In this document: positions 1 to 64,000 of the stretch, piece after piece
Layout: every line of letters begins with the position of its first letter
How positions within the stretch are numbered: position 1 is the first letter of the stretch
Source of the DNA: Oligoflexia bacterium
Lineage (GTDB): Bacteria > Bdellovibrionota_G > JANQFH01
Assembly (NCBI GenBank): GCA_028277945.1
Contig: JANQFH010000008.1
Location: 195,442 to 259,441, forward strand
Direction of reading: 5' to 3'
DNA: 64,000 nt
Notes under the pieces: generated by a model
What the model was told of the DNA's origin: nothing
What the model saw: the letters and a program-made list of their open reading frames with translations, nothing else
The model's database searches: none
Translations under genes and position numbers: made by a program

Positions 1-97
1 GCTATAGTCTAAGCAATGAAAACTATGAGGACCTAGGGGGGCAGCTTCGCGACAAGATCGGCGATGCAAGCTGCCGACATTAGTAGAGAAGGTTGAT

Positions 98-481
98 ATG
101 AAAAGACTTTGGCGATACATAAAATTTGTTTTGAAGAGTCTCTTAATTCTTCTGGTCCTGGCAGGTCTGTTTGCTGGACTAGTGTTTTGGAGAACACCTA
201 TAGAGGATAGGCTTGTGGAAACTGTCGCACGTGAAAAGATAGCAGCCATTAAGCAATCCGTTGAGGAGAGAAGACAGGTCGGTTTACCGGAAGGCATTGT
301 TATTCAAGACGATGAGCCTGACGACACCAACGCCTTAGGTGGCTTTTGGGAATTTTGGTACGAGTGCGAACCGAGAGGGTCCCTGTTATTATACTTTGAG
401 GCGAGACGACGTATTCTTTTGTTTCCGTTGTTCAATAGGAAACAGGATATTAAGCTCATACGAGCGGCCTACGTTCCGTAA
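98..481 (+). CDS. small membrane-anchored protein of unknown function (paralog of 9048..9431)
   Basis: 127-aa ORF with GAGAAGG Shine-Dalgarno-like motif before the ATG; N-terminal hydrophobic helix; shares FWEFWYECEP / LFNRKQD-type motifs with the 9048..9431 product. Confidence 0.5.
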   Translation: MKRLWRYIKFVLKSLLILLVLAGLFAGLVFWRTPIEDRLVETVAREKIAAIKQSVEERRQVGLPEGIVIQDDEPDDTNALGGFWEFWYECEPRGSLLLYFEARRRILLFPLFNRKQDIKLIRAAYVP

Positions 482-487
482 GTCCTG

Positions 488-2617
488 TCAAGAGCGCAGC
501 TGCGGGCCTGGTAGGCGGCTGTTGTCCTGGGTGCGCAGGGTGATCTTGTGCTGATCAAAGTACTCTAAAAAGGGTAGGGTGTACTTTCTTGAGGTGCGCG
601 TGAGCTGCTTAAACTCAGCCAGGCTCAGCATCTTGTTCTTATCAAAGTGATGTTGCAACTCAGTTCTGAGTTGGGCGATGGTTTCAGGGTGGGCATAGAA
701 CTCACCAGGTAGCCGCACCACCCGGTTTTCTCGCAGCAGCGACTTGATAAAACCAGCCGCCTTGGCCACAGGCACTTCCAACAGTTGTGCCAGCTCGCCA
801 ATATTGGGTGGGGTAAGCGCTGCCTTGGCAATAAGCGCTTCCATCTTTTCGGTGATCGAGGCGTTTGATGGCTGTGGCGCTGCTTGTTGGGCAAGTGGTG
901 GTGCCACTTTTTTGGAGGGCTCTTTGCCTTTGGTTTGATAGTCCTCGATCTCTTCGCCCACTAGCCTCAACCCACCATCGTCACTCTGTTGGATTTTTTT
1001 ATCCCTGTTGAGCTGCGTGAGCACACGTTTGAACACAGTTGTAGGCAGTGCCCGTCCCATCTTCACCCGCAGCGACTCTTGGTTCATGACTGGATCCTCA
1101 GGGTGGCTCTGTTGGTAGTGTTGCAACTCTGCAATGGCGCTGTCACACAGCTGCTGCAAACTGACCTCGCTTAGCAGTGGCGTTTGCCATTGTGCCGTCT
1201 CTGCCTGGTTGTCTTGCTGTTGCTTCTGCTTATGCTCCAGCGCTGCAACAATGCGCCCTTGCAGCAACTCCTCCTCCAGTGCCAAGGTAATGGTCTCCGG
1301 TGGGCGATCAAAGAAGCGCGCCAACTCTGCTATGGTACAACCGGCGCTGCCCGCACGTTGGATGAGCATCCCTGCAGCTACGGTTAGTTGCTCTTCATCA
1401 TCGATAAAATCTTGCAGTGTCTGCAGTTGTTGCCTCTGCCAACGACTACCGAGAAAACGTTTTTGCTCGTTGATCGGCACCAAGACTCTACCACCACCAA
1501 TGGTCGTCACCGGTGTTTGGCTACGCAGAATCACGGCATCGCCCAATTTCACAAAAACTGGCTCGTCTATTTTAATGAGCGCAAAGCTCTGCTCACCTGC
1601 CGGCAATTGTGGTTCAGCATAAAAACTCCGAAACAACAACCGCGCCCGGCTCTCAGCTGTGCCCCAGTGCAGTCGTACCCAGCTGTTGTGTTTGATGGCG
1701 TTGATATGGGGTAATGTCTTTATATGGACAAGCAATTGCGTGCTCGGTTGCACATTATCTGCAGTGGTAAGGCAGAACCCACGGTTGATTTCATGGGCAT
1801 CGGCGTGTTGCAGGTTGAGCGCCAAGCGCATGCCTGCCTCTCCCACCTGCAGCGGCTGCAGAAAAGACTCTATCTTACGTAGGGTAGTCTCCACCGCACC
1901 GGGAAAGAGTTGCAGCTTATCTCCCAGCCGCACTCTACCCCGGTAGCCGCTACCGGTGAGAACCGTACCAAAGCCTGGTTTAGAAAAGACCCGGTCCACA
2001 TAAAGGCGAAACGGCGCACTCAATCGGTGTGGCTTGGGTTTTGTTTTTGTGAGTTGTTGCAGTTGCTGCTTGAGTGCATCCACACCCTCACCGCTCACAG
2101 CACTGGTAGCAACAATCGGCGCCCCCTCCAGAGAGCTACCCTCTACCAACTTGGTAATCTCTTGGCGCCGCTGATCAATTAAGGTATGCCGTTCAGAGTC
2201 AGCCACACAGTCAATGCGGCTGATGGCAACCACCGCTTTATCAATGCCAAGCAGATTACAGATGTGCACATGCTCTACAGTCTGCGGCTGCACCCCTTGA
2301 TCTGCCGCCACCACCAACAGCAACAGATCCATGCCATAAGCACCGGCCACCATGTTCTTAATAAAGCGCTCATGTCCTGGCACATCGACAAATCCAAGCA
2401 GCCTGCCATCCTCCAGCGGCAGCGGCGCAAACCCCAGATCAATGCTAATACCGCGCTCCTTCTCCTGCGGCAGCTGATCGGTATCCGCACCCGTGAGCGC
2501 CTTAACCAGGGCACTCTTGCCATGATCAATGTGCCCCGCAGTACCGACAATCCACTGCTTCTTGAGCGTTGCTGCTTGCATAGCGGCAGTGATACTAATA
2601 ACCCATGCAATCGGCAA
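488..2617 (-). CDS. selB: selenocysteine-specific translation elongation factor SelB
   Basis: 709-aa ORF; N-terminal GTPase with G1 motif [11 protein letters not shown] and DVPGH G3 region, long C-terminal extension typical of SelB. Start is either TTG at 2617 (GGAG 9 nt upstream) or ATG at 2581. Confidence 0.85.
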
Positions 2618-3144
2618 TGCTAAAGCTCCTCGTCCCCCTGCTATGGGCAGTCAGCCTCCTGCTGCCTACCTCAAAACTACTCGCCTACGAGGCCGATCCC
2701 TTTGATGAGTACAACATGGTCGAGTTTGCCAGTATGGGCCTGGGCACCATGCTCTTTGCCGGTGACTTTGCCGCCCCCTTCAAAGCGGGTGGCTCTGCCA
2801 ACATCAAGCTGGGTCTGCGTGTGGTTGGCCCCCTCCTCCTGGTGCCCACGGTAGGTGGGGCCATTGTTGGCCGTGAGGGGACCTCAGAGAAGGTCTACTC
2901 CTCCTATAGCCTGAGAGCTCGATTCCGCCTCACCCCCAAGCGCTTCCCCCTCAAACCCTACCTCGAGGCCGGCTTTGGCCTCATCACCATTATAGGTACG
3001 GACTTTCAGTGGCTCGCTGGCCTCGGCCTCGATATCCTCGTTTGGGGCTCTGGCAGCCTCGGCATTGAGACCTTCTTCCAACACGTCCCCGTTGAGGATG
3101 GCCTCATCGTCCCCATCCACTTAGCCTTCACCCGCTTTTTCTAG
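2605..3144 (+). CDS. small outer-membrane beta-barrel-like protein (hypothetical)
   Basis: 179-aa ORF; signal-peptide-like N-terminus ([17 protein letters not shown]), alternating hydrophobic pattern, C-terminal aromatic residues (AFTRFF) typical of OMP barrels. Confidence 0.4.
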   Translation: MQSAMLKLLVPLLWAVSLLLPTSKLLAYEADPFDEYNMVEFASMGLGTMLFAGDFAAPFKAGGSANIKLGLRVVGPLLLVPTVGGAIVGREGTSEKVYSSYSLRARFRLTPKRFPLKPYLEAGFGLITIIGTDFQWLAGLGLDILVWGSGSLGIETFFQHVPVEDGLIVPIHLAFTRFF

Positions 3145-3146
3145 CT

Positions 3147-3569
3147 CTAGTTCGCTAGCAGATCTCTCAAAATGGGTAGCGCTCTTTTTATTTGATCAAG
3201 TGTCGTCCAGGTTGGGTTGGCTGCTTTTGGAGATTCATAGCGTTGGTAGGCAGAGACATCTATACCTATTTTATCAGCAACCTTTTGTTGGGTGAGTTTG
3301 CTCTTAAGACGGCTCATCCGAACCAGCATTGCAATTTCCACCCTAGGATGAACCTTTATCCGCACAATATTTTTCCCTCGAACAGACTTCTTCGGCAGTG
3401 GAAAAATGTATTTGGAATCCTCTGGTTCACTTAGATAAAGATTGAGAACTTCTTCCATTCTTTCCTGCAGTTCCTTTTTGGTTTTAGCGTGTGTAAAACA
3501 GCCATCGAGCTCTAGTCCTTGAGCCCAATAGGCATTGCCTTCCTTATGAACTTTGAAATGATAGTGCAT
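3147..3569 (-). CDS. hicB: HicB-family antitoxin with C-terminal helix-turn-helix
   Basis: 140-aa ORF 9 bp downstream of hicA on the same strand; C-terminal HTH-like segment LTQQKVADKIGIDVSAYQRYE. Confidence 0.7.
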   Translation of the reverse strand: MHYHFKVHKEGNAYWAQGLELDGCFTHAKTKKELQERMEEVLNLYLSEPEDSKYIFPLPKKSVRGKNIVRIKVHPRVEIAMLVRMSRLKSKLTQQKVADKIGIDVSAYQRYESPKAANPTWTTLDQIKRALPILRDLLAN

Positions 3570-3578
3570 GACGCTCTT

Positions 3579-3773
3579 CTATTTTCTCTTTAATCCTAGC
3601 TTTTTACGAATCGACATCTCAGTTCCCTTTGGCAAATCTTCGTTTGCATGTAATGGAATACTGACCGGTTTATGGCCTTCTTTTACAACAATGACATGAC
3701 TACCTGTCTGCCGATCCTTACGCCATCCCTCTTTTAGAGCCGCCCGCAATAGCTTCTTTCCACTTGTTGGCAT
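3579..3773 (-). CDS. hicA: HicA-family mRNA interferase toxin
   Basis: 64-aa basic protein with the HicA/YcfA-like core (QTGSHVIVVKEGH); paired with hicB. Confidence 0.75.
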   Translation of the reverse strand: MPTSGKKLLRAALKEGWRKDRQTGSHVIVVKEGHKPVSIPLHANEDLPKGTEMSIRKKLGLKRK

Positions 3774-3906
3774 TTATAGGCTATCCTCAATACTACAACT
3801 TCTATGCGGTAAAGTAAAGATACAATAATAAGTTATTGAAAATAATTTATAATATTTAACAACACAAACACAGTAAATAAGTGTACCAGCTGTTGATGTA
3901 AAGACA

Positions 3907-5727
3907 TCAAGTTTCTGTTATCGAAATCGGCACATAGCCAACGAGTTCTTTTGGGATGATGCCAACAGAGAGTTTGGCACATCGTTGCTGAAGAGGTTTT
4001 TCTTCATAACGATTGGTCACTAAGATACTCTTTTTGGCAATTCCGAGGCTTTCGATCAGGTCAAGACCGTTCTCTTGCTCTCCAGCAAGTTCATAGTCCA
4101 TGAGAAACAGCGACGACCCATTGTGTTCCAACTGTGAGCAGTCGACTTTAAAACTCTTGGCTGAGCGATAGTGCCGGATGTTCAAGTTCACTCCGTTCAA
4201 CTCCTGCTTAAAACGATAGTCCCATGTTTGGTGTACCGACTGGTCATCGTCAAGAACGATTGCATCCATCCCTTGACTCACCTGCAGGCTAGGTACGAAC
4301 CAGGAGGCCGGGGCGGTTCTCGGCAGCACAAGCGTCACGCAAGTACCCTGGCCAACCTCGGAGTCTATACTGAGATTGCCATTCCACGATTCAAGGGCCT
4401 TACGAGCCTGATAGAGACCAAGGCCCGAGCCTCCTTCTTTGTTATAGGTAAATCCGCGCTCACCGAGTTGGCTGAGCACATCTTTGGGAATGCCTTTACC
4501 ATTATCTCGAATAGTAATCCTGATCTTATCCTTGTCTGGAGGTTTATTATCGTTTTTACTAAGTCCAACTTCTATCAATCCTCCTTTGGGCATTGCCTCA
4601 ACGGCGTTGTTGACAAGGTTGGAGATGACTCGCTTAAAGGTCTTGGGGTCTATCTTGGAGAACAGTCCGTAACAGCTGGGTTCAAAGGTGTCCCGTATCT
4701 GCAAGTCTGTCCTCTCTTTAAACTGCATACGTTTTTCAGAGAGAACGCGACTGACAAGGCTGCTGAGTAGTACAGCCTCTCTTTGGCTGACCTCTGCTTT
4801 CTGGCTATCCATGGTGTCTTCTTTTCTTTTATTTAAATCATTGGCAACATCTCGAATTCTGTCGATAACACTGCGAATCAGCGTGCGTACCTGTTCAGGC
4901 AGATCAACGCAGATGTTGGTTACTGTGTCTAAGGCAGTCAAAGGAGATTGGATATCGTGTGCTACCTGTGTGGCGATCTCTCCCAAGGCCGCGTCCCGCT
5001 CCTTTTTCAAAAGCTCATGTTGCAGCTCGGTGATCTTTTCGCCTACCTCATTGATTGTCTTGTCTATCTCTTTTGATTCAGAGAAGAACAGTGGCGGCAC
5101 AGGTGGCGAGTCATGACGTCTGGCAAGGCCCTTGACGCGACTACGAATCGACAGGATTTCACTCCTAAAAATACGAAACTTTCTATGAGCAATGTAGGAG
5201 GATAGCAACAGTAGCACGGCAAGGGCGACTGTAGTGTAAAAAATAAACTTGTTTTGCAAAGAGCGTAGAAAACGGATGTCAGATACCAAAAATAGCCGCG
5301 CTTGAAGATGTTGTTTCCCGCCAACCATGGTGTGGAAGAAATCAGCCGTTTTATATATGAAGTCTTCGGAGTTTTGGTATTGATCTAGCCTGTTGCTTGA
5401 AAAGAAGCTGCATCCGGTATCGGTGCCGTTGCTGAATGCAAGGCACTGTTGCTCATTATCAAGCAAAAATGCCGCCTTGATATTGCTCAACCCTGAGAGC
5501 GTTTTGAAATACTCCTCTGCAGGCAGGTAGTCTGAATAACTCACCGATTTAGCGATAGCCCAGCGGGTCTGAGCAATAATGACGTCGAACTCCTTGAGGT
5601 AGTTGTCCTTTAGAATCTTCGGCACATAGTAAAAGGCAAGAAAGGCACCAAAGAGCAATAGCACAAGCTGACTACTTAAAATCCCAAGCAGGACTACCGT
5701 TGAAATCGATTGATGGTGCGGTTTCAT
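3907..5727 (-). CDS. hybrid sensor histidine kinase (two TM helices, periplasmic sensor domain, HisKA, HATPase_c, C-terminal receiver)
   Basis: 606-aa ORF; H-box VAHDIQSPLTAL, N-box NLVNNAVEA, G-boxes DNGKGIP and GSGLGL; C-terminal REC-like region (VLDDD ... LFLMDYEL ... ILVTNRY). Paralog of 22314..24110 and 35658..37493. Confidence 0.85.
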   Translation of the reverse strand: MKPHHQSISTVVLLGILSSQLVLLLFGAFLAFYYVPKILKDNYLKEFDVIIAQTRWAIAKSVSYSDYLPAEEYFKTLSGLSNIKAAFLLDNEQQCLAFSNGTDTGCSFFSSNRLDQYQNSEDFIYKTADFFHTMVGGKQHLQARLFLVSDIRFLRSLQNKFIFYTTVALAVLLLLSSYIAHRKFRIFRSEILSIRSRVKGLARRHDSPPVPPLFFSESKEIDKTINEVGEKITELQHELLKKERDAALGEIATQVAHDIQSPLTALDTVTNICVDLPEQVRTLIRSVIDRIRDVANDLNKRKEDTMDSQKAEVSQREAVLLSSLVSRVLSEKRMQFKERTDLQIRDTFEPSCYGLFSKIDPKTFKRVISNLVNNAVEAMPKGGLIEVGLSKNDNKPPDKDKIRITIRDNGKGIPKDVLSQLGERGFTYNKEGGSGLGLYQARKALESWNGNLSIDSEVGQGTCVTLVLPRTAPASWFVPSLQVSQGMDAIVLDDDQSVHQTWDYRFKQELNGVNLNIRHYRSAKSFKVDCSQLEHNGSSLFLMDYELAGEQENGLDLIESLGIAKKSILVTNRYEEKPLQQRCAKLSVGIIPKELVGYVPISITET

Positions 5728-5736
5728 TCTCCAAAC

Positions 5737-6675
5737 TCAAGAGATAGGGTGAAGCGCTGCATGTCGTGGTTGGCAAGCATAGCCCAGGCCCTGGGCACGC
5801 TTTTTGTTAATTTGAATCTCGTTCTCGGAAAAGAAGAGCTCTTGTAAACCATTGGAGAACGCCTGGCAGACAACTACGGAAAAAAATGGCAAGAGCTTTT
5901 GTTTGGTAAAGACAAATTCAACATGGATACGGCTTTTTCGCAGGCTATTCTCCAGCTCTCTAAGCGAGTGGTTTGGAAGGCTGGATTCATCAAGTTTCTT
6001 AATGTCATAGTCGGCTGGCGAAAAAGGCGGTATTTCTGTACTGCATACGGTCGGCACGACAAAGGGGAGAATATGCCAGAGGTTGCCACGGATATCTGTG
6101 GGTGGAGGGACATTGCGTGAGTCATAGAGGAGCAGAGCCTCTTTTAGTGCTTTATCCTTGGCTCTGGCCAGATCAAACGCCGCACCAAAACCGTAGCAAC
6201 GTTGTTTCTCAGCAGAAGCAATCTCAGTCATGACCACATGAATGGGAAGATCATGGGTGAGATAGAAGAGGCGAACGTTTTTGTCTTGGTTATGATCGAT
6301 TTCCCATAATACTTTGTTATAGAAGACGGATAGCAGAGCTTGATCGCGCTCAGCCAGTTCGATTAGCGCTGCTTGTCTTGCCTCATTACGGTTGAAGTGG
6401 CAACTCAGGCCGTTGGTGGTTGGCTTGACAGGTTTTGCGTAATAGTGATGTCGCTCCACACACTCCATCAGTGCCGTCAGTTGTGCCTGATAGGGATCTA
6501 AGGCGACACCCACGCCAGCTACCCGATCGTCTCGTCCCTGGGCGTAGACACGGTGCCAGGTGAGGTTGTTAAAGCGAATCTCTTTGTGGGCGAGCGTTTT
6601 GACGATTCCCTGCTGCTGTTTAAGAGTACCCGCAATAACGAGGTTAAGTCGAGCTCTCTGCAGCAGTTGTCCCAT
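5737..6675 (-). CDS. short YcaO-like domain protein
   Basis: 312-aa ORF carrying both YcaO signature segments, ALMECVERH and NGLSCHFNRNEARQAALIELAERD (compare E. coli YcaO SALGEYFERLS and SNGMSAGNTRNEARVQGLSEVFERY, recalled from memory); sits between an SBP5 gene and a histidine kinase gene. Confidence 0.6.
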   Translation of the reverse strand: MGQLLQRARLNLVIAGTLKQQQGIVKTLAHKEIRFNNLTWHRVYAQGRDDRVAGVGVALDPYQAQLTALMECVERHHYYAKPVKPTTNGLSCHFNRNEARQAALIELAERDQALLSVFYNKVLWEIDHNQDKNVRLFYLTHDLPIHVVMTEIASAEKQRCYGFGAAFDLARAKDKALKEALLLYDSRNVPPPTDIRGNLWHILPFVVPTVCSTEIPPFSPADYDIKKLDESSLPNHSLRELENSLRKSRIHVEFVFTKQKLLPFFSVVVCQAFSNGLQELFFSENEIQINKKRAQGLGYACQPRHAALHPIS

Positions 6676-6688
6676 GGCCTACAGTGAG

Positions 6689-8248
6689 TCATGGAGTTGC
6701 CGGCAGAGCAGTTCTTGCCAGCCTCATATCCGCGAAATTGATGTTAAACTCCCACTCTGGCATGTGAGATAGATCGATTTTGGAGGAGGCATAAAAGGGT
6801 GTGGCCAGAAAATAGTAGGGAATAACAAAGCCCTCTTCTAGCATATAGCGGCTGATCTCTCTTGCCATTTGGATACGCTCTTTGGTGTTTCCTGTGGACC
6901 TGGTTGCTTCAATCATCTTATAGAGCCTGCCATCGTTAGGATCACGCACATAAAAGTCATCTGGACCAAAGTCTAGACGAAACACCAAACAAGGGTCTCC
7001 TGGTGGTATGGGTATAATACGGGACCCAAGATCAAAGCCTTGTCCCTGCAATCGGGCTTGTTTCATGGAACTACGAGATAGGGGGGTCATCTCAATTTGA
7101 AATCCATACGCTGAGAGATCATTGATTAATAATAGATCTCTCTTTGTTCTCTTATTCCAAACGTCTGGGTACATATATCTCAACGTCAAAGGCTCCTCTC
7201 TCAACCTGGCATAGATTGCTGTAAACTCTTTGGTCGCAGGTAGTGGGGCTTCAATGCGGCCACTAAAGCCGGGGGGAAAGAACTGATCAGAAGGAGCGTA
7301 AAGAAGTGAGTTACCGAATCTCTTGTGTTGGTGCTCTATGAGAGCTGCAGCAAAGGCAAGCCGTAGGGTTTTGTCCTTAAGGGGGCCTGTAATCGCATTG
7401 ACATAAACAATACGGCTCCAGTTACGTTTTGGTATAAACTGCTGAAAACGCTTTACCCTCTCTTGATCCTCTCGTTCTACTAGTCTATTGCGCTTATCTA
7501 AGAAGATGTCTGTTGTGCCTGCTAAAAGACGCTCCACAGCCTCCAAATCGTCACGCTCATAAACAATAACCGTCTGTGCTCTCTCGCCCCGTGGCTCAAA
7601 CCACTGCTCATGCCACTGCAACTTCACATAGTCCTTACGTTTCCACTCCACAAACTTGTAGGGTCCGCCTAACACAGGAAGCTTTTCTTTATGATAAGGC
7701 TCGTTCTCTGGATAGATCTTCCTCGGTACAACACCAGTACCTGGCATGGCTAGAATAAAGAGAAAGTACTCATAGGGGTTCGATAGGTTAAACTCCAAAG
7801 TGTGTTTGTCGATCATACGAATGGCTTTAGAATCTTTCTTTGGATCGACCCAATCAAAGAGCACGTACTCGGGCCAGTTAGTCTGTTTTCTCTTTAAGGA
7901 GAAGATAACATCTTCAACAGTGATAGGTGAGCCATCGTGAAAGAAGGCATCTTTTCTGATGGTGATCTCATAGCGTCTGCCACCATCATAAGAGCGCCAG
8001 CTCTGAGCTAACATGCCTATCAATGATTGGTCTTCGGCAATAGCAAAGAGGGTGATGGAGGTGCTGTTCAACATATACCAACCGCTGTTGGTCATATTTG
8101 CAGCTGGATCAAGAAAAGCTGGAAAATGATCCAGGTCCAACTTGATTGTGGAGCGGTCATCGCTTTGCAGCTGAGGCAGAGAACTGGCAAAACAGACAGC
8201 CGAAAGGAGTCCTAGGATGCCGACGGCTTTAAAAATCAATCTTTTCAA
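6689..8248 (-). CDS. family-5 extracellular solute-binding protein (peptide/nickel-type SBP), orphan
   Basis: 519-aa ORF with TTG start and N-terminal signal peptide; SBP_bac_5-like length and motifs; paralog of 24097..25611, 37483..39021 and 43334..44740; no ABC permease or ATPase gene nearby. Confidence 0.8.
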   Translation of the reverse strand: MKRLIFKAVGILGLLSAVCFASSLPQLQSDDRSTIKLDLDHFPAFLDPAANMTNSGWYMLNSTSITLFAIAEDQSLIGMLAQSWRSYDGGRRYEITIRKDAFFHDGSPITVEDVIFSLKRKQTNWPEYVLFDWVDPKKDSKAIRMIDKHTLEFNLSNPYEYFLFILAMPGTGVVPRKIYPENEPYHKEKLPVLGGPYKFVEWKRKDYVKLQWHEQWFEPRGERAQTVIVYERDDLEAVERLLAGTTDIFLDKRNRLVEREDQERVKRFQQFIPKRNWSRIVYVNAITGPLKDKTLRLAFAAALIEHQHKRFGNSLLYAPSDQFFPPGFSGRIEAPLPATKEFTAIYARLREEPLTLRYMYPDVWNKRTKRDLLLINDLSAYGFQIEMTPLSRSSMKQARLQGQGFDLGSRIIPIPPGDPCLVFRLDFGPDDFYVRDPNDGRLYKMIEATRSTGNTKERIQMAREISRYMLEEGFVIPYYFLATPFYASSKIDLSHMPEWEFNINFADMRLARTALPATP

Positions 8249-8458
8249 GTTGTGTACTTCTAACTTAGGTTTTAGTGTTCTCTCTAATAATATGAAGAAC
8301 TTCTGTCAACGGGTACTTTTCATCAGCAACTCAACCAACACAAATGTGTTTCATTTTTAGACAAGTTGTTTCGTAAGACGACACTTAAATGATGGTTCAA
8401 TCTAGCTTCGAGAGCTTGACCCTGTCTATAAAATAAGCAATCATCCTGGGTTAAGAGT

Positions 8459-8965
8459 ATGAGGCGATGGTTTTATGAGCTAACCATATTCGGAACCATC
8501 CTTACCAGTTTGAATGCCTATGCAGTGAGTGAGGAGTGTGCGGCCTTTTTCCAGAACAACAACATTTATCCTGGTGCCGATTGTGAATTGTCGTGTGCAA
8601 CTTTGCCGACATCAATGGCTACGTTTGGTTGTCCCGCTCAGTGTCGCGAATACTGTCGTTCCCGGACATTAGCGACAGAACCCTCCAAATCGAATGAGCC
8701 TTTAGATAGCTTGCCAATGGATGAAGAAGAGCGTCGGCAGCGCCTTAAGGAGTTTGCTATAGAAGAGTTCAAGAGTGAAAACCGATGCAACGCCTTGGCC
8801 AATATTGTCGATGAAGCCTCCAGGCTCATTGGGAGTGAGGAGAACCCCTCAAAGACCATGCTTGAGGATCTTAAAGAGGTGCTAATTGGAGAAGGGCTTC
8901 ATGAAGGTCGAGGGAAGGGGCCATATTTTGCTGGTAATGTCTATGGCGCTTTGGTGACGTCCTGA
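8459..8965 (+). CDS. secreted cysteine-rich protein of unknown function
   Basis: 168-aa ORF; signal-peptide-like N-terminus then 7 Cys within about 45 residues (CAAFF...CELSCATLP...CPAQCREYC), acidic C-terminal half. Confidence 0.4.
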   Translation: MRRWFYELTIFGTILTSLNAYAVSEECAAFFQNNNIYPGADCELSCATLPTSMATFGCPAQCREYCRSRTLATEPSKSNEPLDSLPMDEEERRQRLKEFAIEEFKSENRCNALANIVDEASRLIGSEENPSKTMLEDLKEVLIGEGLHEGRGKGPYFAGNVYGALVTS

Positions 8966-9047
8966 ATGATGACAACTATGACACATTAGGGGATAGGATC
9001 AGAACAGCGATTGGAGATGAGAGTTGTCAGAAACTAGAGGAAATCAA

Positions 9048-9431
9048 ATGAAAAGGCTTTGGAAGGTCGCCAAGGTATTACTCTTCATTTTCTTGTTCCT
9101 AGTCGTGGTGGGTTCAGGTTTTGTAGTCGCTCTGATTATGACTAAAGATCAGGAACTCAAGGTTGCTCAGGAGGCGGCCTATGAGGTAGTGACCTCCATT
9201 ATGTCCTCCAAAGATAGACAACGTGAAGTTGGAATGCCTCAAGGTGTGGAACTTATCGACACGGATCCGGAAGATATTGATATATTATTTAGAACTTGGC
9301 AGTTTTGGTACGATTGCAAGCCTGAGGGCGTGCTTTTGTTGGAGTTTTTTCCCAAACGGGGGATTTGGATTTTTCATTTGTTCAACAGGAAAAAAGACCT
9401 AGAACTGATTACAGCAAAATACATAAAGTGA
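9048..9431 (+). CDS. small membrane-anchored protein of unknown function (paralog of 98..481)
   Basis: ATG at 9048 preceded by AGAGGA; 127 aa; N-terminal TM helix; conserved WQFWYDCKPEG / LFNRKKD motifs shared with 98..481. Confidence 0.5.
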   Translation: MKRLWKVAKVLLFIFLFLVVVGSGFVVALIMTKDQELKVAQEAAYEVVTSIMSSKDRQREVGMPQGVELIDTDPEDIDILFRTWQFWYDCKPEGVLLLEFFPKRGIWIFHLFNRKKDLELITAKYIK

Positions 9432-9716
9432 TGGCACTGAGCAAAAGAGACAAAAACAAGATTAAAAGCGTCTAGCTACCTATCTACCTCGTACAACCAT
9501 ATTCTTGGCAATTTTGGTGGAGAATTTCTGGCTTGATCACACCAACTTCAAATTTACTTAATAATTTTAGATGGTTATTATTAAATCTGTTATTCCGGCA
9601 AAAATATCGGCATATTTCTCTTAAAAAATAACTTCCCAAATTTATAACCATTTGTTATAAAATGTTATATATGAAAAATTCATCGGTAATAATACCGGCA
9701 TTTTCGACTTAAATCC

Positions 9717-10907
9717 ATGTCTCATCCAAAACCAGAGTCTCCAGCGCTTATGGAGCCGATGCTTCCGGCTGCAGGACAATCCTCGCAACTCGAGGATCTT
9801 GCTGTTGATCTCATTGCCAAGGGCAGTAGCTTTCACAGCCTTTTGCCCACGAACCTACAGACAGGCATTGCGGATCTGGTGCGCTCGATGAACTGCTATT
9901 ACAGCAATCTCATCGAAGATCATCACACCCACCCCCGCGACATTGATCGCGCTCTAGCAGATGATTTCTCTACTGAACCAAAAAAGAGAGCCTTACAATT
10001 GGAAGCCAAAGCGCACATTGAAGTACAACGCCTCATGGATCATGGAGGCATCCCCGCCAATCCAACGACGTCTACATTTATTACCTGGATCCACCGGAAG
10101 TTTTGTGAGCGTTTGCCCGACAATCTTCTATGGACTGAAAACCCTGACAGTGGAGAACGTCTTCGCATCCACGCAGGCAAGCTCAGACAAACTAATGTCA
10201 TAGTTGGTCGCCACCTTGCGCCTGAGGCAAAAAATCTCCACGCTTTTCTGGCTCGCTTTCAAGAGGCCTATGATCTACAGCGCCTTTCCAAAGTGCAACA
10301 GATCCTCGCAGTCGCTGCGTCACATCATCGGTTACTGTGGATCCACCCTTTTCTCGACGGCAACGGTAGGGTGGCACGTCTCTTCTCGCATGCGCTCTTG
10401 TTGCATCTGGGTATTGGCAGTTCCCTTTGGTCAGTATCACGCGGTCTAGCCCGTAGCGTCGACGACTATAAAAGCATGCTCATGCAGGCAGATCAGCTGC
10501 GCCGCAATGACCATGATGGTCGTGGTACGCTCTCCCAACAAGGGCTGATGGATTTTTGTGGCTTTTTCTTGGCCACATGTCTTGATCAAATTGAGTTCAT
10601 GCGCTCTCTGTTAGAACCTAAAGAGCTTCTAAATCGTGTTGCTGTTTATACCGAAGAAGAGATGCGTGCCAAGAGACTTCCAAAAGGGAGTCTGGCGCTA
10701 TTGCGACATGCCATACTGGTTGGCGAGATTGCGCGCCATGAGCTCTCTGGCATTACGGGTTACAAAGAACGTCAGGCTCGTAATGTATTAAAAGAACTAT
10801 TAGCTAAAAAACTCCTTTACTCAGCAACTCCACGTGGCCGCGTGCGTCTGGGTTTTCCTATTGAGGTGGTAGAGCGCTGGTTCCCAACCCTCTACCCTGG
10901 AGTCTAA
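9717..10907 (+). CDS. fic: Fic family protein (probable AMP transferase) with C-terminal winged-helix-like region
   Basis: 396-aa ORF with canonical Fic motif HPFLDGNGRVARL; AT-rich promoter-like region upstream (9540..9716). Confidence 0.85.
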   Translation: MSHPKPESPALMEPMLPAAGQSSQLEDLAVDLIAKGSSFHSLLPTNLQTGIADLVRSMNCYYSNLIEDHHTHPRDIDRALADDFSTEPKKRALQLEAKAHIEVQRLMDHGGIPANPTTSTFITWIHRKFCERLPDNLLWTENPDSGERLRIHAGKLRQTNVIVGRHLAPEAKNLHAFLARFQEAYDLQRLSKVQQILAVAASHHRLLWIHPFLDGNGRVARLFSHALLLHLGIGSSLWSVSRGLARSVDDYKSMLMQADQLRRNDHDGRGTLSQQGLMDFCGFFLATCLDQIEFMRSLLEPKELLNRVAVYTEEEMRAKRLPKGSLALLRHAILVGEIARHELSGITGYKERQARNVLKELLAKKLLYSATPRGRVRLGFPIEVVERWFPTLYPGV

Positions 10908-11045
10908 TAAGCGCTCTGTCACGATAACAAAAGGATAGACCACCCATAGTGTCCCCAGGGGCCGATTTGCAACTAGCCAGCGCATGCGATAGACTAGATC
11001 TAAGCTAAGACAACGAGATTTTTGAACATCTTCGCGGAGATACGC

Positions 11046-11987
11046 ATGCAACCAACCCCCCGTTTGTGGGTTTTGCCTCTCTTGATACTCTCTCTTCTAG
11101 CCAGTCCACTGATGGCCCAGGGGCCCGTAGAGGAGCTGGAGAAACAGCAAGAGGATACCCGTCTCTACCTTGAGACCATCGACATGCTCAAGGACAACTC
11201 CCTGGAAAATCAAATCAAAGGCTGGGAGAAGTTCCTCAAGGAGCATCCCGACAACTACTTTCGTGATGAGATCGAGGCCAACCTCGATAACATGAAGGCA
11301 CGCCAGGAGATCATTGCCAGAGAGCAGGAAGAGCAGGATTCTCGACGCTACTTTGCAACCGTGGAGCGGGCCGCAGACAAACCCGTAAGCGAGCAGATCC
11401 CTATCTGGGAGAAGTACCTCAAAGAGAACCCAGACTCACTCTTTGCCAACGAGGCACGCACCACCCTAAACCGCCTGCGTCTACAAGCAGGGCCTGCTGT
11501 GGCACCAGCCCAACAACCCCTGCCATCATCGCCACCCCCTCCAGCGCCCCTACCAACAGCTCCGCCAACCGTCGAGACCACCGCCAAAGATCTGACCCTG
11601 CAGGATGATGGGCTGCTCGATCCCAATCGCGCCCTCTTTCTCGCCTCCGTCCCAGGTCTCATTGTTCCAGGCCTTGGCCACTTTTATGCCGGCAACTATA
11701 CTATTGGCGGAGTCCTCGTCGGCCTACGCGTAGGTGGCTTAGCCCTCATGGGCTATGGTTTCTTTGATGAAAACCGCTTAGCGCTGATTATCCCCGGCAG
11801 CCTGGTGGCTGGCTTCTCCTACGTTCTCGATGTGGTCATGGCGCCCATCCAGGTACGCAACCGCAATCACAGCCTCGAGCCACTCCCACCCTTAGAGGGG
11901 AGCCAACTCAGACCTCTCGACCAAGATCACCCCTTCGCCAAGGCAGAGCAGGAGCTGCTCACCCTCACTGTGGGCTTCTCCTTTTAG
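11046..11987 (+). CDS. secreted/membrane hypothetical protein with proline-rich linker
   Basis: ATG at 11046 preceded by GGAG; signal peptide, helical repeat region, Pro-rich linker (PLPSSPPPPAPLPTAPP), glycine-rich hydrophobic C-terminal segment. Confidence 0.45.
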   Translation: MQPTPRLWVLPLLILSLLASPLMAQGPVEELEKQQEDTRLYLETIDMLKDNSLENQIKGWEKFLKEHPDNYFRDEIEANLDNMKARQEIIAREQEEQDSRRYFATVERAADKPVSEQIPIWEKYLKENPDSLFANEARTTLNRLRLQAGPAVAPAQQPLPSSPPPPAPLPTAPPTVETTAKDLTLQDDGLLDPNRALFLASVPGLIVPGLGHFYAGNYTIGGVLVGLRVGGLALMGYGFFDENRLALIIPGSLVAGFSYVLDVVMAPIQVRNRNHSLEPLPPLEGSQLRPLDQDHPFAKAEQELLTLTVGFSF

Positions 11988-12392
11988 GCTGGATAAAACG
12001 GGACTTTGATCTAGTCTGACCTAAGGTTTCTGGCCCCATACTTGGAAGAGCCACGGCACACTCATAAGAGTGCGGGTATCCTGAGACAAAGTCTTTAAGG
12101 TTGTAACGATTGCAAGGATACTTCTTCATCGTGATATTTGTCGAACTCAAGCAAAGCCCTGCCTTCGCCCTGTAATCAAAACAAGTTGGTCGTATAGTGA
12201 CCATTTTGTTTCCATAAAAGACAATCAGCATTCTATCCAACGTTAGGATCAAGACAAAGTTAATCACTCCACTCCCTTCGTGAAGGCTAACAACTGATTA
12301 CTCTTCGGCTAATAATGGTCTGGCTTTCTTGGCACACAATTTGCTTTTTTTTAAGCCAGCCACGTCACCTTCAATTTGTTATGGGAGGAACT

Positions 12393-12515
12393 ATGAAGGA
12401 CGCAAAAAAGACAAAACGTCAACAGTCTAAGTCGTCAAAAAAAATCTTTTCCCCTATTAAGGACAAGCTGTTAGATACAGCTATGTCGACTATCACATAT
12501 GATGTAACTGGCTAA
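12393..12515 (+). CDS. candidate precursor peptide (40 aa): MKDAKKTKRQQSKSSKKIFSPIKDKLLDTAMSTITYDVTG
   Basis: ATG preceded by GGGAGG at 4-nt spacing; lysine-rich N-terminal part and Ser/Thr-rich C-terminal part; 93 bp upstream of the HExxH and YcaO-like genes. Confidence 0.35.
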   Translation: MKDAKKTKRQQSKSSKKIFSPIKDKLLDTAMSTITYDVTG

Positions 12516-12608
12516 GTAGGCAACGAAAATAAGACAACGAAGCTAAGTATGGGAGTGGATGGTCTCTGCTCCCGTACCTTCAAGCCAGGCATATGAGAGA
12601 TCGATTTA

Positions 12609-13601
12609 ATGTGTTTAGAATATCATTCCGCCCCAGGAAAATTATCACCTTTTGTGCTTCGAAAAAATTTTCAAGGATATTTGGTTAAAAGCGCTATTTC
12701 CTACATTAATGAAGTTCAGTCGTCTTTAAAATTGGACCTCAACCACATAATATTAAAGTTATCCAGCCTAGATCAAAACCAGAAATTTTCCCCCTCTATC
12801 TATACAGGGTATCACATACTACAGTCAGCTTACGATAGTCAGAATAAAACCCTTGTGTTGGATGCCCTTCATTTCTTGGTTCAGTATTGCAATGATAAAG
12901 GTGGTAACAATAACATTGATTATTCAACTATACTTACAGAACCATATGAGAATCATTGTATAGACACTTTTCGAAAATCGAACCCTAAAGATGACTTCGG
13001 CGTGCCAGCTTTTGACGTTGTAGAAATGTTTCCAATACTGAATGTTAAAAAATATAAAATTCCTCCGTCTAGCCTTAAAAAGGCTGAAGAAATATTATCG
13101 CTGATTGATATGGATTTATGGAAAGAGTATCAAGCTTACGTTTCTATCTTAAAGATCTTCCAAGGAAAGAGTCTTCAAGGTGGAACAAGTCTCAACTGTT
13201 TTGGTACGGTATACCTGAGAATGCCTGAGGATTCCGAACATCCGGTACTCTACTTCCTGGAACATATTGTGCATGAAACCTCCCATTTGCATCTCTATGC
13301 ATTAGCCGGAGACAGAGACCTTGTTAGAAACGATTCAGCCTCTGTTTATGACTCGCCAATACGACACGACAAACGGCCCATTATTGGGGTATTTCACGCT
13401 ACGTTTGTTTTGGCTCGCTTAGTCCGTATATTTCAGCGCTACCTAAATCATTTTAGCAATGACTATCCAGAAGGAACTACCTTCTACAACAGAATAAGCA
13501 GAGACTTCAAAACCGGATACTCTATATTGAAAGAAAATTGTCTTTTTACAACGCTTGGGCGACAAATTTTTGATTCGTTAGATGATTGTACGAAAATTTG
13601 A
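12609..13601 (+). CDS. HExxH-motif protein (putative metal-dependent peptide-modifying enzyme)
   Basis: 330-aa ORF with HETSHLH motif and downstream RPIIGVFHATF segment; paralog of 26946..27779 (AHELGHH ... RPLFGIYHAAF); 3' end overlaps the next gene by 20 nt. Confidence 0.55.
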   Translation: MCLEYHSAPGKLSPFVLRKNFQGYLVKSAISYINEVQSSLKLDLNHIILKLSSLDQNQKFSPSIYTGYHILQSAYDSQNKTLVLDALHFLVQYCNDKGGNNNIDYSTILTEPYENHCIDTFRKSNPKDDFGVPAFDVVEMFPILNVKKYKIPPSSLKKAEEILSLIDMDLWKEYQAYVSILKIFQGKSLQGGTSLNCFGTVYLRMPEDSEHPVLYFLEHIVHETSHLHLYALAGDRDLVRNDSASVYDSPIRHDKRPIIGVFHATFVLARLVRIFQRYLNHFSNDYPEGTTFYNRISRDFKTGYSILKENCLFTTLGRQIFDSLDDCTKI

Positions 13602-14607
13602 AAGGAACGACCCTCTTGGAAATACCGCGTTTGGCAAACTACCTATCAAAAAACTGGTACGTGCTGCAGTCTTCCCTGATCGCTTTTTTGTAGGCAAAGC
13701 AGGTATCAAGCTTGTCAATTGGCAAGGAAATAATCAGTACCTTTGTGGCTTCTCATGCAGCAGACAACCGGCTATTGCCGAAAATGTAGCTGTTTTCGAA
13801 CTCTGTGAACGCTTGACAGCAAAGTATGAATTTCAATCTTTTCTGGGCACGAATATGAATACTTTCAGAGCGTTTACCTGGCCCGATGGGAATCCAGCTA
13901 GAGTGACAAAATCTCAATTATTCCTTGGTCCAAATCCATTTTCCCAATTTGGACAAGAGGCAACTGGCCTAGGTTTTGGCCCTGATTATCATCAAGCATT
14001 AAATCACGCTATTCTTGAATTGTTGGAGAGGCACATCTGCGCAGGTCTTTGGTATGAAGCAAAATATAGGCTATGCAAGGCAATCGACAGAGTATCTTTA
14101 GACTCCTTTGACATTTTCTACTATACCCTCCACAGACCGAAGATACCATTTGTTCTAGCCATTATATACTCGAATGAACTTGAGGTGCTTTCAGTCGGCC
14201 ATGCAATAAGATCTACGTTTGAGGAGGCGAAGGAAAAATCCTACTCCGAAGCAGTGATGCTGTTAGATTGTGTTCTCCACAAGGATAACGGTATCTGTAC
14301 CAATTTAAGAACTAAAAATCGTTTGCTTTCTCAAAGAGGTCCCTTAGCAAAAGAACGATTCCAACAATTTAACGATCTGACAGTAAACGTGGCAGCAGCA
14401 AAAAATATCCTAAGCCGATATTTTTCAATATCTGAGATTACTGCGGCGGTGCTTGGCACTAATGACGATATCGAAATTATTCAACTTTTCCGGGATAGAA
14501 ACTTCTGGTCTCTACGAGCACTTTCGAAGAAGGTGGCTACCTTGGCAGAACGTCGACAATCGAATCGATATTCAGAAAAACAAAAGATTCTGGACCCTTA
14601 TTGCTAA
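13582..14607 (+). CDS. short YcaO-like domain protein
   Basis: 341-aa ORF with YcaO signature segments VAVFELCERLTA and TGLGFGPDYHQALNHAILELLERH; overlaps the upstream HExxH gene. Confidence 0.6.
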   Translation: MIVRKFERNDPLGNTAFGKLPIKKLVRAAVFPDRFFVGKAGIKLVNWQGNNQYLCGFSCSRQPAIAENVAVFELCERLTAKYEFQSFLGTNMNTFRAFTWPDGNPARVTKSQLFLGPNPFSQFGQEATGLGFGPDYHQALNHAILELLERHICAGLWYEAKYRLCKAIDRVSLDSFDIFYYTLHRPKIPFVLAIIYSNELEVLSVGHAIRSTFEEAKEKSYSEAVMLLDCVLHKDNGICTNLRTKNRLLSQRGPLAKERFQQFNDLTVNVAAAKNILSRYFSISEITAAVLGTNDDIEIIQLFRDRNFWSLRALSKKVATLAERRQSNRYSEKQKILDPYC

Positions 14608-14619
14608 GATCAGCATACA

Positions 14620-15888
14620 TTAGAGCTTGTCGGAAATAAGGCTATATCTTTTGGCCGTGCTCCACAACAACAGTGTTGAAGCAAGCCCCACAATGCCAGA
14701 AAGACCAATTAACTTGCCTATGGCTGGATCGGCTTTCATAAGTACAGTGAAGATTACCATGGACAGTATATACCCGACTCTGCCATAAGCCTGTCCTTTC
14801 GATATTGAGTAGGTAAACCGATCTTGGCTAAATTGTGACTGAATCTTGTTTGAAAACATTATAAGGGAAACACCGTACAGGATACCGATAATGATCATTA
14901 GGGCAATAAAGGAGTCTCGAGAAGTTCCTCCAGCAAGAATTAGTGTTAGACTTAGAGCTACAAGAAGAAGAATCAATTTATGAATACTACGGAAGTACAC
15001 TTGAAATGCATTTGGGAAGAGAGTAATTGCGGTTAATGCTAGGAGGAATCCAAAGTAGATAGACGATGGACCTGAAAGTATTCGTGTAATTCCAGAAAGA
15101 TGTTTTGATGCTGCTAGCGATTGCATAAGAATAAAGGCAACCGCTCCAAAAGCTAAATTTGTCAAAAATAGAAACTGATTGTTCCATTTTAGCCAATGGT
15201 CGTCTTTTAAATCTATGATACGTTGATTTGCATTGTTCTGAAAAACATCAACCGATACTTGTTGCATACTGGTTATCTTTTTCATAAAGGATAGTAAAAG
15301 GAAGAGTCCAAGTAGAGAAATAAGGTAGGTTATGGAGTTTACGATGCAGACGACAGACCATCCACTAGTTAGCAGCAACGCTGCGACTGAAGCACTTACC
15401 ATGTTTACTCCACGATTTGCAGCATTCGAGAACGCTAAAGCTCTAGGTAGAGGGAAAAAATTATTCCTATCCAGGAAGATAGGAATAATGGTGGTCAGTT
15501 GTCTTGTTATAAGTGATAATGTACGCATTACTATCATCAGAGCGAGAAATAAGCCGTAAAATAGGTGCCTTGGAAGATATGATATTAAGATAGGCAGAAT
15601 GGTCAGTCCCATTAGGATAAATTCGATACATAGGGCGTAAAAAATTCTATCCTTGATATTTATAATGCGATCAATGTATTTTCCAAGAAAGGGTGCTAAA
15701 CCAATTTGCAGTATGGCATCTGTAGAGAACAGAATCCCCGATAACAATATTCCCGAACTATCGTCAAGAAAGAGTGCAACTGCGAAGAAAAGTAAAAGGC
15801 TATCCCCAAGTTTGGAAATAATCGATAAAGAAAGATACCCCCAAATAGGCGCCTTTGTCATGTTGTGGATTGGCTTTTCTCTATCCAT
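14620..15888 (-). CDS. MFS-type transporter
   Basis: 422-aa polytopic membrane protein (about 12 predicted helices), MFS-like loop motif GKYIDRIINIKDR; AT-rich. Confidence 0.7.
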   Translation of the reverse strand: MDREKPIHNMTKAPIWGYLSLSIISKLGDSLLLFFAVALFLDDSSGILLSGILFSTDAILQIGLAPFLGKYIDRIINIKDRIFYALCIEFILMGLTILPILISYLPRHLFYGLFLALMIVMRTLSLITRQLTTIIPIFLDRNNFFPLPRALAFSNAANRGVNMVSASVAALLLTSGWSVVCIVNSITYLISLLGLFLLLSFMKKITSMQQVSVDVFQNNANQRIIDLKDDHWLKWNNQFLFLTNLAFGAVAFILMQSLAASKHLSGITRILSGPSSIYFGFLLALTAITLFPNAFQVYFRSIHKLILLLVALSLTLILAGGTSRDSFIALMIIIGILYGVSLIMFSNKIQSQFSQDRFTYSISKGQAYGRVGYILSMVIFTVLMKADPAIGKLIGLSGIVGLASTLLLWSTAKRYSLISDKL

Positions 15889-15905
15889 ATACTATCATCA
15901 ACAAG

Positions 15906-16033
15906 GCAAGAATTAGGCCAATAGGAATGTCCGGTATTCCAATGGGTTGTAGATAGGTAACGCTTAGGAACAGTATGTCTGATATAGGACGCTCTGTTCA
16001 CCCTGAAGACAGTTTGTTTGTATTGCGAACAAT
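15906..16033. repeat. conserved ~128-bp operon-leader element, copy 1 (pairs with 28018..28145)
   Basis: About 80 percent nucleotide identity to 28018..28145 by eye; internal dyad symmetry (ACAG..GTCTGATATAGGAC..CTGT) and ACAGTTTGTTTG core; lies 17 bp upstream of the MFS start at 15888. Confidence 0.6.
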
Positions 16034-16149
16034 TGAGCCGTTGCCGGTCTGCCATCATGGAACCTCGCATCTGCCTTCAAGGTAAAGGTATACTCATCTC
16101 CTGCATCAGAGAGCAGCCCATTTTCTTGACCACAAACCAACGAACGCAT
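15964..16149 (-). pseudogene. internal fragment of a family-5 SBP gene (deletion remnant)
   Basis: Translation LLSDAGDEYTFTLKADARFHDGRPATAQ matches residues of the SBP5 paralogs (SDAGDEYTFTLNSDARFHDGSPVTAR in 43334..44740), then runs into the leader repeat; no signal peptide and no remainder of the roughly 500-aa protein. Confidence 0.5.
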
Positions 16150-17643
16150 CTAGCGTACCCACAAGACAGATGTATCATGTCTCGTTAGATTGATACTTTC
16201 AGGAAGCATGCCCGCAGAAGCACGATCATCGTGTACCAGGGTCTCAATAGCTCGGCCATCCGCAGATTCACCATGAAAAGCAAAGTAGCCACACCAATAG
16301 CTTAGTGGATCTGCCATGGCATTCAAGTAGGAATAGACATCTATGAGTTCAGAACGTAGCTGAGCAATCTCCGTTTCTGTTTCTCCAAGACCAAAACTCA
16401 GTTCTTCGATAGTCTCTTCCAAGTCGTGAGATGACCGCAAGTCGCCGCTGAAGCAGGTCGCAATAGCAGAAAGTCTTTCCTTCTCTAACCGGCTCAGCTT
16501 TCCTTCGTCGTGAAGTACTTGAACTTTTTGTCTAAACTCCTGTGGATTTTTCTCGATTTCCTCTACAGTAAAACTAATCGACTCTCTCTTATTTTCCAAA
16601 ATTGACAGGCCTCTCAGCGCGTCGATCAGTGTATCTATGACTACTACATCCTCGCCTTTCAAATCCTTGCGAAATTTTTCGAGACTTTGGACAGCCAATT
16701 CGACTGTCGCAAGACTTTCTCTAAAGTAGCTCCCCAGGGCCCTTCGAACAGTCATAGCATCTCCTATTAAAGAGACGAGTTCTCTTGAAGAGTCAGCAAT
16801 AGCCTCTAATCTTCTCAACCTCTGGCCTATTTCCTGACAAGGTTCGAGCAAAATTTTTCTTCTAGCACCTACTCTCAATATCAAGAGAGGAACATGATAT
16901 GGCCGATAGAACATCACAACTTCTGATAGGTCTGTCCTCGACCGCTCATCATATGAGCCCGTAATCGGATGAGGGTAGTATCGCCCTCGAAAATAATTAT
17001 CCACCACTCTTCTAATCAGTTCCCCTTTGAGACGAATTTCCAAAATTCCAGGCTCATCGATTTCAAAAGCTAGTTGAACAAACTCTGGACCAAGTTCAAA
17101 TTGCCTACCCATATCTGCATTTCTGTACATACCCCTATCGGCAAACATAATAGGTTCGCTTAGGGCAAAGTGGGAAACCCCATAATAAGCTTCCCTTTTC
17201 CTATCCCATCTCTTCAAGCTCTTCCAGGTAGTTAGAATGGTCTTTGAGTTTAAACGAACATCAACGTTTACCTTTAATCCGTCTAAACTCCTTTCCAGAT
17301 CGGTTCTCTCACCTCGCCGTTCTTCAAAACTTGCTCCAACAAAATGTAGATCTAGCTCCAAGAGGTACGGCCCTGGGCGAATGATTTTCACTCCTGGGAA
17401 CCTTAGTTCTTTGTTGCCATCTATGATATCAGGATAGTCCGAAGATAGACTGGTAATAAATCTACCGTTTTCCATCCTCCCAAAGAGTCGAAAATTAGTA
17501 ATATCAGCGTAGCTTCCAATTCTAGGACCACGAACTCCATGATAAAAAGTATCTCCAGCCTCTGCAGCACGATCACATAGCGCTACTAGTGCAACCAGAG
17601 ACAATAGGAGCCAATGGTACTTTTGTGTCTTTAGAATTATCAT
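16150..17643 (-). CDS. secreted hypothetical protein
   Basis: 497-aa ORF with N-terminal signal peptide; no recognised motif; the C-terminal end may be derived from the adjacent SBP5 remnant. Confidence 0.4.
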   Translation of the reverse strand: MIILKTQKYHWLLLSLVALVALCDRAAEAGDTFYHGVRGPRIGSYADITNFRLFGRMENGRFITSLSSDYPDIIDGNKELRFPGVKIIRPGPYLLELDLHFVGASFEERRGERTDLERSLDGLKVNVDVRLNSKTILTTWKSLKRWDRKREAYYGVSHFALSEPIMFADRGMYRNADMGRQFELGPEFVQLAFEIDEPGILEIRLKGELIRRVVDNYFRGRYYPHPITGSYDERSRTDLSEVVMFYRPYHVPLLILRVGARRKILLEPCQEIGQRLRRLEAIADSSRELVSLIGDAMTVRRALGSYFRESLATVELAVQSLEKFRKDLKGEDVVVIDTLIDALRGLSILENKRESISFTVEEIEKNPQEFRQKVQVLHDEGKLSRLEKERLSAIATCFSGDLRSSHDLEETIEELSFGLGETETEIAQLRSELIDVYSYLNAMADPLSYWCGYFAFHGESADGRAIETLVHDDRASAGMLPESINLTRHDTSVLWVR

Positions 17644-17648
17644 GCTAT

Positions 17649-18392
17649 TCAGTCTTTTCGCGGTGAAAAAATTACGCCCCCAAGCGTTTCAAAAGGCCTT
17701 CCTATATCTACATCTACCTTCAATACATCGCGGGTCTTGATTCTTGCCCAAAGCGTAGTCGGATCCACACGCCTTTCCTCTTCCATCCAAAACTCGTACT
17801 CGCGAACGAAGAATGCTGGAGAGGTAATATCCGCATCAAAAGCGTTCGGATTAAGATAGTAAATTCTAGGTACCCTATGTTGATGGACCCAATCTATGTC
17901 AGGTTTCTCACTACGAGGCCACTTGTGTGTTTCATAGTTGACCTCATCCACACGTGTTCCGTCGTAGCGGCGACTGTGTTTGAATGTTGCCTTGAGCTTC
18001 CGATTCTCTAGTGCTGATTTTATAATTTTGACTTTCCCAACTCCTGCATAGTGAAAAAATAGAATTACAAGTGCCGTTCGGCCTGAATCGATGTCCTGTA
18101 GAAGTTTCTGAGGAAGAACGGAATCTCTAATTTTATCCGTACCTTCCCTACTTAGGAAGTCAAAAAACCAAATTAGGAAGTCTGATCGAACGAAAAAGAA
18201 AAGTCGATCACCAACGGGATCATGAAATACAAGCGGTTCTTTTATAATCTCCTCCGCCTCGTTCTCGGAAAGCTTCACTCGATGAAAATATTTTGATTCC
18301 TTAATCACTTTGTCCGATGGAAAGTAAGAATCAGCATACAACACTGGCGTCACCACTATAAGAACACTCAAACACAACGTAAAGCGATACAA
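17649..18392 (-). CDS. secreted hypothetical protein
   Basis: 247-aa ORF with signal peptide, 5-bp gap to neighbours in a same-strand gene string. Confidence 0.4.
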   Translation of the reverse strand: MYRFTLCLSVLIVVTPVLYADSYFPSDKVIKESKYFHRVKLSENEAEEIIKEPLVFHDPVGDRLFFFVRSDFLIWFFDFLSREGTDKIRDSVLPQKLLQDIDSGRTALVILFFHYAGVGKVKIIKSALENRKLKATFKHSRRYDGTRVDEVNYETHKWPRSEKPDIDWVHQHRVPRIYYLNPNAFDADITSPAFFVREYEFWMEEERRVDPTTLWARIKTRDVLKVDVDIGRPFETLGGVIFSPRKD

Positions 18393-18395
18393 CTT

Positions 18396-19142
18396 CTACT
18401 CTCCAAAACCCTTCACAAAAAACTTCTCATCGATCAACCGCAGACCCTCATAGACCTCATACTTGATCAAGGCACCCTTGGTATCGCGGTAGAGCCCTTT
18501 GCGCACTTGTCTTGGTTTTTTGTAAAGGCCCTCAACCTTGCTCAAAAAGGCTGCCAGTTCCTCTCTACTAAAAGGGCCATGCCGTTCCCAATCGAGCCAA
18601 TCAGGGCCAATGGAGACCACCACCGATAGCTCACGGCTGCCAGGTTTTACTCCACCAAAGAGCTTCTTTGCCATCCTCTGACTGCCAAGCGTCAGGAGGT
18701 GCCAGTTGCGGCTTTCAAAATGCTCTCGCTTGTTCTGCTGATCCATAAACATAAAATAGACGCCTTCGCTCCAGGAGCTACGATCCAGATTGACGCCTTT
18801 TTTGAAGCGCTCTAAAAATGTTTTTAAATCGGCAGGTTGATCATGCCAATGCCGTATGATCCTTTTGATAAAAGACCAGGTTGAGATGACAGACATGCCC
18901 TCCTCATCTTGCGACTGATCCAGAGAGTCGAGTTTTTCTAATTCATAACCTCTAAACAGTTCCGAACCTGTATCAGGCTCTGTTACCAGCAGCAGAGCAC
19001 CATCTTTAAGTTCCACAGTATCTCCAAACTCTATAGGTCTTTCGATATCCTCAGGAACTCCAGGGATATCAATCACTGTATCTCCCTGCTGTGCAAAGGG
19101 AGAGTCTGGATGGGGGGGTCGTTTTTCTCTCTCACGCATCAC
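18396..19142 (-). CDS. hypothetical protein, possible immunity/partner protein for the upstream RES-domain protein
   Basis: 248-aa ORF whose start overlaps the stop of 19139..20923 by 4 nt; no signal peptide; acidic. Confidence 0.4.
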   Translation of the reverse strand: MMREREKRPPHPDSPFAQQGDTVIDIPGVPEDIERPIEFGDTVELKDGALLLVTEPDTGSELFRGYELEKLDSLDQSQDEEGMSVISTWSFIKRIIRHWHDQPADLKTFLERFKKGVNLDRSSWSEGVYFMFMDQQNKREHFESRNWHLLTLGSQRMAKKLFGGVKPGSRELSVVVSIGPDWLDWERHGPFSREELAAFLSKVEGLYKKPRQVRKGLYRDTKGALIKYEVYEGLRLIDEKFFVKGFGE

Positions 19143-20923
19143 TCTAGGGCCTCAAAAAGAACGACGTTAAAGCCATCTGGATTTCTTGCCGAGGGTACGA
19201 CAATACCACGATAGTGCAGCCGCGCCAATTCTCCTATTATTTGTGTTATTGAGTAATCCTCAGAGATCAAAGCTTCAGGAGCTATATTTAATAGCTCCCT
19301 GACACTTGGTTCATTAAGATCGAGCATGTTGTCGAGTGTGACATAGCGGCTTCTTGTTTCAATCACCCCCTTGACACCATGGGCTCGCATTTCCGCGGCG
19401 ATGGTCTGCCGATCGCCGCTCATGTAAAGCGCGCTTCTTCCCGGCGCTGAATAGCGATGGTTGGCGGCAATATTACCCTGCGGTATTTTCCACGAACCTG
19501 CTCGGTAAACATCACCTCTGTATTTACTTCCCTTGACAACACCTTGAACCAGCTTTTTGGTGGTATCAGGCCCCAAAGCTTGGCTCGCCCTTATCACCGC
19601 AGGCAGATGCTGCTGATCAAAGAGCTTTCTTGCCAAGCCACCACCACCGCGCCCTAGCAAACTGGTGGTCCCTCGGACCATGACCGTGCCTGACAGGACC
19701 ATAGGCACCATCATGGAGACAACTGTCTCTAAAGCCATCTCAAGCGGCAAGCTCGCCTCGACAACTCCAGTTGACGAATCCTCTTGTAGTGCCCACAAAT
19801 GGTAGTCTGCTGCCGCCATTTTGAGTGCTCCTGACAAGAACTCGCCGTCTCGGATATCTTGCACTCCCTCAATCATTAAATAGGCGGCATCTATAAGATG
19901 TGGCAGATCTGGCAGGGTTAAGGCATGATCGAGGGTAATCTCCACATGTTGCCAGATGTGTTGGGAGAGCCTCTCACCTAGATCGCGCTCTAACAGCGCC
20001 AACTCATCGAAGGTCTCAACACGGATGCGCGCCATGGAGCTGTCTGCTTCCAAATGGAGTCGACCTTTGGCCGTTGATTGAGCGCGTTCTGCTCGGTCAA
20101 TGAGTTCGTCTAATGTCTCCTGTATCCAGCGATGTCGTATGAGATCTCGCATGCTGCGAAGCTCGTGAACCCGCCGTGAGAATGCCGCGTAGCCATAGGC
20201 AACCACCTCCTTACTTGAAGCCCGTTCCACAGCCGCCAGGGCAACATCGGTGGAGGTGGCCGTGAGCCCCAGAAATAGTGGCAATCCATGTCTGTTTTCA
20301 GGAAGTGGCAACTGAGCTTGCTGTTGAAGTTGCACAAAAAGAGAGGAGTTGTGGATCATGTCACTAGCGGAACTGTGAGAAGCGAGATCGGAACCACCCC
20401 TTTCGTGGAGGGTGCGAATGTCGAGGCCGCTTGCAGATGATTCATCTCGAAGCTGATCATCTTGAGCTTGCTCTGCAGAGAGGCTTAGATGTTTGTTACT
20501 CTCTGCAACTGCAGTGTTGGCTTGAAGTAGGCTGAGGCCACGTTGCAACCCTGTAAGGTACTGAACTCTACGCCGAGCTTCCACATCACTGTGAGTCGGT
20601 GCTGAGCCTTCTTCATCCTCATCATCAAATCCACCGATCTCTCCTCTCGGGCTATCAAAGAAAGGGTCAAATCCTTCATCTTCTGTTTTGTCTTTGGGTT
20701 TTTGAGAGGAAACGATAACAATAGGCGTGTCAAAAACAATATGGACGTTGCCATCGGAGTCAACGGTCACATTTCCTGGCTCTGTGGTGTAGTCGTGCTC
20801 TCTTTCCTGAGCTGATTCAGTTTGTCCTGCATCATCTTGTGCAACAAGCTCTCTCTGCAACGGCGAAAAAAGACAAATCGTCGCGATCAATAAATAAAGC
20901 AGGCTTTTACATGAAATTTTCAT
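19139..20923 (-). CDS. secreted protein with C-terminal RES-domain (NAD-targeting toxin-like) module
   Basis: 594-aa ORF; signal peptide; C-terminal region with RES-domain signatures YRAGSW ... RYSAPGRSALYMSGDRQTIAAE ... VVPSARNPDGFNVVLFE. Confidence 0.6.
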   Translation of the reverse strand: MKISCKSLLYLLIATICLFSPLQRELVAQDDAGQTESAQEREHDYTTEPGNVTVDSDGNVHIVFDTPIVIVSSQKPKDKTEDEGFDPFFDSPRGEIGGFDDEDEEGSAPTHSDVEARRRVQYLTGLQRGLSLLQANTAVAESNKHLSLSAEQAQDDQLRDESSASGLDIRTLHERGGSDLASHSSASDMIHNSSLFVQLQQQAQLPLPENRHGLPLFLGLTATSTDVALAAVERASSKEVVAYGYAAFSRRVHELRSMRDLIRHRWIQETLDELIDRAERAQSTAKGRLHLEADSSMARIRVETFDELALLERDLGERLSQHIWQHVEITLDHALTLPDLPHLIDAAYLMIEGVQDIRDGEFLSGALKMAAADYHLWALQEDSSTGVVEASLPLEMALETVVSMMVPMVLSGTVMVRGTTSLLGRGGGGLARKLFDQQHLPAVIRASQALGPDTTKKLVQGVVKGSKYRGDVYRAGSWKIPQGNIAANHRYSAPGRSALYMSGDRQTIAAEMRAHGVKGVIETRSRYVTLDNMLDLNEPSVRELLNIAPEALISEDYSITQIIGELARLHYRGIVVPSARNPDGFNVVLFEALE

Positions 20924-22077
20924 TTTGCCAGGCTCAGAATCAACTGTAATAGAAATGTGCCGTCCCCCTCCAAGGCTTTGGCGATCTCCAACAAGAGTTC
21001 AAGCTCTTTTGCCTTTTCAGTATCTCCTTGCGCCTTCAAAGCGCTGATTCTTTTCTCAGCCTCTGCAACTGGATTGAATCCCTTGACAATACCGGCAATT
21101 CTCTCGATATCCTCTTGACTATGAGCAACAAGTACTTCCAGGTCTCCTTTCAGCTCAGCATCGCTCAACTGTGGTAACACCTCCTCCCGGATCATGTGCG
21201 TTGCTGTAGACCACGTGAAAATGGCTTCTAATGCGGCAAAGAAATCTCGATTGACCAAAACCTCTTTTTGAACCTCAAGCTTCAACGAGGAGAAGAGATC
21301 GGAAATGTCGAAAAGAAAATCAATCCGTTGAAAATCAGCAAAGTATTGTTCCTTGAGCTCCTTATAAATCGCCGCTGACAGTTCAGCGGGTGCAGCGGCA
21401 AGATAGGAGGCAAGCTGATTGTCACTGCGATCGAGTTTTCGCAGCAGAACATCAACCGCCTGTACGAGCCTATCCCCAGTCTCCAAAGCTTCTTTAAAAC
21501 CAATAATGACCTTGCGGTCCTCTTCTCGAATCCGCCGTTCCACTTCCCGAAATCCTTCTAAGTAGAGAGGATCTAATCGGTTACCAGGCGGAGGTATCCG
21601 TTCATCGATGTCTTCTCGGGTTAGCTCTGGAATAACCGCTGATAGACCGGAAGTCGCCGACAGGGCGACCTGTCGAGAGCCTGCAAGCAGGTTTCTCGCT
21701 GCATCAATGTGCGAGCGGACTTGAAAGGCGAGCGACACAGCCTGACGTATCTCTTCTCTAGAGGATGCTGTTTTAACGGCGTTGACTTTGGCAAAGGGAG
21801 CCTCCAACCCTTCTTTGGTACGGCGAAATTCGTTAAGGGCAGCCGTTAGTCGACGCGTTGACCTCGAGGCCCTTGCATAAAGACCCCGATAGTGCTTATG
21901 CGCTGCGGTGCGTCCCTCACTCTTAACGGTAGCGCTCCTGGTCTGCTCGTATTTAAGCTGGAGACGCCGCAGCTCACCTTCCAGTTCCTCTACCGACTGC
22001 GCAAAGGCAGGTGAAAGAACAAAAAGCGAGATCAGCAACGATTTTAAGACCGACATGGGTAAGTATTTAAAGCACAT
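20920..22077 (-). CDS. secreted coiled-coil hypothetical protein
   Basis: 385-aa ORF with signal peptide (LISLFVLSPAFAQS); overlaps the downstream gene start by 4 nt; similar N-terminal organisation to 54768..55964. Confidence 0.4.
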   Translation of the reverse strand: MCFKYLPMSVLKSLLISLFVLSPAFAQSVEELEGELRRLQLKYEQTRSATVKSEGRTAAHKHYRGLYARASRSTRRLTAALNEFRRTKEGLEAPFAKVNAVKTASSREEIRQAVSLAFQVRSHIDAARNLLAGSRQVALSATSGLSAVIPELTREDIDERIPPPGNRLDPLYLEGFREVERRIREEDRKVIIGFKEALETGDRLVQAVDVLLRKLDRSDNQLASYLAAAPAELSAAIYKELKEQYFADFQRIDFLFDISDLFSSLKLEVQKEVLVNRDFFAALEAIFTWSTATHMIREEVLPQLSDAELKGDLEVLVAHSQEDIERIAGIVKGFNPVAEAEKRISALKAQGDTEKAKELELLLEIAKALEGDGTFLLQLILSLAK

Positions 22078-22313
22078 TTAATGCCATCGAGCTGAGAGTT
22101 CAACTTTTTAAACAAAGTTCGTACCTTCTGAAACAAACTAGCCACCACAAGAACTGCTGCCACGCGTTTCAAGAACGACCACTTTGTCCATATAAGAAAC
22201 AAACCGTTCACGATCAAATCAGTCGTCGAAAAGCCTTCTTGTTCTTGGTGATGGCTACCGGGACGGTTCTGTGCACCAGCCCATCCGGTCCAGACTTCAC
22301 CGCTCTAAACTCT

Positions 22314-24110
22314 CTAACTCTGAGGCCGCAGGCCAATTGGAACGAGGCTAGCGAGACTTTTAGGAATACATTTCACACCAAGTCGAGCACAATTCATGAG
22401 GACAACCTCCTCTTCAAAATGGCTTGTCACAAGTATAGCCTGATCTTGAAGGTTGAGCTCTTCAATGAGATCGAGCCCGGTTTCCTTAAAGTTGAGAAGT
22501 TCATAGTCACACAGAAATAAAGCATTGTGTGTATCATTCTTCTCAACCCATGTTCTTATGGCGTCGGGTGTAGACAGATTGTCAAGTTTGATCCTATTTC
22601 CTCCTCCGTTGCGTAATGCATGAAATCGCTCTCGCCAAATCTGATGAATCGTAGGATCGTCGTCCAAGGTTACAATGCGGGAGTCTGGCGCAACTTCAAG
22701 TCTGGGTACAAACCAAGACGGAGGACTTTCTTTGGGTAAAAGCAGAGATATCTGAGTACCTTGTCCTTCCGTACTCTCAATTTTAAGCTCACCTCCCCAG
22801 CTTTCAGCGGCCACTTTTGCATGATAGACTCCAAGACCTAGACCACTATCCGTTCCCCCCTTTCCATAGGTCACTCCCTTTTGGCCCAGTTTTCCGAGAA
22901 TGTCCGGTGGTATTCCTGTCCCGTCGTCTTTTACATAGAGACACAATGTTGAATTATTATGTTGGAACAGGCCAATTTCGATGACACCCTCATCGGTCAT
23001 TGCTTCAACAGAGTTATTTACAAGATTTGAAATTACACGCTTAAGCTCAACAGCACTGACTTTGGCAAACAGTCCGTAGGATTTTTCATCCAATTTGGCC
23101 TCAATTCGGATTCCTGTTTTAGTTCGGAATTGACCCCGTTTTTCGCTGACGATACTTTCTATAATACTTGATATCAACCAAGTCCTTCTCATGGCTTGAT
23201 TGGGCCTCTCGTCATGTTGAGCCTGATGTATATTTCTGCCCAGCAAGTTGTTGGCGATATCTTTAATACGTTGGGACGCATTACGTATAAGAACGCGTTT
23301 CTCTTCCGGAATGTCTACAAGAGTGCCAGCCAAAAGATCCAATGCTGCTACAGGAGCTCGTATATCATGCGCGATTTGTTGAGCCACTTGGTAAACAGCT
23401 TCCGCCTTTTTTGTTTCGATCCTATATTGATTTGACTGAAGAGTTTGTTGCGCAAGTTTCCTAATGGAAGAGGTGAGAATAACAACTTCGGACAGATCAC
23501 CCTTGATATTTGGCTGATCAAGGAGTGAAAGATCTTCTAAGTTGCCACTTTCAGCTGTTTGACTAAGCGTGTGTAGCGGTGCTGAGATCCGATGTGCCAC
23601 TCTTTTTAGCATAAGGAAAGCTATAGCAGCGATAGTCATTAAGACAAATAGAGATACTCCCATAATCCGGTAGTATAGACCACGAATGATTCCGGTATTA
23701 AACCTCATACTAACCATAGCCGCTGGTTGTGTCTTTTCGTCGTCAAAATATACAGTGCGTTCAACGACAAATTTACTCGTCCTCGACACTTCTGCAGTTT
23801 CTGGTAAACTCTCGTAAATAACTTCTCCTCTTATGTTCGAAATAATAATGTTATCTATGGCCTCTTTTTTTATCAAGAGATTGCACTTTTCACGGATGCT
23901 GAGGTGAGAGCCGGTAAGAATTTCGTAGCGAATATTCTCGGAAAAGAGTTCTAAAATCATCTCATGTTTTGACGCAACTAAGTTATCGAAACTCTTGTTA
24001 ACCGCAAATAGAATTAGGATTCCCACAAGAATTAAACCCAATGATACTGTTATTGAAAAAGTTCTGAGTAAACTGGTGAATACAGTATGTTGACGTTTAG
24101 GCATTTCCAC
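22314..24110 (-). CDS. hybrid sensor histidine kinase with C-terminal receiver domain
   Basis: 598-aa ORF; two TM helices flanking a periplasmic domain, H-box IAHDIRAPVAAL, HATPase_c motifs (NLVNNSVEAM, DDGTGIP, GLGLGVY), REC-like C-terminus (TLDDD ... LFLCDYEL). Confidence 0.85.
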   Translation of the reverse strand: MEMPKRQHTVFTSLLRTFSITVSLGLILVGILILFAVNKSFDNLVASKHEMILELFSENIRYEILTGSHLSIREKCNLLIKKEAIDNIIISNIRGEVIYESLPETAEVSRTSKFVVERTVYFDDEKTQPAAMVSMRFNTGIIRGLYYRIMGVSLFVLMTIAAIAFLMLKRVAHRISAPLHTLSQTAESGNLEDLSLLDQPNIKGDLSEVVILTSSIRKLAQQTLQSNQYRIETKKAEAVYQVAQQIAHDIRAPVAALDLLAGTLVDIPEEKRVLIRNASQRIKDIANNLLGRNIHQAQHDERPNQAMRRTWLISSIIESIVSEKRGQFRTKTGIRIEAKLDEKSYGLFAKVSAVELKRVISNLVNNSVEAMTDEGVIEIGLFQHNNSTLCLYVKDDGTGIPPDILGKLGQKGVTYGKGGTDSGLGLGVYHAKVAAESWGGELKIESTEGQGTQISLLLPKESPPSWFVPRLEVAPDSRIVTLDDDPTIHQIWRERFHALRNGGGNRIKLDNLSTPDAIRTWVEKNDTHNALFLCDYELLNFKETGLDLIEELNLQDQAILVTSHFEEEVVLMNCARLGVKCIPKSLASLVPIGLRPQS

Positions 24111-25611
24111 CTAATCCTTTTCGGTGCAATTTCCATAATTCATGAAAAAATGTCTCTCCAAATTTTGGCATGTCTATTTGCTTTTTTAAGAGAATAGGAT
24201 AGTCAAAGGCCAGAATAGGGACAAAAAAATGTCTGCTTTCAAAATCTACCAGCTCTCTCTCGTACAGTTTTAGGCGTCGCAAGCGTTTTTTAGTAAACCG
24301 GATTGCCGAAATCCTATCCAAGAATTCTTTAACGGGAAATAATCTTTCAACGCCAAATAGCTTGCTCTGTAGAGGCCACAGGTAGCCATCTGGATCAGTT
24401 AGGCCTGCACCAAAAATAAAAGAGATCAGATCGAAATCCCCTGTCTTGTAGTAATTCAATAGCAGGGCCAAATCGACGATTCGAATATCCGGAACTAACC
24501 CTAGTCGTTCTAAAAGGGAGGAAACGCTATTGATGTGTTGCTGAGACATAAAACCTTTGTATACAACGACTCGAAATTTGTGGCCCTCAAGTTTCGGATA
24601 TTTTGTGACAAAGTTATCTTCAGTGATTTGGCTTTTTCTTGGTCCATAATAAGACATCGGAAGAGTACCCTCGGGAAGGAAGGTATGAAGAGATTTCTGG
24701 AAAGGCACTAGATTTTTCTTGATGGTGGATAGTGATGAAATAAGATAGCTTAAGTCGCGTCGTAGATTAGAGGACTTTAGATGGGCTCTATGTGTGTTAT
24801 ATAGGAAATGTAACACAAACACATTGTTGGGAAGAACCACATCAAAGCTGCTGCTATCAAGTTTGATTTTCGCAAGTTCATATGGGGCCACACCCAAAAA
24901 AACATCGAATTTGTTGGCCTCTATCAAGGTTCTTAAATCACTATAATCGTATCCTTCAACCACAAGTTTATAAATATTTTCGGAGGAAGTTCTTGGTTCA
25001 AAGCTCCAAGTTTTTCCTTTATTTGTTAGACTTGCAGTCATTAAACCGGAGCCGGTACAACAAAACGATTCTTTTTCGACAATGCCAAAAAGAGGATTGT
25101 TAAGAAGCTTTAGAAAAGGAGGATAGGGCCCCTTGAGATAAAATCTAATGTGTTGTTCGTCTATTGCCTCGACAGCATTGGTGCCTGCTTTGGTCTTGGG
25201 TTGCAGGGCAAGCTCCAAAATCGATCGTGAAGAAAAGTTTGATTCTAAAATTCTGAGAAATGAGTGCTCAACATCTTTGGCAGTGATTTTTCTTCCATTA
25301 TGAAAGCGTAGGTTAGGTTTTAGCTTAAAAGTGTATTCTCTGCCACTATCGTTTATGCTCCAACTTTCGGCTAGTTCAGACACAACAATACCTCTCTCAT
25401 TCAGGCGGACTAGACGCGAAAATACACAGGCGCTCATCATAAGGTGCGATACCGATACTATTTTCATTGGATCTAGAGTTTGTGGGAGAATGCTCACACC
25501 AATCTTTAGTTCATTGTAATTCGTCAGGTCTTTTGCCAGCAAATCAGTACTCAAAAAGCATATTAAGAATAGCACGGAGAAAATATTGAATTGTTTAGCA
25601 CTCTTTTTCAT
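24097..25611 (-). CDS. family-5 extracellular solute-binding protein, orphan
   Basis: Start chosen at ATG 25611 (MKKSAKQFNIFSVLFLICFL signal peptide) rather than the upstream in-frame start at 25701; stop overlaps the histidine kinase start by 14 nt. Confidence 0.8.
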   Translation of the reverse strand: MKKSAKQFNIFSVLFLICFLSTDLLAKDLTNYNELKIGVSILPQTLDPMKIVSVSHLMMSACVFSRLVRLNERGIVVSELAESWSINDSGREYTFKLKPNLRFHNGRKITAKDVEHSFLRILESNFSSRSILELALQPKTKAGTNAVEAIDEQHIRFYLKGPYPPFLKLLNNPLFGIVEKESFCCTGSGLMTASLTNKGKTWSFEPRTSSENIYKLVVEGYDYSDLRTLIEANKFDVFLGVAPYELAKIKLDSSSFDVVLPNNVFVLHFLYNTHRAHLKSSNLRRDLSYLISSLSTIKKNLVPFQKSLHTFLPEGTLPMSYYGPRKSQITEDNFVTKYPKLEGHKFRVVVYKGFMSQQHINSVSSLLERLGLVPDIRIVDLALLLNYYKTGDFDLISFIFGAGLTDPDGYLWPLQSKLFGVERLFPVKEFLDRISAIRFTKKRLRRLKLYERELVDFESRHFFVPILAFDYPILLKKQIDMPKFGETFFHELWKLHRKGLGGNA

Positions 25612-25616
25612 TTGTG

Positions 25617-26933
25617 TTATGATCCTGACCGCACAGAGCTCTTTCGTTTTTGTTCGGATAATAAATAGACAGAAAAAATAGAAACAACACAGATGATACA
25701 CACTGTAATCATGGCCTCTTCAACAGAAGGAGCTCCATCTCTACATTTGCCTAGGTACCAGCTGTAGAAGCCGATACCTGCAAAAGCAGGCATATTCTGT
25801 AAACTTAGAGCTGTTGCCAATTCCTCATTGTCTACTACGGAGCATAGAAGGTTAGTTGCTAATGCGCCTGTGGCTCCGACCACAACATCAGCCATAACGG
25901 CGTATACTAAGATCATGAGGATTAGCATCGTAGGGTTTAGTGAGCTGAATGTACATAAAATATACAGACTGATTGTAGCAAGAAGAGTAAAGTGAATTAA
26001 GAGGTAATTATTTGTACTTAATCTTTTGCTCATCACTAGCCTTGGTAGTACATGTCCTCTTACAATCCATCCTATTCCACCATAAGCAAAGGTAAAGAGT
26101 CCCATGATAAACCACGAGAATAGGCCGTGGTCCGCATTTCCAAACTGTCTACCCAGAGTGATCGCAAAGTAGCCCGCGTTTACTGCAGCTAACATAAAGG
26201 CTGATAGCCGTAAATAAATCGCCTTTTTGGCGACCATACTTTGCCGTAACCTGCTGATTAGATTCGATGTGCTTGGTCTCCCCCCACTTATTGAAGTATC
26301 ACCATAAATACGAAAGTCCCTGAAAAGACGATAGAATCCTGCATACCATAGCAAAATACCGATGATCAGTGTGTGATGCACTCCAATGGTGTGATAGGTA
26401 ACAAAAAGTAAGACAAAAGCCAGCAGGATAACCAAGGCTGTGAGATATTTCCCGGCATGTTGGCTGAGAGTAAAACTTTGGCTGGCCATTTTCTCTGCTT
26501 CGTTATGTCCTTTTGATAACCTACGGATAGCATCCTGGTAGAAAGCCTCCACAGATCCTGAAATCAATGGCTTTGAAAATCCAACAATGACGCCATGTAT
26601 GATAAAAAGAAGCCGAGAAAAGGTGTTCGGCATGCTCGGGAAAAGGGCCACATAGATGCCACAGGTTCCAAGGAGAATAAGAAAACCGCCCAATAGTGCG
26701 CAAGGAATTCTACCAAAACGATCCGCAACGTATCCCATTGGAACTTCAAAAATCACATTCATCAGAAACTCAATGCCCGTAAGCAGAGCAACTGTATCAA
26801 GCGGTACGTTAGCCAGCACACCAGCAGTAATACGGAAAGTGATCGAAATGAAATGAGTTGATGCGAGGTTGAGAGCTCTAAATATACCTAAACTTTTAAC
26901 ACATGCTTGAGTTTGTGCGAGGGTTTGATCCAT
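25617..26933 (-). CDS. MFS-type transporter
   Basis: 438-aa polytopic membrane protein with MFS motif-A-like loop GYVADRFGRIP. Confidence 0.7.
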   Translation of the reverse strand: MDQTLAQTQACVKSLGIFRALNLASTHFISITFRITAGVLANVPLDTVALLTGIEFLMNVIFEVPMGYVADRFGRIPCALLGGFLILLGTCGIYVALFPSMPNTFSRLLFIIHGVIVGFSKPLISGSVEAFYQDAIRRLSKGHNEAEKMASQSFTLSQHAGKYLTALVILLAFVLLFVTYHTIGVHHTLIIGILLWYAGFYRLFRDFRIYGDTSISGGRPSTSNLISRLRQSMVAKKAIYLRLSAFMLAAVNAGYFAITLGRQFGNADHGLFSWFIMGLFTFAYGGIGWIVRGHVLPRLVMSKRLSTNNYLLIHFTLLATISLYILCTFSSLNPTMLILMILVYAVMADVVVGATGALATNLLCSVVDNEELATALSLQNMPAFAGIGFYSWYLGKCRDGAPSVEEAMITVCIICVVSIFSVYLLSEQKRKSSVRSGS

Positions 26934-26945
26934 TATGATCTCTAT

Positions 26946-27779
26946 TTACACTTCTATTCTCTCTCTGACACCTAGCATAAACAACTTAATGTCCTTATCG
27001 AATTCCAGAAGACCAGATTTTGTAATAGTAGTAAGATCCTTTATATACTTGTTCTTATAACAATCTAAAATACGACTGGAACTCTGCTTGATTAACTCTT
27101 CTATCGAGTGATTCGAATGTATCCGCAAACCAAGTTCCAGCATGGCCGCCTCAGCAAAGGCTGCATGATAGATACCGAACAGTGGCCTTTTCATGTTTCT
27201 CAAAGCTGATCGGTCTTCTTTTGCCCATGGATAGCGATTCACTGTGGCTTCACTTTTTGTTGCAAAGACAATAGTAAGGTAGTGATGGCCCAACTCGTGA
27301 GCTAGAATTTCTGCCCACTTCACAGGGTCATCACTATTCATTACATATTCAATAAGTCCAAAGACTTGGGGATCAGAGGCTGATTCGTGTTCAACACCTT
27401 GCCTGGGAAAACACATTCTTGGTTTGATAATTTGCTCAAATGCAAATAGTTTCTTCCATACTACTCCGATAATTGTTCTTGCTGCAGAGTATAGTGCTTC
27501 TTTTTCTGGATAGCGTTGCAGTGAAGAATCAAAAATAATGTTACTGCCAACTACGAACTTGCTACGTGCGATATCACGAGTTATTAGATTGCTAACTTGG
27601 TCAGTTGACAGACTAAACTTATCACGATTGAAATAGATCCAAGAGAGAGTTGATAAGCTCAATTCTCTATTAATGTCTATATTGCGGAATGCTGGTATGA
27701 GCTTAAGAGCTTGCATTCCCTGCTGTCTAAATTGACTAACGTATTTTTTTGTCAGATCAATTGAGAATATAGAAGGCAT
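26946..27779 (-). CDS. HExxH-motif protein (paralog of 12609..13601)
   Basis: 277-aa ORF with AHELGHH and RPLFGIYHAAF segments; first long gene after the candidate precursor ORF. Confidence 0.55.
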   Translation of the reverse strand: MPSIFSIDLTKKYVSQFRQQGMQALKLIPAFRNIDINRELSLSTLSWIYFNRDKFSLSTDQVSNLITRDIARSKFVVGSNIIFDSSLQRYPEKEALYSAARTIIGVVWKKLFAFEQIIKPRMCFPRQGVEHESASDPQVFGLIEYVMNSDDPVKWAEILAHELGHHYLTIVFATKSEATVNRYPWAKEDRSALRNMKRPLFGIYHAAFAEAAMLELGLRIHSNHSIEELIKQSSSRILDCYKNKYIKDLTTITKSGLLEFDKDIKLFMLGVRERIEV

Positions 27780-27817
27780 TCATCATGCCAATTTTTTATT
27801 ACGTTTTAGTTGCCTCA

Positions 27818-27922
27818 CTACGACCCGGTAGGTATGCTAGCTAACTTAGCACCTAGCACACGGTGTGATTGAAAAGAGAAATTGAAGGAAACTGTCTTTT
27901 TACTTTCGTTGCTTTTTGCCAT
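27818..27922 (-). CDS. candidate precursor peptide (34 aa): MAKSNESKKTVSFNFSFQSHRVLGAKLASIPTGS
   Basis: Below the ORF-track size cutoff; ATG preceded by AGGAG at 7-nt spacing; stop lies 38 bp upstream of the HExxH gene start. Confidence 0.35.
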   Translation of the reverse strand: MAKSNESKKTVSFNFSFQSHRVLGAKLASIPTGS

Positions 27923-28017
27923 TTTCTAGCTCCTGGTTACAGATGGTTTGTAACTTGTTTGTAATTTTGTCAGTTACACATTATCTGGAATCGATAGCAA
28001 TTAATACCTTTTCAAAA

Positions 28018-28145
28018 GCAAGAGTTAGGCCAATGGGAATATCCAATATTTCAATACGTTGTAAATATATGATACTCGGAGACAGTGTGTCTGATATAAG
28101 ACATTCTGTTCACTATGAAGACAGTTTGTTTGTATTTCGAACAAT
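28018..28145. repeat. conserved ~128-bp operon-leader element, copy 2
   Basis: Paralogous to 15906..16033; contains GTCTGATATAAGAC imperfect palindrome and ACAGTTTGTTTG; lies about 95 bp upstream of the candidate precursor ORF at 27922. Confidence 0.6.
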
Positions 28146-28499
28146 AGCCTCAGTAAGGATTGAGGTAGGTTAGGCTCCATTTTTTATTCCTAGGTAACCC
28201 ACTGAAAGTAAACAAAAGGTGCAGTTGACGCAACTTGGGTTGGCACCGATCTGATGCGGCGCGCCCTTATTTGATATATTCTTGTTATTTTCATATAGTT
28301 AGCGAACCTATCTTCTGGTACACTAGTTGCAACTCCTAGAGAGTAGGGTACTAGGAGTTAATAGGGAACTAAAGTTACAAAAACCTCGGTATGAGGTTGC
28401 AATGTAACACGATAATGTATTAAAATTAAATTCTTAATTGAAAAAATAATACGTAACTTCTAGAGCTACGAACGTGTGTCATCAAAGGAGGGGGGCAAC

Positions 28500-29189
28500 A
28501 TGTTTCGCAACAAGGGTAGACGGTTTTCAAATAACGGCTTTTCTCTAACCGAGGTGATGATCTCGGTATCGATTGTTGGCATCCTCTCTGCTGTAGCCAT
28601 TCCTACGTATAAGAAACACTTCCGCCGCGCAAAAATCGCTGAGGCGCATCTGGGTTTGGCTGACCTACACAAATCCATGCAAGCGCACTTTCTCCAACAT
28701 CGTTGGTACAACGCCAATATAGATCAACTAACTAGTGACGCTAAGTTCACAGACTCAAAGTCACGGGCAATCTATGGGTTTAATGCAAACCAATATACTG
28801 GAGGTACATTCCCAACATGTAAAACCACCAACGAGGACTGCTTTACTACTCATGGGGAGGGTAATGATTTAAACGTAACTCCTGCGGATATCTTATTTGA
28901 ACGAGCCTGCCCCCAAGTGTCCTTCGGATCACTAGTAAAGTGTTCCTTTCCTATTCCGAGCTATGATCCTCGCAGCGGCGACCCTAAAGCCAGCGATTTT
29001 ACGTGGGGTCGACCAACCCGTTATGAAGCGCATGCAGTCATGGATATAGATAACGACGGCGAGTTGACAGTCTTTGGTGTTAATGAAACAGGTACGATTT
29101 TCCAGCTCTGTAATGATGGTGACAGTGTTGAAGTGGCTGGCAGTTATACTGGGGCACTTGCGGGAGATGTTATCTGTAGTAGACCCTAG
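28500..29189 (+). CDS. type IV pilin-like protein (prepilin-type N-terminal cleavage/methylation domain)
   Basis: ATG at 28500 preceded by AGGAGG; N-terminus RRFSNNGFSLTEVMISVSIVGILSAVAIP matches the prepilin G-F-(S/T)-L-x-E motif plus hydrophobic helix; Cys-containing C-terminal domain. Confidence 0.7.
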   Translation: MFRNKGRRFSNNGFSLTEVMISVSIVGILSAVAIPTYKKHFRRAKIAEAHLGLADLHKSMQAHFLQHRWYNANIDQLTSDAKFTDSKSRAIYGFNANQYTGGTFPTCKTTNEDCFTTHGEGNDLNVTPADILFERACPQVSFGSLVKCSFPIPSYDPRSGDPKASDFTWGRPTRYEAHAVMDIDNDGELTVFGVNETGTIFQLCNDGDSVEVAGSYTGALAGDVICSRP

Positions 29190-29207
29190 TAGATCACCTT
29201 TAAGACT

Positions 29208-31196
29208 ATGCCCCGAAGATTTAACTATAACTTTTCTGGCTGGCTGAAGAAGTATTTCATTCCTCTTTTTATCTTCCTATTAAGCCTTACCACGGTCTTC
29301 AGCTTTTACCTTCTCAGTTCTCCCTCTGATCAAAAAACTGTCTTCAGCATTGTAGACCGCTCCCTCTACCACTCCTTTTTATTGCCAACAACTACCCAAG
29401 AGCTCTCTAGCAACGCCCCCATAACTATCGTCGCCATAGACGACGAAGATCTAGAGCGTTATGGCTCTTGGCCTTGGTCACGAGCGCTCTTAGCCAACGG
29501 TATCGAGGCGATTAATCGTTACGATCCAGCCCTGGTTGGGTTCTCTATCCTCATTGATCCTTTGCGCACGGTGGCCCCTTCAGAGAACGCAGCGCTATTC
29601 AAAGAACTCGCTGCCACTAAACACTTGGTTACTGCCTTTAACTTCAACTTCTCTCAACGCTTTCAAATAGGCACTGAAGAAGTCAGCTGGATCGCCAAGG
29701 CCGCTTTAGATGATCGACCAACTACAGAGGTCTCTGTCTTTCCCTATCAGCGTCCATTTAGCTTTCATGCTGCTGCACCTGAAGTCGTCAACGCCTCTGC
29801 CAACATGGGCTTTCTCAGCTACGCCAACTCTAAGGGACTTCTAGTCTACCCAACACTCTCTTACTTTGGCAGTCACTTCTACAAATCCTATCCGTTGGCA
29901 ATCGCGCAGAGTTTTAAACAGCAACAAACCCCAACAAAACTCTCCATCTTACGTAATAGAGAAGGTGTAGAGGGTTTGGAGTTTGGTAACCACACCCTGC
30001 CTACCCTTAACAACGGTACCATTCTATTGAGACCCTACAAGAAGCTCTCCCAAAGGAACGACCGTGCCTTTCCACAACTACGCTTTCGTGATCTTTTAGA
30101 AGGCAAAATACAACCGCACAAGTTGCGCGATAAGATCGTCCTGGTTGATCTAACTGCTTCAGGTTACTCACAGTCCTTCAACGTTCTCGATGGTGGTTTG
30201 GCCTCGAGACCAGTGATCCATGCCACTGCTGTGGCCAACCTGTTGCAAAACGACTTTATCCGTCGCGATGGGCGGGCCACGCTGCTAGAGACCCTATTGA
30301 TTCTCCTGGTAACCCTCTTGGTTTGGTGGTGCTCACGTAACCTCAAGGCAGTTACGGCAGTATTTGCCATCTGCCTTACGATTCCAGCTACCTTGCTCCT
30401 CATTGCATTAGCTGCGATCCACTTTGCCAACCTCTGGTTGCTGATCTCCTATCCATTAGCAGCACTGCTGATCTCCTTTCCCCTGCAGTTTGGCTACAAA
30501 CACTTTGTTGAAGATCGCCAGCGTCGCATAGTCGAGCGAGCACTCACAGGTTACACCTCAAAAACCGTGATGGACCGCTTGATTGAGAGAGGAGAGAGCT
30601 TTTTAACCTTAGGGGGTGAACGCCGTGATCTCACTATCTTGTTGTTCGATATCAAGGGTTTTACCCAACTATCCCACCGTCTGACCCCTGAAGAGACCTT
30701 TAAGCTGTTAAACCACATCTTTAAGCTTACGGATGAGATCATTATCGATCGCTTCAATGGAATGATTGATAAAAAGATGGGTGATGCTTGCATAGCTCTC
30801 TTTGGTCTTGATGGTGGCAAGGAGCATGCTCTGCATGCTGTGCAGGCAGCGCTGGCTATACAGGAGACTTTGTTTGAGCGCTTTGCTGAGCTCTCTCGCT
30901 TGGCTCACAAACAGGAGCTGGGTCCAGGTTGTATCCAGATCCGCGTTGGCATCACCACCGGTACCGTACTCCTTGGCAATGTCGGCTCTGAGCGACACAA
31001 GAACTTTACGGCCGTGGGTGAGATCGTCAACCAATGCCAACGCCTTGAGGCAGCTTGCAGTCTAGGTGAAGTGTTGATCAGTGAGGAGACCTACAGACGT
31101 TTAGGTGACCAAGTCAGGGTTGAGAAGAAGCAAGCACCCGGCAAACGAGAGGAAGAGTCTTATCTCGCTTACCGGGTACTGGGTTTAGCACATTAA
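29208..31196 (+). CDS. CHASE2-sensor adenylate/guanylate cyclase (class III nucleotidyl cyclase)
   Basis: 662-aa ORF; N-terminal TM helix, extracytoplasmic CHASE2-like region, TM cluster, C-terminal cyclase homology domain (ILLFDIKGFT ... MGDACIALFG ... GNVGSERHKNFTAVGEIVN). Confidence 0.8.
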   Translation: MPRRFNYNFSGWLKKYFIPLFIFLLSLTTVFSFYLLSSPSDQKTVFSIVDRSLYHSFLLPTTTQELSSNAPITIVAIDDEDLERYGSWPWSRALLANGIEAINRYDPALVGFSILIDPLRTVAPSENAALFKELAATKHLVTAFNFNFSQRFQIGTEEVSWIAKAALDDRPTTEVSVFPYQRPFSFHAAAPEVVNASANMGFLSYANSKGLLVYPTLSYFGSHFYKSYPLAIAQSFKQQQTPTKLSILRNREGVEGLEFGNHTLPTLNNGTILLRPYKKLSQRNDRAFPQLRFRDLLEGKIQPHKLRDKIVLVDLTASGYSQSFNVLDGGLASRPVIHATAVANLLQNDFIRRDGRATLLETLLILLVTLLVWWCSRNLKAVTAVFAICLTIPATLLLIALAAIHFANLWLLISYPLAALLISFPLQFGYKHFVEDRQRRIVERALTGYTSKTVMDRLIERGESFLTLGGERRDLTILLFDIKGFTQLSHRLTPEETFKLLNHIFKLTDEIIIDRFNGMIDKKMGDACIALFGLDGGKEHALHAVQAALAIQETLFERFAELSRLAHKQELGPGCIQIRVGITTGTVLLGNVGSERHKNFTAVGEIVNQCQRLEAACSLGEVLISEETYRRLGDQVRVEKKQAPGKREEESYLAYRVLGLAH

Positions 31197-33940
31197 GGCA
31201 AATTGGGATCAATTGTAAACGTTCCCTGGGTGGTCTCCTCTAAGCCATTGTCATACAAGACCGTGGCGCTGACGTTAATTGGTTGGTCCTGCGCGGTGAT
31301 AGGTTGCGACACGTCACCAATAAGAGCACGGTTGTAGAGTTTAACGGTATGGGGTGAATTGGGCTGCAACATACCCTGGGTACCATCACCCCAATCAATG
31401 TTGACGCTGACAATATCAAGCGTTGGGTTAAGCAGTTCAGACATACTTGCATCCACAAAGAGCCACATTGGGTCTTTAAAAGGCACGGCTGAAGCGCGTA
31501 GGACAAAACCATTCTGAGGTGTTGATGGAGGAGGATCATCCGGTGGCTTGATCATTGCTTTGGTCACGAGGTAGCCAGGGCCACGTTTTCCATCGGCCAG
31601 GGAGTTTAATTCTAGGATGACCGTATCGCTGTCTGTGGCTGCATCCAGAGGTATAGTAACAGTGACTCCTTGTAGCTCGGTGTTTTTGTAGGTGTTGACA
31701 ACGGTTTCAATAGTACCGGTGGTGTCCAGCTTGATAATGGTGAGTGTGTCTTGATTGCCGGTATCGTCAAAGAAGAAGCGAGTTAGGTTATCAAAGGTGA
31801 GCATCATGCCCCCTGCAGCTGCAGCTCCAACCACGGTCTTTTTCTGTCTGAATTTATCCACCAAATCAGGGTAGGGACGTGGGGATTCAAGGTTGGACCC
31901 ATCATCTGCTGATTCAACAAAGCCTGGTGGGTTGGTAAAGCTGCCAACGCCTCGGGAAGCAAAGGCCTGTTGGATATCTTGGCTGTGCAGGCCACCAAAC
32001 ATCAGTTGATCAGTTGCTTGTAAGATGGTGGGAACATCGGGCAATCCATCCAATGAGGTGAAGCTAGCAACAGATTCTTGCATGATTAGGTAGGCTAAAT
32101 CGCCACGCATTTTGCTCCATTCCCAACCGGCAGAAGAACAAATCCGACTATCTTCGTGTTTTTCGCCAACAATGTCATCAGGAAAGGTAAGGGTGTTGTC
32201 GACGTTGCGGATGAACTGGAAACCAAAGTTCTTTGCATAGTACGGAGCAATTTCCGGGAATTTCAACATCAACGCAGAGTTTAGATCAGCAAAGCACTCG
32301 TCAATCAGCTCGTTGGCCGGGCCGCCAGTAAACGGGTAAATACCACCACCACGTACATGGTTAGCCCAGTGCTGCCACTCATGATATCCTACACTAGCGT
32401 CCCTCGATCCTTCAAACGAAGGACCGGCATCAAAGATTACCTTGCCAGTAATCGAATCATAAAAGTTTCCGAATGCACTCAAATTGATAGCCTCTGCTAG
32501 AGCGGCTCCTGGTAGGCCTGGGGGGTGGTCTAGAGGACCTGAGAATAAGTCGTCTAAGCTGAGGAGCTCAAAGGCATGTCCTTGGTCTGTGAGCCAACCG
32601 AGCACATTCACTTCAAGAGCGTGCAGTTTGTCAAGCGGAGAGCCAGCAGTCAAATAGCCGGTAAAATCGAGATCAGCTTCAAAAGCACGTTCAAACGGAG
32701 GCTCAACGATCGTTTTGACAAAATTGTTTTGTAGAAAACCCGTACCATCCACAAAGATCGGCTTGCCAAAATGAGTATGGTCTCCATCGGGATCTTGAAC
32801 ATCACCAATACCCACAGCCGCTATCAAAGGATTTTTCACTCCAAGAATGTCGCCATTTTCTGCATCAAAATATACTATCCGCTTGGTTTCTCTGTAGACT
32901 CGTTTACCATCATCGAGAGTTCTAGAATAGGCAAAGTCTGCATGTCTGCCGTTGTCTACGAAGTGTCCCTCTACCACAGCCTTGTCAACCACCTTGGGTG
33001 TAGTCTGAGCGGCATCTTTTTCTATTATGGCTCTGCCATCGTGAAGGATATTAGTATTAGCAACCTTGTCGGCATTGTAGGTAGTCTCTACGAGAATGCC
33101 CTTATCCATAATCTCGATGGATTCAATTTCCATCACGACGCCAACGGTTTTTGGAACACGTCTAGAGGTGTAATAGGTCTCTAACACATCGAGCTGTGCG
33201 CCTTGCCATCTGCTAATAATCTCTCGTTCACTCAACCACTCACTCGAGTCGACTGTTTCCTCAGGACGCGGGTTATCAAGCATTTGTATGGCTACTTGGG
33301 TAAGCGTGCCGGCGTTGGCTTGCCCGCTACCAACCAATTCAGTAGATCTCTGTCCACTAAAGAGATTTCCACCTGAGCTTTTTACCAAGGGTAGGGCCTT
33401 TTGCTCTCCTGGCTGTAGTGCCAATCGTTCAACGATCAACTTGGCGATCTCTTCAGGATCTTCTGGCTTCTCTATAGGAGGCTCATAGGCTGAGAAGAGC
33501 ACCTTCACCAGGCCACCAAAGACTGGCAGCTCTCCTAGCTTTTGTTTAAAGATAACCACGGTTGTGCGCTTTCCAGGCACGATTGTGGGGTCTTCTAGCT
33601 CATCGACACTTATTTCTAGCTCGGCGGCATTAGCCCGCAGAAACTCTAGGGCAAAGTCTTCGTAGTCTTCATTACTGTAGTGACTCTGACTACCCAATTG
33701 GTTGGCTAACGAGTGCCCTCGGATACCATAGACACGCTTAATACGGGTATAGTTAGGGTGGTTGGTATTTTCTTGCCAGGTCTCACCACTATATAATTGA
33801 TAGTAGCGAAGATCTTCAGAAGGCGCTGCAACCAGTTGTTGCTGGGTGACGACTCCCAAGAAAAGCAGTGGCAGGAGCAAACTCCCTGCCTTGACTAGAA
33901 AAGTTCTAGGACGACTGAGGCTCATGTCACTATCCTCCAT
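31193..33940 (-). CDS. large secreted protein with HExxH-like motif (possible metallopeptidase)
   Basis: 915-aa ORF with signal peptide; HEWQH motif followed by an acidic ELIDECFAD segment; family not assignable by eye. Confidence 0.4.
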   Translation of the reverse strand: MEDSDMSLSRPRTFLVKAGSLLLPLLFLGVVTQQQLVAAPSEDLRYYQLYSGETWQENTNHPNYTRIKRVYGIRGHSLANQLGSQSHYSNEDYEDFALEFLRANAAELEISVDELEDPTIVPGKRTTVVIFKQKLGELPVFGGLVKVLFSAYEPPIEKPEDPEEIAKLIVERLALQPGEQKALPLVKSSGGNLFSGQRSTELVGSGQANAGTLTQVAIQMLDNPRPEETVDSSEWLSEREIISRWQGAQLDVLETYYTSRRVPKTVGVVMEIESIEIMDKGILVETTYNADKVANTNILHDGRAIIEKDAAQTTPKVVDKAVVEGHFVDNGRHADFAYSRTLDDGKRVYRETKRIVYFDAENGDILGVKNPLIAAVGIGDVQDPDGDHTHFGKPIFVDGTGFLQNNFVKTIVEPPFERAFEADLDFTGYLTAGSPLDKLHALEVNVLGWLTDQGHAFELLSLDDLFSGPLDHPPGLPGAALAEAINLSAFGNFYDSITGKVIFDAGPSFEGSRDASVGYHEWQHWANHVRGGGIYPFTGGPANELIDECFADLNSALMLKFPEIAPYYAKNFGFQFIRNVDNTLTFPDDIVGEKHEDSRICSSAGWEWSKMRGDLAYLIMQESVASFTSLDGLPDVPTILQATDQLMFGGLHSQDIQQAFASRGVGSFTNPPGFVESADDGSNLESPRPYPDLVDKFRQKKTVVGAAAAGGMMLTFDNLTRFFFDDTGNQDTLTIIKLDTTGTIETVVNTYKNTELQGVTVTIPLDAATDSDTVILELNSLADGKRGPGYLVTKAMIKPPDDPPPSTPQNGFVLRASAVPFKDPMWLFVDASMSELLNPTLDIVSVNIDWGDGTQGMLQPNSPHTVKLYNRALIGDVSQPITAQDQPINVSATVLYDNGLEETTQGTFTIDPNLP

Positions 33941-34453
33941 GCAGATTCACATTCTGTTCGCGCTATTGGGTTGCTCCCCACAACCATCACCACAACTTTG
34001 CGAACCTTACACCCGGTCGTGACTCTATTTAGTCTAGGTTGGCTATTGCTCTACAAGCCACACGACTGTCATCCCTCCTAAGTTGATGTCGAACAAACGA
34101 TGCGTTGTTGACAGCTTCGTGTCCACACCGGGATGAGTGCCCGTCTTTGGTACCCCCCAAAATGACGCACACTCGCCAGGGTGCTTAGCCCGCTTACTTA
34201 GTACACTTTGACCCACTTTGTCAATCCTGAAGACCTAACCCACTGTTTTTAAACAAAAATATTCAGAAAGCCACTATTGTTATCATCACGGTGACAAAGC
34301 TTATACCACACGGTATCAAAGTCTTAATTGATAGAGTGCCAGTAGAGTAGAGTAAGGAATAAAGCGTCTCTCGATCTCTTATCATCACGAGAGAAGAAAG
34401 AGGGCCTCCACTAATATAGATTTCGGAAATTGGTCTATTAAAAAGTGTGACTT

Positions 34454-35638
34454 ATGAATAAAGAAAAGACGATTAAGAGCTCTCTTTTCAATGGATTTTC
34501 TCTCCAGGCCTTTATCTCCTCCACTCCAAGCATTGTGACGGTTGCGATTATTCCATTTATCGTTAAACACCTCGGTTTAGCATATATATGGATCGGAGTT
34601 ATTTTTTTTCTATTACGAGTGGGTCTAATAAGCGGTCGGTTTATCGGTCCGTTCTTTCTAAAATGGCTAAAACCACATTACCTCTGTGCTATTTTTGAGC
34701 TAAAGAATTTTTTCTTGATTACCATTATCTGGTTTTATTTCGACAGGATACCTTCTTCCCTCTTTGCTATTCTTTGGCTGCTAAAAGGAATCATCATTGG
34801 AGCCATATCAACCCTGGTATTTTCTTGGCTGCGTCATCTATCCGACGTCAGTAAGACCAAGCGAACGTTAATTACGGTTATGGCTATTATACAGTCTAGC
34901 TATGGTGTAGCAGGAGTTATCATTCTTACTACAACTCCTGATATAAATCTTATCAAGAATATCTTGTTAATTGATGCGCTGTCATCCTGTGTAGGACTAG
35001 TTACATTTTTGAATCTTAGGCGTTTTCGGGCTAAGGACACAGGTCGTGGAAACGCATTCTCCATATTTAAATTTCCATTTCTCAATAGAGAACGCGTCAT
35101 TCTTCTTATTGTGGATATTTTGGTAGCGGCAGGTCTTGGCGGTGCAAATATTCTACTAGTGAAGTATGGTGAAATGTACTTTTCTACCATAGGCGGATAT
35201 GGCACGACGCTTGTCGTATATGCGATAGCTTTTCTAATCGTTGGCTTTCTATTTAATATAGAACAGTCAGATACAGATCTCATTATTCGTAGACTGACGA
35301 TGCTTTGCGTGCCTCTAATGTGGGCAGGGTTGGTTGTTTTGGCTATCGCATCAGATAAGTCTTTGTTAGGTATTGCTGGATTTTCACTAGTCTATTTAAA
35401 CTTACCTATTTTCTTTTTAAGAATACAGGCGAAATGGTTCACGTTAAGTACCCCTGAAGAAGCGGCTAAGATATTCGCTTACAGAAGTTTACTTGTAGAT
35501 GTTGTTAGTGCTGTCGGTGAAGTGGTCTACGGTAGTATTAAAGAAGATATTCTGATAAGAATTACTCTCTTAACTCTTGCTATTATTCTTGGAATTGCTT
35601 TCCGAAATATGATCTTTCCTCACACACAACAATCATGA
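34454..35638 (+). CDS. polytopic membrane transporter (MFS-like)
   Basis: 394-aa ORF with about 12 hydrophobic segments; convergent with the histidine kinase at 35658..37493. Confidence 0.5.
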   Translation: MNKEKTIKSSLFNGFSLQAFISSTPSIVTVAIIPFIVKHLGLAYIWIGVIFFLLRVGLISGRFIGPFFLKWLKPHYLCAIFELKNFFLITIIWFYFDRIPSSLFAILWLLKGIIIGAISTLVFSWLRHLSDVSKTKRTLITVMAIIQSSYGVAGVIILTTTPDINLIKNILLIDALSSCVGLVTFLNLRRFRAKDTGRGNAFSIFKFPFLNRERVILLIVDILVAAGLGGANILLVKYGEMYFSTIGGYGTTLVVYAIAFLIVGFLFNIEQSDTDLIIRRLTMLCVPLMWAGLVVLAIASDKSLLGIAGFSLVYLNLPIFFLRIQAKWFTLSTPEEAAKIFAYRSLLVDVVSAVGEVVYGSIKEDILIRITLLTLAIILGIAFRNMIFPHTQQS

Positions 35639-35657
35639 AGAATGAGCTTTGTATAGC

Positions 35658-37493
35658 CTAGGCACTATATCTCGCCAGTGATGATTGATTGTTCAATTCG
35701 GGCATTACTAGTAGCGGCACAGTATTCGCCAGCATTTTAGGTAGTAATTTCACTTTCCACTTAGTACATAATTCTTGAATTTCCATTTCTTCAAAGCGAG
35801 AAGTTACAAGTATTGATTGTTGCTCCAGCCTGTATTCCTTGATCAAATCCAATCCGGTTTTTTTACTTCCTAGCAATTCATAGTCAAAAAGATAAATTGA
35901 TGGTCCCTGTTCTTTATGTTGTGCTAGATAGCTTGATGCATCGGTATAATTAGACAAATCAACTTGATTAATGGAATGTAGATATTTCAGCGGGCCAAGC
36001 CGGTTTGTCCACACGTGGTGGATAAATATATCGTCGTCAAGTACTACAAAGTCACTATTTGGCTTTATATGAATTTTTGGAACATACCAATTTGGTGGAG
36101 GAGCCTTGGGAACTATCATCTTCACATTCGTTCCCATGTTTTGCCGTGAGTCTATTGTTAGTTCTCCATGCCAACGTCCTAAGGAGCTCTTCGCATAGTA
36201 TAAGCCTAGTCCTAATCCATGTTTCTTGTTAGCAGTCACACCTCTCTCTGTCGCTTTTTTAAGCAGTTCCTCTGACATGCCGCATCCATTATCCGAGACT
36301 TCAATACAAAAATTGTCTCCGGAACAATTGCATAGTCGTATACTAACTTCACCATTATTTGGAATAGCTTCCACGGCGTTATTAATAAGGTTCGAGAGAA
36401 TTCTTTTGAACTCGACAATCTCGACCTTCGCAAAGATACTATAGGCTTCTTCCGTAAAAACTGTATTAATCTTTATATCCTTACGTCCTGAAAACTGAAT
36501 CCTCTTTTCGGACACAAGAGTTTCTATAAGCACGGCGATCTGCTGAGTACTTACACGTTCGAAGTGAGTGTTGTCTAAATGGCGGGCATCCTGATCTGAG
36601 TAATAGGTATTGTCATTCCAAAGTAGCTGACGATGCTTTTCTACTAAGCTATTAGCAATATCCTGAATACGTGTGGCCGCTTGTCGCAAAAGAACACGTT
36701 GTTCTTCAGGGATATCACTAGAAGACTTGCCCAACATCTGCAAAGCAGTCAACGGTGATCTGATATCATGGGCCACTCTTGAGGCAATCTCGCCCATTGC
36801 GGCCTTCTTTGTTGCTCGTACTAGAACAGCTTGGGCTGTTTCTAATTCTTTTACCAATTTTCGAGTATTTTTGTATAATTCATTAATCTCCTTTATGTTT
36901 GAAAATCGTACTTCTTGAGAATTCTCAAATAGAGACCTTAGTCCATGTTGCGAAAGTCGTCTAGATAGATGCACTATCGGCCAAGTAATTTTTTTTCCTA
37001 TAACCCCTCCTATCCAGACGAATATAATAAATAGGGAAACAAGGGCTATTACGAGCACTACTAACGCTCGATAAACAGATCGTGATAATAGTTGTTGTGA
37101 AAAAACAATCTGGATCGTTGCTGCCATTTCTTTGCTAGTTTGATCAAAGTAGACATGAGAGGTAATAACTTCAGTTGAGGAGATTCCCTCACGTTTGGTG
37201 GTACTGCAGATTGAAAAATTTTGACTGTCAACAACACTTATACCCAAAATTGACCGGTCACGTAAAAGTATTTTACATTTTCTGTAGACTTCCGCATGGG
37301 CTCCTATAAGAAGACTGTGGCTTATGTCCTCGGTAAAGATGTTTACGATAGATTGGAACTTTGCTTGAAGCTCCTCCTCTGCACTCTTCTTTATCAAGTA
37401 GAGTGCCAATGCCCCACTAAGTACGACAGTTGCCGCCGTTATGACGGCTGAGGGAACGAACATAGCCCTGCCTAATGTCCACCTAAATCTCAT
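35658..37493 (-). CDS. hybrid sensor histidine kinase with C-terminal receiver domain
   Basis: Paralog of the other two kinases; H-box VAHDIRSPLTAL, N-box NLINNAVEA, G-box DNGCGM, REC-like VVLDDD ... LFDYEL; start taken at ATG 37493 (track TTG start at 37532 is the alternative). Confidence 0.85.
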   Translation of the reverse strand: MRFRWTLGRAMFVPSAVITAATVVLSGALALYLIKKSAEEELQAKFQSIVNIFTEDISHSLLIGAHAEVYRKCKILLRDRSILGISVVDSQNFSICSTTKREGISSTEVITSHVYFDQTSKEMAATIQIVFSQQLLSRSVYRALVVLVIALVSLFIIFVWIGGVIGKKITWPIVHLSRRLSQHGLRSLFENSQEVRFSNIKEINELYKNTRKLVKELETAQAVLVRATKKAAMGEIASRVAHDIRSPLTALQMLGKSSSDIPEEQRVLLRQAATRIQDIANSLVEKHRQLLWNDNTYYSDQDARHLDNTHFERVSTQQIAVLIETLVSEKRIQFSGRKDIKINTVFTEEAYSIFAKVEIVEFKRILSNLINNAVEAIPNNGEVSIRLCNCSGDNFCIEVSDNGCGMSEELLKKATERGVTANKKHGLGLGLYYAKSSLGRWHGELTIDSRQNMGTNVKMIVPKAPPPNWYVPKIHIKPNSDFVVLDDDIFIHHVWTNRLGPLKYLHSINQVDLSNYTDASSYLAQHKEQGPSIYLFDYELLGSKKTGLDLIKEYRLEQQSILVTSRFEEMEIQELCTKWKVKLLPKMLANTVPLLVMPELNNQSSLARYSA

Positions 37494-39021
37494 TGTCTTT
37501 AGCCCACTGTAGTCGGTAGAGAGGAAAGTCAAATTGGTAGCGTTTTTCCGGGACTTTAATATGTTTGTGGTAAATTACCGGAGTATAAAGATGAAATAAT
37601 GGAACGATAAATGACTTTTCCTCAAACTCAATCATTAGATCAGTGTATTTTTCTAATCTCCGTATACGGTCAGATATGAAACTGATTTCATCAGCACCCT
37701 TTAAAAGCTTCGTTGTGGGGAAATTGCCAAATTGGATTGGATTTTTGGCTCGAAACAAGTCTAGGAAGCCATCTGGGTCTGGTATGACTCCAAAATAACC
37801 TACCATAATCAAATCGTAATCTTTGCTTTTTAGAAGAGGTATAACCTCTTCAATATTTTTGAACTCTATAATCGGGATCATACCTACGTTGGTCAACACT
37901 TCACTGATAGCCTTACCTACAGGTATGTTTAAATATTCTTTCCTCAAAACTATTCTAAGCTTTTTATGTTTTACTTTATTTTTCCAGAGCTTTTTGAAAC
38001 TGATCGGACTCATACGGCGAAAGTCACGTTCGTAGTATCTTCTTAGAAGAACGCCATGTGGTAAAAAATGCTTCTGATGGTCTATAAAGAAACCGGGTTT
38101 CTCTATCTGGGAAACTCGAGTTTTTATTAGCGCCGCAATATCTCTTCTAAAACTTTCATTACTTAGTGCTGGATTGTCAGTGTTTGTATATAGATGTAGG
38201 ATGCCCAGTCCTCCTAGACGGAGTAACTGATAATTATTTGGTAGTGTTCCCGGTTGTAATCCTGGATCAGCAAAGCCTAATGCGAAGTCAATCGAGTCAT
38301 TCCGTAATTGTGATAGTAGTTGATTTGCGCTTTCTACCCGTCGAAACGAAAGCCTGGATATATGGCTATCATTGGGAACGAACGGAACCATCTGCAGACG
38401 ATTTGGCAGTTGTACTGAGTCCAGAGAAAAAGAGCCAGACCCCACTACCTGAGAAGAACTACCAGAGGACTTTTTAGTTACACCGTAACCAGGTACTGCT
38501 AACAATTCTAACAGATACGGATACGGACGCTTGAGGCTTAGAATAATCGTGTGCTGATTCGGAGTGATAATTCCCGATGGTATTTGTCCATCTTTCAGGT
38601 TTTCGGCACCTACCACGATACGACCTAGATAGCTGGATATTTGCGTCATACTACCTTGCCATAAATGGCGTGACAGACTAAAGGCGATATCTTTACTCGT
38701 AATGAGCGCACCATCATGGAACCGAGCATGACGATCCAGATGAAAGCTATAACGTCTTCCATCTGAAGATATCTTCCAGCGCCTTGCAAGATCAGCTGTA
38801 ATACGATTTTCTTTGTCTAACTTTACTAGAGTGCGTAAGTATGGTCTAAGAAGGTCAGAATGTACGTAATGCCACGCATCTATTGGATCCAGAGAGCTGG
38901 GCAAAATAGGCAACGCTATCTCAAAGCTGTTGGTTGTCTTACGGTACTTCTGTTTAGATGATGCTGCATAAGTATGAAAGACAAATGAAAATAAAAGAAA
39001 GTGCAACAGGCACGCCTTCAT
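37483..39021 (-). CDS. family-5 extracellular solute-binding protein, orphan
   Basis: SBP5 paralog; start taken at ATG 39021 (MKACLLHFLLFSFVFHTYAASS signal peptide; GTG at 39042 is the alternative); stop overlaps the kinase start. Confidence 0.8.
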   Translation of the reverse strand: MKACLLHFLLFSFVFHTYAASSKQKYRKTTNSFEIALPILPSSLDPIDAWHYVHSDLLRPYLRTLVKLDKENRITADLARRWKISSDGRRYSFHLDRHARFHDGALITSKDIAFSLSRHLWQGSMTQISSYLGRIVVGAENLKDGQIPSGIITPNQHTIILSLKRPYPYLLELLAVPGYGVTKKSSGSSSQVVGSGSFSLDSVQLPNRLQMVPFVPNDSHISRLSFRRVESANQLLSQLRNDSIDFALGFADPGLQPGTLPNNYQLLRLGGLGILHLYTNTDNPALSNESFRRDIAALIKTRVSQIEKPGFFIDHQKHFLPHGVLLRRYYERDFRRMSPISFKKLWKNKVKHKKLRIVLRKEYLNIPVGKAISEVLTNVGMIPIIEFKNIEEVIPLLKSKDYDLIMVGYFGVIPDPDGFLDLFRAKNPIQFGNFPTTKLLKGADEISFISDRIRRLEKYTDLMIEFEEKSFIVPLFHLYTPVIYHKHIKVPEKRYQFDFPLYRLQWAKDNEI

Positions 39022-39038
39022 CAAAATGTGAATGAGTT

Positions 39039-40130
39039 TCACTGCGTACTCCGGTCACAGTAGATCTCAATATCATTCTGTTTTATCAGTATATGTTTTT
39101 GTGTATACGTTACTTCTACGCCTTTATGGTGTGCTTTGTAATCATATCTATAATGACCATCGAAATATCGGCATATTTGTAACGGCCCTGATTTTTTTAG
39201 TAGGTCTGTCACCCCCAATTGTAGAGGATTTTTATTTCCCGAACGTGATGACGAGGCCATCTCCTGAAACGGATGCAATTTTGAATCAATTCGCTTAGGT
39301 ACATTAGGATGAGCGTAATAAAATATTTCTCTGTCACCGCACTTCCTAAAGTAATAGGGAATGTCACCTCGTTCTAATTGTTCTAGCTCACTAGGTAGAA
39401 ATTCGTTCCCGTTTAAATTATTCGCCTTCTTTGTCAAGAAGGAATGATAATCTCTTGTAGACCGAGGAATGACCCGAATCGGATTTTGCATGAATCCATC
39501 AATGGAAGCAAAAAGATTCGCTGTGAGTTCTGTTACTGATGAGAGAAAGTTCAATGCGTCAAAAAAACCAAAGCAAATTGCAGCAACGCCACTGTGGGAT
39601 CTATCCAACTCTCGAAAGTTATTTAATAGGTGGGAGAGTCCTGAATCTTCAAATGTCAATGCAGGGGAAGGTATGAGTGCTGTTTCAGAGAGAAGTGTGT
39701 GATCTTCAAAGATACATTCTATATCGATAGGGCTGAATATGATACTGCCAGCAGAAGTCTTGCCAAGCAATACATTGGCACGGTGCAGATCTCCAATTCC
39801 GAACCAAGTAATAAGTGCGATGGTACGGCCAATATCTTCTAATACTTCTAAATCTAGATCTTTGGAAATGAGAGGTTTAAGTAGGAGTTCCTCTACTCTG
39901 CCAAAACATTTTTCACCAGGAGATGACATTTCGACATATAGTTTTGGTAAAGATCTTCCTGGGTATACAAATCCCCTTTTCTTAGCTTCAGATTCTAATA
40001 AAGATGTTAAGGGACTTAATCGAGATAAGAAGAGGTATTCCCAAAATACAGTTCTAGGCTTGCAAATCCTTTGGGTACCATCACGACAAACTCGCTGTCC
40101 AAAATTGTGAGGGTCGCCTAACGGTTGCAT
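39039..40130 (-). CDS. hypothetical protein, possible kinase-like phosphotransferase fold
   Basis: 363-aa ORF with GGGAGG before the ATG; segment GIGDLHRANVLL resembles catalytic loops of aminoglycoside/protein-kinase-like phosphotransferases; occupies the modifying-enzyme slot of the cassette. Confidence 0.35.
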   Translation of the reverse strand: MQPLGDPHNFGQRVCRDGTQRICKPRTVFWEYLFLSRLSPLTSLLESEAKKRGFVYPGRSLPKLYVEMSSPGEKCFGRVEELLLKPLISKDLDLEVLEDIGRTIALITWFGIGDLHRANVLLGKTSAGSIIFSPIDIECIFEDHTLLSETALIPSPALTFEDSGLSHLLNNFRELDRSHSGVAAICFGFFDALNFLSSVTELTANLFASIDGFMQNPIRVIPRSTRDYHSFLTKKANNLNGNEFLPSELEQLERGDIPYYFRKCGDREIFYYAHPNVPKRIDSKLHPFQEMASSSRSGNKNPLQLGVTDLLKKSGPLQICRYFDGHYRYDYKAHHKGVEVTYTQKHILIKQNDIEIYCDRSTQ

Positions 40131-40144
40131 ATGCCTCCCATCAG

Positions 40145-40258
40145 TCTATGCGGGTAGAGAAAGGGGAGGCTTACCTAGATCCCTACAGTCACGCCACGTA
40201 TTACGACAATCTTCTCCAATTTATCTAAATCTATGTATTCTCGTCTTCTTTTTTTCAT
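40145..40258 (-). CDS. candidate precursor peptide (37 aa): MKKRRREYIDLDKLEKIVVNTWRDCRDLGKPPLSLPA
   Basis: Below the ORF-track cutoff; ATG preceded by AGGAG at 6-nt spacing; stop lies 14 bp upstream of the 39039..40130 gene. Confidence 0.35.
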
Positions 40259-40895
40259 GATTTACTCCTATTTAGGTTATATCCACCAATTTTTCAAGCT
40301 CTTATTTGATATCCTTAAAGCTTAGGATGCACCCTATCCTAATTTATTTCTGCAAGGAACGTGCTAACAAAAAAGTTAATGATTTTAAAAGATTGGGTTC
40401 TTCAGGAAAGAGTATTGTTGGTTTTTGCAACAATCTAGTGCATAAAACGACAAATTGTATCTCTTACGACCAAGGTTAATAAAAGTTAATAGTGATTGAA
40501 GGGGAGGATTAGTTGTGGAGTGTTAACCCTTGGATGATATTAGACGAATTTTGAAAATCGGTCTTAATCTATTGATAAAAAAGAAACTTTTTGGGAAATT
40601 GGGGTTGATTGCCGACTGACCCAACAAAATACTACAGAAGTCTTAATGTGACAGACGTAACACATGATTCATTTCAGATGCTTATGTTGTAGTGCAGAGT
40701 GTATAGAATTTTCTCAACAAGAAGGCATATATCCTGGGAAAGGCTGCTGGTTATGGGATGTGGCCTTGCCTACTGGTATGGCGACTTACAACACTTACTC
40801 TTTTGTTAATTTCCGTAGGACTAAGAGTGGTTGCGAGGCTGGTGTACAGCATTCTCCCTATTTCAGTGGAGGGCTTGTTTTCAGAGTTTAAACAC

Positions 40896-41000
40896 CTAGT
40901 TCGCTATGAGGCTTTCCATAAACTGGTAGCCTTCGGCAATTGCAGCATCGGTAATTTGGTCCTTCAAACTGTCAACACTTCTCCGTCCCCAAGCACATGA
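40896..41000 (-). pseudogene. 3'-terminal remnant of a paralog of the lipase-like gene 44960..46414
   Basis: Minus-strand translation ...SVDSLKDQITDAAIAEGYQFMESLIAN-stop matches the C-terminus ...GLKDQITDAAITEGRQFMESLIVN-stop of 44960..46414, with a nucleotide match of about 70 bp; no upstream body. Confidence 0.5.
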
Positions 41001-41116
41001 AGTGTGTTGAACTTGAAATAGGTCTGCTACCTAAGCGAATGCTTTCCTACATTCCTATTGAAGTAGTTGGGCATAAATTACGTTAGTGGTTTTAACAAAT
41101 ACTAGTTAAGGTCTTG

Positions 41117-42331
41117 ATGTTTAGATTCTATTTCAACTCTTTTCGAGGTTTACCCAGGGCGGGAGTGTTGCTTTCATTGGCTGCATTGATAAACCGTCTT
41201 GGAAGTGTGGTGTTGTTTTTCTTTGCGATCTATTTAACGAAAAATAATTGGAGCGTATTTGATATTGGGAAGGTTCTATCAGCCTATAGTTTTGGCTATG
41301 CAGGTGGGGCTTATCTTGGTGGTCGTCTTAGTGATCGTTATGATAGCCGTTTTATACTTATAATTACACTAATGGGTTCTGGCTTATGTTTCTTCGGACT
41401 TTCTATAGCGGATTCTTTTACACCTGTTATTCTTTTACTTTCTATGGCTGGCATTTTGGAAGGTGCCTTTAAACCAGCATACAATGTTACAATGACCCGA
41501 TGTTGTACCCAGGACGAGTGGTCACGTGCTTATGCACTGTATATGACCACGACTTATTTAGGAGGAGCTATAGCTTCAATGGCAGGTGGATTTTTGTCCA
41601 AATGGAACTTTAGCTACATTTTTTATTTTGATGGTGTAACGTGTATCATTGCAGCGGTTTTTGTGTGTATTGTTTTCGATCGGCTAACCCGTTCAGTGGA
41701 AGCAGAGAAAGAGCAAATCACCGATGAGTTCAGTCTATCTAAAAATACACCTCCATCTTCTCTAGTTATTTGGATAATTTTTGTATCCATGTTTTTTGTC
41801 TATCTTGTTGATCAACAGGAGTCTGGAAGCTATATGATTCATATTACAAAACAGTATGGTATTGATACTCACCAGGTAGGTATGTTGATTGCTTTTGGCT
41901 GTGTACTTATGGCACTGACCACTGTACCTTTGACTCAGTTTTTCAAACGCATTCCGGATTTTATCGCGATGACTTTAGGATCTTTGATTCTTTGCCTGTC
42001 CTTTGGTCTTTTGAATCAGGGTGATAGTTTTGCCTTTCTTTTCTTGTTGATGGCTATGTGGTCCTTGGGCAGCATCATATCATTTCCGACCGTAGTGAGC
42101 CTCATTGGTAAGTACTCAACAAAGGAAAGGGTTGGACATAACATGGGAATTTACCATTTCATCTCTGGCTTAAGCAGAATCGTCGCGCCCTCTCTTGGTA
42201 CCTATGTCTATCAAAACTTGGGTCCGAATATCTTGTGGAGTGCTTGCACTGCTATTGGTGTTTTCAGTGGTGTATCCTTCCTTCTCATTTATCGTTTTAG
42301 TTTAAGGTCAATTCACTCCAGAGAAGCATGA
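41117..42331 (+). CDS. MFS-type transporter
   Basis: About 404-aa polytopic membrane protein, motif-A-like loop GGRLSDRYDSR; ATG at 41117 (track start is TTG at 41114). Confidence 0.7.
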   Translation: MFRFYFNSFRGLPRAGVLLSLAALINRLGSVVLFFFAIYLTKNNWSVFDIGKVLSAYSFGYAGGAYLGGRLSDRYDSRFILIITLMGSGLCFFGLSIADSFTPVILLLSMAGILEGAFKPAYNVTMTRCCTQDEWSRAYALYMTTTYLGGAIASMAGGFLSKWNFSYIFYFDGVTCIIAAVFVCIVFDRLTRSVEAEKEQITDEFSLSKNTPPSSLVIWIIFVSMFFVYLVDQQESGSYMIHITKQYGIDTHQVGMLIAFGCVLMALTTVPLTQFFKRIPDFIAMTLGSLILCLSFGLLNQGDSFAFLFLLMAMWSLGSIISFPTVVSLIGKYSTKERVGHNMGIYHFISGLSRIVAPSLGTYVYQNLGPNILWSACTAIGVFSGVSFLLIYRFSLRSIHSREA

Positions 42332-43131
42332 AACTGATCGAAAGAGATGTAGCTTTAATCAACCATGAATATTACATCGATGGAATTGCTGGCAGTCAGT
42401 ATACATCGAGACAGGTGTTTACGTGCCGAGGTAAACTATTTGTTGTGATTGATGAATTGTGTGTCGATAAGTTACATGATATAGCGGTTAACTACGTTGG
42501 CCAATATAGTACTAAGAGTATAGTGTGTCTTTGCTCACATTTACGTGTTAGACAAATTAGTGAAATGTGGGAAAAGACAAGTTCAAAATTCTATTCGTGG
42601 TTTGGTTTTACGTTTGATCCGGCATTGTCCCGGTTCGACTTTGCTTACTCGAAAAGTGCACTAGAGGGATTCGACGTATCGGTCGGTATGCCAATTAGTA
42701 AGGTTGAAAAGGAAACACTGTTAAAATTGTGGCAAAAACACTATATTGAAAAGGTTCTCCTAGGTTATCCGGAGAAAATAAGGCATCGTTATCTTGAAGA
42801 ATTTCAACAAAGATTGGGTTCTGATAATGAAAATCGGCATACCATAGTTCGGCAGGATAGTGAGATTGTGGCCCATCAGATGCTACGAAGACTTTTTACG
42901 GAGCAAAGAAACTGTTGGGATAAAGAGTTGCACTTTTGGGTCGATGGACAGCTGAATAAGTCGATTCGACGAGAAATTCATCGACGGTTTTGGTATGAAG
43001 TACATGAGGCATCGAGAAAACATATGGTGCTTGGTGGTGTTGCGAGTAATAATATATCGAGTATCAAACATCTCATTAAAAATGGTGGCCGATTACTTTT
43101 TATTCAATACATAGGGTTATCGTCTTACTAG
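42328..43131 (+). CDS. hypothetical protein (cassette enzyme slot)
   Basis: 267-aa ORF whose start overlaps the MFS stop by 4 nt; no recognised motif. Confidence 0.4.
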   Translation: MKLIERDVALINHEYYIDGIAGSQYTSRQVFTCRGKLFVVIDELCVDKLHDIAVNYVGQYSTKSIVCLCSHLRVRQISEMWEKTSSKFYSWFGFTFDPALSRFDFAYSKSALEGFDVSVGMPISKVEKETLLKLWQKHYIEKVLLGYPEKIRHRYLEEFQQRLGSDNENRHTIVRQDSEIVAHQMLRRLFTEQRNCWDKELHFWVDGQLNKSIRREIHRRFWYEVHEASRKHMVLGGVASNNISSIKHLIKNGGRLLFIQYIGLSSY

Positions 43132-43253
43132 TGGTCTGACATATCTTGGTTGTCACCCTACAAACTACACATAGATTGTGTCAAAATTGAACAGTTTGTT
43201 TGAAATGGAGACAGTAACAAACCAAGTAAAAACTAACTGATTTTATGCCTGTG

Positions 43254-43343
43254 TAACCTTGACGGATTTAAGCGATCAGGGTAAGCATTTATAATTAGAC
43301 GAGATTATAAATGAGCTTAGAAAGGGAAGCGCAATGCGGAGTT
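43254..43343. repeat. duplicated promoter/5'-leader element, copy 1 (pairs with 47260..47352)
   Basis: AACCTTGACGGATTTAA ... ATTATAAAT.AGCTT.GAAAGG.AA..GCAATGCGGAGTT shared with 47260..47352, including a TTGACG -35-like box, a purine-rich RBS and the ATG CGG AGT start. Confidence 0.6.
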
Positions 43344-44740
43344 CAAAAATTGGTATGACAAACGTTCCAAGTGACCTTGATCCATTGAAGGCACGATATG
43401 CTTACGACCTGATGATGAACGCATGCGTTTTTTCGCGACTTGTACAGCTTGATGGTAATGGTCAGGTGGTGTCAGAGCTTGCGTCCAGTTGGAAGGTTAG
43501 TGATGCAGGAGATGAGTATACCTTTACCTTGAATTCGGACGCGAGATTTCATGATGGGTCACCAGTAACAGCTCGAGATGTTGTCTATACCTTCGAAAGG
43601 ATCTTGAAGTCAGATCGGCCACCTGCTTCGATTCTTCGTCTAGCATTAGATCCTTCCTTTCGTTCGGATGAGGATTGTCCGGTAAAGGCAGTGAACGATC
43701 GTCAGGTCAAATTTCATTTACCTGGTGCGTACCCGCCATTTCTGTCTCTGCTTTGTAATCCTGTTTTTGGAATAGTTGCTCAGGATAGTGATGGTAAGAT
43801 TGGCTCTGGTCCAATGGTGCTGGAGGCTGACGAGCATAGTAAGACATTGAAGTTTAAACCCTTCCAGGAAGGCGCCGGTCTCGGCGAGTTTTATGTAAAG
43901 CAGATCTCCCGTGACAGCTTACCGGAAGTTATTGCCGAAGATGAACTAGATCTGATTTTTGGGCTCAATTCAATAGATTTTCAGAACGTAATCCGCATAG
44001 ACCCATACAAGGTCGTCAGAGGCCATGATTCGTTTGTCGCTCACTTTTTATGCAATACCAAAAGTCCAGTACTAGATTCTTTAGAGAGGCGACGTAATCT
44101 AAGCTATTTGATCAATTCGCTTTCAGATGAAGTGAGCAATTTAGCAGAATATCAAAAACCGCTGAAAAGTTTTCTACCAAGTGGGTTGTTGTCGCCATCT
44201 TATTACCAGAGAGCAACATCGCCTGTATCCGAGGATGCCTTTAGTGCAAAAAACAGCCAATTCAAAGCCCAACCGCTGCGTATCGTGGTTCAGAAAGGTA
44301 TTTTTTCTCAGAGTTATATGAGTGCGCTAGGTTCTCTAATAGAAAGGCTAGGTATGGTACCTGATATTCAACTAGTGGATTCAGACGCATTATGGAACCG
44401 CTATGCAAAGGATGATTATGATCTTATATCTTTTAGTTACAGTTTGGCGATTCCCGACGATCCAGATGGCTACCTATGGCCCTTCGACAATAAGGAGCTC
44501 GGCATTGATAATCGGTTTCCTATGAGCTCTTTTCTTCAGAAGATTGAAAAGGTCCGTTTTACGTCGAACCAGAAAGAGAGACTCGAGCTCTATGAACGTG
44601 AGTTCAAGCAGTTTGAACAGGAACATTACTTTATTCCAGTGCTTCAACATGACCATCTTATTGCTTTTAAAAACCGGAGCGAAATACCGACTTTAAAGCC
44701 TACATTCCTTTATCGATTGTCTGATTTTATCAGACCTTAG
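43334..44740 (+). CDS. family-5 solute-binding protein lacking a signal peptide (N-terminally truncated paralog)
   Basis: 468-aa ORF aligning to the other SBP5 paralogs from about residue 40 onward (SKIGMTNVPSDLDPLK vs LKIGVSILPQTLDPMK); begins MRSSKIG with no hydrophobic leader. Confidence 0.65.
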   Translation: MRSSKIGMTNVPSDLDPLKARYAYDLMMNACVFSRLVQLDGNGQVVSELASSWKVSDAGDEYTFTLNSDARFHDGSPVTARDVVYTFERILKSDRPPASILRLALDPSFRSDEDCPVKAVNDRQVKFHLPGAYPPFLSLLCNPVFGIVAQDSDGKIGSGPMVLEADEHSKTLKFKPFQEGAGLGEFYVKQISRDSLPEVIAEDELDLIFGLNSIDFQNVIRIDPYKVVRGHDSFVAHFLCNTKSPVLDSLERRRNLSYLINSLSDEVSNLAEYQKPLKSFLPSGLLSPSYYQRATSPVSEDAFSAKNSQFKAQPLRIVVQKGIFSQSYMSALGSLIERLGMVPDIQLVDSDALWNRYAKDDYDLISFSYSLAIPDDPDGYLWPFDNKELGIDNRFPMSSFLQKIEKVRFTSNQKERLELYEREFKQFEQEHYFIPVLQHDHLIAFKNRSEIPTLKPTFLYRLSDFIRP

Positions 44741-44959
44741 CCTAGATCCGGACACAGACATATTTTTTAACGAATTTATTATGGTTCATTTCGTGTAATA
44801 GTGTGTTCGATCCGAGTGTGTACCCTAGGCTTTTTCAAGAATGAGTTTGGTTTTGAGCCGAAAGGGCTCTAGCAGTATATCCAGGGTACCCCGTTTCAGG
44901 CGGCGACGTCCTTTAAGAAAGGCGGAGATGTTTGCTGGCGTTGCATGGGCAAGTAAAGC

Positions 44960-46414
44960 CTAATTCACTATTAGGCTCTCCATAAACTGGCGGCCTTCGG
45001 TAATTGCCGCATCGGTAATTTGATCCTTTAAACCTGTGGCATTCTTTGCCCAACACTCAGGGCTTTTTGAGAATAGGAATCGCTGCTGGTTGGCCTTGAA
45101 CCCATATTGGTGTCCGCCACCTCTGCCGCGCTGGGCGTGACCGTTGTAAGAGGTACAATAAGACATCTCTGCCCATTCTAAATCCTCTCGTCTCGCTTTC
45201 AAAACCAATGCCGGACAATCATCAAACCATTTCAACACGGCATCTGCCTGTTCACTACATTTAAGCAAAAGACCAGAGATAACATCCATAAAAGCCATTC
45301 CTGCCATACACTGACCTACACTCAACTTTTGCGGCCTATGAATATGCCGATGCATCCAATGCCAAACAGGCATTAAAGAAGAGTGTAATCCATTTACCAG
45401 TTCATGCATATAGGCTCGTTCGTATTGTACTACCGGATCTTCAGAATTGATTGATCCGATCAAAAATTCTTCTTTAATCTTTATCTTCATCTCTCCATTG
45501 TTTTCAAAAACCCATTTTTCAAACATCTCGTCTATAGCCGAACGGATCATCAGCATTACAAAATCCCATGCTGAACCACTAAGATAATGCCTTACAAAAT
45601 CGTGCCCCGTACCTGTCGCCTCCTCATCACTCCAGTTTGGCGGTAGTTTTTTTGGCACTGCTCTGATAATTCGATCTTGCTTCAGCGTAATATGCAATGG
45701 CTTGATATAAGGGGTGTCTCCAGGACCTTTTGCTCTAGATAAATCACCCAACTTAGTTCGCTCAAACCGAGTATCAGACACCTTACTTGCTGGCGTTGCC
45801 ACTGAAATCAGCATCATGATACCTTTAAAGCCTCCGTTATCACCCTCGAACATCACCTTTTCATAAGCCTCATTTGAAAAGAAATTCCCTTGTGAGTGAC
45901 TGACTGTTAATGTATTGTAACCTTCCTCCAGTGATTTTCGATAAGCCGCTACTTGTTCAGCAATGTCAGCTCTTCTTTGTCTGTTCACAAATTCGTCAAA
46001 TAACCCCCTAATCGACTTAGAGATGTTCACCAAAAAATCCGGCGCTAGGTGCTGCTGGGAGAACAGACGAAACATGCTCCCTGAATCTAAGACAACGTTT
46101 TTTCTACGCAGATCGTCCCGCTTTTGATCCATTGCCTCGGCAATCTGCAGCAAAACTGTTTGATCGGTGTTGAACGCGATGTTCGGCTCAGCGTCTCGTA
46201 CTAGCCCTTCCACACCTCTCAAAACACGCATTTTCTCCCAAAGCTGAGTCCAAGATTTTTGTGCCTCCTCAAAAGAGGTAAACATTCCATTTGCGAAATA
46301 TAATCTCGATTTCCTCCAACACTCACCTGCACCATAACCTACCTCAGCCACAGTCAGCAGAACGACAAGGATCCCTAGAGCAATGTTCAAATTTCTACTT
46401 GTGTTCAAATTCAC
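44960..46414 (-). CDS. secreted hypothetical protein, possible alpha/beta-hydrolase (lipase-like)
   Basis: 484-aa ORF with signal peptide; SxSxG-type nucleophile-elbow candidate (TVSHSQGNFF); its C-terminus is duplicated as a remnant at 40896..41000. Confidence 0.35.
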   Translation of the reverse strand: MNLNTSRNLNIALGILVVLLTVAEVGYGAGECWRKSRLYFANGMFTSFEEAQKSWTQLWEKMRVLRGVEGLVRDAEPNIAFNTDQTVLLQIAEAMDQKRDDLRRKNVVLDSGSMFRLFSQQHLAPDFLVNISKSIRGLFDEFVNRQRRADIAEQVAAYRKSLEEGYNTLTVSHSQGNFFSNEAYEKVMFEGDNGGFKGIMMLISVATPASKVSDTRFERTKLGDLSRAKGPGDTPYIKPLHITLKQDRIIRAVPKKLPPNWSDEEATGTGHDFVRHYLSGSAWDFVMLMIRSAIDEMFEKWVFENNGEMKIKIKEEFLIGSINSEDPVVQYERAYMHELVNGLHSSLMPVWHWMHRHIHRPQKLSVGQCMAGMAFMDVISGLLLKCSEQADAVLKWFDDCPALVLKARREDLEWAEMSYCTSYNGHAQRGRGGGHQYGFKANQQRFLFSKSPECWAKNATGLKDQITDAAITEGRQFMESLIVN

Positions 46415-46898
46415 AAGGATCTACCTTTGGATCATGCCCGCCAAGCATCTTCCCTGAAAGCTTACCGTTGAACTCTATATAACGCCTCGCTCTTGCTCGT
46501 GTGTTCACTACGAGATCTTCGATTACCTCACCAGCCTCCCCAGCATAAGCCTCCAAATCTACCTTGGCAAAACAAAGCGATGCTCTCGTAATCTGTCCTG
46601 CCACTACCTCAGCGTCTAAGTCGTTTTTAAGGGCATTCTGTAGGGCCTTTGCCTGTTGTCGCATCGCCATCTGTACCATTCTATCTCCGGCATACTCCCT
46701 CTCAATGAGGGCTTCCACGTCATCTCGCACGCCGTCTTGGTTTTTATCTACCCCCTCAATTGTCTCGTCTTCTGCTTTCTTACTACAGGGCCCACATCCA
46801 GCTCCCACCAGGCTTCCTAAGGTAAGACTAAGCAGCAGGACAAAAGAGGCACCGGTCATACGGATTGTCTTCAGAATCAACAACCATAAATTCATCAT
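46395..46898 (-). CDS. probable lipoprotein of unknown function
   Basis: 167-aa ORF; signal peptide with lipobox-like LVGAGC; 3' end overlaps the start of 44960..46414 by 20 nt. Confidence 0.4.
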   Translation of the reverse strand: MMNLWLLILKTIRMTGASFVLLLSLTLGSLVGAGCGPCSKKAEDETIEGVDKNQDGVRDDVEALIEREYAGDRMVQMAMRQQAKALQNALKNDLDAEVVAGQITRASLCFAKVDLEAYAGEAGEVIEDLVVNTRARARRYIEFNGKLSGKMLGGHDPKVDPCEFEHK

Positions 46899-47259
46899 CT
46901 CTATTCTCCTTCTTTAGTTACTACGATTGCGGAAAGTTGTTCTGTTTCCTTAATAACGCAAGAATCGTGCCTATACAGGGTCATATAGGCAATCTCATGA
47001 TTCGGGTTTCTGATGTATCTGATAAAACAAAGATGGATGAAGGAAAATGAAACAACCTGACGTTAATCCAAGCAATATGTATGAAAAGAAAACAACAGCG
47101 TGTATGTCATGCTTGGAGTCTTTTCACTCGGTATAAGTAAAAGAGCCTCGACAGAAACGACGTGGATATGTTTGTGCTGAGTCAATTGTTATTTGCGCAT
47201 CTCCGGATCTGATGAAACAGCGACAAACTGAAAGAAGAACTGACCAACTTTACCATTTA

Positions 47260-47352
47260 TAACCTTGACGGATTTAATCAGTCAAGGTAGTCAATGAACT
47301 AGGATTAGTAGGATTATAAATAAGCTTGGAAAGGAAATTGCAATGCGGAGTT
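47260..47352. repeat. duplicated promoter/5'-leader element, copy 2
   Basis: Matches 43254..43343; here the shared ATG CGG AGT start opens only a 16-codon upstream ORF (MRSLMLQFIGRKYVSR, stop 47391..47393) overlapping the start of the gene at 47380. Confidence 0.6.
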
Positions 47353-47379
47353 TAATGTTGCAGTTTATAGGAAGAAAGT

Positions 47380-47748
47380 ATGTCAGCCGTTAAAATTACA
47401 GCAAATTTATTTTCGCTGTACTTTGTAATAGTGCCTTTCAGCAATGCAGCAAACTGGTCACTCGTAGAGAAGATTGACCCAAGCACAACGGCTCAGACCA
47501 AACGTGAATTAACCGACAGCGAGTATTCGTATATTTCTGGTAAATTCAAATGCACTGTTTTAGCACCAGAGAAAGACTCAAATAAAAAACGTGGGTGGTT
47601 TAGAACTATTAAGTGTAAAAATGGCGATCTAGTATTTGAAGATACTGCTTCTTGTGGCGGTATACATGGAGAATTCGGTATTGTCGGGGTTAAAGTTACC
47701 TATAAAGGTGAAACTTTTCAGCCATTGCTAGTTTGTCAGGCAAAATAG
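47380..47748 (+). CDS. small secreted hypothetical protein
   Basis: 122-aa ORF with signal peptide and four Cys. Confidence 0.45.
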   Translation: MSAVKITANLFSLYFVIVPFSNAANWSLVEKIDPSTTAQTKRELTDSEYSYISGKFKCTVLAPEKDSNKKRGWFRTIKCKNGDLVFEDTASCGGIHGEFGIVGVKVTYKGETFQPLLVCQAK

Positions 47749-47975
47749 TTTCATCGCCTAAAATGGCCTAGTCAAGAAAAGCGTTTACAGGTTGTGAAAA
47801 GAGAAGGCCCTCTTATTTCAATGAGGCCGAATTTATCCGCGATATAAATTAGTTGTACAATGGAAACGCATAAGGAACCAGGGCATTCTAGATTTCTCCG
47901 CCCGTCTAAAACCGTGTATATCTGGTATGTAACATCAATAATGCATGATATTGGTCGAAGAAAAGGTTAACATGC

Positions 47976-49151
47976 GTGGATAGGTTAATGAGCGGAAGCT
48001 TGGTCCGTGTCTATGTTGTCCGATTTTGTGCTTCAAGCATTGAAGGGATCGTAGCCGTAATCACGATTACAGCCTTCATCAGAGCGACGGGATCAGTTAG
48101 TGCGGCAAACCTTCTCAATTCCATATTTTGGCTGACGTTATTTTTTGCAGAGCTGCCAACTGGCTATCTAACAGATAAGTGGGGTGGTAAAAGAGCGCTA
48201 GGTATTAGCTTAACTCTACGGGCTATTGGGTTTTTAATTTTCTACCTTGCTGGAGGCTCTTGGATTCTGCTTATAGTAGGCTGTATATTAACAGGCGTCG
48301 CTGTAACTTTCCTAAGTGGAACCTTTGAGCTACAAGTAAAGCAAATTCAAAAAGAGGCACAGACACAAGAGCTAGCCGGAGATTCCTCAAAGACCGTCAT
48401 TTCTTATCTACATTTTTCTCACTATCTGGGCCTATGTACCGGGTCACTTCTCGTAACACTTTGGCTGCTTAAAATGGAGATACAGACAGCATGGCTATTG
48501 TCGGCTTGTCTATCATTTATTGCGCTCGGTATCTTATCCTTTACCTGGGATTCTCTTAAGCCTGCTTATGATAAGGGTCCTTTTATTCATTTCAAAGAAG
48601 CTGTCTCGAAAGTTATTAATGAGCAGAAAGTTCGGAGCCTATTTGTATATCAATTTATCTTTGTACTTTTTTCGATATCGTTTCTAACGAACTGGGTAGT
48701 GATTTTTGTCCCAAGACTAGACAATACGCCGATTCAGCTCGGCGTATTAACGGTGGTTTTTTCTATGCTGATTAGTTTTTTTGTATGGACGTGGAAGTAC
48801 CTAGAGATACTTAAAAGATTAACTATACCTTATGTTTTCATTGGATTTTCTATATCGCAAGTGCTCGCATGCAGCGATGTTATGGTGTTTAGATTTCTTG
48901 GCGGATTAGGTGCCTTATTTTTCTTTGCTGGCTGCCAGATAGGCATCCGGCATGCAATATTTTCATCTATTTCGTCCTCGAAAGCGGGAGCTATCTTGTC
49001 GCTATTTAGTTTGCAGGAAAATTTTTCTGGTTGGGTTGGTTTACTTTCATTGGCATTCTTTCTGAAGCTCTATTCAGTTGAGGTATCCTGGATAGCCTCA
49101 GGAGCCTGCATGGTTGCTGCAGTTGGCTTTTATTCATTCCATCGACGTTGA
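47976..49151 (+). CDS. MFS-type transporter
   Basis: 391-aa polytopic membrane protein; motif-A-like loop GYLTDKWGGKRAL; GTG start at 47976 or ATG at 47988. Confidence 0.55.
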   Translation: MDRLMSGSLVRVYVVRFCASSIEGIVAVITITAFIRATGSVSAANLLNSIFWLTLFFAELPTGYLTDKWGGKRALGISLTLRAIGFLIFYLAGGSWILLIVGCILTGVAVTFLSGTFELQVKQIQKEAQTQELAGDSSKTVISYLHFSHYLGLCTGSLLVTLWLLKMEIQTAWLLSACLSFIALGILSFTWDSLKPAYDKGPFIHFKEAVSKVINEQKVRSLFVYQFIFVLFSISFLTNWVVIFVPRLDNTPIQLGVLTVVFSMLISFFVWTWKYLEILKRLTIPYVFIGFSISQVLACSDVMVFRFLGGLGALFFFAGCQIGIRHAIFSSISSSKAGAILSLFSLQENFSGWVGLLSLAFFLKLYSVEVSWIASGACMVAAVGFYSFHRR

Positions 49152-49213
49152 AAGGACCGGTTAATAGCTACGGTCATATTGCACTTTCAGCTTCTATGAT
49201 CTATTAAGTCGAA

Positions 49214-50011
49214 ATGGCAAGAAAGTCGGTCTACACAAAGGAGTGGTGGAACGCCGCATTTCAAGGAGGTGTCTATCCTCTTACGCAACTGGCGGCCTTA
49301 AAGGATCAAGTGGGGTTAACGCGAAGAGAGGTTCAGGGTATTAAAAAACTGTTGAATCTTCCAAAAGGGTCAAAGATCTTGGATTTAGGATGCGGAGTCG
49401 GACGACACTCGCTAGGTCTTGCAAGACATTCATATGATGTAACCGGAGTTGACATCTCGAATACGTTCCTTAGATATGCACGAGCGAGAGCTAGAAAAAT
49501 GAAACTGCAAGTCAATTTTATACGAAAAGATATGCGACTCCTATCTTTCAAGGGTCAATTTGATGCAGCTATAAATATTTTTACCAGCTTCGGATACTTT
49601 CCGCAAAAGTCTGATGATCTCCGCGTTGCTAGAAAAGTCTGTAAATGCCTTAAGCCAGGCGGTAAATTTCTTCTAGAGATCTTCAACGGTACAAAAATTC
49701 AAAAACTCCTGGTTAATGCCAATAGCAATAGAGAACCCGTCCGCCGCTGGTATGAATTTGCAGATAGGAGTCTGCTGTTAGAGCATCCAAGCTACTCCAA
49801 GCGTCTCGGGGGGACAGTCACGAGGTGGATTTATATCACTAAGGGAAAACGAAAAGAAGTGACTTCGTTCACCAGAGCGTATTCTAAGAGCAGTTTAGTC
49901 CATTTGCTGAAAAATGCAGGATTCAGACAGGTGACAGTTTATGGAGACCTGGAATGTTCACGTTACTATCCGCATAAATCTAACCGCCTAGTAGCAGTAG
50001 CAACGAAGTAG
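49214..50011 (+). CDS. class I SAM-dependent methyltransferase
   Basis: 265-aa ORF with motif I ILDLGCGVGRHS and downstream acidic-loop and motif-II-like segments. Confidence 0.75.
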   Translation: MARKSVYTKEWWNAAFQGGVYPLTQLAALKDQVGLTRREVQGIKKLLNLPKGSKILDLGCGVGRHSLGLARHSYDVTGVDISNTFLRYARARARKMKLQVNFIRKDMRLLSFKGQFDAAINIFTSFGYFPQKSDDLRVARKVCKCLKPGGKFLLEIFNGTKIQKLLVNANSNREPVRRWYEFADRSLLLEHPSYSKRLGGTVTRWIYITKGKRKEVTSFTRAYSKSSLVHLLKNAGFRQVTVYGDLECSRYYPHKSNRLVAVATK

Positions 50012-50306
50012 AGGATGACGGGGGAAAACTAGCAGTCGATCGACAATTTGGAAACCCTATTCCGGATTTTGAGGATATACTAAATGGAAGATTTTGAGAC
50101 ATTGACTCCGCAAATAAATCCTATGGGCGCTATTCGTCCTGTATCCTACGACCAACGGTTGAGGAGGCTGTACGCCGCTATCCTGAGAGTGTCACAATGC
50201 AAAAACTCGTTCAGGCGTTAAAAGCTGCTACTCCGTTCCCCACGCCAGTTCCTAAAAATTAAATCGCTATTCACTGCTTCGGTTGGTGGCAACGCATTAG
50301 GGAAAA

Positions 50307-50426
50307 AATTCCCGATCGGTAATAAATAGGCCTCAAATCTGTCTTATTTGATATAAAATTCCCGATCAGGAATAATTTTCTTGATTTCAGTCTAGGTGTA
50401 GATTAATATTCCCGTACGGGAATATG
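50307..50426. promoter_or_regulatory. three spaced palindromic operator-like sites upstream of hipBA
   Basis: AATTCCCGATCGGTAAT (about 50307..50323), ATTCCCGATCAGGAAT (about 50358..50373) and the perfect 16-bp palindrome ATTCCCGTACGGGAAT (50407..50422) at about 50-bp spacing; the third ends 1 bp before the hipB ATG at 50424. Confidence 0.55.
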
Positions 50427-50654
50427 AAACAGGCAGCAGCACAGATTGGTCATTTAGTGAAAAAGACCCGTAAAAGTCTAGGTGTCACCCAGAAGGAGTT
50501 GGCGCTGACCTCGGGTACAGGTCTGCGCTTCATCATTGAGCTGGAGAAGGGCAAACCGACCTGTCAACTAGCCAAGGTGCTGACGGTTCTACATACGCTG
50601 GGCATCAAGCTTGAGCTAACGGCGCCAGCCACTGCAAGAGATGACGGCAAATGA
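50424..50654 (+). CDS. hipB: HipB-like XRE-family HTH antitoxin
   Basis: 76-aa ORF with HTH segment LGVTQKELALTSGTGLRFIIELEKGK; overlaps the hipA start by 4 nt. Confidence 0.7.
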   Translation: MKQAAAQIGHLVKKTRKSLGVTQKELALTSGTGLRFIIELEKGKPTCQLAKVLTVLHTLGIKLELTAPATARDDGK

Positions 50655-51907
50655 GCAAGACTCTTGATGTTTATTTGTACCGCCACCTGGTTGGCTGCCT
50701 CATACAGGATGAGCATGGTCTGATGGTATTTGATTATGCAGAGAACTGGCTAGAGAATCCCAACGCAATTCCTCTATCGTGTTCGCTACCGCTAAGAAAA
50801 GAGCGCTTCTCGTTTAAGGAATGCCGAGGATTTTTTACCGGCGTCCTACCAGAAGAAAGTAAACGAGAGGTGATTGCGCGCATTTTTGGAATTAGTGCAC
50901 GCAATGACTTTGCCATGCTTGAGCAAATTGGCGGTGAGTGCGCTGGAGCAGTTACTTTCATTCCCACTGGTCAATTGTTGCCGGAGCGTGACGAGCACTA
51001 CCGTGAGGTTTCCAACCAAGAGTTGGCGGAAGTTCTTCGAACACTACCAACTCGGCCCCTTTTGGCGGGAGAAGAGGGCGTCCGTCTATCGCTAGCAGGT
51101 GCACAGGACAAAATTGCTGTTCGTATGGATGGCGATAGAATCTCCATTCCGCTTGGAGACTCTCCCAGCACACACATCCTGAAGCCCGACATCGAGCGTT
51201 TCCAAGGGGTGGTTTTCAACGAGGCGCTCTGTATGCAATTGGCGGCCTCTATCGGCCTACCAACGGCGAATGTACAAACCCGCAGCGTTGAAGGCATCGA
51301 TTATCTTTTGATTGAACGCTATGACCGAGTGGTTCATATGACGTCCGATGGTCAGGCAAAGCTTCAACGTCTGCATCAGGAGGATTTTTGTCAGGCACTC
51401 GGTATTCCATCCGAGATGAAGTACCAGAGCGAGGGAGGGCCATCTCTCAAACAGTGCTTTAGCTTACTGCGAGAAGTTTCCAGCGCACCGGTGATCGACC
51501 TACAGCATCTTCTAGATGCCGTTATTTTTAATCTGCTGATTGGCAATCACGATGCGCATGCAAAGAACTTTTCATTTTTGTATGGAGATGGGACATCAGT
51601 AGAGCGGGGGACAAGACTTGCACCTCTGTATGATCTGATCAGCACCGTCTATTACCCAGAACTATCCAAGAAGATGGCCATGAAAATTGGTGGTGAGTAT
51701 GCTGCAGACAAAATCTTCCCAAGACATTTTGAGAGACTTGCCGAAGAGGCTGCCTTAGCCAAGCCGATGGTCAAGAAACGTATACCGGAGGTAGCTGAAT
51801 CCCTGATACACAGTCTAAGCAGCTTAACTACTGAAGAGTCGGTAGCAAAGGGTGTCACTCAAACTATACAAAAGCAGGCTGAATTGGTTCTGGAACGATT
51901 CAGATAA
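50651..51907 (+). CDS. hipA: HipA-family serine/threonine kinase toxin
   Basis: 418-aa ORF; HipA N-terminal region and catalytic motif FNLLIGNHDAHAKNFSF, plus LAGAQDKIAV. Confidence 0.85.
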   Translation: MSKTLDVYLYRHLVGCLIQDEHGLMVFDYAENWLENPNAIPLSCSLPLRKERFSFKECRGFFTGVLPEESKREVIARIFGISARNDFAMLEQIGGECAGAVTFIPTGQLLPERDEHYREVSNQELAEVLRTLPTRPLLAGEEGVRLSLAGAQDKIAVRMDGDRISIPLGDSPSTHILKPDIERFQGVVFNEALCMQLAASIGLPTANVQTRSVEGIDYLLIERYDRVVHMTSDGQAKLQRLHQEDFCQALGIPSEMKYQSEGGPSLKQCFSLLREVSSAPVIDLQHLLDAVIFNLLIGNHDAHAKNFSFLYGDGTSVERGTRLAPLYDLISTVYYPELSKKMAMKIGGEYAADKIFPRHFERLAEEAALAKPMVKKRIPEVAESLIHSLSSLTTEESVAKGVTQTIQKQAELVLERFR

Positions 51908-51913
51908 GGTTAG

Positions 51914-52180
51914 TTATTTCCCCCATCCGATATATTTCTTGTAACCTTTTTCTAAATTTATAATTTCAAAGACATCACCATCAAATGTTGAGCACTGCAA
52001 TTTTTTTCCATTACATCCAAGATTGGCGTAGTTAATTTCTGGCTGGTGTCTGGATGGCGGTGCTAGGGTCCACATTTCTTTACCGTTTAGATCGAACGCT
52101 CGGATGTTTTGTGGGTCTCTGGATTCAAAGAGAAAGACGATGAGTTTATCAGCTAGGTAGGCTGTTTGATACATTCCCAC
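51914..52180 (-). CDS. immunity-like small protein, N-terminally shortened paralog of 52293..52658
   Basis: 88-aa ORF sharing RDPQNIRAFDLNG ... DVFEIINLEKGYKK with 52293..52658; in-frame stop about 8 codons upstream of its start. Confidence 0.4.
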   Translation of the reverse strand: MGMYQTAYLADKLIVFLFESRDPQNIRAFDLNGKEMWTLAPPSRHQPEINYANLGCNGKKLQCSTFDGDVFEIINLEKGYKKYIGWGK

Positions 52181-52292
52181 AATGCTTTGGGATTGGTACA
52201 GGCTTGAGGTTATCAGTTTTTATCTCTATGTTATCGCCGTTAGTAATAAAATATATTGAATTGAGCATTCTGAGTTTGCCAAACAACGTTGA

Positions 52293-52658
52293 TTACTTAC
52301 CCCATCTTTTTTTAAAACCTTTTTCTAGGTTTATGATCTCGAATACATCGCACTCCACTGTAGCGCATAGCAGACTGTTTTCATATTCCCATAGATTGAC
52401 GTAGTAGACCTCCGGTCTATATCTAGATGCCTTTGTTAGTGCCCATAATTCATTGCCATGGAGATCAAAAGCACGGATATTCTGTGGGTCTTTGGATCTA
52501 AAAAGTACAATAATGATGTTATCGATCAGATATCCTACTGTAATCTTCCCATATGTTTTAGGAAGGAGTATGGATTTGTGATTGTCTACTTTTATTTCTA
52601 TTCTATTGTCTCTTTCTAGAAGTTTTTGTAATTTCACCATATTATTGGTTCGCTCCAT
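52293..52658 (-). CDS. immunity-like small protein (downstream of large secreted toxin-like gene)
   Basis: 121-aa ORF overlapping the 3' end of 52634..54766; no signal peptide. Confidence 0.4.
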   Translation of the reverse strand: MERTNNMVKLQKLLERDNRIEIKVDNHKSILLPKTYGKITVGYLIDNIIIVLFRSKDPQNIRAFDLHGNELWALTKASRYRPEVYYVNLWEYENSLLCATVECDVFEIINLEKGFKKRWGK

Positions 52659-54766
52659 GCTTCAACCGATGATTCTAGAGGTTCATCAATCAATTCCCAT
52701 TGAATGCCTCCACCCGGAGTACCGAATTCATCAACTTTGTCGACGATTCCCTTTCTTAGAACAGTACTCGTAGGGACACGAACTTCGACCATGAAGGTCA
52801 TACTATTATTTGGAGGAAGAGAATATAAATCCCTTACAACACTTTTACTCAGAGTTCGAGGATCAACTTCCATTAACCATGGCCCCATTTTGTCAGAATT
52901 ATCTCCAAACACTCGATAGAAGATTTTTGTTTCTTTTAGTTCTATTGTTTCAACAATCTGATTTGGGGCATAGGGCCTGATACCTTTGGCATATTTCCAA
53001 TAGCTGTCAACCGCACCGGCGGTCTGTTTGCCAGGAAGAGCAGCTTTTGCCAGTTTGGTCCAGGTCGAGGCTTGTGTGAGCTCTTCTGGGGTTATCTGGT
53101 CCTTTTGTACGGCGCGGAAGCCGCGAAGGGAGAGGAGGACAGGACGTTTTTTGACGAAGGCTTCTACGGTCTCTGGGCCCAGCTCTGCGACCACCGTGGC
53201 GAATCCGGCGCTGGCCTGCTTTTCTCCGGAAATGGCCATCTTTAGGGCGATGGCTTGGGTATAGGGGCCGAGACGGGGCAGGGTATCGACAAGAACGCCA
53301 GACTGTAATGCCTTTGCCATCCTGGCGTGGTGGATTTTGGCGAGGGGGATGCCAACTTTACTCAAGACAACGCGTAATGATTGGACGCCGATGGCTCTGG
53401 CAAGACCGCCGATGGTATTAACGCCGAGGCTGCCGAGTGCCAGGACCGTTTCCCCAGCTATCCCTGGGGCAGTGATGGCGTCACGATCCACAAAGCCATC
53501 GGTGAGATACTTGGCGATGGCTGCTGCGGTTGCTGCTCGCAGGTAGTCGCCTTGGGAGAGGGCCTCTTGGCTACTGCGGATCTGCTCCTGCAGTAGGGCA
53601 GGTGAGTACGGTTGGTTGTAAGGGGTGATCTTACCGGCAACCACCTGCTGGTTGTAAAGGGCAGCACGGATCAGGGTGTTGAACACGGCACTTTCGGCTG
53701 CTGCATCGATCTCCGCCAGTCCTTCGTGCAGAGTGCGTTCAAAATCGTAACTGCGGAGAATTCCCGCCAGTCCTGAACGGAGTGTGGCGAGTTTCGTGCG
53801 CATGCTTTCAAAAAGCTCACGGGTTGCCAGCATCGAGGCATGCAAGTTGGGATCTTCAATCAGATCGGCAACAGCCTCGATGGTAAGCAGATGCAGATCA
53901 ACAGCTTCGGTGAGCTCTAAGACAAGATACTCGTCGTTGACACGAATGGCCTCCTCGACTTTGGCTCCTAGAGGCGCGTACGCAGCTGCCAGGGACTGTT
54001 TGAGTGGGTCTCTGAGAAGAGAGAGAGGATTTTGAAAGACATCATGGAAGATCTGTTCAGGGTTCCAGAGATTTTCTAGATCCACCTCCTGCATGGCTTC
54101 TTCAATGAGCTCTCTGTGGGTGGCACGGGCCATGTTTGCTACTGCCTTGTCCCCCTCTAAGGTATCGAGGCCGACGACAATGGTGTTTTCACTCAAGTGG
54201 CTCCATTTGAGATTTGCCTGTTGATGAAAGCGCTGGTAAAGCGCTTGCATCCGGGGGATTAAGGATTGTTGTTCGTAACCTTTCCACTGTTGGTGTTTGA
54301 TGCGGATCACTTCTGAATTGGGACGAACAGTGTGCAATGGCTCAGGTCTTTTAGGTGGCTCTCTAGGATCGACCTCACCAGGATGAGGTCTGTCCCAGTG
54401 AAAGGGATCGAAGTCATTAAAATGATCATGACCGTTGCTGTTGGGAAGGTCGTCTTCAGCATACTGTTCATCGACCGGATGAGGTCGTTCTGTCGGGTTT
54501 TTTGGGGATTCGTTCTTTACGGGAAATTCAACATCACGCTCCATCGTGACGGTGATTTTTCCTGTTTTAGGATCTATATAAACTCCAGGATAACCTCCAG
54601 GCATGATGTCTTTAGGCGCGTGGTTATTTCCTGGTTTTTCGACCTCGCTCCCATTGCCATCACCGCCGCCTGTTTCCTGAGCGCTAGCTGATAAATCAAC
54701 AGCTGATGTGGCCATGATATAGAGAGTCAACAAGAAGGTGATAAATCTCTTCAGAGAGTCCTTCAT
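52634..54766 (-). CDS. large secreted polymorphic-toxin-like protein
   Basis: 710-aa ORF; signal peptide, Gly/Pro-rich region, long helical region; C-terminal about 100 residues contain an R ... TST ... QWE arrangement (FYRVFG, PTSTVL, IQWELID) compatible with, but not proving, an ADP-ribosyltransferase-like domain. Confidence 0.45.
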   Translation of the reverse strand: MKDSLKRFITFLLTLYIMATSAVDLSASAQETGGGDGNGSEVEKPGNNHAPKDIMPGGYPGVYIDPKTGKITVTMERDVEFPVKNESPKNPTERPHPVDEQYAEDDLPNSNGHDHFNDFDPFHWDRPHPGEVDPREPPKRPEPLHTVRPNSEVIRIKHQQWKGYEQQSLIPRMQALYQRFHQQANLKWSHLSENTIVVGLDTLEGDKAVANMARATHRELIEEAMQEVDLENLWNPEQIFHDVFQNPLSLLRDPLKQSLAAAYAPLGAKVEEAIRVNDEYLVLELTEAVDLHLLTIEAVADLIEDPNLHASMLATRELFESMRTKLATLRSGLAGILRSYDFERTLHEGLAEIDAAAESAVFNTLIRAALYNQQVVAGKITPYNQPYSPALLQEQIRSSQEALSQGDYLRAATAAAIAKYLTDGFVDRDAITAPGIAGETVLALGSLGVNTIGGLARAIGVQSLRVVLSKVGIPLAKIHHARMAKALQSGVLVDTLPRLGPYTQAIALKMAISGEKQASAGFATVVAELGPETVEAFVKKRPVLLSLRGFRAVQKDQITPEELTQASTWTKLAKAALPGKQTAGAVDSYWKYAKGIRPYAPNQIVETIELKETKIFYRVFGDNSDKMGPWLMEVDPRTLSKSVVRDLYSLPPNNSMTFMVEVRVPTSTVLRKGIVDKVDEFGTPGGGIQWELIDEPLESSVEAWSEPIIW

Positions 54767-54767
54767 G

Positions 54768-55964
54768 TTAATCTTCTTCTAGTTTGTTGAGAGCTAGTTC
54801 CGCGAACGCGGCATATGTGCCATGGCTGTCTTCGTTAGCGATTTCTGCGTAGAGTAGAAGTGCCTTTGCCTGTTCAAGCTCTGCTGGCAGGACTCTGCCG
54901 CTCTTTTCTAGCTTGCGGATACGCTTTTGGATCCAATAGGAAGGTGGATTCTTTGTGACCAGGCGTCGGTATTTTTTGACCTTTGCTGTCCATTCAACGG
55001 CCAGCTCTTTTGCCTTTTTCGCCTCTTTTTCGCGCAAATCAAGCGACAGTAGGGCATTAAGGAGGATGAGAGAACCTGTTTGCAGGACTTCTAACCTTCG
55101 TAGGGCCTCAAAGTAACGGTAGTGCAGGAGTAAAGCATCTTGAAACTGTTGCTCCAGCTCCACCAATACATTCTCGGCATCGTAGTAGGCGTCAAGACTG
55201 ACTTCTGCATGAGCCAGCCTCTCCTGAAAATCCTTGTACATACCATGGGCTAAAACTTCGGAGGTGTGGTCGAGGTATTTCTCCAAAGTTTCGCCATACT
55301 GCTCGAAAATGCGCCCATAAGCTTGCTCGACTTGTGGCAATGGTTGCCTGAGCTTTTCGCAGTAATCCACCAGAGGGGAGAAACCATGTGATTTGAGCCA
55401 AGAGATTGCACCTGCAAGGGATGGCTTGTAGCCGTATTGCAGATCTTGTGAATATTCGGGAGGAATGGCATCTACAAGTCGGTCGGCGTTGGTTTCGAGG
55501 ACGATGCGACACTGTGCTTCCATGGACGATAACGACCTACGGTATCGTTCCAAGGCCGTGGTGGCTTTATGTTCTTCCTCGGCAAACCCAAAAGCCGCCG
55601 TATGGAGCTTTTGTGTCCACTGCTTTGCCTCTTCAGCCCCTAGACTCTCAACCTCCGGAGGTTGTATTACTTGGACATTCTCAGCAGCTACAGCAATGGT
55701 CCTGAATGCAGACTTCATCACCTCACGATGTTTGACCCCTTGTAGATATGCCCCATTCAAGAAATCGTAGGCTTGCAGGCGGGCCTTTTCATGGACTATC
55801 TTGCGTTTTAGCTCATCTTTTTGCGTCTCAATTTCTCTCCTCTCACGTGCCATTTCTTCGACAGATTGTGCCTGACTAAGAGAAGGAAGTGAGACAAACA
55901 ACAAAAGTAAAAGAGGAAGATTGAACAGGTTTGTCATAACAACGTTACTTTTAATCGCCCTCAA
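54768..55964 (-). CDS. secreted coiled-coil hypothetical protein
   Basis: 398-aa ORF with signal peptide (LFVSLPSLSQAQS); 1-bp gap to the downstream toxin-like gene. Confidence 0.4.
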   Translation of the reverse strand: MRAIKSNVVMTNLFNLPLLLLLFVSLPSLSQAQSVEEMARERREIETQKDELKRKIVHEKARLQAYDFLNGAYLQGVKHREVMKSAFRTIAVAAENVQVIQPPEVESLGAEEAKQWTQKLHTAAFGFAEEEHKATTALERYRRSLSSMEAQCRIVLETNADRLVDAIPPEYSQDLQYGYKPSLAGAISWLKSHGFSPLVDYCEKLRQPLPQVEQAYGRIFEQYGETLEKYLDHTSEVLAHGMYKDFQERLAHAEVSLDAYYDAENVLVELEQQFQDALLLHYRYFEALRRLEVLQTGSLILLNALLSLDLREKEAKKAKELAVEWTAKVKKYRRLVTKNPPSYWIQKRIRKLEKSGRVLPAELEQAKALLLYAEIANEDSHGTYAAFAELALNKLEED

Positions 55965-55969
55965 TAGTG

Positions 55970-57538
55970 CTAATAGCGGCGTCCTACTTGGTCTCCATAT
56001 CTATCTAGTATAGGAGTTTGCGTCCTGTACTTTTTATCGCCTTCGATAGCCCCAATAGCGGCGTCCTCCTTGGCCTCCATACACTTTGTATAGAGCAGAT
56101 CGCGTCCTGTATCTTTTAAGGCGCGAATAAACTTTTGCAGGTGTTTGGTTTCATCTTGCACTTCAAAACTCTTGGAAATCAGCATGGCATGCAGCTCTGT
56201 TAAGCGAGTGAATGCTCTGCCTATCTCGTCTTCCGGGCCGACTGTATCTGTAGGTTCCTGCATAAGGCTGTAAACGGCGATCAGGCGCTCATAGTCGCTT
56301 AGCGACAATTCTTCGTCTTCATAGAGCTCTTCTACTGTCTTCCGAAACGCTTTCGGGCGCTTCTCGATCTTAGCTAGCGTCCATTCCTGCAGATTCCCTA
56401 CTTTTTTGAGTAACAACAGCCCTTCGAGTGTTGCGGCTGTAAGTTCTAACTCTTGGAAGGTATCGTCGTACTCCTCATCGTTTATAGCGCGGAGACGATC
56501 GATGATTCTTTTTAGCGAGGATTCGGATTTCTTGAAATAGGCTTTGAATATCCTGCGTGCCTCAAAATTGACCATTAACGCTCTTTCAAGATCTTCTTTG
56601 TCTGATTTAATTAGCGTTTCGAGCCAACTCAGGCGATTTTCTGCATCACCAAGGTTTGTGCAAGCTTCGAGCACAGAGTCTTCATAAACAAGGAGATCGT
56701 AACCAACGAGGTTAAGGGAGTAACTACGAAGCATCCCAACAGGCATTTTTATCTTTATTGTTGTGTTTCCCAGCAGGTCTAACTGCTGTCTCATGCTGGA
56801 CCTTGCTGTGTAGGTCCATCGCTGTGGTCCTCTTTCTTGACACCAAAATCCGTCTTTAGGATTATGATGGTGTGCGTGACGCCCATTTAAATTGCAGTAA
56901 CACCAGCCACTGTCACCCGTGTAGGTGGGTTTTCCATAGCGCCAATGATCCTCGGGAAAGACGATTTCAACACGGTGCATACGGTATAGAGAGTTTAACT
57001 TGCTTAAAGGGGTGTCACCGAGAAATGCATTGGTCGTCTGTTCGGTGCGAAATTTATTCCAGTCTATGACTGCGAGTGGAAGAGGAAAGTTTTCAATATC
57101 ATACCTCTTATAAGATGCTGGAGGATCTAACGCAGACGAGAAAGGTCGATAGCTGACGGTTGTTTGGGGAAATGGATATTTGTATTTAAACAGTGTTTCG
57201 TCATTTTGTTTATAATAGAGCTTAAAATAGACGTTGCTTCCTAAGAGCTGCTGCTCCAGCTCTCTATGTACTTCGGAATCATCAATTCCTTCGCCTTTCG
57301 CACCCATCTTGCCAAATAGCCGAACTTTGTAGGTGGCGGGATAGAGATATGATTCTCTTTCGTCAATATCCTCAAAATCTGAAAGGAATAATCCCAAGGA
57401 AGGAAGGCCTTGCTTCATCGCATAGCTGTTAACGTAGTAAATTTCACTCTTAGCCCAGGAGATTGGTGGAAAAATAATTAGGACCATGGTTAGAAGCAGA
57501 AAATATAGCCAGGGGATATGTGTTACTCGGTTTGACAT
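55970..57538 (-). CDS. membrane-anchored hypothetical protein
   Basis: 522-aa ORF; N-terminal TM/signal segment; His-rich patch HAHHHNPKDGFWC; first gene of a same-strand string ending at 51914. Confidence 0.4.
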   Translation of the reverse strand: MSNRVTHIPWLYFLLLTMVLIIFPPISWAKSEIYYVNSYAMKQGLPSLGLFLSDFEDIDERESYLYPATYKVRLFGKMGAKGEGIDDSEVHRELEQQLLGSNVYFKLYYKQNDETLFKYKYPFPQTTVSYRPFSSALDPPASYKRYDIENFPLPLAVIDWNKFRTEQTTNAFLGDTPLSKLNSLYRMHRVEIVFPEDHWRYGKPTYTGDSGWCYCNLNGRHAHHHNPKDGFWCQERGPQRWTYTARSSMRQQLDLLGNTTIKIKMPVGMLRSYSLNLVGYDLLVYEDSVLEACTNLGDAENRLSWLETLIKSDKEDLERALMVNFEARRIFKAYFKKSESSLKRIIDRLRAINDEEYDDTFQELELTAATLEGLLLLKKVGNLQEWTLAKIEKRPKAFRKTVEELYEDEELSLSDYERLIAVYSLMQEPTDTVGPEDEIGRAFTRLTELHAMLISKSFEVQDETKHLQKFIRALKDTGRDLLYTKCMEAKEDAAIGAIEGDKKYRTQTPILDRYGDQVGRRY

Positions 57539-57901
57539 GTGGCACTTTCCATGTGCAAAGAAAATGCCACTGTCATTTCGAAACGCCGATCTCTGCTAAA
57601 TTACAACAGAGATGTTCATTGAAAATTGAAGCTTAAGATCTATGCATATTTTTTTCAGTTGTTGGTTCCTCGTACAGGCTATTGCATATCTGGGCAACTT
57701 GTCTCTTCAGCAGGCAATGACAGATGGGAGAATCACTGAAAGGTGGACGGGATCGGCTGTTCATGTCTAACCTTATGATATAACAGGGATAAACGACTAA
57801 ACTGCAAGGCACAGGAGTTGCAAAAGTTAGATCAAAGAACTTGACGGAGCCCCAAAAAGTATATACTATTAAATATATACTATAATCTCGTCCTGAGTAA
57901 G

Positions 57902-58138
57902 GTGATGAAACAAGCGAAGCTATTTAAGAACGGTCAGAGTCAGGCGGTGAGACTGCCGAAGGAATTTCGTTTTAAGGGGAATCGGGTATTTATTCGTCGG
58001 ATTGGGAATGCTGTGGTACTTCTTCCTGAAGATCAGCCATGGCAACCACTGTTAGAAAGCCTGGAACACTTTTCAGATGATTTTATGCAGCAACGTCGTC
58101 AGCCTTCCTCGCAAGAGAGAGATCTCTCTTTTGACTGA
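57902..58138 (+). CDS. vapB: AbrB/MazE-fold antitoxin (VapB-type)
   Basis: 78-aa ORF with SpoVT/AbrB-like segment KNGQSQAVRLPKEFRF; stop overlaps the vapC start. Confidence 0.7.
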   Translation: MMKQAKLFKNGQSQAVRLPKEFRFKGNRVFIRRIGNAVVLLPEDQPWQPLLESLEHFSDDFMQQRRQPSSQERDLSFD

Positions 58139-58536
58139 TGTATCTTCTTGATACCAACATTTGTATTTATATTATCCGAAAAAAACCGAAGAAAGTATTA
58201 AACCAACTGCAGTCTATATCTCCTACTGAGATTGGCATCTCTGCTGTGACCCTTGGCGAGTTGCAGTATGGTGTTGAAAATAGTAAACAGCCGACAAAAA
58301 ATCAAGAGGCGCTGAATTATTTTTTGGCACCATTAGAAATCTATCTGTTCGGTGTGGAAGCAGCTCAGATGTATGGTAAGGTACGTGCTGATCTCGAGAC
58401 CAGAGGCAAGACCATTGGGCCGTTTGATACGATGATTGGGGCACACGCTTTGGCATTAGGGGCGATTTTGGTTACAAATAATACTAGGGAGTTTTCGCGG
58501 ATTAAGAGTCTATCTGTCGAAAACTGGACTCGGTAG
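58138..58536 (+). CDS. vapC: PIN-domain ribonuclease toxin VapC
   Basis: 132-aa ORF; PIN-like acidic residues (MYLLDTNICIY ..., TLGELQYG, FDTMIGAHALALGAILVTNN). Confidence 0.8.
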   Translation: MYLLDTNICIYIIRKKPKKVLNQLQSISPTEIGISAVTLGELQYGVENSKQPTKNQEALNYFLAPLEIYLFGVEAAQMYGKVRADLETRGKTIGPFDTMIGAHALALGAILVTNNTREFSRIKSLSVENWTR

Positions 58537-58591
58537 ACTCTTCAACCCTTGTGATGCACCGCATCTAGAGTCTGGGAATCTGCTGCAACGC

Positions 58592-60259
58592 CTACCGTAA
58601 CATATCTTCGACCTGGGCATAGAGGTCATCGCCGCGCAGGTCCTTAGCTGCTATGGTGCCCTCTTTATCAATCACGAAAACCCGGGGGTAGGAGCGTACG
58701 CAGTAAAGGGTGCGGATATTATGTGTTGCATCGTGGAGCTGTGTCCAGTCCATAGTGAACCTGCCGGAGTCAAGAAAACGTTTAAGATCGGCCAAACTAT
58801 TGTCAGTAGAAACTGAAACCAATGCAAACTCGTTTGAGTCGCCAAAAGCTTGGTGCAGTTTAATAAGGTTTGGTAACTCGTTGATGCAGGGAGGGCAGGT
58901 GGTGTACCAAAAATCAAGTACCACGACCTTGCCTTTGAGGTGTTCTAATTCAATTGGATTGTTGTCCAAATCTTTTATGTTGCCGCCAAAACCAAAGTCT
59001 GGCGCTGGTTTGCCTACTACCAAGTGGTCTAATTCCGTGAGCATTCTCTCACAGTAAGACAGGTCTCTACTGTTTGGAAAGTGCTCGATCATGAGGTTGC
59101 AGTATTCTCTTGCTGTATCGAGATGGCCGGTTTTCTCGGCATGGTATGCAAACGCGTAGAGGAGGAATGGACCGGTATAGGAGTTGGTGCGCACATCCAT
59201 ATTGTTGGTGGCTAGGGTTTGCTCGATGCTTGTACTCAGGGCGATGTCGATGGCCTCCAACCAGGTTTTATCGTCGTCTCGCTTAGAGATCTCTTCTTCA
59301 CTATCGTCCATAATGCGGGCGAGGGATAGTGCTCGCCTTGCATCCATGCCAACCTCTGGTGCTGTGGGGTGGTTGGTGGCGAGATCTTCGAAGTGCTGTA
59401 ACCATTTTAGGGTGGCCACCTCTGGGTCGATCCATTCTACGTCTGTTTCCGGGCCTCGATACGGTCTCCGTAATTTGAAAAGAATAGTGAGAAGATCGAA
59501 GTAAATCTGGGATTGAATGCGTGGTGCTCTGTGGGTCTCTAGCATTGCTTCAAAGTACGGTAGCCACTCTTCTTGCGCCTTCTGTCGATCCCGCTGGCTA
59601 CGAAGATAGTCGCGTCTTTGGAGTGCATAGTGGATTGCTGAAGCACTCGACGTTGTCGGATGCCCATCTAGGCTAGCCCTTAATGCATCTACGAGTTTTT
59701 GCGACCTACCGCTGACTGCAGCCCACTTTAGTGCTGTTACAGCAAGGTTGCCGACCGCTTCGTCTTCGGGTCTTTGCTCGAGCATGGTGAGGTAGAGCTC
59801 TACTGCCTTGGCTAAATAGGCAGCAGGTTCTTGGGCTTGATGGGCTGCACGTTGGTAGGCAGCTAGCAGATCGTGCTGCATCTCAGGTATGCGTGCCTGG
59901 TTTTCTTCTGCTGCGAGGGCTTTTTCCAAGCGGCCGAGCCAGTCGGGATAAAAATCTGCGGGCTCTTCGGGCACATCCTTAACCGAACCTGTTTTGATGG
60001 CCGCTTCAAAGCGTTGCATGGCGATGGCATCGTCGCTGAGATCGATGGTTGCTGCTAGGCCATGGCGTTGGCGTTGTTCTAAGCGCCAGCGGATAAAAGC
60101 TTTTTGACGGTCCTTTTTTATCCTATGCCAAGTTGCTTCAGTAACGGTAAAAGTAGCGGAAAAATCTTGTTCGAACCTCTCATACCCCTGCTGAGCGTAA
60201 CTATTAGAGATTATTAGGCTAGAGACAATGATGGCAAGGATGGTGCGGTGTAGAGACAT
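58592..60259 (-). CDS. secreted TPR-like / TlpA-like thioredoxin-fold thiol-disulfide oxidoreductase
   Basis: 555-aa ORF; signal peptide, helical N-terminal region, C-terminal thioredoxin-like domain with WYTTCPPC active-site motif. Confidence 0.65.
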   Translation of the reverse strand: MSLHRTILAIIVSSLIISNSYAQQGYERFEQDFSATFTVTEATWHRIKKDRQKAFIRWRLEQRQRHGLAATIDLSDDAIAMQRFEAAIKTGSVKDVPEEPADFYPDWLGRLEKALAAEENQARIPEMQHDLLAAYQRAAHQAQEPAAYLAKAVELYLTMLEQRPEDEAVGNLAVTALKWAAVSGRSQKLVDALRASLDGHPTTSSASAIHYALQRRDYLRSQRDRQKAQEEWLPYFEAMLETHRAPRIQSQIYFDLLTILFKLRRPYRGPETDVEWIDPEVATLKWLQHFEDLATNHPTAPEVGMDARRALSLARIMDDSEEEISKRDDDKTWLEAIDIALSTSIEQTLATNNMDVRTNSYTGPFLLYAFAYHAEKTGHLDTAREYCNLMIEHFPNSRDLSYCERMLTELDHLVVGKPAPDFGFGGNIKDLDNNPIELEHLKGKVVVLDFWYTTCPPCINELPNLIKLHQAFGDSNEFALVSVSTDNSLADLKRFLDSGRFTMDWTQLHDATHNIRTLYCVRSYPRVFVIDKEGTIAAKDLRGDDLYAQVEDMLR

Positions 60260-60390
60260 GGGCTCTCCTTTTTCGATGCATTACTGAGCCCATAACTGAT
60301 TTCTGCCAATTTAGCAATGGCGTCAAATGGCTTTGCGAGAGCTCTGATATTGTTCATACAAACACTCACTTATAGTATATTTCAGAGACT

Positions 60391-61332
60391 ATGGTCTGCC
60401 GTTGGGTCTTGTTGGGAGTACTGTTTGCTAGCGTTTCTGGCTATGGCAACTCCTTAGAGTACCATCCGGTGACGCCGGGTAAGGTGTGGTGGATTGTGGC
60501 GCCGGATGAGAAGATACCCCGGTTTGATCCTTCGGGCTTGGTGAAATACCAAGGCCAGTGGCTGGTGGTGAGCGATCGGACGGCTTACAACGATATCTAC
60601 AAACTTACTGAAGTGGGACGGTCTAAGCTGCAAGCAGAGACATTTTTACAACTACAGTTGCCAGCAAGCCAATCCAAAGGCCAACCCAAGCATCGTCAAG
60701 ACTTTGAAGGCATTACCTATTGTCATGGGCGTTTCTATATCGTCGAAGAGATAACCAACTCACTGTTGACGGTGGAGCTGTCTGGAAAGACTACAGTACA
60801 ACCCTTGGATCTGGTTTCTATCCATAAGGAGAGATCCCAGGCTCCAGCTACGGGTACTAGCCGTGGTGGCTTGGAAGGTGTTAGCTGCGATGCCCACAAG
60901 CAGCAACTCTATGTGGCCAACGAGCGGCAGTTCCGTATGATCTACGTGTTAAAACTTGGTATGGCTAAACCCTTTGACTTTTTTGATGTGCCAGCTGGTT
61001 GGGATTCACCAAGATGGGAGGGGCGGTTTGATGTCTTTCCTGACTATACGGGTCTGCACTTTGCGGATGGCTTTCTCTATGCGCTACAACGTAGCGACCA
61101 TCAGATCTTAAAGATTGATCCAAAGAAGAAACGTCTGGTCGCTGTACTCAAGTACGATTTGGATGAGAGGACGATCTACCGCTGGAAAAAGCCCTTTGGC
61201 ATGGCGGAAGGACTCTATGTGGATAAAGAGAAGATCTATCTGTTGCTGGATAACAATGGTGTCGGGCGAAGAAAGAAGCGCAGAGATATCTCAGCGAGCT
61301 TGGTCGAACTCGCACGTCCACAGGGATTTTAG
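60391..61332 (+). CDS. secreted hypothetical protein
   Basis: 313-aa ORF with signal peptide; no recognised catalytic motif. Confidence 0.4.
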   Translation: MVCRWVLLGVLFASVSGYGNSLEYHPVTPGKVWWIVAPDEKIPRFDPSGLVKYQGQWLVVSDRTAYNDIYKLTEVGRSKLQAETFLQLQLPASQSKGQPKHRQDFEGITYCHGRFYIVEEITNSLLTVELSGKTTVQPLDLVSIHKERSQAPATGTSRGGLEGVSCDAHKQQLYVANERQFRMIYVLKLGMAKPFDFFDVPAGWDSPRWEGRFDVFPDYTGLHFADGFLYALQRSDHQILKIDPKKKRLVAVLKYDLDERTIYRWKKPFGMAEGLYVDKEKIYLLLDNNGVGRRKKRRDISASLVELARPQGF

Positions 61333-61337
61333 CGATT

Positions 61338-61832
61338 TTAGTTTGCCAGCTGTTCTAGGGAAGCCTTAAGCTTTTTGTTGAGGCGATCGCCACGATACTG
61401 AATTCTGCCATGCTGATCAACCAGAATGATGGTTGGGGTGGCGTTTACTTTAAAGAGTTCTGCAAGCTCTATATTGGAGTCGATGAGGTTGGGGTAGGGG
61501 AGTGAGGTCTTATTAATAAATGCCTGTGCCTTGGCAACTTTAATGTCAACGCTGATGCCAACGATATCGACCTTGGTGTGGAGTTGCTCATAGAGCTTTA
61601 GAAGCTCAGCGATTTCATAGTGGCAGGACTGGCACCAACTGGCCCAAAAGAGCAACAGTGTTGGTTTTTGGCGGCTGGCTGGATCAAACTGCCACGGCTG
61701 ACCACCCAGCGTTTGCGCGGTGAAGCTTGGGGCTAACGCTGTAGCAGGAGTAGGATTGGTTTTACCGAGAGCAAACGTGGCGACGACGCTGCTTAAGACA
61801 ACCAACAACAGAATGGGCTTTGCTGTGTGCAT
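61338..61832 (-). CDS. TlpA/ResA-like periplasmic thioredoxin
   Basis: 164-aa ORF; signal peptide; WASWCQSC CxxC motif in a thioredoxin-size domain. Confidence 0.75.
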   Translation of the reverse strand: MHTAKPILLLVVLSSVVATFALGKTNPTPATALAPSFTAQTLGGQPWQFDPASRQKPTLLLFWASWCQSCHYEIAELLKLYEQLHTKVDIVGISVDIKVAKAQAFINKTSLPYPNLIDSNIELAELFKVNATPTIILVDQHGRIQYRGDRLNKKLKASLEQLAN

Positions 61833-61895
61833 GAGGAAAATGTAACCTACCGAGTTTGAGTTGACAAATGACCTTTATATAGTCATAGTATAGTC

Positions 61896-62183
61896 ATGAA
61901 AAGGTCATCAGCACTACCCAAAAAATCTATTAATATCGCAAGCTTAAAGGCAGAGTTGGCGAAGTATCTGCGCTTGGTTAAAGCTGGAGAGGAGGTTGTG
62001 GTGTTGGAGCATAGGATGCCGATTGCCAAGATTATCCCGTTTGCGACCGATAGCACGCTCGAGTCTATTCAGCCTAAAGGGAACTTTGCCGCCAAGGTGG
62101 CTAAATTAAAGATTCCGCCGCTAAAGAGGAGAACTGGTGTTGATTCCCTCAAGCTTCTTTTGGCCGAACGTGGTCAGCGCTGA
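61896..62183 (+). CDS. Phd/YefM-family antitoxin
   Basis: 95-aa ORF with Phd/YefM-like N-terminal region (ASLKAELAKYLRLVKAGEEVVVLEHRMPIAKIIP); overlaps the downstream PIN gene start. Confidence 0.55.
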   Translation: MKRSSALPKKSINIASLKAELAKYLRLVKAGEEVVVLEHRMPIAKIIPFATDSTLESIQPKGNFAAKVAKLKIPPLKRRTGVDSLKLLLAERGQR

Positions 62184-62596
62184 TGTTAGCCTACGTGGAT
62201 TCGTCTGTACTACTGCGCATTGTTCTTGCGGAACCTCACGCCCTAAAAGAGTTCAGAGAGATCAACTTTGCGGTCTCTAGTGAGTTGATTCGGGTTGAGT
62301 GTTTAAGAACGATGGATCGTTATAGAGTGCAAGCGTCTCTGTCGGAGGAGGAGTACCTATCTCGTGTTGGTCTTGTGCACGACCTTCTTGCTGAGTTTGA
62401 ATTGATTAAAATTTCATCCATGGTTTTGAACCGAGCCTGTCATCCCTTTCCCGTCAGGCTAGGAACCTTGGATGCTATCCATCTTTCAAGCTGCCTATTG
62501 TATGGAGAGAGGGCCGAACAAGAGATCACCCTCTGCTCCCATGACGAAAGCTTAAAAAGAGCAGCGCGATCTCTTGGACTAGCTGTGCTTGGTTAG
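62183..62596 (+). CDS. PIN-domain toxin (VapC-like)
   Basis: 137-aa ORF; PIN-type pattern (LAYVDSSVLL ..., TLDAIHLSS). Confidence 0.65.
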   Translation: MLAYVDSSVLLRIVLAEPHALKEFREINFAVSSELIRVECLRTMDRYRVQASLSEEEYLSRVGLVHDLLAEFELIKISSMVLNRACHPFPVRLGTLDAIHLSSCLLYGERAEQEITLCSHDESLKRAARSLGLAVLG

Positions 62597-62768
62597 ACCA
62601 CATACCTTCAGGCCAAAAAACAAATAATTTCAAATAGTTATTTTATATTCTGGTTTAAACAGAGGTCAGCTTTCCATATTTGTATAAATTTAGAAACTAT
62701 ACTTGCCAAATTTGTACAAATACAGCGCACTGATGTGGTCACACTGTTGGAGTTTCTGACCTGATGGG

Positions 62769-63206
62769 TTAGCGCTCGAGCCAGGCGGCAACGATGCCCA
62801 TGCAGGTGACGGCAATGGTGTCGAAAATGATCTGTTTGAAAACAAGCATGCCTGGTGTGGGCTGAACGGCGTAGTAGATGAGATAGACCGGAATGATGGC
62901 GATCAAGGCGACGGCGATGCCGTAGCGCAGACCCTGACCGAGCCACGGTTTGTTTGCTTTACCCTGACGGTAAATCCAGACAAAGCCAAAGCTGAAGAGG
63001 ATGTGCGCGAGCAGCATAAAGTGGAAGTAGTTTTGTGAGTCTTCGGGAGTGCGAAAGAGCTCTGGCAGGGTGGCGTAGGTGCCTCCTAAGAGAGCGCCGT
63101 GGACGACAAAACCAAACACCATGGAGAGAACAAAAACAGCCAGTGCAGCTAGGAAGAACTTCTTATCCATGTCCATGATGGTAATGTGATTGAGGGGCTT
63201 AATCAA
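62769..63206 (-). CDS. small integral membrane protein of unknown function
   Basis: 145-aa ORF with about four hydrophobic helices; alternative starts at the internal MDMDKK. Confidence 0.45.
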   Translation of the reverse strand: MIKPLNHITIMDMDKKFFLAALAVFVLSMVFGFVVHGALLGGTYATLPELFRTPEDSQNYFHFMLLAHILFSFGFVWIYRQGKANKPWLGQGLRYGIAVALIAIIPVYLIYYAVQPTPGMLVFKQIIFDTIAVTCMGIVAAWLER

Positions 63207-63367
63207 TGCTTTTCAGCTGGGACATCGATGCCCCTGATATCCAAGCCTTGAAGCAGATTTATCGAGAGTGCCGGTTTGCTTTCGTGAAATAACCACTTGA
63301 AATCTATGAAATATCTGGCAGGATGCAGACAGAGCGGGTGGCATATTCGTTGCTTCACTAGGTCCTG

Positions 63368-64000
63368 ATGAGAAGCCAAAGCCAAAGAGCTCAGCTAGGT
63401 ATTGGTTCACAGACACTGCGGTCATGGTCGTTGCTTGTGGCCTGGATTTTTTTGGTGGCCATGGCTGTCTGCGAGCCACTCTTTGCCCAGATCCCAAGAG
63501 AAAAAGCTCCTCTAACGACACCGCAGCTGCACGGACAAGTCGATGAGGAAGACGCAGAGGCACTCTATGATCTGCTTGTCTTTCTGCATCATGGCGACAT
63601 GGATGCTATTCTAAACTACCTCAAAGAAGAAAAGAACATTAAGACCAAGGAAGATGATGAGCCCCTTAGTAAGAAGCTCATCGTCTATCTCTACTTTTAC
63701 TTTGGCCTGATGGATCCAGATTATGAAGGAACGATTTATTTACGTCCAGTGGAAGGGAGGAGTGGCGCTGAAAGACCAGACTTGGTTTTCAGAAGAGACC
63801 GTGCTGATGGGGCGCACCTGTTTTTCAGGCCTAATGCGGACGATCGGCTTTTTCTGACAGAGCTCGATGAGGCTTATGCTGAACAGAAGACAAACCCGCA
63901 GGTCTCTTTGGATTCACCTGCGCCGTCCTCTTCTCTAACAACCGAGAGCGCTCACCTGACTCGCCTAATTGTTAATTTTAATAACACCCTGTTCGAACAG
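63368..64000 (+). CDS. secreted hypothetical protein (3' end outside window)
   Basis: Open frame from ATG 63368 to the window end with no stop (hence absent from the ORF track); signal-peptide-like LLVAWIFLVAMAVCEPLFAQ. Confidence 0.4.
   Translation, partial: MRSQSQRAQLGIGSQTLRSWSLLVAWIFLVAMAVCEPLFAQIPREKAPLTTPQLHGQVDEEDAEALYDLLVFLHHGDMDAILNYLKEEKNIKTKEDDEPLSKKLIVYLYFYFGLMDPDYEGTIYLRPVEGRSGAERPDLVFRRDRADGAHLFFRPNADDRLFLTELDEAYAEQKTNPQVSLDSPAPSSSLTTESAHLTRLIVNFNNTLFEQ

Follow-up and report, generated by a model that had tools for sequence, protein, structure and literature searches.

The window analysed here, a 64,000-nt stretch of a contig from an Oligoflexia bacterium, contains a five-gene operon, g1–g5, that includes a toxin-like gene, g2, and the gene directly downstream of it, g3. 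The whole of g2 (19139..20923, on the minus strand, as are all features given with coordinates below) encodes a 594-aa predicted exported toxin precursor. Its product comprises a putative Sec-type signal peptide (residues 1–28; 20840..20923), an orphan carrier region (residues 29–397; 19733..20839), a pre-toxin segment in which a hydrophobic 19-mer precedes a Gly/Arg-rich linker (residues 398–439; 19607..19732) and a RES toxin domain of the Tox-RES type (residues 440–594; 19142..19606).

The initial annotation described the C terminus of this 594-aa protein as RES-like, and the motifs are indeed present in the open reading frame, at residues 490–503 (RYSAPGRSALYMSG) and 575–591 (VVPSARNPDGFNVVLFE). 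A profile search of residues ~440–594 was positive: Pfam PF08808 (RES) matches residues 482–591 with 47.0 bits (E = 3.6e-12), against a gathering score of 23.2 bits, and the fold agrees with this assignment (AF2 and Foldseek). The conserved residues are R474, N484, H489-R490-Y491, Y500, E511 and P577-S578-A579-R580. Every invariant column of a 24-sequence RES alignment is kept in g2, and R474, R490, Y500, E511 and S578 occupy columns of that alignment that are invariant or at least 90% conserved. The conserved polar residues of RES toxins have been given as R, R, E and S (PMC3482391). In the printed profile alignment, Y500 and E511 are aligned with Y58 and E69 of MbcT, the toxin for which mutagenesis data are available (PMC6436930); judging by spacing, R490 and R474 probably correspond to MbcT R47 and R27.

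MbcT (6fkg) is also the sole sequence-profile match of the domain in the PDB (E = 1.3e-8). An AlphaFold (AF2) model of the RES domain has a pLDDT of 94.6 and a pTM of 0.88, and its best 12 Foldseek matches in the PDB are all RES toxins. MbcT ranks first (TM 0.68, E = 1.6e-7), followed by NatT, ParT (6d0h and 6d0i; TM 0.53, E = 2.5e-4 to 7.8e-4), the Pseudomonas putida RES protein and VPA0770. The modelled structure confirms a RES/ART-like fold for the C-terminal domain, the substrate of which is probably NAD+.

An exhaustive search returned 238 relatives of g2, all of which match just its last ~130–180 residues (from about 410/460 to 594). Among the 149 relatives listed, the RES domain ends no more than 10 residues from the end of the protein in 142 of 156 domain matches, and 21 of the 149 have a Rhs DPxGL-type motif. 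The carriers include PAAR–Rhs proteins, CdiA-like TPS/filamentous haemagglutinin (FilH) proteins, TcdB/SpvB proteins with PT-HINT or PT-TG, and signal-peptide proteins; of the 103 relatives that are full-length, 24 begin with a signal-peptide-like sequence according to a crude hydrophobicity and charge rule (hereafter, the crude rule). Location of the RES domain at the extreme C terminus of unrelated carriers is a hallmark of polymorphic-toxin cassettes, and the RES subtype of g2 is distributed in this cassette-like manner. Pattern scans for related loci found one in reference genomes and two in metagenomes. Polymorphism in the strict sense, one carrier with alternative C termini, was not seen: the carriers of g2 and of h2 (see below) compare at z = 2.5 and orthologues are absent from public databases. 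Within the window, RES occurs only once and orphan cassettes are absent.

This array of C-terminal-only relatives on delivery scaffolds, with about a quarter of the full-length ones being signal-peptide-like, bears out the likeness to a secreted polymorphic toxin that the initial annotation had drawn, but the novelty it implied was overstated. Tox-RES was catalogued in 2012 as a polymorphic-toxin C-terminal domain with trafficking by Sec (‘T2SS’), T5SS and T6SS (Zhang et al., PMC3482391). The type of weapon is therefore already known, whereas the carrier of g2, g3 and the candidate helper genes described below lack detectable relatives outside the window. What is new is the g2–g3 pair in a five-gene operon, together with two secreted accessory genes that have paralogues in a second cluster.

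By the crude rule, the N terminus of g2 (MKISCKSLLYLLIATICLFSPLQRELVA|QDD) is signal-peptide-like: a basic n-region leads into a hydrophobic core of 13 residues, and position −1 is occupied by a small residue. It would direct export by Sec, although the c-region contains an arginine and a glutamate, which is atypical, so that it may instead be a signal anchor. Downstream, residues 29–200 are of low complexity, acidic and polar, and residues 201–397 are richer in hydrophobic residues (composition by segment) and probably helical. The carrier region has zero relatives among 1.84 billion representatives and matches no Rhs, FilH, PAAR, HINT, PT-TG or other known module in Pfam; in public collections, full-length g2 is a singleton. 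The 19-mer of the pre-toxin segment (LETVVSMMVPMVLSGTVMV) has a Kyte–Doolittle value of 1.68. This segment is weakly common to a few relatives, in that the alignments of P0002, P0029 and P0034 begin at query residues 408–419. Pfam searches of g2 found no recognized trafficking or pre-toxin domain, and neither such a domain nor a secretion apparatus was found in the 64-kb window.

The second gene of the pair, g3 (18396..19142), encodes a 247- or 248-aa cytoplasmic protein that is a candidate immunity protein. At the junction, which reads GAG TGA with GTGATG, a GTG start at 19142 gives 248 aa and a 4-nt overlap with g2, as the initial annotation had it; the ATG at 19139 used in the public gene call gives 247 aa and a 1-nt overlap. 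The two genes are translationally coupled whichever start applies. We regard g3 as a real coding sequence: its open run of 251 codons compares with a maximum of 250 in 200 shuffles of the window, and its codon usage is coding-like in the annotated frame only (+0.27 bits per codon, against −0.31 to +0.01 in the other five frames). By the crude rule, g3 has neither a signal peptide nor a hydrophobic segment and is the sole exception in an operon in which g1, g2, g4 and g5 all have signal peptides.

No homologues of g3 were found in any search, and neither g3 nor g4 matches a Pfam family at E ≤ 1, including Imm51; g3 also lacks Xre_MbcA_ParS_C. An AlphaFold prediction of g3 from its single sequence (pLDDT 35) was unusable. 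The four closest RES relatives have a member of a short ParS-like family, immS, downstream. We considered g3 as a divergent member of immS or of a second family, immL (243 aa), but searches with hmmsearch --max and hhalign were negative; immS proteins have a third of the length of g3 (247 aa), and the immS profile found no hidden copy in any of the six frames of the window.

Gene order at related loci nevertheless resembles that at g2–g3. Where downstream sequence is available, a small same-strand ORF without a Pfam match follows the RES gene in six of seven loci. This ORF overlaps or nearly abuts the RES stop codon in five of them (L003, L005, L006, L007 and L009) and lies ~200 nt past the RES gene in L002. 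At locus L008, that of the signal-peptide relative P0014, the RES gene is followed by no gene at all on its own strand. Position, coupling to g2 and the missing signal peptide point to g3 as, most likely, the cytoplasmic immunity partner of g2.

The remaining genes of the operon encode secreted proteins, as predicted by the crude rule. Upstream of g2, g1 (20920..22077) encodes a 385-aa accessory protein (378 aa if translation starts at M8, as the NCBI call has it) with a signal-peptide-like N terminus (...SPAFA|QSVEE) that is probably helical; its stop codon overlaps the start of g2 (ATGA). Downstream of g3, g4 (17649..18392) encodes a 247-aa protein from a TTG start 3 nt past the g3 stop codon. 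Its signal peptide is present only if this TTG is used, as the public call begins 12 codons later. The last gene, g5 (16150..17643), encodes a 497-aa accessory protein. No family in Pfam, NCBIfam, PADLOC or PHROGs was found for g1, and PHROGs returned zero matches for all of the cluster genes. PADLOC gave nothing credible for these genes: its two LmuB-type matches, which fall in the coiled-coil parts of g1 and g5, are weak and below threshold. Pfam identified no Xre or Xre_MbcA_ParS_C domain in g1–g5.

We also considered recent acquisition of g1–g3, as their GC3 (0.48–0.49) exceeds that of neighbouring genes (0.37–0.40), but this is not diagnostic because HipA, Fic, SelB, h1 and h2 in the same window have equal or higher values. 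Scans for promoters and terminators were at chance level, searches for flanking repeats gave short chance-like matches only, and there were zero tRNA or Rfam matches within the window.

A second cluster, at 52.3–57.5 kb, repeats this pattern. It consists of h5 (55970..57538), a 522-aa secreted paralogue of g5; h1 (54768..55964), a 398-aa secreted paralogue of g1, the mature N terminus of which likewise starts AQSVEE; h2 (52634..54766), a 710-aa signal-peptide protein at the position equivalent to g2 but with a different C terminus; and h3 (52293..52658), a 121-aa ORF without a signal peptide that occupies the position of g3 and shares 25 nt with the 3′ part of h2. The proteins g1 and h1 are homologous over their full length (pairwise E = 3e-5; z = 15.8 versus shuffles), as is the C-terminal half of g5 to h5 (pairwise E = 4e-10; z = 13.4 versus shuffles), and both pairs are paralogous. 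Between g4 and the N-terminal region of h5, similarity is marginal (z = 3.9). Thus, the accessory genes g1/h1 and g5/h5 are conserved between the two loci, whereas the cargo and the small cytoplasmic ORF differ. Across both clusters, a signal peptide is missing from g3 and h3 alone, as would fit a cytoplasmic protector.

The cargo h2 has no match in Pfam, in the PDB or in homologue searches, and was not recognizable as a carrier paralogue of g2 by BLAST or by shuffle-calibrated Smith–Waterman alignment (z = 2.5, not significant). Its C terminus (FYRVFG...GGGIQ), which we initially took to be TNT/DUF4237 NAD+ glycohydrolase-like, gave null results in Pfam at E ≤ 10, in a PDB sequence search and in a homologue search, and we dropped this assignment. 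The codon usage of h3 is weakly coding-like, in the annotated frame only, and h3 has no family match.

Tox-RES polymorphic toxins resemble g2 in having the RES domain at the extreme C terminus of a larger exported protein, with a small gene directly downstream that is presumed to encode immunity. They differ from it in their carriers, as that of g2 has no recognized module or homologue. The downstream genes differ as well. Imm51 is the immunity family listed for Tox-RES (PMC3482391), and Tfe2 of Pseudomonas fluorescens F113, a Rhs–RES T6SS effector, is paired with the 92-aa Tfi2 (PMC7970981); g3 resembles neither Imm51 nor DUF2384 and is far longer than Tfi2, and the window contains no array of orphan cassettes. 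Another delivered RES-like toxin outside toxin–antitoxin systems is EAT5 (Geller et al. 2021, PMC8213781): it is toxic in Escherichia coli, and this toxicity is relieved by the immunity gene next to it. EAT5, like g2, is accompanied by a non-canonical neighbouring immunity protein (a candidate one in the case of g3), but it is loaded into an extracellular contractile injection system (eCIS) and lies downstream of its immunity gene. Genes for an eCIS, a T6SS or a phage tail were not found in the window.

On balance, we consider it probable that g2 is a Sec-exported RES protein of the polymorphic-toxin type, that g3 confers immunity and that g1 and g5 are helpers. The orphan carrier (residues 29–439) would present the C-terminal RES domain (residues 440–594), which in the cytoplasm of a target cell would most likely consume NAD+, by phosphorolysis or hydrolysis as do MbcT and other RES toxins, and so halt growth. 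In the producer and its kin, g3 would bind and block the active-site cleft of the RES domain. Because their paralogues h1 and h5 flank a different secreted cargo, g1 and g5 are probably dedicated to export or delivery (the envelope type being assumed), analogous in role but not in sequence to MafA of Neisseria.

A different account of g3 would make g2 an exported effector that acts on prey or on a eukaryotic host, with self-protection provided by export itself and with g3 serving as chaperone or adaptor, or having no connection with g2 beyond the operon. The absence of homologues of g3, its failure to match any family found downstream of related RES toxins and the lack of a same-strand downstream gene at P0014 are consistent with this, as are the many secreted orphan proteins and the type IV pilin encoded in the window; toxins without adjacent immunity genes have been proposed to be aimed at eukaryotes (Zhang et al. 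2012, PMC3482391). However, a coupled downstream ORF is the rule at the related loci, the restriction of missing signal peptides to g3 and h3 fits a cytoplasmic protector, and the overlap of the g2 stop and g3 start suggests stoichiometric co-production. We therefore regard the effector account as unlikely. It is very unlikely that g2 and g3 instead form an intracellular toxin–antitoxin or abortive-infection module, in which the N terminus of g2 would be a membrane anchor and the RES domain would strike its own cytoplasm once g3 was lost or displaced. Every solved RES protein among the Foldseek matches in the PDB is the toxin of a type II toxin–antitoxin system, genes of toxin–antitoxin type (Fic, HipA and a PIN-like ORF) are abundant in the window, and the atypical c-region of the putative signal peptide would suit an anchor; yet an N-in signal anchor would leave the C-terminal RES domain facing the periplasm. 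The catalytic fold and the conserved R, Y, E and S residues of g2 are those of the RES–Xre systems (MbcT–MbcA, ParT–ParS, NatT–NatR and P. putida RES–Xre), with which it would also share NAD+ consumption and a neutralizer that probably plugs the active-site cleft (PMC6436930). However, RES–Xre toxins are stand-alone cytoplasmic proteins of ~145–250 aa, whereas the RES domain of g2 ends a 594-aa signal-peptide protein. Their antitoxins are encoded upstream (PMC6436930), have Xre-HTH/DUF2384 domains and also regulate transcription; here the toxin comes first, as in polymorphic toxins, g3 is downstream and unrelated, the upstream gene g1 encodes a secreted orphan, and no Xre HTH or DUF2384 is encoded nearby. 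The match to Res_ParT_toxin, the NCBIfam model of the toxin–antitoxin subfamily, reaches 13.5 bits where the cutoff is 110, PADLOC is empty and the nearest relatives of the g2 RES domain are the C termini of Rhs and CdiA proteins. The pair thus does not have the architecture of a RES–Xre type II toxin–antitoxin module.

The chemistry of the toxin could also differ while its delivery remains as in our preferred reading. Some RES toxins, such as ParT, ADP-ribosylate a protein, phosphoribosyl-pyrophosphate synthetase (Prs), and the g2 domain might do likewise rather than deplete bulk NAD+. The ART-like NAD+-binding site is common to RES enzymes (PMC6436930), ParT is among the significant fold matches and the sequence is compatible with either chemistry. 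We nevertheless think this quite unlikely, as MbcT is the closest solved relative, both as the only PDB profile match and by its higher TM score, the Res_ParT_toxin model falls far under its cutoff, and EAT5, a delivered toxin, was annotated by its authors as NAD+ phosphorylase/NADase-like (PMC8213781).

For the export of g2 as a polymorphic toxin with g3 as its immunity protein, a parallel in gene order is MafA–MafB–MafI of Neisseria, in which, as predicted for g1–g2–g3, a secreted accessory protein accompanies a signal-peptide toxin whose toxic domain is C-terminal and a cytoplasmic immunity protein (PMC4287609; PMC7738311). Maf systems, like the g and h clusters, occur as several paralogous loci per genome with differing cargo. 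The cognate accessory protein is required for outer-membrane export, MafA being needed for export of MafB (PMC7738311), and it is this function that g1 and g5 may share. In contrast, a sequence relationship is absent: g2 lacks DUF1020, g1 has no MafA-family match (Pfam, E ≤ 1) or lipobox and looks helical, and the operon here has the extra secreted genes g4 and g5.

To our knowledge, delivery of polymorphic toxins that carry only a Sec signal is poorly understood in Gram-negative bacteria, the Neisseria Maf system apart. A bolder proposal, to which we assign a low probability, is that g1/h1 and g5/h5 (possibly with g4) constitute a new Sec-dependent, Maf-like helper set, unrelated to MafA, that exports or delivers large orphan cargo across the outer membrane into competitors. 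It would do so at no fewer than two loci, at least those of the RES toxin and of h2, each with an immunity protein of a new family (g3 and h3). Should its role be confirmed, g3 would be the first of a new family of proteins that confer immunity to RES toxins. The locus adds one more well-supported, intact RES (NAD+-targeting) domain that appears to be an exported weapon and not part of a toxin–antitoxin system, and the two paralogous helper sets around different cargoes offer a genetic handle on the delivery of Sec-only toxins.

The 594-aa protein at 19139–20923 (minus strand), g2, was initially annotated as ending in RES-like motifs, which we located at residues 490–503 and 575–591. A profile check of the C terminus was positive: Pfam PF08808 matches residues 482–591 with 47.0 bits (E = 3.6e-12), against a gathering score of 23.2. 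In a 24-sequence alignment of the RES domain, g2 keeps all of the invariant columns (N484, H489, R490, Y491, Y500, E511, L534, L536, P577, S578 and A579), as well as the near-invariant R474 and R580. The sole PDB sequence matched by the profile of this alignment is MbcT of M. tuberculosis (6fkg, E = 1.3e-8), an NAD+ phosphorylase toxin in which mutation of R27, R47 or Y58 abolishes toxicity (PMC6436930). Y58 and E69 of MbcT correspond to Y500 and E511 of g2 in the printed profile alignment; R47 is assigned to R490 by spacing, and R27 may, on the same grounds, be equivalent to R474. An AlphaFold2 model of residues 440–594 built on the alignment is very confident (mean pLDDT 94.6, pTM 0.88), and the 12 top-ranking PDB hits from Foldseek are without exception RES toxins (MbcT, NatT, ParT, P. 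putida RES and VPA0770), with MbcT at TM 0.68 and E = 1.6e-7. Beyond RES toxins the scores drop to noise (diphtheria toxin, E = 0.18). The RES domain of g2 is real and intact.

When 1.84 billion cluster representatives were searched exhaustively with phmmer, 238 proteins were returned at E ≤ 1e-3 (110 at E ≤ 1e-10), every one of which aligns solely with the last ~130–180 residues of g2; residues 1–370 have no match in this set. Among the 149 listed relatives of the 238, which range from 89 to 4,517 aa, 142 of 156 domain hits end 10 or fewer residues from the protein C terminus, and an Rhs DPxGL-type motif precedes the RES domain in 21 of the 149 proteins. The long carriers belong to classic delivery-scaffold types, including prePAAR/PAAR–DUF6531–Rhs (T6SS), ESPR–TPS–filamentous haemagglutinin (CdiA-type T5SS), SpvB/TcdB–FG-GAP–Rhs with PT-HINT, and Rhs with PT-TG. 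A signal-peptide-like N terminus is present, as judged by a crude rule, in 24 of 103 full-length relatives. The g2-type RES domain thus behaves as a polymorphic-toxin cassette, and the C-terminal-domain-only matches and delivery-scaffold carriers support the proposed polymorphic-toxin reading of g2. Loci of related signal-peptide RES toxins adjoin an AAA_22/nSTAND3 NTPase (L005:9089-12349), a phage-type integrase (L006:6317-7420) and SIR2 with a resolvase (L009:6274-7576), consistent with travel of these cassettes in conflict islands.

The carrier region of g2 belongs to no family in Pfam, NCBIfam, PADLOC or PHROGs. It comprises a putative signal peptide (residues 1–28), an acidic, polar low-complexity region (29–200; 20% D/E and 39% S/T/Q/N/G/P), a probably helical region richer in hydrophobic residues (201–397), a hydrophobic 19-mer (398–416; Kyte–Doolittle 1.68) and a Gly/Arg-rich linker (417–439), with the toxin domain starting at about residue 440.

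Five ORFs are tightly packed on the minus strand from 22077 to 16150: g1 (20920–22077, 385 aa), g2, g3 (18396–19142; 248 aa with a GTG start, or 247 aa if the ATG at 19139 is used), g4 (17649–18392; 247 aa, TTG start) and g5 (16150–17643, 497 aa). The g1/g2 junction is ATGA, the g2/g3 junction is GTGATG with the TGA stop of g2 inside it, and gaps of 3 nt and 5 nt separate g3 from g4 and g4 from g5. Flanked by intergenic regions of 236 nt and 261 nt, the five genes look like one operon. The long protein and overlapping downstream gene of the initial annotation are all in place. The signal peptide of g4 requires the TTG start 3 nt past the g3 stop; in the public gene call, translation begins 12 codons further on, leaving 235 aa and no signal peptide. 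Promoter, terminator and repeat scans were uninformative. GC3 is higher in g1–g3 (0.48–0.49) than in g4, g5 and the flanks (0.37–0.40), which is no proof of recent acquisition because comparable GC3 is seen in other window genes too.

The candidate immunity gene, g3, is a genuine coding sequence: its open run is 251 codons (maximum of 250 among 200 shuffles), and codon usage is positive in the annotated frame only. Together with h3, its positional equivalent in a second cluster, g3 is the only gene of either cluster without a signal-peptide-like N terminus, which counts for immunity, since a protector against an NAD+-targeting enzyme must sit in the cytoplasm. A small, Pfam-less, same-strand ORF lies 3' of the RES gene in six of seven related loci that have downstream sequence (L008 is the exception), overlapping or nearly abutting the RES stop in L003, L005, L006, L007 and L009 and lying ~200 nt away in L002. 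Searches of a 5.8-billion-protein index, six-frame plasmid and phage collections and the PDB returned no homologue of g3, and because it has no Pfam match at E ≤ 1, it is neither Imm51 nor Xre_MbcA_ParS_C. A single-sequence AlphaFold model was useless (pLDDT 35).

Downstream genes of the four closest RES relatives share a family, immS, of 76–86 aa in L003, L006 and L007 (L003:1280-1513, L006:3699-3959 and L007:1755-1985) and represented by the 181-aa ORF in L005 (L005:7252-7797, E = 2.4e-9). It lies directly 3' of these C-terminal toxins, overlaps their stops and has the core motif W-L-R-K-P-I-P-A-L-G; its likeness to the ParS/MbcA (DUF2384) toxin-binding domain is weak and sub-threshold (Pfam E = 0.006; PDB ParS E = 0.1), and it lacks an Xre HTH. 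immS is the probable immunity family of this RES clade. A second recurrent family, immL, comprises a Pfam-less 243-aa protein encoded 3' of a RES C-terminal toxin in a Pseudomonadota MAG (L002:1576-2307) and a similar pair of adjacent short ORFs that follow the RES toxin gene and immS in L005 (L005:7813-8145 and 8202-8561), possibly a split gene. g3 matches neither family, and no hidden copy was found in any frame of the window. With overlap, coding signal and location set against absent homologues and families, immunity is a reasonable and mildly favoured role for g3, argued from position rather than demonstrated.

Searching g1–g5 against the six-frame translation of the window revealed the second minus-strand cluster, at 52293–57538: h5 (55970–57538, 522 aa), h1 (54768–55964, 398 aa), h2 (52634–54766, 710 aa) and h3 (52293–52658, 121 aa), which overlaps h2 by 25 nt. 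The alignment of g1 with h1 is collinear across 359 residues (pairwise E = 3e-5; z = 15.8 versus shuffles), and AQSVEE opens both mature proteins. g5 and h5 share a C-terminal region of ~130 residues (E = 4e-10, z = 13.4); between g4 and the N-terminal part of h5, similarity is marginal (z = 3.9). Signal-peptide-like N termini are present in h1, h2 and h5. h2 occupies the position of g2, right after a g1-like gene and before an overlapping cytoplasmic ORF, but has no detectable relation to it (carrier, z = 2.5; C terminus, z = −0.2) and no Pfam, PDB or homologue match. Accessory genes, rather than cargo, are thus conserved between the loci, and the second cluster may be another toxin/immunity pair with the same helper genes.

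The general architecture is already known: Tox-RES was catalogued with trafficking by 'T2SS, T5SS, T6SS' and immunity by 'Imm51; DUF2384 in TA systems' (Zhang et al. 2012, PMC3482391), and a delivered RES toxin has experimental validation in the eCIS-associated EAT5, which is toxic to E. coli unless an adjacent gene provides rescue (PMC8213781). Among published systems, the nearest analogue is Maf of Neisseria, in which the outer-membrane accessory MafA, encoded beside the signal-peptide toxin MafB, is required for MafB export, MafI confers immunity and several loci occur per genome (PMC7738311). A Pfam search detected no relation to Maf proteins; by analogy, g1 and g5 may be helpers. We suggest that Sec would export g2 through its signal peptide, that g2 would be either released or displayed on the surface, perhaps aided by g1, g4 and g5, and that it would then enter a competitor, where the RES domain would consume cytoplasmic NAD+; g3 would protect the producer and its kin by neutralizing the domain. 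ParT, also among the structural matches, offers ADP-ribosylation as a minor alternative to NAD+ consumption; the preferred reading is MbcT-like chemistry, MbcT being closest among solved relatives in both sequence and fold. The initial reading is supported, but the class has been described before; potential novelty lies solely in the carrier and the immunity candidate, both orphans, and in the genes for putative secreted helpers, which are present in duplicate.

The 64-kb window contains no genes for a secretion apparatus. Those g and h proteins that were checked against a 15-billion-protein collection are singletons or near-singletons, from one NCBI contig and one Logan assembly only. The window is rich in conflict genes. 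Its other toxin-type genes encode a 396-aa Fic/DOC protein (9717–10907, plus strand), a full-length HipA kinase (HipA_C and Couple_hipA; 50651–51907, plus strand) and a 132-aa ORF that is PIN/VapC toxin-like by eye only (58138–58536, plus strand). In each of three similar modules (3907–8248; 22314–26933 plus 13582–15888; and 35658–40130), a histidine kinase (HATPase_c) is paired with an SBP_bac_5 solute-binding protein, variously with MFS transporters, truncated YcaO-domain proteins (5737–6675 and 13582–14607) and a DUF4135 LanM-dehydratase-like protein (39039–40130); these could be repeated units with a peptide-sensing or RiPP-related role. Across the 64 kb, GC content per kb varies strongly (38–57%), and the gene for the selenocysteine-specific elongation factor SelB (488–2617, minus strand) has a GC3 of 0.59, markedly above most of the window.

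Follow-up and report, generated by a model that had tools for sequence, protein, structure and literature searches.

Introduction

In the LuxP-LuxQ and TorT-TorS systems the genes for a binding protein and a hybrid kinase are neighbours, and the binding protein docks on the periplasmic domain of the kinase; LuxP-LuxQ responds to a self-made signal, and the phosphate of the receiver is handed on to a separate Hpt protein, LuxU. The Gram-positive kinases NisK/SpaK, AgrC and ComD sense a ribosomal, often modified and exported peptide that is encoded beside its enzyme and exporter. In Vibrio cholerae, the chitin oligosaccharide-binding protein CBP, a member of the SBP_bac_5 family, controls the hybrid sensor kinase ChiS (PMC8050422). 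Proteins of this family (SBP5) also handle ribosomal natural products, for example phazolicin (PMC10128002).

The window studied here (the whole stretch of 64 kb of DNA that was analysed) contains three paralogous pairs of an SBP5 gene and a hybrid kinase gene, all of them on the minus strand. The pairs had been regarded as isolated sensors in the first-pass annotation, which overlooked that the genes next to them code for peptide-tailoring enzymes, MFS transporters and short peptides. This cassette context is more informative than the pairs themselves, which appear to provide the sensing function within small conserved peptide-signal cassettes.

Results

Organization of cassette C

The genes of cassette C are the following:
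22314-25611, minus strand: SBP5-kinase pair of cassette C
22314-24104 (ATG), minus strand: sensor histidine kinase C, 596 aa (HisKA/HATPase_c by Pfam; NCBIfam)
about 22317-22718, minus strand: receiver domain of kinase C
24097-25611, minus strand: SBP-C, orphan family-5 solute-binding protein, 504 aa from ATG (Pfam SBP_bac_5, E 1.9e-31)
25617-26933, minus strand: putative peptide exporter C, MFS-type, 438 aa (Pfam MFS_1 and number of TM helices)
26946-27779, minus strand: homologue C of the alpha-ketoglutarate HExxH-type peptide hydroxylases, 277 aa (TIGR04267, NCBIfam)
27818-27922, minus strand: candidate precursor peptide C, 34 aa, MAKSNESKKTVSFNFSFQSHRVLGAKLASIPTGS (position and Shine-Dalgarno site)

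The order is peptide ORF, HExxH protein, MFS protein, SBP and kinase, with gaps of 38, 12 and 5 nt followed by an overlap. Reading of this last junction base by base agreed with the 14 nt previously given for the overlap between the SBP stop and the kinase start if the kinase begins at the alternative GTG at 24110 (22314-24110, 598 aa), and gave 8 nt with the ATG, which is the start in the public gene call. SBP-C carries a Sec-type signal peptide (MKKSAKQFNIFSVLFLICFLSTDLLA/KD). The MFS protein matches MFS_1 with an E value of 5.7e-7 and 29.2 bits, under the gathering cutoff of 33.4, and the HExxH protein reaches 43.6 bits for TIGR04267 (curated cutoff 40), with its HELGH motif at residue 161. 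The peptide ORF is preceded by an AGGAG site 8 nt upstream. A search for homologues of this ORF found none, and its similarity to the candidate peptide of cassette B is not significant (1438 of 5000 shuffles score equally well), so that its assignment as a putative, unproven precursor follows from its position and Shine-Dalgarno site. The exact cassette C is also present in an independent assembly.

The other cassettes of the window

Four further groups of genes, two of them lacking a kinase, were delimited in the window:
6689-8248, minus strand: SBP-A, orphan SBP5 with signal peptide (Pfam)
5737-6675, minus strand: YcaO-like protein A, 312 aa (Pfam YcaO, E 1e-15; NCBIfam)
3907-5727, minus strand: sensor kinase A with C-terminal receiver domain (Pfam, alignment)
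12393-15888, mixed strands: cassette B, biosynthetic half without SBP or kinase (Pfam, NCBIfam)
12393-12515, plus strand: candidate peptide of cassette B, 40 aa (Shine-Dalgarno site; no conservation seen)
12609-13601, plus strand: HExxH hydroxylase of cassette B (TIGR04267, 66.4 bits against a cutoff of 40)
13582-14607, plus strand: YcaO-like protein of cassette B (Pfam YcaO)
14620-15888, minus strand: MFS transporter of cassette B
34454-35638, plus strand: polytopic membrane protein, 394 aa, ~11 TM helices (MFS-like by topology)
35658-37493 (alternative TTG at 37532), minus strand: sensor kinase D with C-terminal receiver domain (Pfam, alignment)
37483-39042, minus strand: SBP-D, orphan SBP5 with signal peptide (Pfam)
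39039-40130, minus strand: stand-alone LanM-type kinase/dehydratase domain D, 363 aa (Pfam DUF4135, model)
40175-40258, minus strand: precursor peptide of cassette D, 27 aa, MKKRRREYIDLDKLEKIVVIRGVTVGI, from a conserved family (TAGGAG Shine-Dalgarno site)
41114-44740, plus strand: cassette E, partial, without kinase
41114-42331, plus strand: MFS transporter of cassette E
42328-43131, plus strand: unknown protein of cassette E, 267 aa
43334-44740, plus strand: SBP-E, an SBP5

Each SBP5-kinase pair of the window shares its cassette with a tailoring enzyme: a YcaO-like protein in A, an alpha-ketoglutarate HExxH hydroxylase in C and a mini kinase/dehydratase of the LanM type in D. In most cassettes an MFS transporter gene and a short ORF preceded by a Shine-Dalgarno site are also present. 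The genes of the cassettes are tightly coupled. In cassette D the SBP and kinase genes overlap, as had been stated, by 11 nt (ATG at 37493) or 50 nt (TTG at 37532), and the GTG start of SBP-D overlaps the stop of the enzyme gene upstream by 4 nt (GTGA). The spacings of 9 to 13 bp given earlier for cassette A are likewise correct: 13 nt separate the SBP stop from the start of the YcaO-like gene, and 9 nt the stop of the latter from the kinase start. This position of a YcaO-like gene between SBP and kinase is shared with four loci of other genomes (L014, L039, L051 and L059). The window yielded neither a precursor for cassette A nor an evident leader protease. The polytopic protein at 34454-35638, which gave no Pfam match, is encoded convergently with kinase D and is homologous to the membrane protein of an Elusimicrobia type-D cassette. 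The cassettes sit in AT-rich stretches amid toxin-antitoxin genes.

The kinases and their receiver domains

The three kinases are paralogues with 34-39% identity, and all of them present a periplasmic loop of ~110-130 aa between two TM helices. In kinase C this loop (~115 aa) is followed by a HAMP-like linker, the H-box (HDIRAP), the HATPase_c domain and the C-terminal receiver. An alignment of homologues showed that His246 in the HDIRxP motif, Asn360, Asn363 and Asn364 of the N-box, and Asp393, Gly395, Gly397, Gly421, Gly423 and Gly425 of the G-box are invariant; with the H-box histidine and the N and G boxes in place, the kinase core is predicted from its motifs to be catalytically competent.

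The C-terminal region of the kinases is matched weakly by Pfam Response_reg (E 0.03-0.07), and a profile search of PDB sequences with the receiver region gave no match. The AlphaFold model of the last 134 residues has a pLDDT of 96, and its fold matches in the PDB are receiver domains only: RcsB, TorR, XynC, KdpE and CheY (probability 1.0, TM 0.6-0.68). The DDD, D, T and K positions lie at the ends of strands 1, 3, 4 and 5, with Asp481-483, Asp533, Thr560 and Lys582 invariant in one alignment and Thr560 nearly so in an alignment of 30 sequences. Judged from the predicted fold and these conserved residues, the C-terminal domains of all three kinases, already designated as receivers in the first-pass annotation, are divergent but genuine ones.

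The output side

Pfam scans of 40 ORFs of at least 150 aa and of the main intergenic ORFs of 70-149 aa, together with an Hpt motif scan, revealed no Response_reg, Hpt, BPD_transp_1 or ABC_tran domain in the scanned ORFs of the window, which bears out the earlier statement that response regulators, Hpt proteins and ABC transporter components are missing from it. No Hpt domain was found within the window kinases themselves, which end at the receiver. That such kinases need an Hpt and an output regulator had been part of the same argument; the absence of the partners from the window holds, and the need for an Hpt is an assumption. A second receiver-like domain follows the first in 99 of 120 kinase homologues. 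As no conserved response regulator or Hpt gene adjoins the kinase family in 80 homologous loci of other genomes either, the previous conclusion that the output is encoded elsewhere or is non-canonical stands as an either/or. An NtrC-type regulator is encoded within 10 kb in 25 of the 80 loci, and in 6 loci NtrC-type sigma-54 regulators are convergent with the kinase, 150-230 nt past its stop. These convergent genes indicate a specific kind of unlinked partner, and an NtrC-type regulator may be taken as a lead in this respect.

The solute-binding proteins

Four SBP paralogues, not three, are encoded in the window (25-42% identity), with the SBP_bac_5 domain in full length by Pfam. Sec-type signal peptides could be read from the sequences of SBP-A, SBP-C and SBP-D; in that of SBP-E none was seen. 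Divergence among the SBPs (25-42% identity) far exceeds that of the kinase cores (~35-56% for the C-terminal receiver region). In a neighbour-joining tree without support values the grouping of the SBPs follows the type of cassette and the subtype of precursor, with the ABC-linked SBPs outside the kinase-linked group. This tracking fits a ligand that changes with the cassette, and the same congruence would also be expected from simple co-inheritance. The nearest relative of SBP-C belongs to a trio of LanM-like enzyme, SBP and kinase. NikA, OppA and MppA are matched by the SBPs at E values of 1e-8 to 1e-11, and PrgZ is among the PDB matches of SBP-C. Permease/ATPase genes adjoin more distant relatives of the SBPs (P0124 and P0125); linked BPD_transp_1 or ABC_tran genes were found neither in the window nor beside the SBP in the kinase-linked loci.

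Conservation of the cassettes in other genomes

Cassettes of this type recur in two phyla, Bdellovibrionota and Elusimicrobiota. SBP5 genes are by far the most frequent neighbours of the kinase: they are present in 35 of the 80 loci and in 32 of these lie upstream of it, with the strand shared, and the families that come next occur in at most 6 loci each. Since it recurs in 32 of 80 homologous loci of other genomes, the SBP5-then-kinase order is not due to chance. Seen from the enzyme side, the order enzyme, SBP5, kinase was found in each of 13 distinct loci with the mini LanM-like enzyme; the LanM-like family counts 387 representatives. The tailoring slot is elsewhere filled by YcaO-like, methyltransferase, CAAX protease or radical SAM genes. 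At one locus (L095) a fragmented SBP lies beside IS66 genes.

Tailoring enzymes, precursor peptides and export

The enzyme of cassette D scores 39.7 bits against Pfam DUF4135 (cutoff 29), and its model (pLDDT 88.8) has CylM (E 1.5e-6) and LicM2 (E 2.8e-6) as top PDB matches in Foldseek. The D-x-H-x-x-N and D-x-E motifs are conserved. Neither a LanC-like cyclase nor any other further domain was found in its 363 aa, and its best 150 relatives span 257-407 aa. With no LanC-like cyclase in the enzyme and no Cys in most cores, a lanthipeptide is excluded as the product of cassette D; a linear peptide that is phosphorylated or dehydrated appears more likely. The HExxH enzymes of cassettes C and B both exceed the curated cutoff of TIGR04267, and His161, Glu162, His165, Arg182, Arg198 and His205 are invariant among four HExxH sequences. 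Ribosomal peptides are the substrates of every alpha-ketoglutarate HExxH enzyme characterised so far (PMC12636437).

In nine of the 13 LanM-like loci the peptide encoded upstream has the conserved motif I-D-L-D-x-I-E, followed by a Ser/Thr-rich tail. A search of 2.93 million six-frame residues with the pattern [IVFYWL][IV][DS]L[DSKE]x[IVL]E gave 11 matches, 9 of which lie at most 300 nt upstream of a LanM-like gene on the same strand. In the nine LanM-linked peptides the stop is placed 12-22 residues past the motif and the tails are Ser/Thr-rich; the core is devoid of Cys in eight out of nine motif-bearing peptides. Homology links three long precursors bearing Sec signals to one another (E 2e-12 to 6e-4). 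The peptides of two HExxH-type loci (L076 and L067) are also homologous to each other, that of L067 having a strong Shine-Dalgarno site. An MFS-type protein is encoded next to the short precursor in 6 of 7 loci versus none of the 5 loci with a Sec-signal precursor (12 loci in total; Fisher p 0.015, or p 0.07 counted leniently). MFS and SBP genes are neighbours in cassettes C and E, as they are in two loci of other genomes (L031 and L094), and in a further one (L096) a single ORF of 865 aa fuses MFS_1 and SBP_bac_5, an arrangement that could equally be read as serving uptake.

Discussion

Proposed function and alternative explanations

It is proposed, with moderate confidence, that the cassettes export a modified peptide which the SBP binds in the periplasm and to which the kinase responds. 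A short ribosomal peptide would be marked in the cytoplasm by the tailoring enzyme of its own cassette, presumably the LanM-type kinase/dehydratase in D, the YcaO-like protein in A and the alpha-ketoglutarate HExxH hydroxylase in C and B, and would leave through the MFS-type transporter of the cassette, or through Sec if the precursor has a signal peptide. The secreted SBP5 of the same cassette would capture it in the periplasm and, loaded or unloaded, would dock on the short periplasmic loop of the kinase and thereby set autophosphorylation. The phosphoryl group may then pass to the kinase's own receiver and from there to an unlinked partner, for which an NtrC-type sigma-54 activator is the most plausible candidate; an Hpt may or may not take part. 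As a peptide of 12-25 residues would cross an outer membrane poorly, signalling from cell to cell is less certain than self-reporting confined to the periplasm.

The same genes could be read in the opposite direction, the pair sensing an external ligand such as prey-derived or environmental oligopeptides, with peptide, enzyme and transporter as its regulated output, for instance an induced antimicrobial peptide. Oligopeptides, nickel, opines and sugars are common ligands of SBP5 proteins, peptides from prey would make sense as a cue for the predatory Bdellovibrionota, a regulated output accounts for the gene linkage equally well, and the precursor of cassette C is unproven. This is nevertheless judged unlikely, though credible, as the divergence of the SBPs and their tracking of enzyme type and precursor subtype fit a cassette-specific ligand, and a tie between binding protein and cassette transporter is evident from the MFS-SBP fusion. 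That fusion and the adjacency of MFS and SBP genes would also agree with uptake or recapture by binding-protein-assisted secondary transport, the kinase monitoring transport or SBP occupancy, cf. CBP. To our knowledge, however, the established cases of SBP-dependent secondary transport are TRAP and TTT systems and not MFS proteins, and the SBP does not need the MFS protein, because five type-D loci with Sec-signal precursors keep SBP and kinase without it; this explanation is regarded as improbable.

Very little weight is given to the SBPs being ordinary parts of an Opp/Dpp/Nik-type ABC importer encoded elsewhere, with their adjacency to the kinases devoid of signalling meaning. Orphan SBPs that feed distant ABC systems exist, and the full-length SBP_bac_5 domain and the matches to NikA, OppA and MppA point the same way; against it stand the lack of a permease/ATPase gene in the window or beside the SBP in the kinase-linked loci, the overlapping start and stop codons of SBP and kinase, and their recurrent order in two phyla. 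The first-pass annotation had itself named an Opp/Dpp importer as the case contrary to its view, and this is unsupported, since the nearest SBP relatives are kinase-linked and the ABC-linked ones, outside that group, appear only at E ~1e-10. It is just as hard to see the window cassettes as decaying or hitch-hiking accessory DNA without coherent function and their short ORFs as non-coding. The incompleteness of cassettes B and E, the missing signal peptide of SBP-E, the AT-rich, toxin-antitoxin-bearing surroundings and the fragmented SBP adjoining IS66 genes would be expected of such DNA, but cassettes A, C and D are intact with the catalytic motifs of kinase and receiver conserved, the type-D peptide family is kept in sequence and position across phyla, and cassette C recurs exactly in an independent assembly.

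Comparison with known systems

The window pairs share with CBP-ChiS a periplasmic SBP_bac_5 protein and a membrane hybrid kinase with a receiver, without a classical cognate regulator alongside (PMC8050422). CBP differs in that it also serves an adjacent ABC transporter and binds sugar, whereas the window SBPs are without an ABC system and probably bind a peptide that the cassette itself produces. The periplasmic domain of ChiS is larger, and its output is a DNA-binding one of its own (PMC8050422); the window kinases end at the receiver. With LuxP-LuxQ and TorT-TorS the pairs have in common a gene for a periplasmic binding protein that adjoins the gene for a hybrid kinase; there, however, the SBPs belong to families other than 5 and recognize small molecules, and the kinases have much larger periplasmic sensor domains. 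The Hpt is LuxU in one case and a domain within TorS in the other, and none was found in the window ORFs.

The presence of a presumably exported peptide beside a tailoring enzyme, an exporter and a kinase is reminiscent of NisK/SpaK, AgrC and ComD. In those systems the peptide is bound directly by the membrane domain of the kinase, the response regulator is adjacent and export relies on ABC/PCAT transporters or AgrB, while in the cassettes a separate SBP5 would be interposed, the kinases are two-TM hybrids without a linked regulator, and export from these double-membraned hosts would use putative MFS proteins or Sec. On the enzyme side, cassette D resembles the LanM proteins CylM and LicM2 in the fold of the dehydratase domain, the conserved motifs and the adjacent short peptide with a conserved leader and a Ser/Thr-rich core, and differs from them in size (~360 aa versus ~900-1000 aa), in having no LanC-like cyclase and in that most cores are without Cys. 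The enzymes of cassettes C and B keep the HExxH motif and the downstream Arg and His of ChlH, BpmH and PflC/PosC (TIGR04267), which belong to antibiotic-type clusters and have radical SAM, MNIO or other proteins as partners; no known HExxH peptide hydroxylase beside an SBP5 and a kinase is reported in the literature.

The proposed recognition of a secreted signalling peptide by a family-5 binding protein has its parallel in OppA/PrgZ-RRNPP signalling, where the peptide passes from the SBP to an ABC importer and the receptor is cytoplasmic; no importer was found in the window, and a membrane kinase is the proposed partner. A peptide-signalling system of this kind, not yet described in double-membraned bacteria, is likely to be present here.

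SBP5-kinase pairs in the window

The family-5 solute-binding proteins (SBP5) and histidine kinases of the window are paired in three cassettes (A, C and D).

SBP5-kinase pairs of the window
24097-25611, minus strand: SBP5 of cassette C (SBP-C), 504 aa; Pfam SBP_bac_5 E 1.9e-31, nearly the whole profile covered; typical Sec signal peptide
22314-25611 (span of both genes), minus strand: downstream gene, histidine kinase of cassette C, 596 aa from the ATG at 24104 or 598 aa from the GTG at 24110
37483-39042 (SBP) and 35658-37493 (kinase), minus strand: cassette D pair; overlap of 11 nt
6689-8248 (SBP) and 3907-5727 (kinase), minus strand: cassette A pair; a 312-aa gene in between, with gaps of 13 and 9 nt

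The junctions were read base by base. In cassette C the overlap between SBP stop and kinase start is 8 nt with the ATG and 14 nt with the GTG; the ATG is the start chosen by a public gene call for another, independent assembly of this sequence. The first-pass annotation of these orphan pairs is confirmed in all four of its parts, and its distances (14 nt in C, an overlap in D, 9 to 13 bp in A) were recovered, the figure for C being that of the GTG start. The three kinases are paralogues sharing 34-39% identity, and the SBPs of the window form a set of four paralogues, not three, with 25-42% identity. The fourth one, at 43334-44740 on the plus strand, is the closest relative of SBP-C (42% identity); it has neither a signal peptide nor a kinase gene, and an in-frame stop lies 13 codons upstream of its ATG. 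Cassette E, to which it belongs, looks truncated or repurposed.

The kinases carry a divergent receiver domain

At normal thresholds Pfam called no receiver domain in the window kinases, Response_reg reached only E 0.03-0.07 on the isolated kinase C-termini, and a profile built from ten of these C-termini found no match among the PDB sequences. Since these sequence models failed to settle the point, the claim that all three kinases end in a receiver needed a structural test. The AlphaFold model of the last 134 kinase residues, with 30 homologues as input, showed alternating strands and helices with a mean pLDDT of 96, and the top Foldseek matches in the PDB were receiver domains only (RcsB, TorR, XynC, KdpE, PhoP and CheY; probability 1.0, TM 0.6-0.68). 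The residues that define a phosphorylatable receiver (DDD481-483, D533, T560 and K582) are placed at the ends of strands 1, 3, 4 and 5 and are invariant or nearly so in the homologues, and the H-box histidine and the N and G boxes of the kinase core are kept. By fold match, receiver residues and intact core, the window kinases are genuine hybrid kinases with a very divergent receiver, and the claim is borne out by model and alignment. The receiver domain is found in all of the 120 homologues listed, among which 99 continue for more than 100 further residues as a second receiver-like domain and 16 end like the window kinases.

Tailoring enzymes of the cassettes

The genes around each SBP-kinase pair are not random. 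Cassette C forms a tight string of five genes in which a 34-codon ORF with an AGGAG site (27818-27922) is followed, after 38 nt, by a gene for a 277-aa protein, after 12 nt by an MFS gene, after 5 nt by the SBP and, through the overlap, by the kinase. The 277-aa protein matches NCBIfam TIGR04267, the alpha-ketoglutarate HExxH-type peptide beta-hydroxylases, with 43.6 bits, and its paralogue at 12609-13601 does so with 66.4 bits (curated cutoff 40). The 312-aa protein encoded between SBP and kinase in cassette A is YcaO-like (Pfam E 1e-15), and another YcaO-like gene stands after the second HExxH gene, in cassette B. The enzyme gene of cassette D lies upstream of the SBP, with a GTGA overlap, and its product scores above the gathering threshold for Pfam DUF4135, the dehydratase domain of class II lanthipeptide synthetases. 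The model of this 363-aa enzyme (pLDDT 88.8), which has no cyclase domain, matches CylM and LicM2 best, and then lipid kinases. MFS-type transporters stand alongside cassettes B, C, D and E, and in total the window holds three complete and three partial cassettes. The plus-strand segment 47976-50011, where an MFS gene precedes a class I SAM methyltransferase gene homologous to the one before SBP and kinase in L012 (L numbers denote homologous loci from other genomes), may be the sixth, partial one.

YcaO enzymes are known chiefly or only for the tailoring of ribosomally made peptides. The same is reported for the HExxH family (PMC12636437) and for DUF4135 enzymes (PMC10676384). When metagenomes were scanned with the HExxH alignment, the matches were three generic loci only, none with an SBP or a kinase. 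Around cassette C promoters and terminators were scanned, and the promoters did not rise above the shuffled background; Rfam and tRNA scans found nothing in the window, and NCBIfam gave nothing usable for the 267-aa and 394-aa proteins of no recognized family.

Conservation across genomes

The kinase family is large in Bdellovibrionota and Elusimicrobiota, the best match of a window kinase in the genome collection having 39% identity. One genome per species was scanned, giving 80 loci in which ORFs were called and neighbours within 4 kb were clustered all-against-all. An SBP5 is found near the kinase in 35 of them, upstream on the same strand in 32, and the next neighbour families reach at most six loci. 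The slot beside the SBP is filled by a mini LanM-like enzyme (L002/7, L006, L008, L018, L062), an HExxH protein (L067, L076), a methyltransferase (L012, L031) or a CAAX protease (L024), while a YcaO-like gene is placed between SBP and kinase in L014, L039, L051 and L059 and before the SBP in L033 and L044. Four further loci (L011, L013, L026, L027) show a radical SAM gene upstream of the kinase. In L037:728-1900, L043:8232-9362 and L083:8424-9530 a LivJ-like Peripla_BP_6 protein replaces the SBP5, abutting the kinase start from upstream, in keeping with a kinase family designed for binding-protein partners.

The survey was also made from the enzyme side. An exhaustive profile search returned at least 387 representatives (50% identity clusters) of the LanM-like family at E 1e-30 or better, and the best 150 of these are all stand-alone proteins of 257-407 aa. 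Seven relatives, picked only by the length of available sequence, were all followed by an SBP5 and then a kinase; together with the genome loci, the order enzyme, SBP5, kinase is seen in 13 of 13 distinct LanM-like loci. SBP-C itself is very divergent, with 14 matches in a word-indexed search; its closest relative sits within a LanM-like, SBP and kinase trio, and the matches at E ~1e-10 are ordinary ABC-linked SBPs. A neighbour-joining tree, which is indicative only as it carries no support values, sets the kinase-linked SBPs apart from the ABC-linked ones and groups them by cassette type. The genomic association of the cassette genes is strong, and the conserved cassette of peptide, enzyme, exporter, SBP5 and kinase is the substantive result, beyond the isolated pairs.

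Precursor peptides and export

Both the window and other loci have a short ORF, preceded by a Shine-Dalgarno site, immediately before the LanM-like gene.

Type-D peptides (cassettes with a mini LanM-like enzyme)
Window (cassette D): MKKRRREYIDLDKLEKIVVIRGVTVGI
L002: MSDFQWIDLSDVEAGSDVLFTTDTM
L006: MENVEIIDLDGIETQAETLGMTFTA
L018: ...EVIDLDSIEATTVISSSTVGTF
L094: MENVKIIDLDSIENNAAQLLSTRTPITRPINDQSE
L095: MIIDLDKIENESAPAICTRTAPEN
L096: MKIVEVISLEAIETQAEASTSETKTH

A regular expression for their common motif gave 11 matches in 2.93 million six-frame residues, nine of them at most 300 nt upstream of a LanM-like gene on the same strand, with a stop 12-22 residues later in each. These nine are not independent, since the expression was built from them; with only two background matches, it is specific. 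Five loci (L062, L089, L092, L093, L097) have a longer precursor, of 87-126 aa, with a Sec-type signal peptide at its start; the motif is kept near the C-terminus in L062 and L093, and the precursors of L089, L092 and L097 are mutually homologous (E 2e-12 to 6e-4). Homology is likewise seen between the HExxH-type peptides of L076 (MSTTLINLDIFNDTVFSEARIDRD) and L067 (MNIDLEIFNIDVFSEARIDAV), the latter encoded between SBP and kinase behind an AAGGAGG site. Near their N-termini these two precursors (L067:6721-6786, L076:6269-6343) carry N(I/L)DL(E/D)IF, which resembles the IDLDxIE of the LanM-type precursors; the enzymes are unrelated. The motif may be recognized by something that both types have in common (SBP, kinase, exporter or an unlinked protease), and not by the tailoring enzyme.

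The peptide ORFs of cassettes C and B have good Shine-Dalgarno sites and positions. No relatives of either were detectable and their mutual similarity is not significant, so that both are candidates only; the C peptide matched L064 faintly, but antisense within another gene, and this match was dismissed. Cassette C is the cassette with the weakest precursor evidence. A precursor of cassette A was sought before the SBP and beyond the kinase, where only a HicAB-like pair turned up. The signal-peptide ORFs of L039 and L059 were not counted owing to their weak mutual resemblance (E 0.2-0.5), and none of the peptides matched a precursor family of NCBIfam. The first 20 residues, the leader region, of the L094 precursor (L094:6877-6984) weakly matched the NCBIfam model of streptosactin, NF050037, at E 0.0055 (16.7 bits, far under the cutoff of 50), probably by chance.

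An MFS-type membrane protein adjoins 6 of the 7 loci whose short precursors have no signal peptide and none of the 5 with Sec-signal precursors (Fisher p 0.015; counting a distant 10-TM protein in L062 raises it to 0.07), a distribution that an exported peptide would predict. In L096:8045-10642, within a cassette of LanM-like enzyme, SBP and kinase, one uninterrupted ORF of 865 aa fuses an N-terminal MFS_1 domain (~10 TM) to SBP_bac_5. We know of no described MFS-SBP fusion; it could serve export followed by capture, or MFS uptake assisted by the binding protein.

Partners and output

The Pfam scans covered 40 ORFs of at least 150 aa, the main ORFs of 70-149 aa between genes and a partial ORF at the end of the window, and Hpt was also sought by a motif scan. 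No response regulator, Hpt protein, ABC permease or ABC ATPase was found among them, as the first-pass annotation had stated. Its interpretation, an output encoded elsewhere or non-canonical, is partly supported and becomes secondary to the cassette: no regulator is conserved beside the kinases across the 80 loci, and NtrC-type neighbours offer a lead, not a result, for an output encoded elsewhere. In 25 of the 80 loci a regulator of this type, with a receiver and a sigma-54 activator domain, is encoded at most 10 kb away, a count not clearly above background because NtrC-type regulators are common in Bdellovibrionota and Elusimicrobiota. In six loci (L011, L031, L033, L056, L059, L069) the regulator is convergent and 150-230 nt past the kinase stop; on an uncalibrated estimate, these immediate neighbours are more than chance would give. 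A ~350-aa protein with Sigma54_DBD as sole domain occurs in nine loci (L009, L010, L020, L023, L034, L039, L043, L048, L072), often beside the NtrC-type gene. The window contains neither an NtrC-type regulator nor a Sigma54_DBD protein.

Other genes in the window

Two minus-strand operons, 16150-22077 and 52634-57538, have two paralogous pairs in common (497/522 aa and 385/398 aa). The former, 237 nt downstream of kinase C, encodes among others a 594-aa protein that carries a RES domain at its C-terminus; Pfam found no other match in the two operons, and PADLOC only one weak LmuB match (E 4.6e-4). Divergent from cassette C and beside it, 28476-33940 encodes a type IV pilin-like protein (N_methyl, ComP_DUS) and a CHASE2-adenylate/guanylate cyclase; after these comes a 915-aa protein with an HEWQH motif and no Pfam match. 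Paralogous small proteins of 127 and 135 aa, encoded on the plus strand at 98-481 and 9024-9431, share an N-terminal hydrophobic helix and the motif FWYxCxPxGxLLLxF, with no family match. Toxin-antitoxin-like genes are interleaved with the cassettes (3147-3773, 9717-10907, 50424-51907, 57902-58536, 61896-62596); HipA with its HTH partner and a Fic protein were called by Pfam, and a HicAB-like pair and two VapBC-like ones were recognized by eye alone. The cassettes occupy AT-rich stretches (39-43% GC) between segments of 48-53% GC. This pattern suggests an accessory or variable region.

Proposed mechanism and comparison with known systems

The best-supported reading of the mechanism, towards which we lean modestly, is a peptide-signal cassette. 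The enzyme of the cassette would mark a short peptide, which would leave the cytoplasm via MFS or Sec, be captured in the periplasm by the SBP5 of the same cassette and, through this SBP, be reported to the two-TM kinase, which would phosphorylate its own receiver and then an unlinked partner. Marking and export are proposed from the enzyme identity, the conserved precursors and the export correlation. Capture and reporting are proposed from the translational coupling, the conserved order, the signal peptides, the SBP divergence pattern and the precedent of CBP-ChiS, in which an SBP reports to a kinase (PMC8050422). As the LanM-like enzyme has no cyclase and the cores mostly have no Cys, a linear peptide with phospho- or dehydro-Thr/Ser appears more likely as the type-D product than a lanthipeptide.

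More tentatively, and with some doubt on our side, the cassettes could be a widespread, so far undescribed family of modular circuits of Bdellovibrionota and Elusimicrobiota, in which an interchangeable enzyme (mini LanM kinase, YcaO, HExxH hydroxylase or methyltransferase) marks a short exported ribosomal peptide and an SBP5 of its own, evolving fast, recognizes this mark in the periplasm on behalf of a hybrid kinase feeding sigma-54 regulators, as self or kin signalling over several private channels in each genome. Outer membranes do not let peptides of this size pass freely, a caveat for signalling between cells, and the circuit may instead report the cell's own export into its own periplasm. 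Peptide pheromones sensed by histidine kinases are textbook for Gram-positive bacteria and, to our knowledge, almost unknown in double-membraned ones. Cassettes operating in the proposed way would provide a periplasmic co-receptor solution to peptide sensing in double-membraned bacteria and a signalling role, independent of ABC transporters, for orphan family-5 binding proteins. They would also define a minimal family of LanM-type enzymes that stand alone (at least 387 clusters at 50% identity) and have a simple, testable peptide substrate, and would supply naturally orthogonal sets of peptide, receptor and kinase for synthetic biology. The orphan hybrid kinase problem would also become concrete, since there are now candidates both for the ligands and for the class of output regulator.

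The searchable literature, whose coverage leaves out most subscription journals, holds no description of SBP5-kinase pairs within peptide-tailoring cassettes. By analogy, the SBP-kinase pair would work like CBP-ChiS, LuxP-LuxQ and TorT-TorS, and the entire cassette would resemble autoinduction of the lanthipeptide or Agr type. The window cassettes are nevertheless members of none of these systems, being built without an ABC transporter, an Hpt, an adjacent regulator, a cyclase or a polytopic peptide-sensing domain.

Follow-up and report, generated by a model that had tools for sequence, protein, structure and literature searches.

Sequence comparisons indicate that cassette C (22314-27922, minus strand), lying within the 64-kb stretch of DNA analysed here (the window), is an independent system with its own precursor family and is no derivative of cassette B, which encodes both an HExxH protein and a YcaO. 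The HExxH protein of cassette C is, on profile and structural-model evidence, a member of the Fe(II)/alpha-ketoglutarate (aKG) HExxH oxygenase family typified by ChlH and not a zincin protease. The enzyme family is already known; the operon architecture and the precursor family appear to be undescribed. Five genes make up the cassette, encoding a 34-aa peptide, the aKG-HExxH enzyme, a major facilitator (MFS) protein, a solute-binding protein (SBP) and a hybrid kinase. The genes overlap or are separated by gaps of 12 nt or less, with the exception of 38 nt between the small open reading frame (ORF) and the HExxH gene, and this tight packing leaves no room for a decayed gene. The features of cassette C are as follows:

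27818-27922, minus strand: candidate precursor of 34 aa (MAKSNESKKTVSFNFSFQSHRVLGAKLASIPTGS), with AGGAG before the ATG and first rank in the profile searches
26946-27779, minus strand: stand-alone aKG-HExxH family enzyme (TIGR04267 at 43.6 bits, invariant residues, AF2 model, Foldseek and ChlH profile match)
25617-26933, minus strand: MFS transporter, putative peptide exporter (Pfam MFS_1, 29.2 bits, E 5.7e-7)
24097-25701, minus strand: family-5 (peptide/nickel type) solute-binding protein (Pfam SBP_bac_5, 1.9e-31)
22314-24110, minus strand: membrane sensor histidine kinase with a C-terminal receiver-like domain, hence hybrid (HATPase_c 1e-19, HisKA weak)
28017-28032, minus strand: weak sigma54-type -24/-12 element (TGGCCTAACTCTTGCT), about 95 nt ahead of the ATG of the precursor gene

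The enzyme gene begins with ATG and encodes 277 aa, with HELGH at residues 161-165. Its product passes the cutoff of 40 bits for the NCBIfam model TIGR04267 ('aKG-HExxH-type peptide beta-hydroxylase'), as do all 27 aligned members of the subfamily; this model (IPR026337) covers the aKG-HExxH peptide oxygenases. The gene is a conserved one, not a chance ORF: when 1.84 billion representative proteins were scanned in full with HMMER, 52 relatives reached E<=1e-3, and 35 reached E<=1e-10. These relatives came from the full scan, while a word-indexed protein search returned only the query itself. A genome scan with the single protein found nothing; for the genome pattern search an alignment of 8 sequences worked, and one of 27 was too diverse. 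The enzyme belongs to a rare subfamily, whose genes lie in the same neighbourhood in other bacteria, including metagenome-assembled genomes (MAGs) of Bacteriovoracia. Seven residues are invariant in the 27-sequence alignment: S135, H161, E162, H165, R198, P199 and H205.

The AlphaFold (AF2) model of the enzyme has a pLDDT of 95.6, and its top Foldseek match in the PDB is ChlH (8s5f, TMq 0.69). Four 8s5f ChlH chains were the only PDB fold matches at E<=1e-3 (E 1.7e-5 to 1.5e-4, TMq 0.59-0.69), and the runner-up was SjiH (22ob, E 3.7e-3). Additionally, the subfamily profile matches the ChlH sequence itself with an E of 2.9e-8, aligning the ESxSD, HExxH and S..R..RP..G..H motifs. Residues H161, E162, H165, R198, P199 and H205 fall on HEHRH...REDLRPPSGLLH of ChlH; their conservation is family-wide and their roles as ligands are putative. 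An apparent PDB sequence match of the single protein to MupS was discarded as spurious.

Loci of the same type were compared in ten distinct metagenome or MAG loci, two of them from Bacteriovoracia. The C-type unit consists of the SBP, a peptide of the form FNL…GExRAS, the HExxH enzyme, the MFS protein and the kinase, often with a sigma54 response regulator, and none of the ten loci contains a YcaO. This synteny is kept across loci whose enzymes are only 31-40% identical. The order HExxH-MFS-kinase is found in every locus of sufficient length (L001, L002, L003, L006, L007/L008, L010, L013 and L023), the contigs of L004 and L014 ending after the MFS gene, and MFS orthologues (27-39% identity) directly follow the HExxH gene in every relative with enough contig. 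An SBP_bac_5 gene lies immediately upstream, reduced in L001 to a C-terminal remnant, while the L014 contig starts at the HExxH gene. The window departs from this layout in placing its SBP between the MFS protein and the kinase, as opposed to upstream of the peptide. Furthermore, the SBP of cassette C is only about 23-26% identical to those of its relatives, which are closer to the window paralogue SBP_E. In view of the low identity, the different position and the better match to SBP_E, the SBP of cassette C is at most a putative orthologue of those of the relatives. Regulators with REC and Sigma54_activat domains adjoin the operon in L003, L006, L007, L010 and L013, accompanied by a candidate 65-aa His-containing protein for which a role as Hpt is a guess. 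The 64-kb window has neither a sigma54 regulator nor a counterpart of this small His protein.

The peptides of these loci share the motif F-N/D-L-x-hydrophobic-x4-hydrophobic-hydrophobic-G-E-x-R-A/G-S, and in most C-type loci their gene lies directly upstream of the HExxH gene. The motif is common to 10 loci, among them L022 and L023 (in the latter the peptide is divergently encoded), and the part conserved across distant loci is very short and is the C-terminal region. All of the relatives' peptide genes have ATG starts with GGAGG-like Shine-Dalgarno sequences, and each pair differs by 5-8 synonymous codons at conserved residues. At the level of sequence, these features indicate that a short, conserved peptide gene, translated, lies directly upstream in most of the relatives' loci. 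In the window, the 34-aa ORF at 27818-27922 ends 38 nt upstream of the HExxH start, the same position as that of the homologous small ORFs in most relatives. It ranks first, but weakly, among 2534 six-frame segments of the window searched with the profile of the relatives' peptides, with an E of 0.09 for a profile of 8 peptides and 1.8 for one of 10, and it fits the motif poorly, having GAKLAS where the relatives have GExRAS. Its assignment as the window's own precursor is a prediction with only moderate support. NCBIfam models gave no matches for the candidate precursors.

Among the remaining genes, the MFS_1 score of the putative exporter is weak, lying under the 33.4-bit gathering cutoff. 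The true start of the SBP is likely the ATG at 25611, which would yield a signal peptide, with MKKSAKQFNIFSVLFLICFLSTDLLA from residue 31 and a predicted mature form from about residue 57 of the listed ORF. Among the scanned ORFs of the window, the SBP is accompanied by no gene for an ABC permease or ATPase; the SBP gene (24097-25701) overlaps the start of the kinase gene (22314-24110), so that an orphan SBP adjoins a hybrid sensor kinase. It is known that kinases activated by SBPs can be recognised by such an arrangement, with the SBP gene adjoining that of the sensor kinase (PMC11113362). Residues 246-585 of the kinase align to the NahK/ErcS hybrid HK/RR model, and the receiver is weakly detected, its C-terminal 138 aa matching Response_reg with an E of 0.034. 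An operon for a secreted RES-domain protein lies directly downstream of the kinase gene. No Rfam family matches were found in the window. The element at 28017-28032 departs from TGGCAC-N5-TTGCW at two positions and keeps the GG/GC core; such matches are frequent by chance, and the element is a weak lead only. The idea that the loci share a sigma54 promoter was discarded, with a perfect element in cassette B, a two-mismatch element in cassette C, none in the relatives and frequent chance matches.

The other cassettes of the window used for comparison are the following:

12393-12515, plus strand: candidate precursor of cassette B (MKDAKKTKRQQSKSSKKIFSPIKDKLLDTAMSTITYDVTG), with the TAMSTIT(Y/W) motif common to 41-aa ORFs upstream of HExxH-YcaO in L019 and L020
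12609-13601, plus strand: HExxH paralogue of cassette B (TIGR04267, 66.4 bits; 41% identity to the L019 orthologue)
13582-14607, plus strand: YcaO of cassette B (Pfam YcaO, 2.8e-9; orthologues of 40-44% identity adjoin genes like the HExxH gene of cassette B)
14620-15888, minus strand: MFS protein of cassette B (MFS_1, 24.1 bits, E 2e-5, weak and under the 33.4-bit gathering cutoff)
3907-8248, minus strand: cassette A, with SBP (6689-8248), YcaO (5737-6675) and hybrid kinase (3907-5727), all by Pfam matches
35658-40258, minus strand: cassette D, with a small ORF (40175-40258), a DUF4135/LanM-N-like protein (39039-40130), SBP (37483-39042) and kinase (35658-37532)

Family matches and tblastn bear out the original prediction that cassette C has an HExxH protein without a YcaO, cassette A a YcaO without an HExxH protein, and cassette B both. 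The window holds exactly two TIGR04267 HExxH genes, at 12609-13601 (plus) and 26946-27779 (minus), and exactly two YcaO genes, at 5737-6675 (minus) and 13582-14607 (plus). No ORF of cassette A contains an HE..H motif, and a word-indexed search with its YcaO found no relatives besides itself. A third HExxH motif in the window (HEWQH) occurs in a 915-aa ORF at 31193-33940, which has no family match and falls outside TIGR04267. The B-type unit, spanning 12393-15888 in the window and made up of a …TAMSTIT(W/Y) peptide, HExxH, YcaO and MFS, recurs in L019 and L020, where the MFS protein following YcaO is 32% identical to that of cassette B. It resembles cassette C in enzyme superfamily, small upstream peptide and MFS exporter, and differs in its YcaO partner, its Thr/Ser-rich TAMSTIT core and its lack of an SBP and kinase. 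Cassettes A, C and D, for their part, have paralogous kinases (33-39% identity) and SBPs (27-42%) with different peptide-modifying enzymes.

Cassette B has no SBP or kinase, the MFS proteins of B and C are unrelated, and so are their candidate precursors. These differences weigh against the reading in which C and B are sister cassettes, C having recently lost its YcaO (or B having gained one), and make variants of one peptide scaffold. Both enzymes are TIGR04267 proteins encoded 13 kb apart in a region rich in similar cassettes, and tailoring enzymes can join the C-type gene set, as the additional MNIO enzyme of L023 illustrates. However, the alignment of the two HExxH paralogues that had been proposed as a check covers only 121 residues of the catalytic core, at 28% identity, a divergence too great for a test of diversifying selection to be meaningful, and each is much closer to proteins of other organisms than to its paralogue in the window. 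Moreover, tblastn found no YcaO remnant near 22300-28500, and both architectures are conserved as units elsewhere, so this reading is very improbable. The data instead point to two enzymes in separate TIGR04267 clades, each with a fixed neighbourhood. The comparative genomics suggested at the outset also gave a positive answer: with B-type and C-type units recurring intact elsewhere, the enzyme set tracks the precursor family. The proposed modular gain and loss of enzymes stands in part: cassette C is not a version of B lacking YcaO, but the differing enzymes beside the paralogous sensors of A, C and D, together with the extra MNIO of L023, indicate that tailoring enzymes have been swapped in and out at some evolutionary depth. 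In the original prediction, the case against it was an HExxH protein that is an ordinary peptidase unrelated to its neighbours; the protein found here has no peptidase match, a ChlH-like fold and profile, and conserved synteny. A metalloprotease acting in leader removal or hydrolytic trimming, in place of an oxygenase, could still be read into its HExxH with invariant Glu, the operon encodes no leader protease or other protease, and hydrolytic cleavage of leaderless substrates by PflC has been described (PMC12636437). Against this, Pfam and NCBIfam models gave no peptidase family match and PDB sequence searches no protease at a meaningful score. The PDB fold search yielded no significant zincin, its best protease-like matches having E>0.3, and significant matches were to aKG-HExxH oxygenase structures only. 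In addition, the invariant R198-P199 and H205, putative in role, align family-wide with the ChlH motif. The Pfam search, the ChlH fold match and the ChlH profile match together argue against an ordinary peptidase. A hydrolytic enzyme is improbable.

Whether the small ORF is the substrate bears on a further alternative, in which the adjacency is coincidental, the ORF at 27818-27922 is untranslated and the substrate is encoded elsewhere. The weak profile match of the ORF favours this, as does the absence of a peptide gene between the SBP and HExxH genes in L004 and L023. However, the Shine-Dalgarno sequence and ATG are rightly placed, the ORF comes first among the segments in both profile searches, the relatives' peptide genes carry synonymous substitutions, and in L023 a peptide with the motif is still encoded close by, on the opposite strand; mere coincidence is improbable. 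A reading of greater weight, though still an unlikely one, takes the product to be an antimicrobial or predation-related ribosomally synthesised and modified peptide (RiPP), with the SBP and kinase serving producer autoinduction or immunity (compare the lantibiotic NisK/NisR) or the sensing of prey-derived peptides. Many RiPPs are antibiotics, relatives occur in MAGs of predatory Bacteriovoracia, an export pump is present, and the secreted RES-domain protein operon next to the kinase can be counted on the same side. However, the short conserved C-terminal region is more in keeping with a ligand matched to its receptor than with a rapidly evolving toxin, no recognisable immunity gene was found for cassette C, and the sensor module accompanies the enzyme in every locus. 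The antimicrobial and signalling functions are, moreover, not mutually exclusive.

The reading preferred here, which has about an even chance of being correct, is that cassette C forms a make-export-sense circuit for a modified-peptide autoinducer with a LuxPQ-like receptor, its function being deduced from gene order. The enzyme would oxidise the 34-aa peptide by side-chain hydroxylation or, alternatively, would cut it oxidatively at a small residue near the C-terminus, leaving an amide, as in PflC/PosC. The MFS protein would export the modified product, and the orphan SBP would bind it in the periplasm and switch the adjacent hybrid kinase in the manner of LuxP/LuxQ. In the relatives, the small His-containing protein and the sigma54-dependent response regulator next door would complete the relay; these are not adjacent in the window. 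The residues that aKG-HExxH enzymes hydroxylate are His, Asp, Phe, Gln/Asn and Pro, and PflC/PosC have a second activity, in which a C-terminal AxxX peptide is cut off oxidatively (PMC12636437, PMC13060819). The modified residue of the cassette C peptide is unpredictable, and the reactions of the family are stated as not yet predictable (PMC13060819).

A more speculative extension, which should be regarded as doubtful, is that this region contains several modified-peptide communication channels, parallel and orthogonal to one another, of which diderms offer no described example. Cassette A would use a YcaO, C an aKG-HExxH enzyme and D a stand-alone LanM-N-like DUF4135 protein, each with a small peptide and its own family-5 SBP and hybrid kinase, and a sigma54 regulator could receive input from all of them, much as LuxO does from the Lux channels of Vibrio. 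As predatory Bacteriovoracia have kept the C-type channel, its role could be to coordinate predation or group behaviour.

Recognition of the aKG-HExxH enzymes as peptide oxygenases dates only from 2024, and the few that have been characterised all come from presumed natural-product clusters. In cassette C, a stand-alone aKG-HExxH protein is the sole tailoring enzyme of its operon and is tied to a very short conserved peptide, an exporter and an SBP/kinase sensor. If the proposed circuit is correct, the family makes signalling peptides besides antibiotics. Communication by ribosomal modified peptides is mostly associated with Gram-positive bacteria; the circuit would mean that diderm, probably predatory bacteria use such peptides and sense them via periplasmic binding proteins. 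Additionally, a peptide of 24-41 aa and an enzyme of 277 aa offer a minimal substrate-enzyme pair for working out what decides the reaction outcome.

Among known systems, the closest to the enzyme is ChlH, or the ChlB-HExxH domain (PDB 8s5f), with which the aKG-HExxH beta-hydroxylases were founded as a family (Morishita et al., 2024, cited in PMC12636437 and PMC13060819). The two share the NCBIfam family, the fold (TMq 0.69) and the ESxSD, HExxH and R..RP..G..H motifs, and ChlH acts on a ribosomal peptide, as the window enzyme presumably does. However, ChlH requires a macrocycle formed beforehand and comes with a radical SAM cyclophane synthase, either as a fusion or as a partner, whereas the window enzyme stands alone, shows about 15% identity to it in structural alignment, and has no other tailoring enzyme in its operon. 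PflC/PosC of Pseudomonas (PMC12636437) are likewise stand-alone HExxH enzymes beside a precursor and transporters, and the small residue close to the C-terminus by which they know their substrate (ARMD) resembles the R-[A/G]-S-x C-terminus of the C-type peptides. Compared by description, their clusters differ from cassette C in having GNAT, MNIO-nitroreductase and long NHLP-type leaders, with no SBP or kinase reported.

The LuxP/LuxQ-LuxU-LuxO system of Vibrio, likened to cassette C by gene arrangement, also combines a periplasmic binding protein with a hybrid kinase. The small His-containing protein and sigma54-dependent response regulator alongside the C-type relatives parallel LuxU and LuxO, and several parallel sensor channels in one genome region are a further likeness. 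The Lux ligand is AI-2 as opposed to a ribosomal modified peptide, its receptor is a LuxP-type sugar binder as opposed to a family 5 SBP, and the regulator is absent from the window. The Lux relay and the peptide pheromone systems of Gram-positive bacteria are well established. The latter, among them Agr AIP/AgrC, ComX/ComP and nisin/NisK, follow the same logic: a ribosomal peptide undergoes modification and export, and a membrane histidine kinase from the same locus senses it. Unlike these kinases, which bind the peptide directly, that of cassette C would have an SBP interposed, an Fe/aKG oxygenase would carry out the modification, and the bacterium is apparently a diderm host of the Bdellovibrionota type.

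Family searches place exactly two YcaO proteins in the window, at 5737-6675 (-) and 13582-14607 (+), and exactly two proteins matching the NCBIfam model TIGR04267, 'aKG-HExxH-type peptide beta-hydroxylase' (aKG, alpha-ketoglutarate): the enzyme of cassette C and a second protein at 12609-13601 (+), which scores 66.4 bits. A tblastn search with both YcaO proteins revealed no further YcaO gene or remnant in the window. By these searches, the original account of three cassettes, A with YcaO only, C with HExxH only and B with both, is correct, and a fourth group, cassette D, can be added. Intergenic gaps in cassette C are at most 12 nt or are replaced by overlaps, the sole exception being the 38 nt that separate the HExxH gene from the small ORF. 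Given this tight packing and the tblastn result, the lack of YcaO in cassette C is genuine and does not reflect a decayed gene.

Cassettes of the window and features of cassette C (SBP, family-5 solute-binding protein, SBP_bac_5; MFS, transporter and putative exporter)
3907-8248 (-), cassette A: SBP, YcaO, hybrid kinase
12393-15888, cassette B: small ORF, HExxH, YcaO, MFS
22314-27922 (-), cassette C: small ORF, HExxH, MFS, SBP, hybrid kinase
26946-27779 (-), aKG-HExxH family enzyme of cassette C: ATG start, 277 aa, HELGH at residues 161-165
27818-27922 (-), candidate precursor of cassette C: MAKSNESKKTVSFNFSFQSHRVLGAKLASIPTGS, AGGAG upstream, ending 38 nt before the HExxH start
35658-40258 (-), cassette D: small ORF, stand-alone DUF4135/LanM-N-terminal-like protein, SBP, kinase
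41114-44740 (+), group divergent from cassette D: MFS, 267-aa protein without family match, SBP (SBP_E)

The HExxH gene noted in cassette C encodes a divergent new member of a known family, one that automated annotation would already name. The protein scores 43.6 bits against TIGR04267 (curated cutoff 40), a Pfam search with it gave no matches, and in a word-indexed search of 5.8 billion proteins the query was the sole hit. Scanning 1.84 billion cluster representatives in full with HMMER recovered 52 relatives at E<=1e-3, 35 of them at <=1e-10, making this a rare subfamily; nearly all are 260-290 aa in length, and the best match shares 39% identity with the cassette C enzyme. Residues S135, H161, E162, H165, R198, P199 and H205 are invariant across 27 aligned relatives, all of which match TIGR04267. 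With this alignment as input, AlphaFold2 gave a very confident model (pLDDT 95.6, pTM 0.93), for which 8s5f is the only PDB entry whose chains match in fold at E<=1e-3 (TMq up to 0.69; title, 'HExxH domain of ChlBHExxH, a novel alpha-ketoglutarate dependent oxygenase'), with SjiH as the runner-up (22ob, E 3.7e-3). The family profile also recovers the ChlH sequence (E 2.9e-8), with the ESxSD, HExxH and S..R..RP..G..H blocks aligning. A hydrolytic role for the enzyme is a less likely rival reading. The best zincin protease in the same fold search is no better than E 0.3, and the family, fold and ChlH profile evidence together argue against an ordinary peptidase unconnected with its neighbors. 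Among characterized aKG-HExxH members, the residues of ribosomal peptides that become hydroxylated are His, Asp, Phe, Gln/Asn or Pro, PflC and PosC also oxidatively remove a C-terminal AxxX tetrapeptide to leave an amide, and the reaction of a new member is not predictable at present (PMC12636437, PMC13060819).

Relatives of cassette C from other genomes and metagenomes reveal conserved synteny and operon structure. The 12 such C-type loci (10 distinct sequences) comprise L001-L004, L022 and L023 from exact-protein look-ups, L006 (a Bacteriovoracia MAG) and L007 (a Bacteriovoracaceae MAG) from a scan of species-representative genomes, and L009, L010, L013 and L014, plus duplicates, from a metagenome scan. 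On sufficiently long contigs the order is SBP_bac_5, small ORF, HExxH, MFS and sensor kinase, the kinase being hybrid in several loci; in L004 and L014 the contig stops after the MFS gene. The MFS proteins are 27-39% identical to that of cassette C, and YcaO is absent from all 12 loci. In L003, L006, L007, L010 and L013, a REC+Sigma54_activat response regulator precedes the SBP gene, and a conserved ORF of ~65 aa separates the two; its N-terminal histidine sits in an HDF/HDL/HG context, and its product may be a minimal phosphotransfer protein.

Positions of the ~65-aa histidine ORF
L003, 4221-4418
L006, about 6164-6380
L007, about 6150-6390
L010 and L013, about 4200-4433

The window departs from this layout in that its SBP gene lies between the MFS and kinase genes, whereas it is upstream in the relatives. 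Identity between the cassette C SBP and theirs is about 23-26%, and neither the sigma54 regulator nor the small histidine protein occurs in the window's 64 kb. Past its kinase, L023 (GCA_964560765.1, CAZLMG010000042.1) carries an additional MNIO (MbnB/TglH/ChrH) gene and a 62-aa ORF (10898-11967). In L001, all that is left of the SBP frame upstream of the peptide gene is its C-terminal end (4929-5610), and a fragment on the opposite strand beside it resembles, judged by eye, a tyrosine recombinase C-terminus, suggesting that a rearrangement removed the SBP.

Directly upstream of the HExxH gene, most relatives carry a short ORF, and the encoded peptides can be aligned. The ORF of L023 is divergent, lying upstream of the SBP gene on the opposite strand, and encodes the motif-bearing peptide ...EFDFAVYTDAVIGEERASF.

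Peptides of the C-type relatives
L001, MKKSKKIGVKRRSFNLSILKNKVIGEIRGSFP
L007, MKTNKKLGIKRRSFNLALLKNKLIGEVRASYP
L006, MKNRKRSFNLAILRNKLIGEARASY
L002, MNEFSFNLEIHEDEVLGEARASGL
L009, MSTVTFNLEIHEDQILGEARASM
L003, ...EFEFDLSVLDDEVMIAERGSFDH
L010/L013, ...VLVSLEIFDDEIISESRASM
L022, ...AIDFDLDLHLDVTMGETRSSHAA
L023, ...MEFDFAVYTDAVIGEERASF

Each of these ORFs has a GGAGG-like sequence ahead of its ATG, and pairs of relatives differ at 5-8 codons synonymously at conserved residues, indicating selection on the peptide. The relatives encode a conserved, translated peptide, for which NCBIfam holds no model. In the window, the ORF at 27818-27922 (-) is probably the precursor. It has the SFNF..VLG...AS layout of the relatives, with Ala and Leu replacing their Glu and Arg. 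Profiles built from the relatives alone rank it first among 2534 six-frame window segments, but weakly (E 0.09 with 8 peptides, E 1.8 with 10), hence the qualified assignment. A short hairpin, GGCATGATGAATGCC, spans the HExxH start codon at 27775-27789 and might alter enzyme versus peptide translation.

The original prediction attributed the enzyme distribution to modular gain and loss between otherwise similar cassettes. That similarity holds for A, C and D, whose kinases share 33-39% identity and whose SBPs, SBP_E included, share 27-42%; judged from sequence, their common feature is a predicted sensor module. It fails for cassette B, which has neither SBP nor kinase. The two HExxH proteins of the window share 28% identity over a 121-residue alignment, and that of cassette B is nearer to other proteins of the same scan, such as P0049 (38%). 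Relatives of the cassette B YcaO (40-44% identity) occur in L019 and L020, arranged as a 41-aa ORF, a cassette B-like HExxH gene (41%), YcaO and a cassette B-like MFS gene (32%). The small ORFs of these loci (MDNTLLDVAMADAIEFAEIKEEVLATAMSTITWSIMPEPSK) share TAMSTIT(W/Y) with the cassette B peptide (...KLLDTAMSTITYDVTG). Since its HExxH protein is nearer to others and its arrangement is kept in L019 and L020, B forms a system separate from C, each conserved in its own right. Derivation of C from B through YcaO loss is made very unlikely by the HExxH divergence and by the recurrence of both units elsewhere. The tailoring set does track the precursor family, B-type TAMSTIT peptides occurring with HExxH and YcaO and C-type peptides without YcaO. 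The observation is thus confirmed and its interpretation supported in part: gain and loss apply only across deep evolutionary distances, and within the C-type set the MNIO gene of L023 is the single direct example. More distant cassette B-like HExxH genes follow EamA and LysR genes, without YcaO, in L015 and L018, the former also having a 54-aa ORF upstream and an MFS gene downstream.

Further features accompany the cassettes. The two possible starts of the cassette B peptide are preceded, at a distance of about 35-50 nt, by a perfect sigma54-type -24/-12 element, TGGCACACAATTTGCT, at 12330-12345 (+); the position of this element argues that the listed start of the 66-aa ORF at 12315 is unused. 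In cassette A, the single small ORF upstream on the right strand, 8323-8400 (-), (TTG)NHHLSVVLRNNLSKNETHLCWLSC, has a Cys/Ser-rich end that would suit a YcaO substrate, and no convincing ribosome-binding site was found at it. The 363-aa stand-alone protein of cassette D (39039-40258, -) is paired with a 27-aa ORF, MKKRRREYIDLDKLEKIVVIRGVTVGI, and followed by its own SBP and hybrid kinase genes. Its matches are confined to the end of DUF4135 and the N-terminal region of LanM (Pfam 4.3e-10; TIGR03897 7e-7, 34 residues), and a LanM dehydratase-like domain that lacks a cyclase domain is unusual within a sensor cassette. SBP_E shares 42% identity with the cassette C SBP; its listed start corresponds to residue 66 of the latter, and as listed it has no signal peptide.

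The cassette C kinase gene is immediately followed, on its own strand, by five genes with almost no family matches (16150-22077, -), one of which encodes a 594-aa protein that begins with a signal-like sequence and has a RES domain (Pfam 3.6e-12) at its C-terminus; the protein at 16150-17643 has a paralogue at 55970-57538 (27% identity). Divergent from cassette C is a type IV pilin-like gene (28476-29189; N_methyl motif, ComP_DUS-like), preceded by a one-mismatch sigma54-type element, TGGTACACTAGTTGCA, at 28316-28331 (+). Another signaling gene beside the cassette (29208-31196, +) fuses a CHASE2 sensor domain to an adenylate/guanylate cyclase domain. The 915-aa protein at 31193-33940 (-), with a signal-like N-terminus, a third HExxH motif (HEWQH at residue 520) and no matches in Pfam or NCBIfam, may be a secreted metalloprotease of undescribed type. 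Around the cassettes lie toxin-antitoxin and related genes: HicA (1.4e-16) and its HTH antitoxin-like partner (3147-3773, -), a Fic protein (9717-10907, +) and a HipA kinase (50651-51907, +).

No description was found, in the literature searched or in NCBIfam, of the C-type operon (a stand-alone aKG-HExxH protein as sole tailoring enzyme, coupled with a family-5 SBP and a hybrid kinase and, in many cases, with a sigma54 regulator), of its precursor family or of its occurrence in Bdellovibrionota-type genomes. Beyond family membership, gene order suggests that the cassette C enzyme would oxidize the upstream peptide, that the MFS protein would export the product, and that the orphan periplasmic SBP would bind the peptide and control the adjacent hybrid kinase. 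Translation of this SBP gives a signal peptide from an internal ATG at 25611, and the ORFs scanned yielded no ABC partner genes. An SBP beside a kinase is typical of SBP-activated kinases (PMC11113362). A rival reading gives the product an antimicrobial role, with autoinduction. For the sensing circuit, the SBP/kinase arrangement is typical of LuxP/LuxQ as well, and the C-type set, including the small histidine protein and sigma54 regulator of the relatives, would parallel, purely by analogy, the layout of LuxPQ-LuxU-LuxO. The conserved R-[A/G]-S-x C-terminus of the C-type peptides recalls the ARMD cleavage site of PflC and PosC, which needs a small residue, so that oxidative C-terminal trimming to an amide would be a concrete alternative to side-chain hydroxylation.
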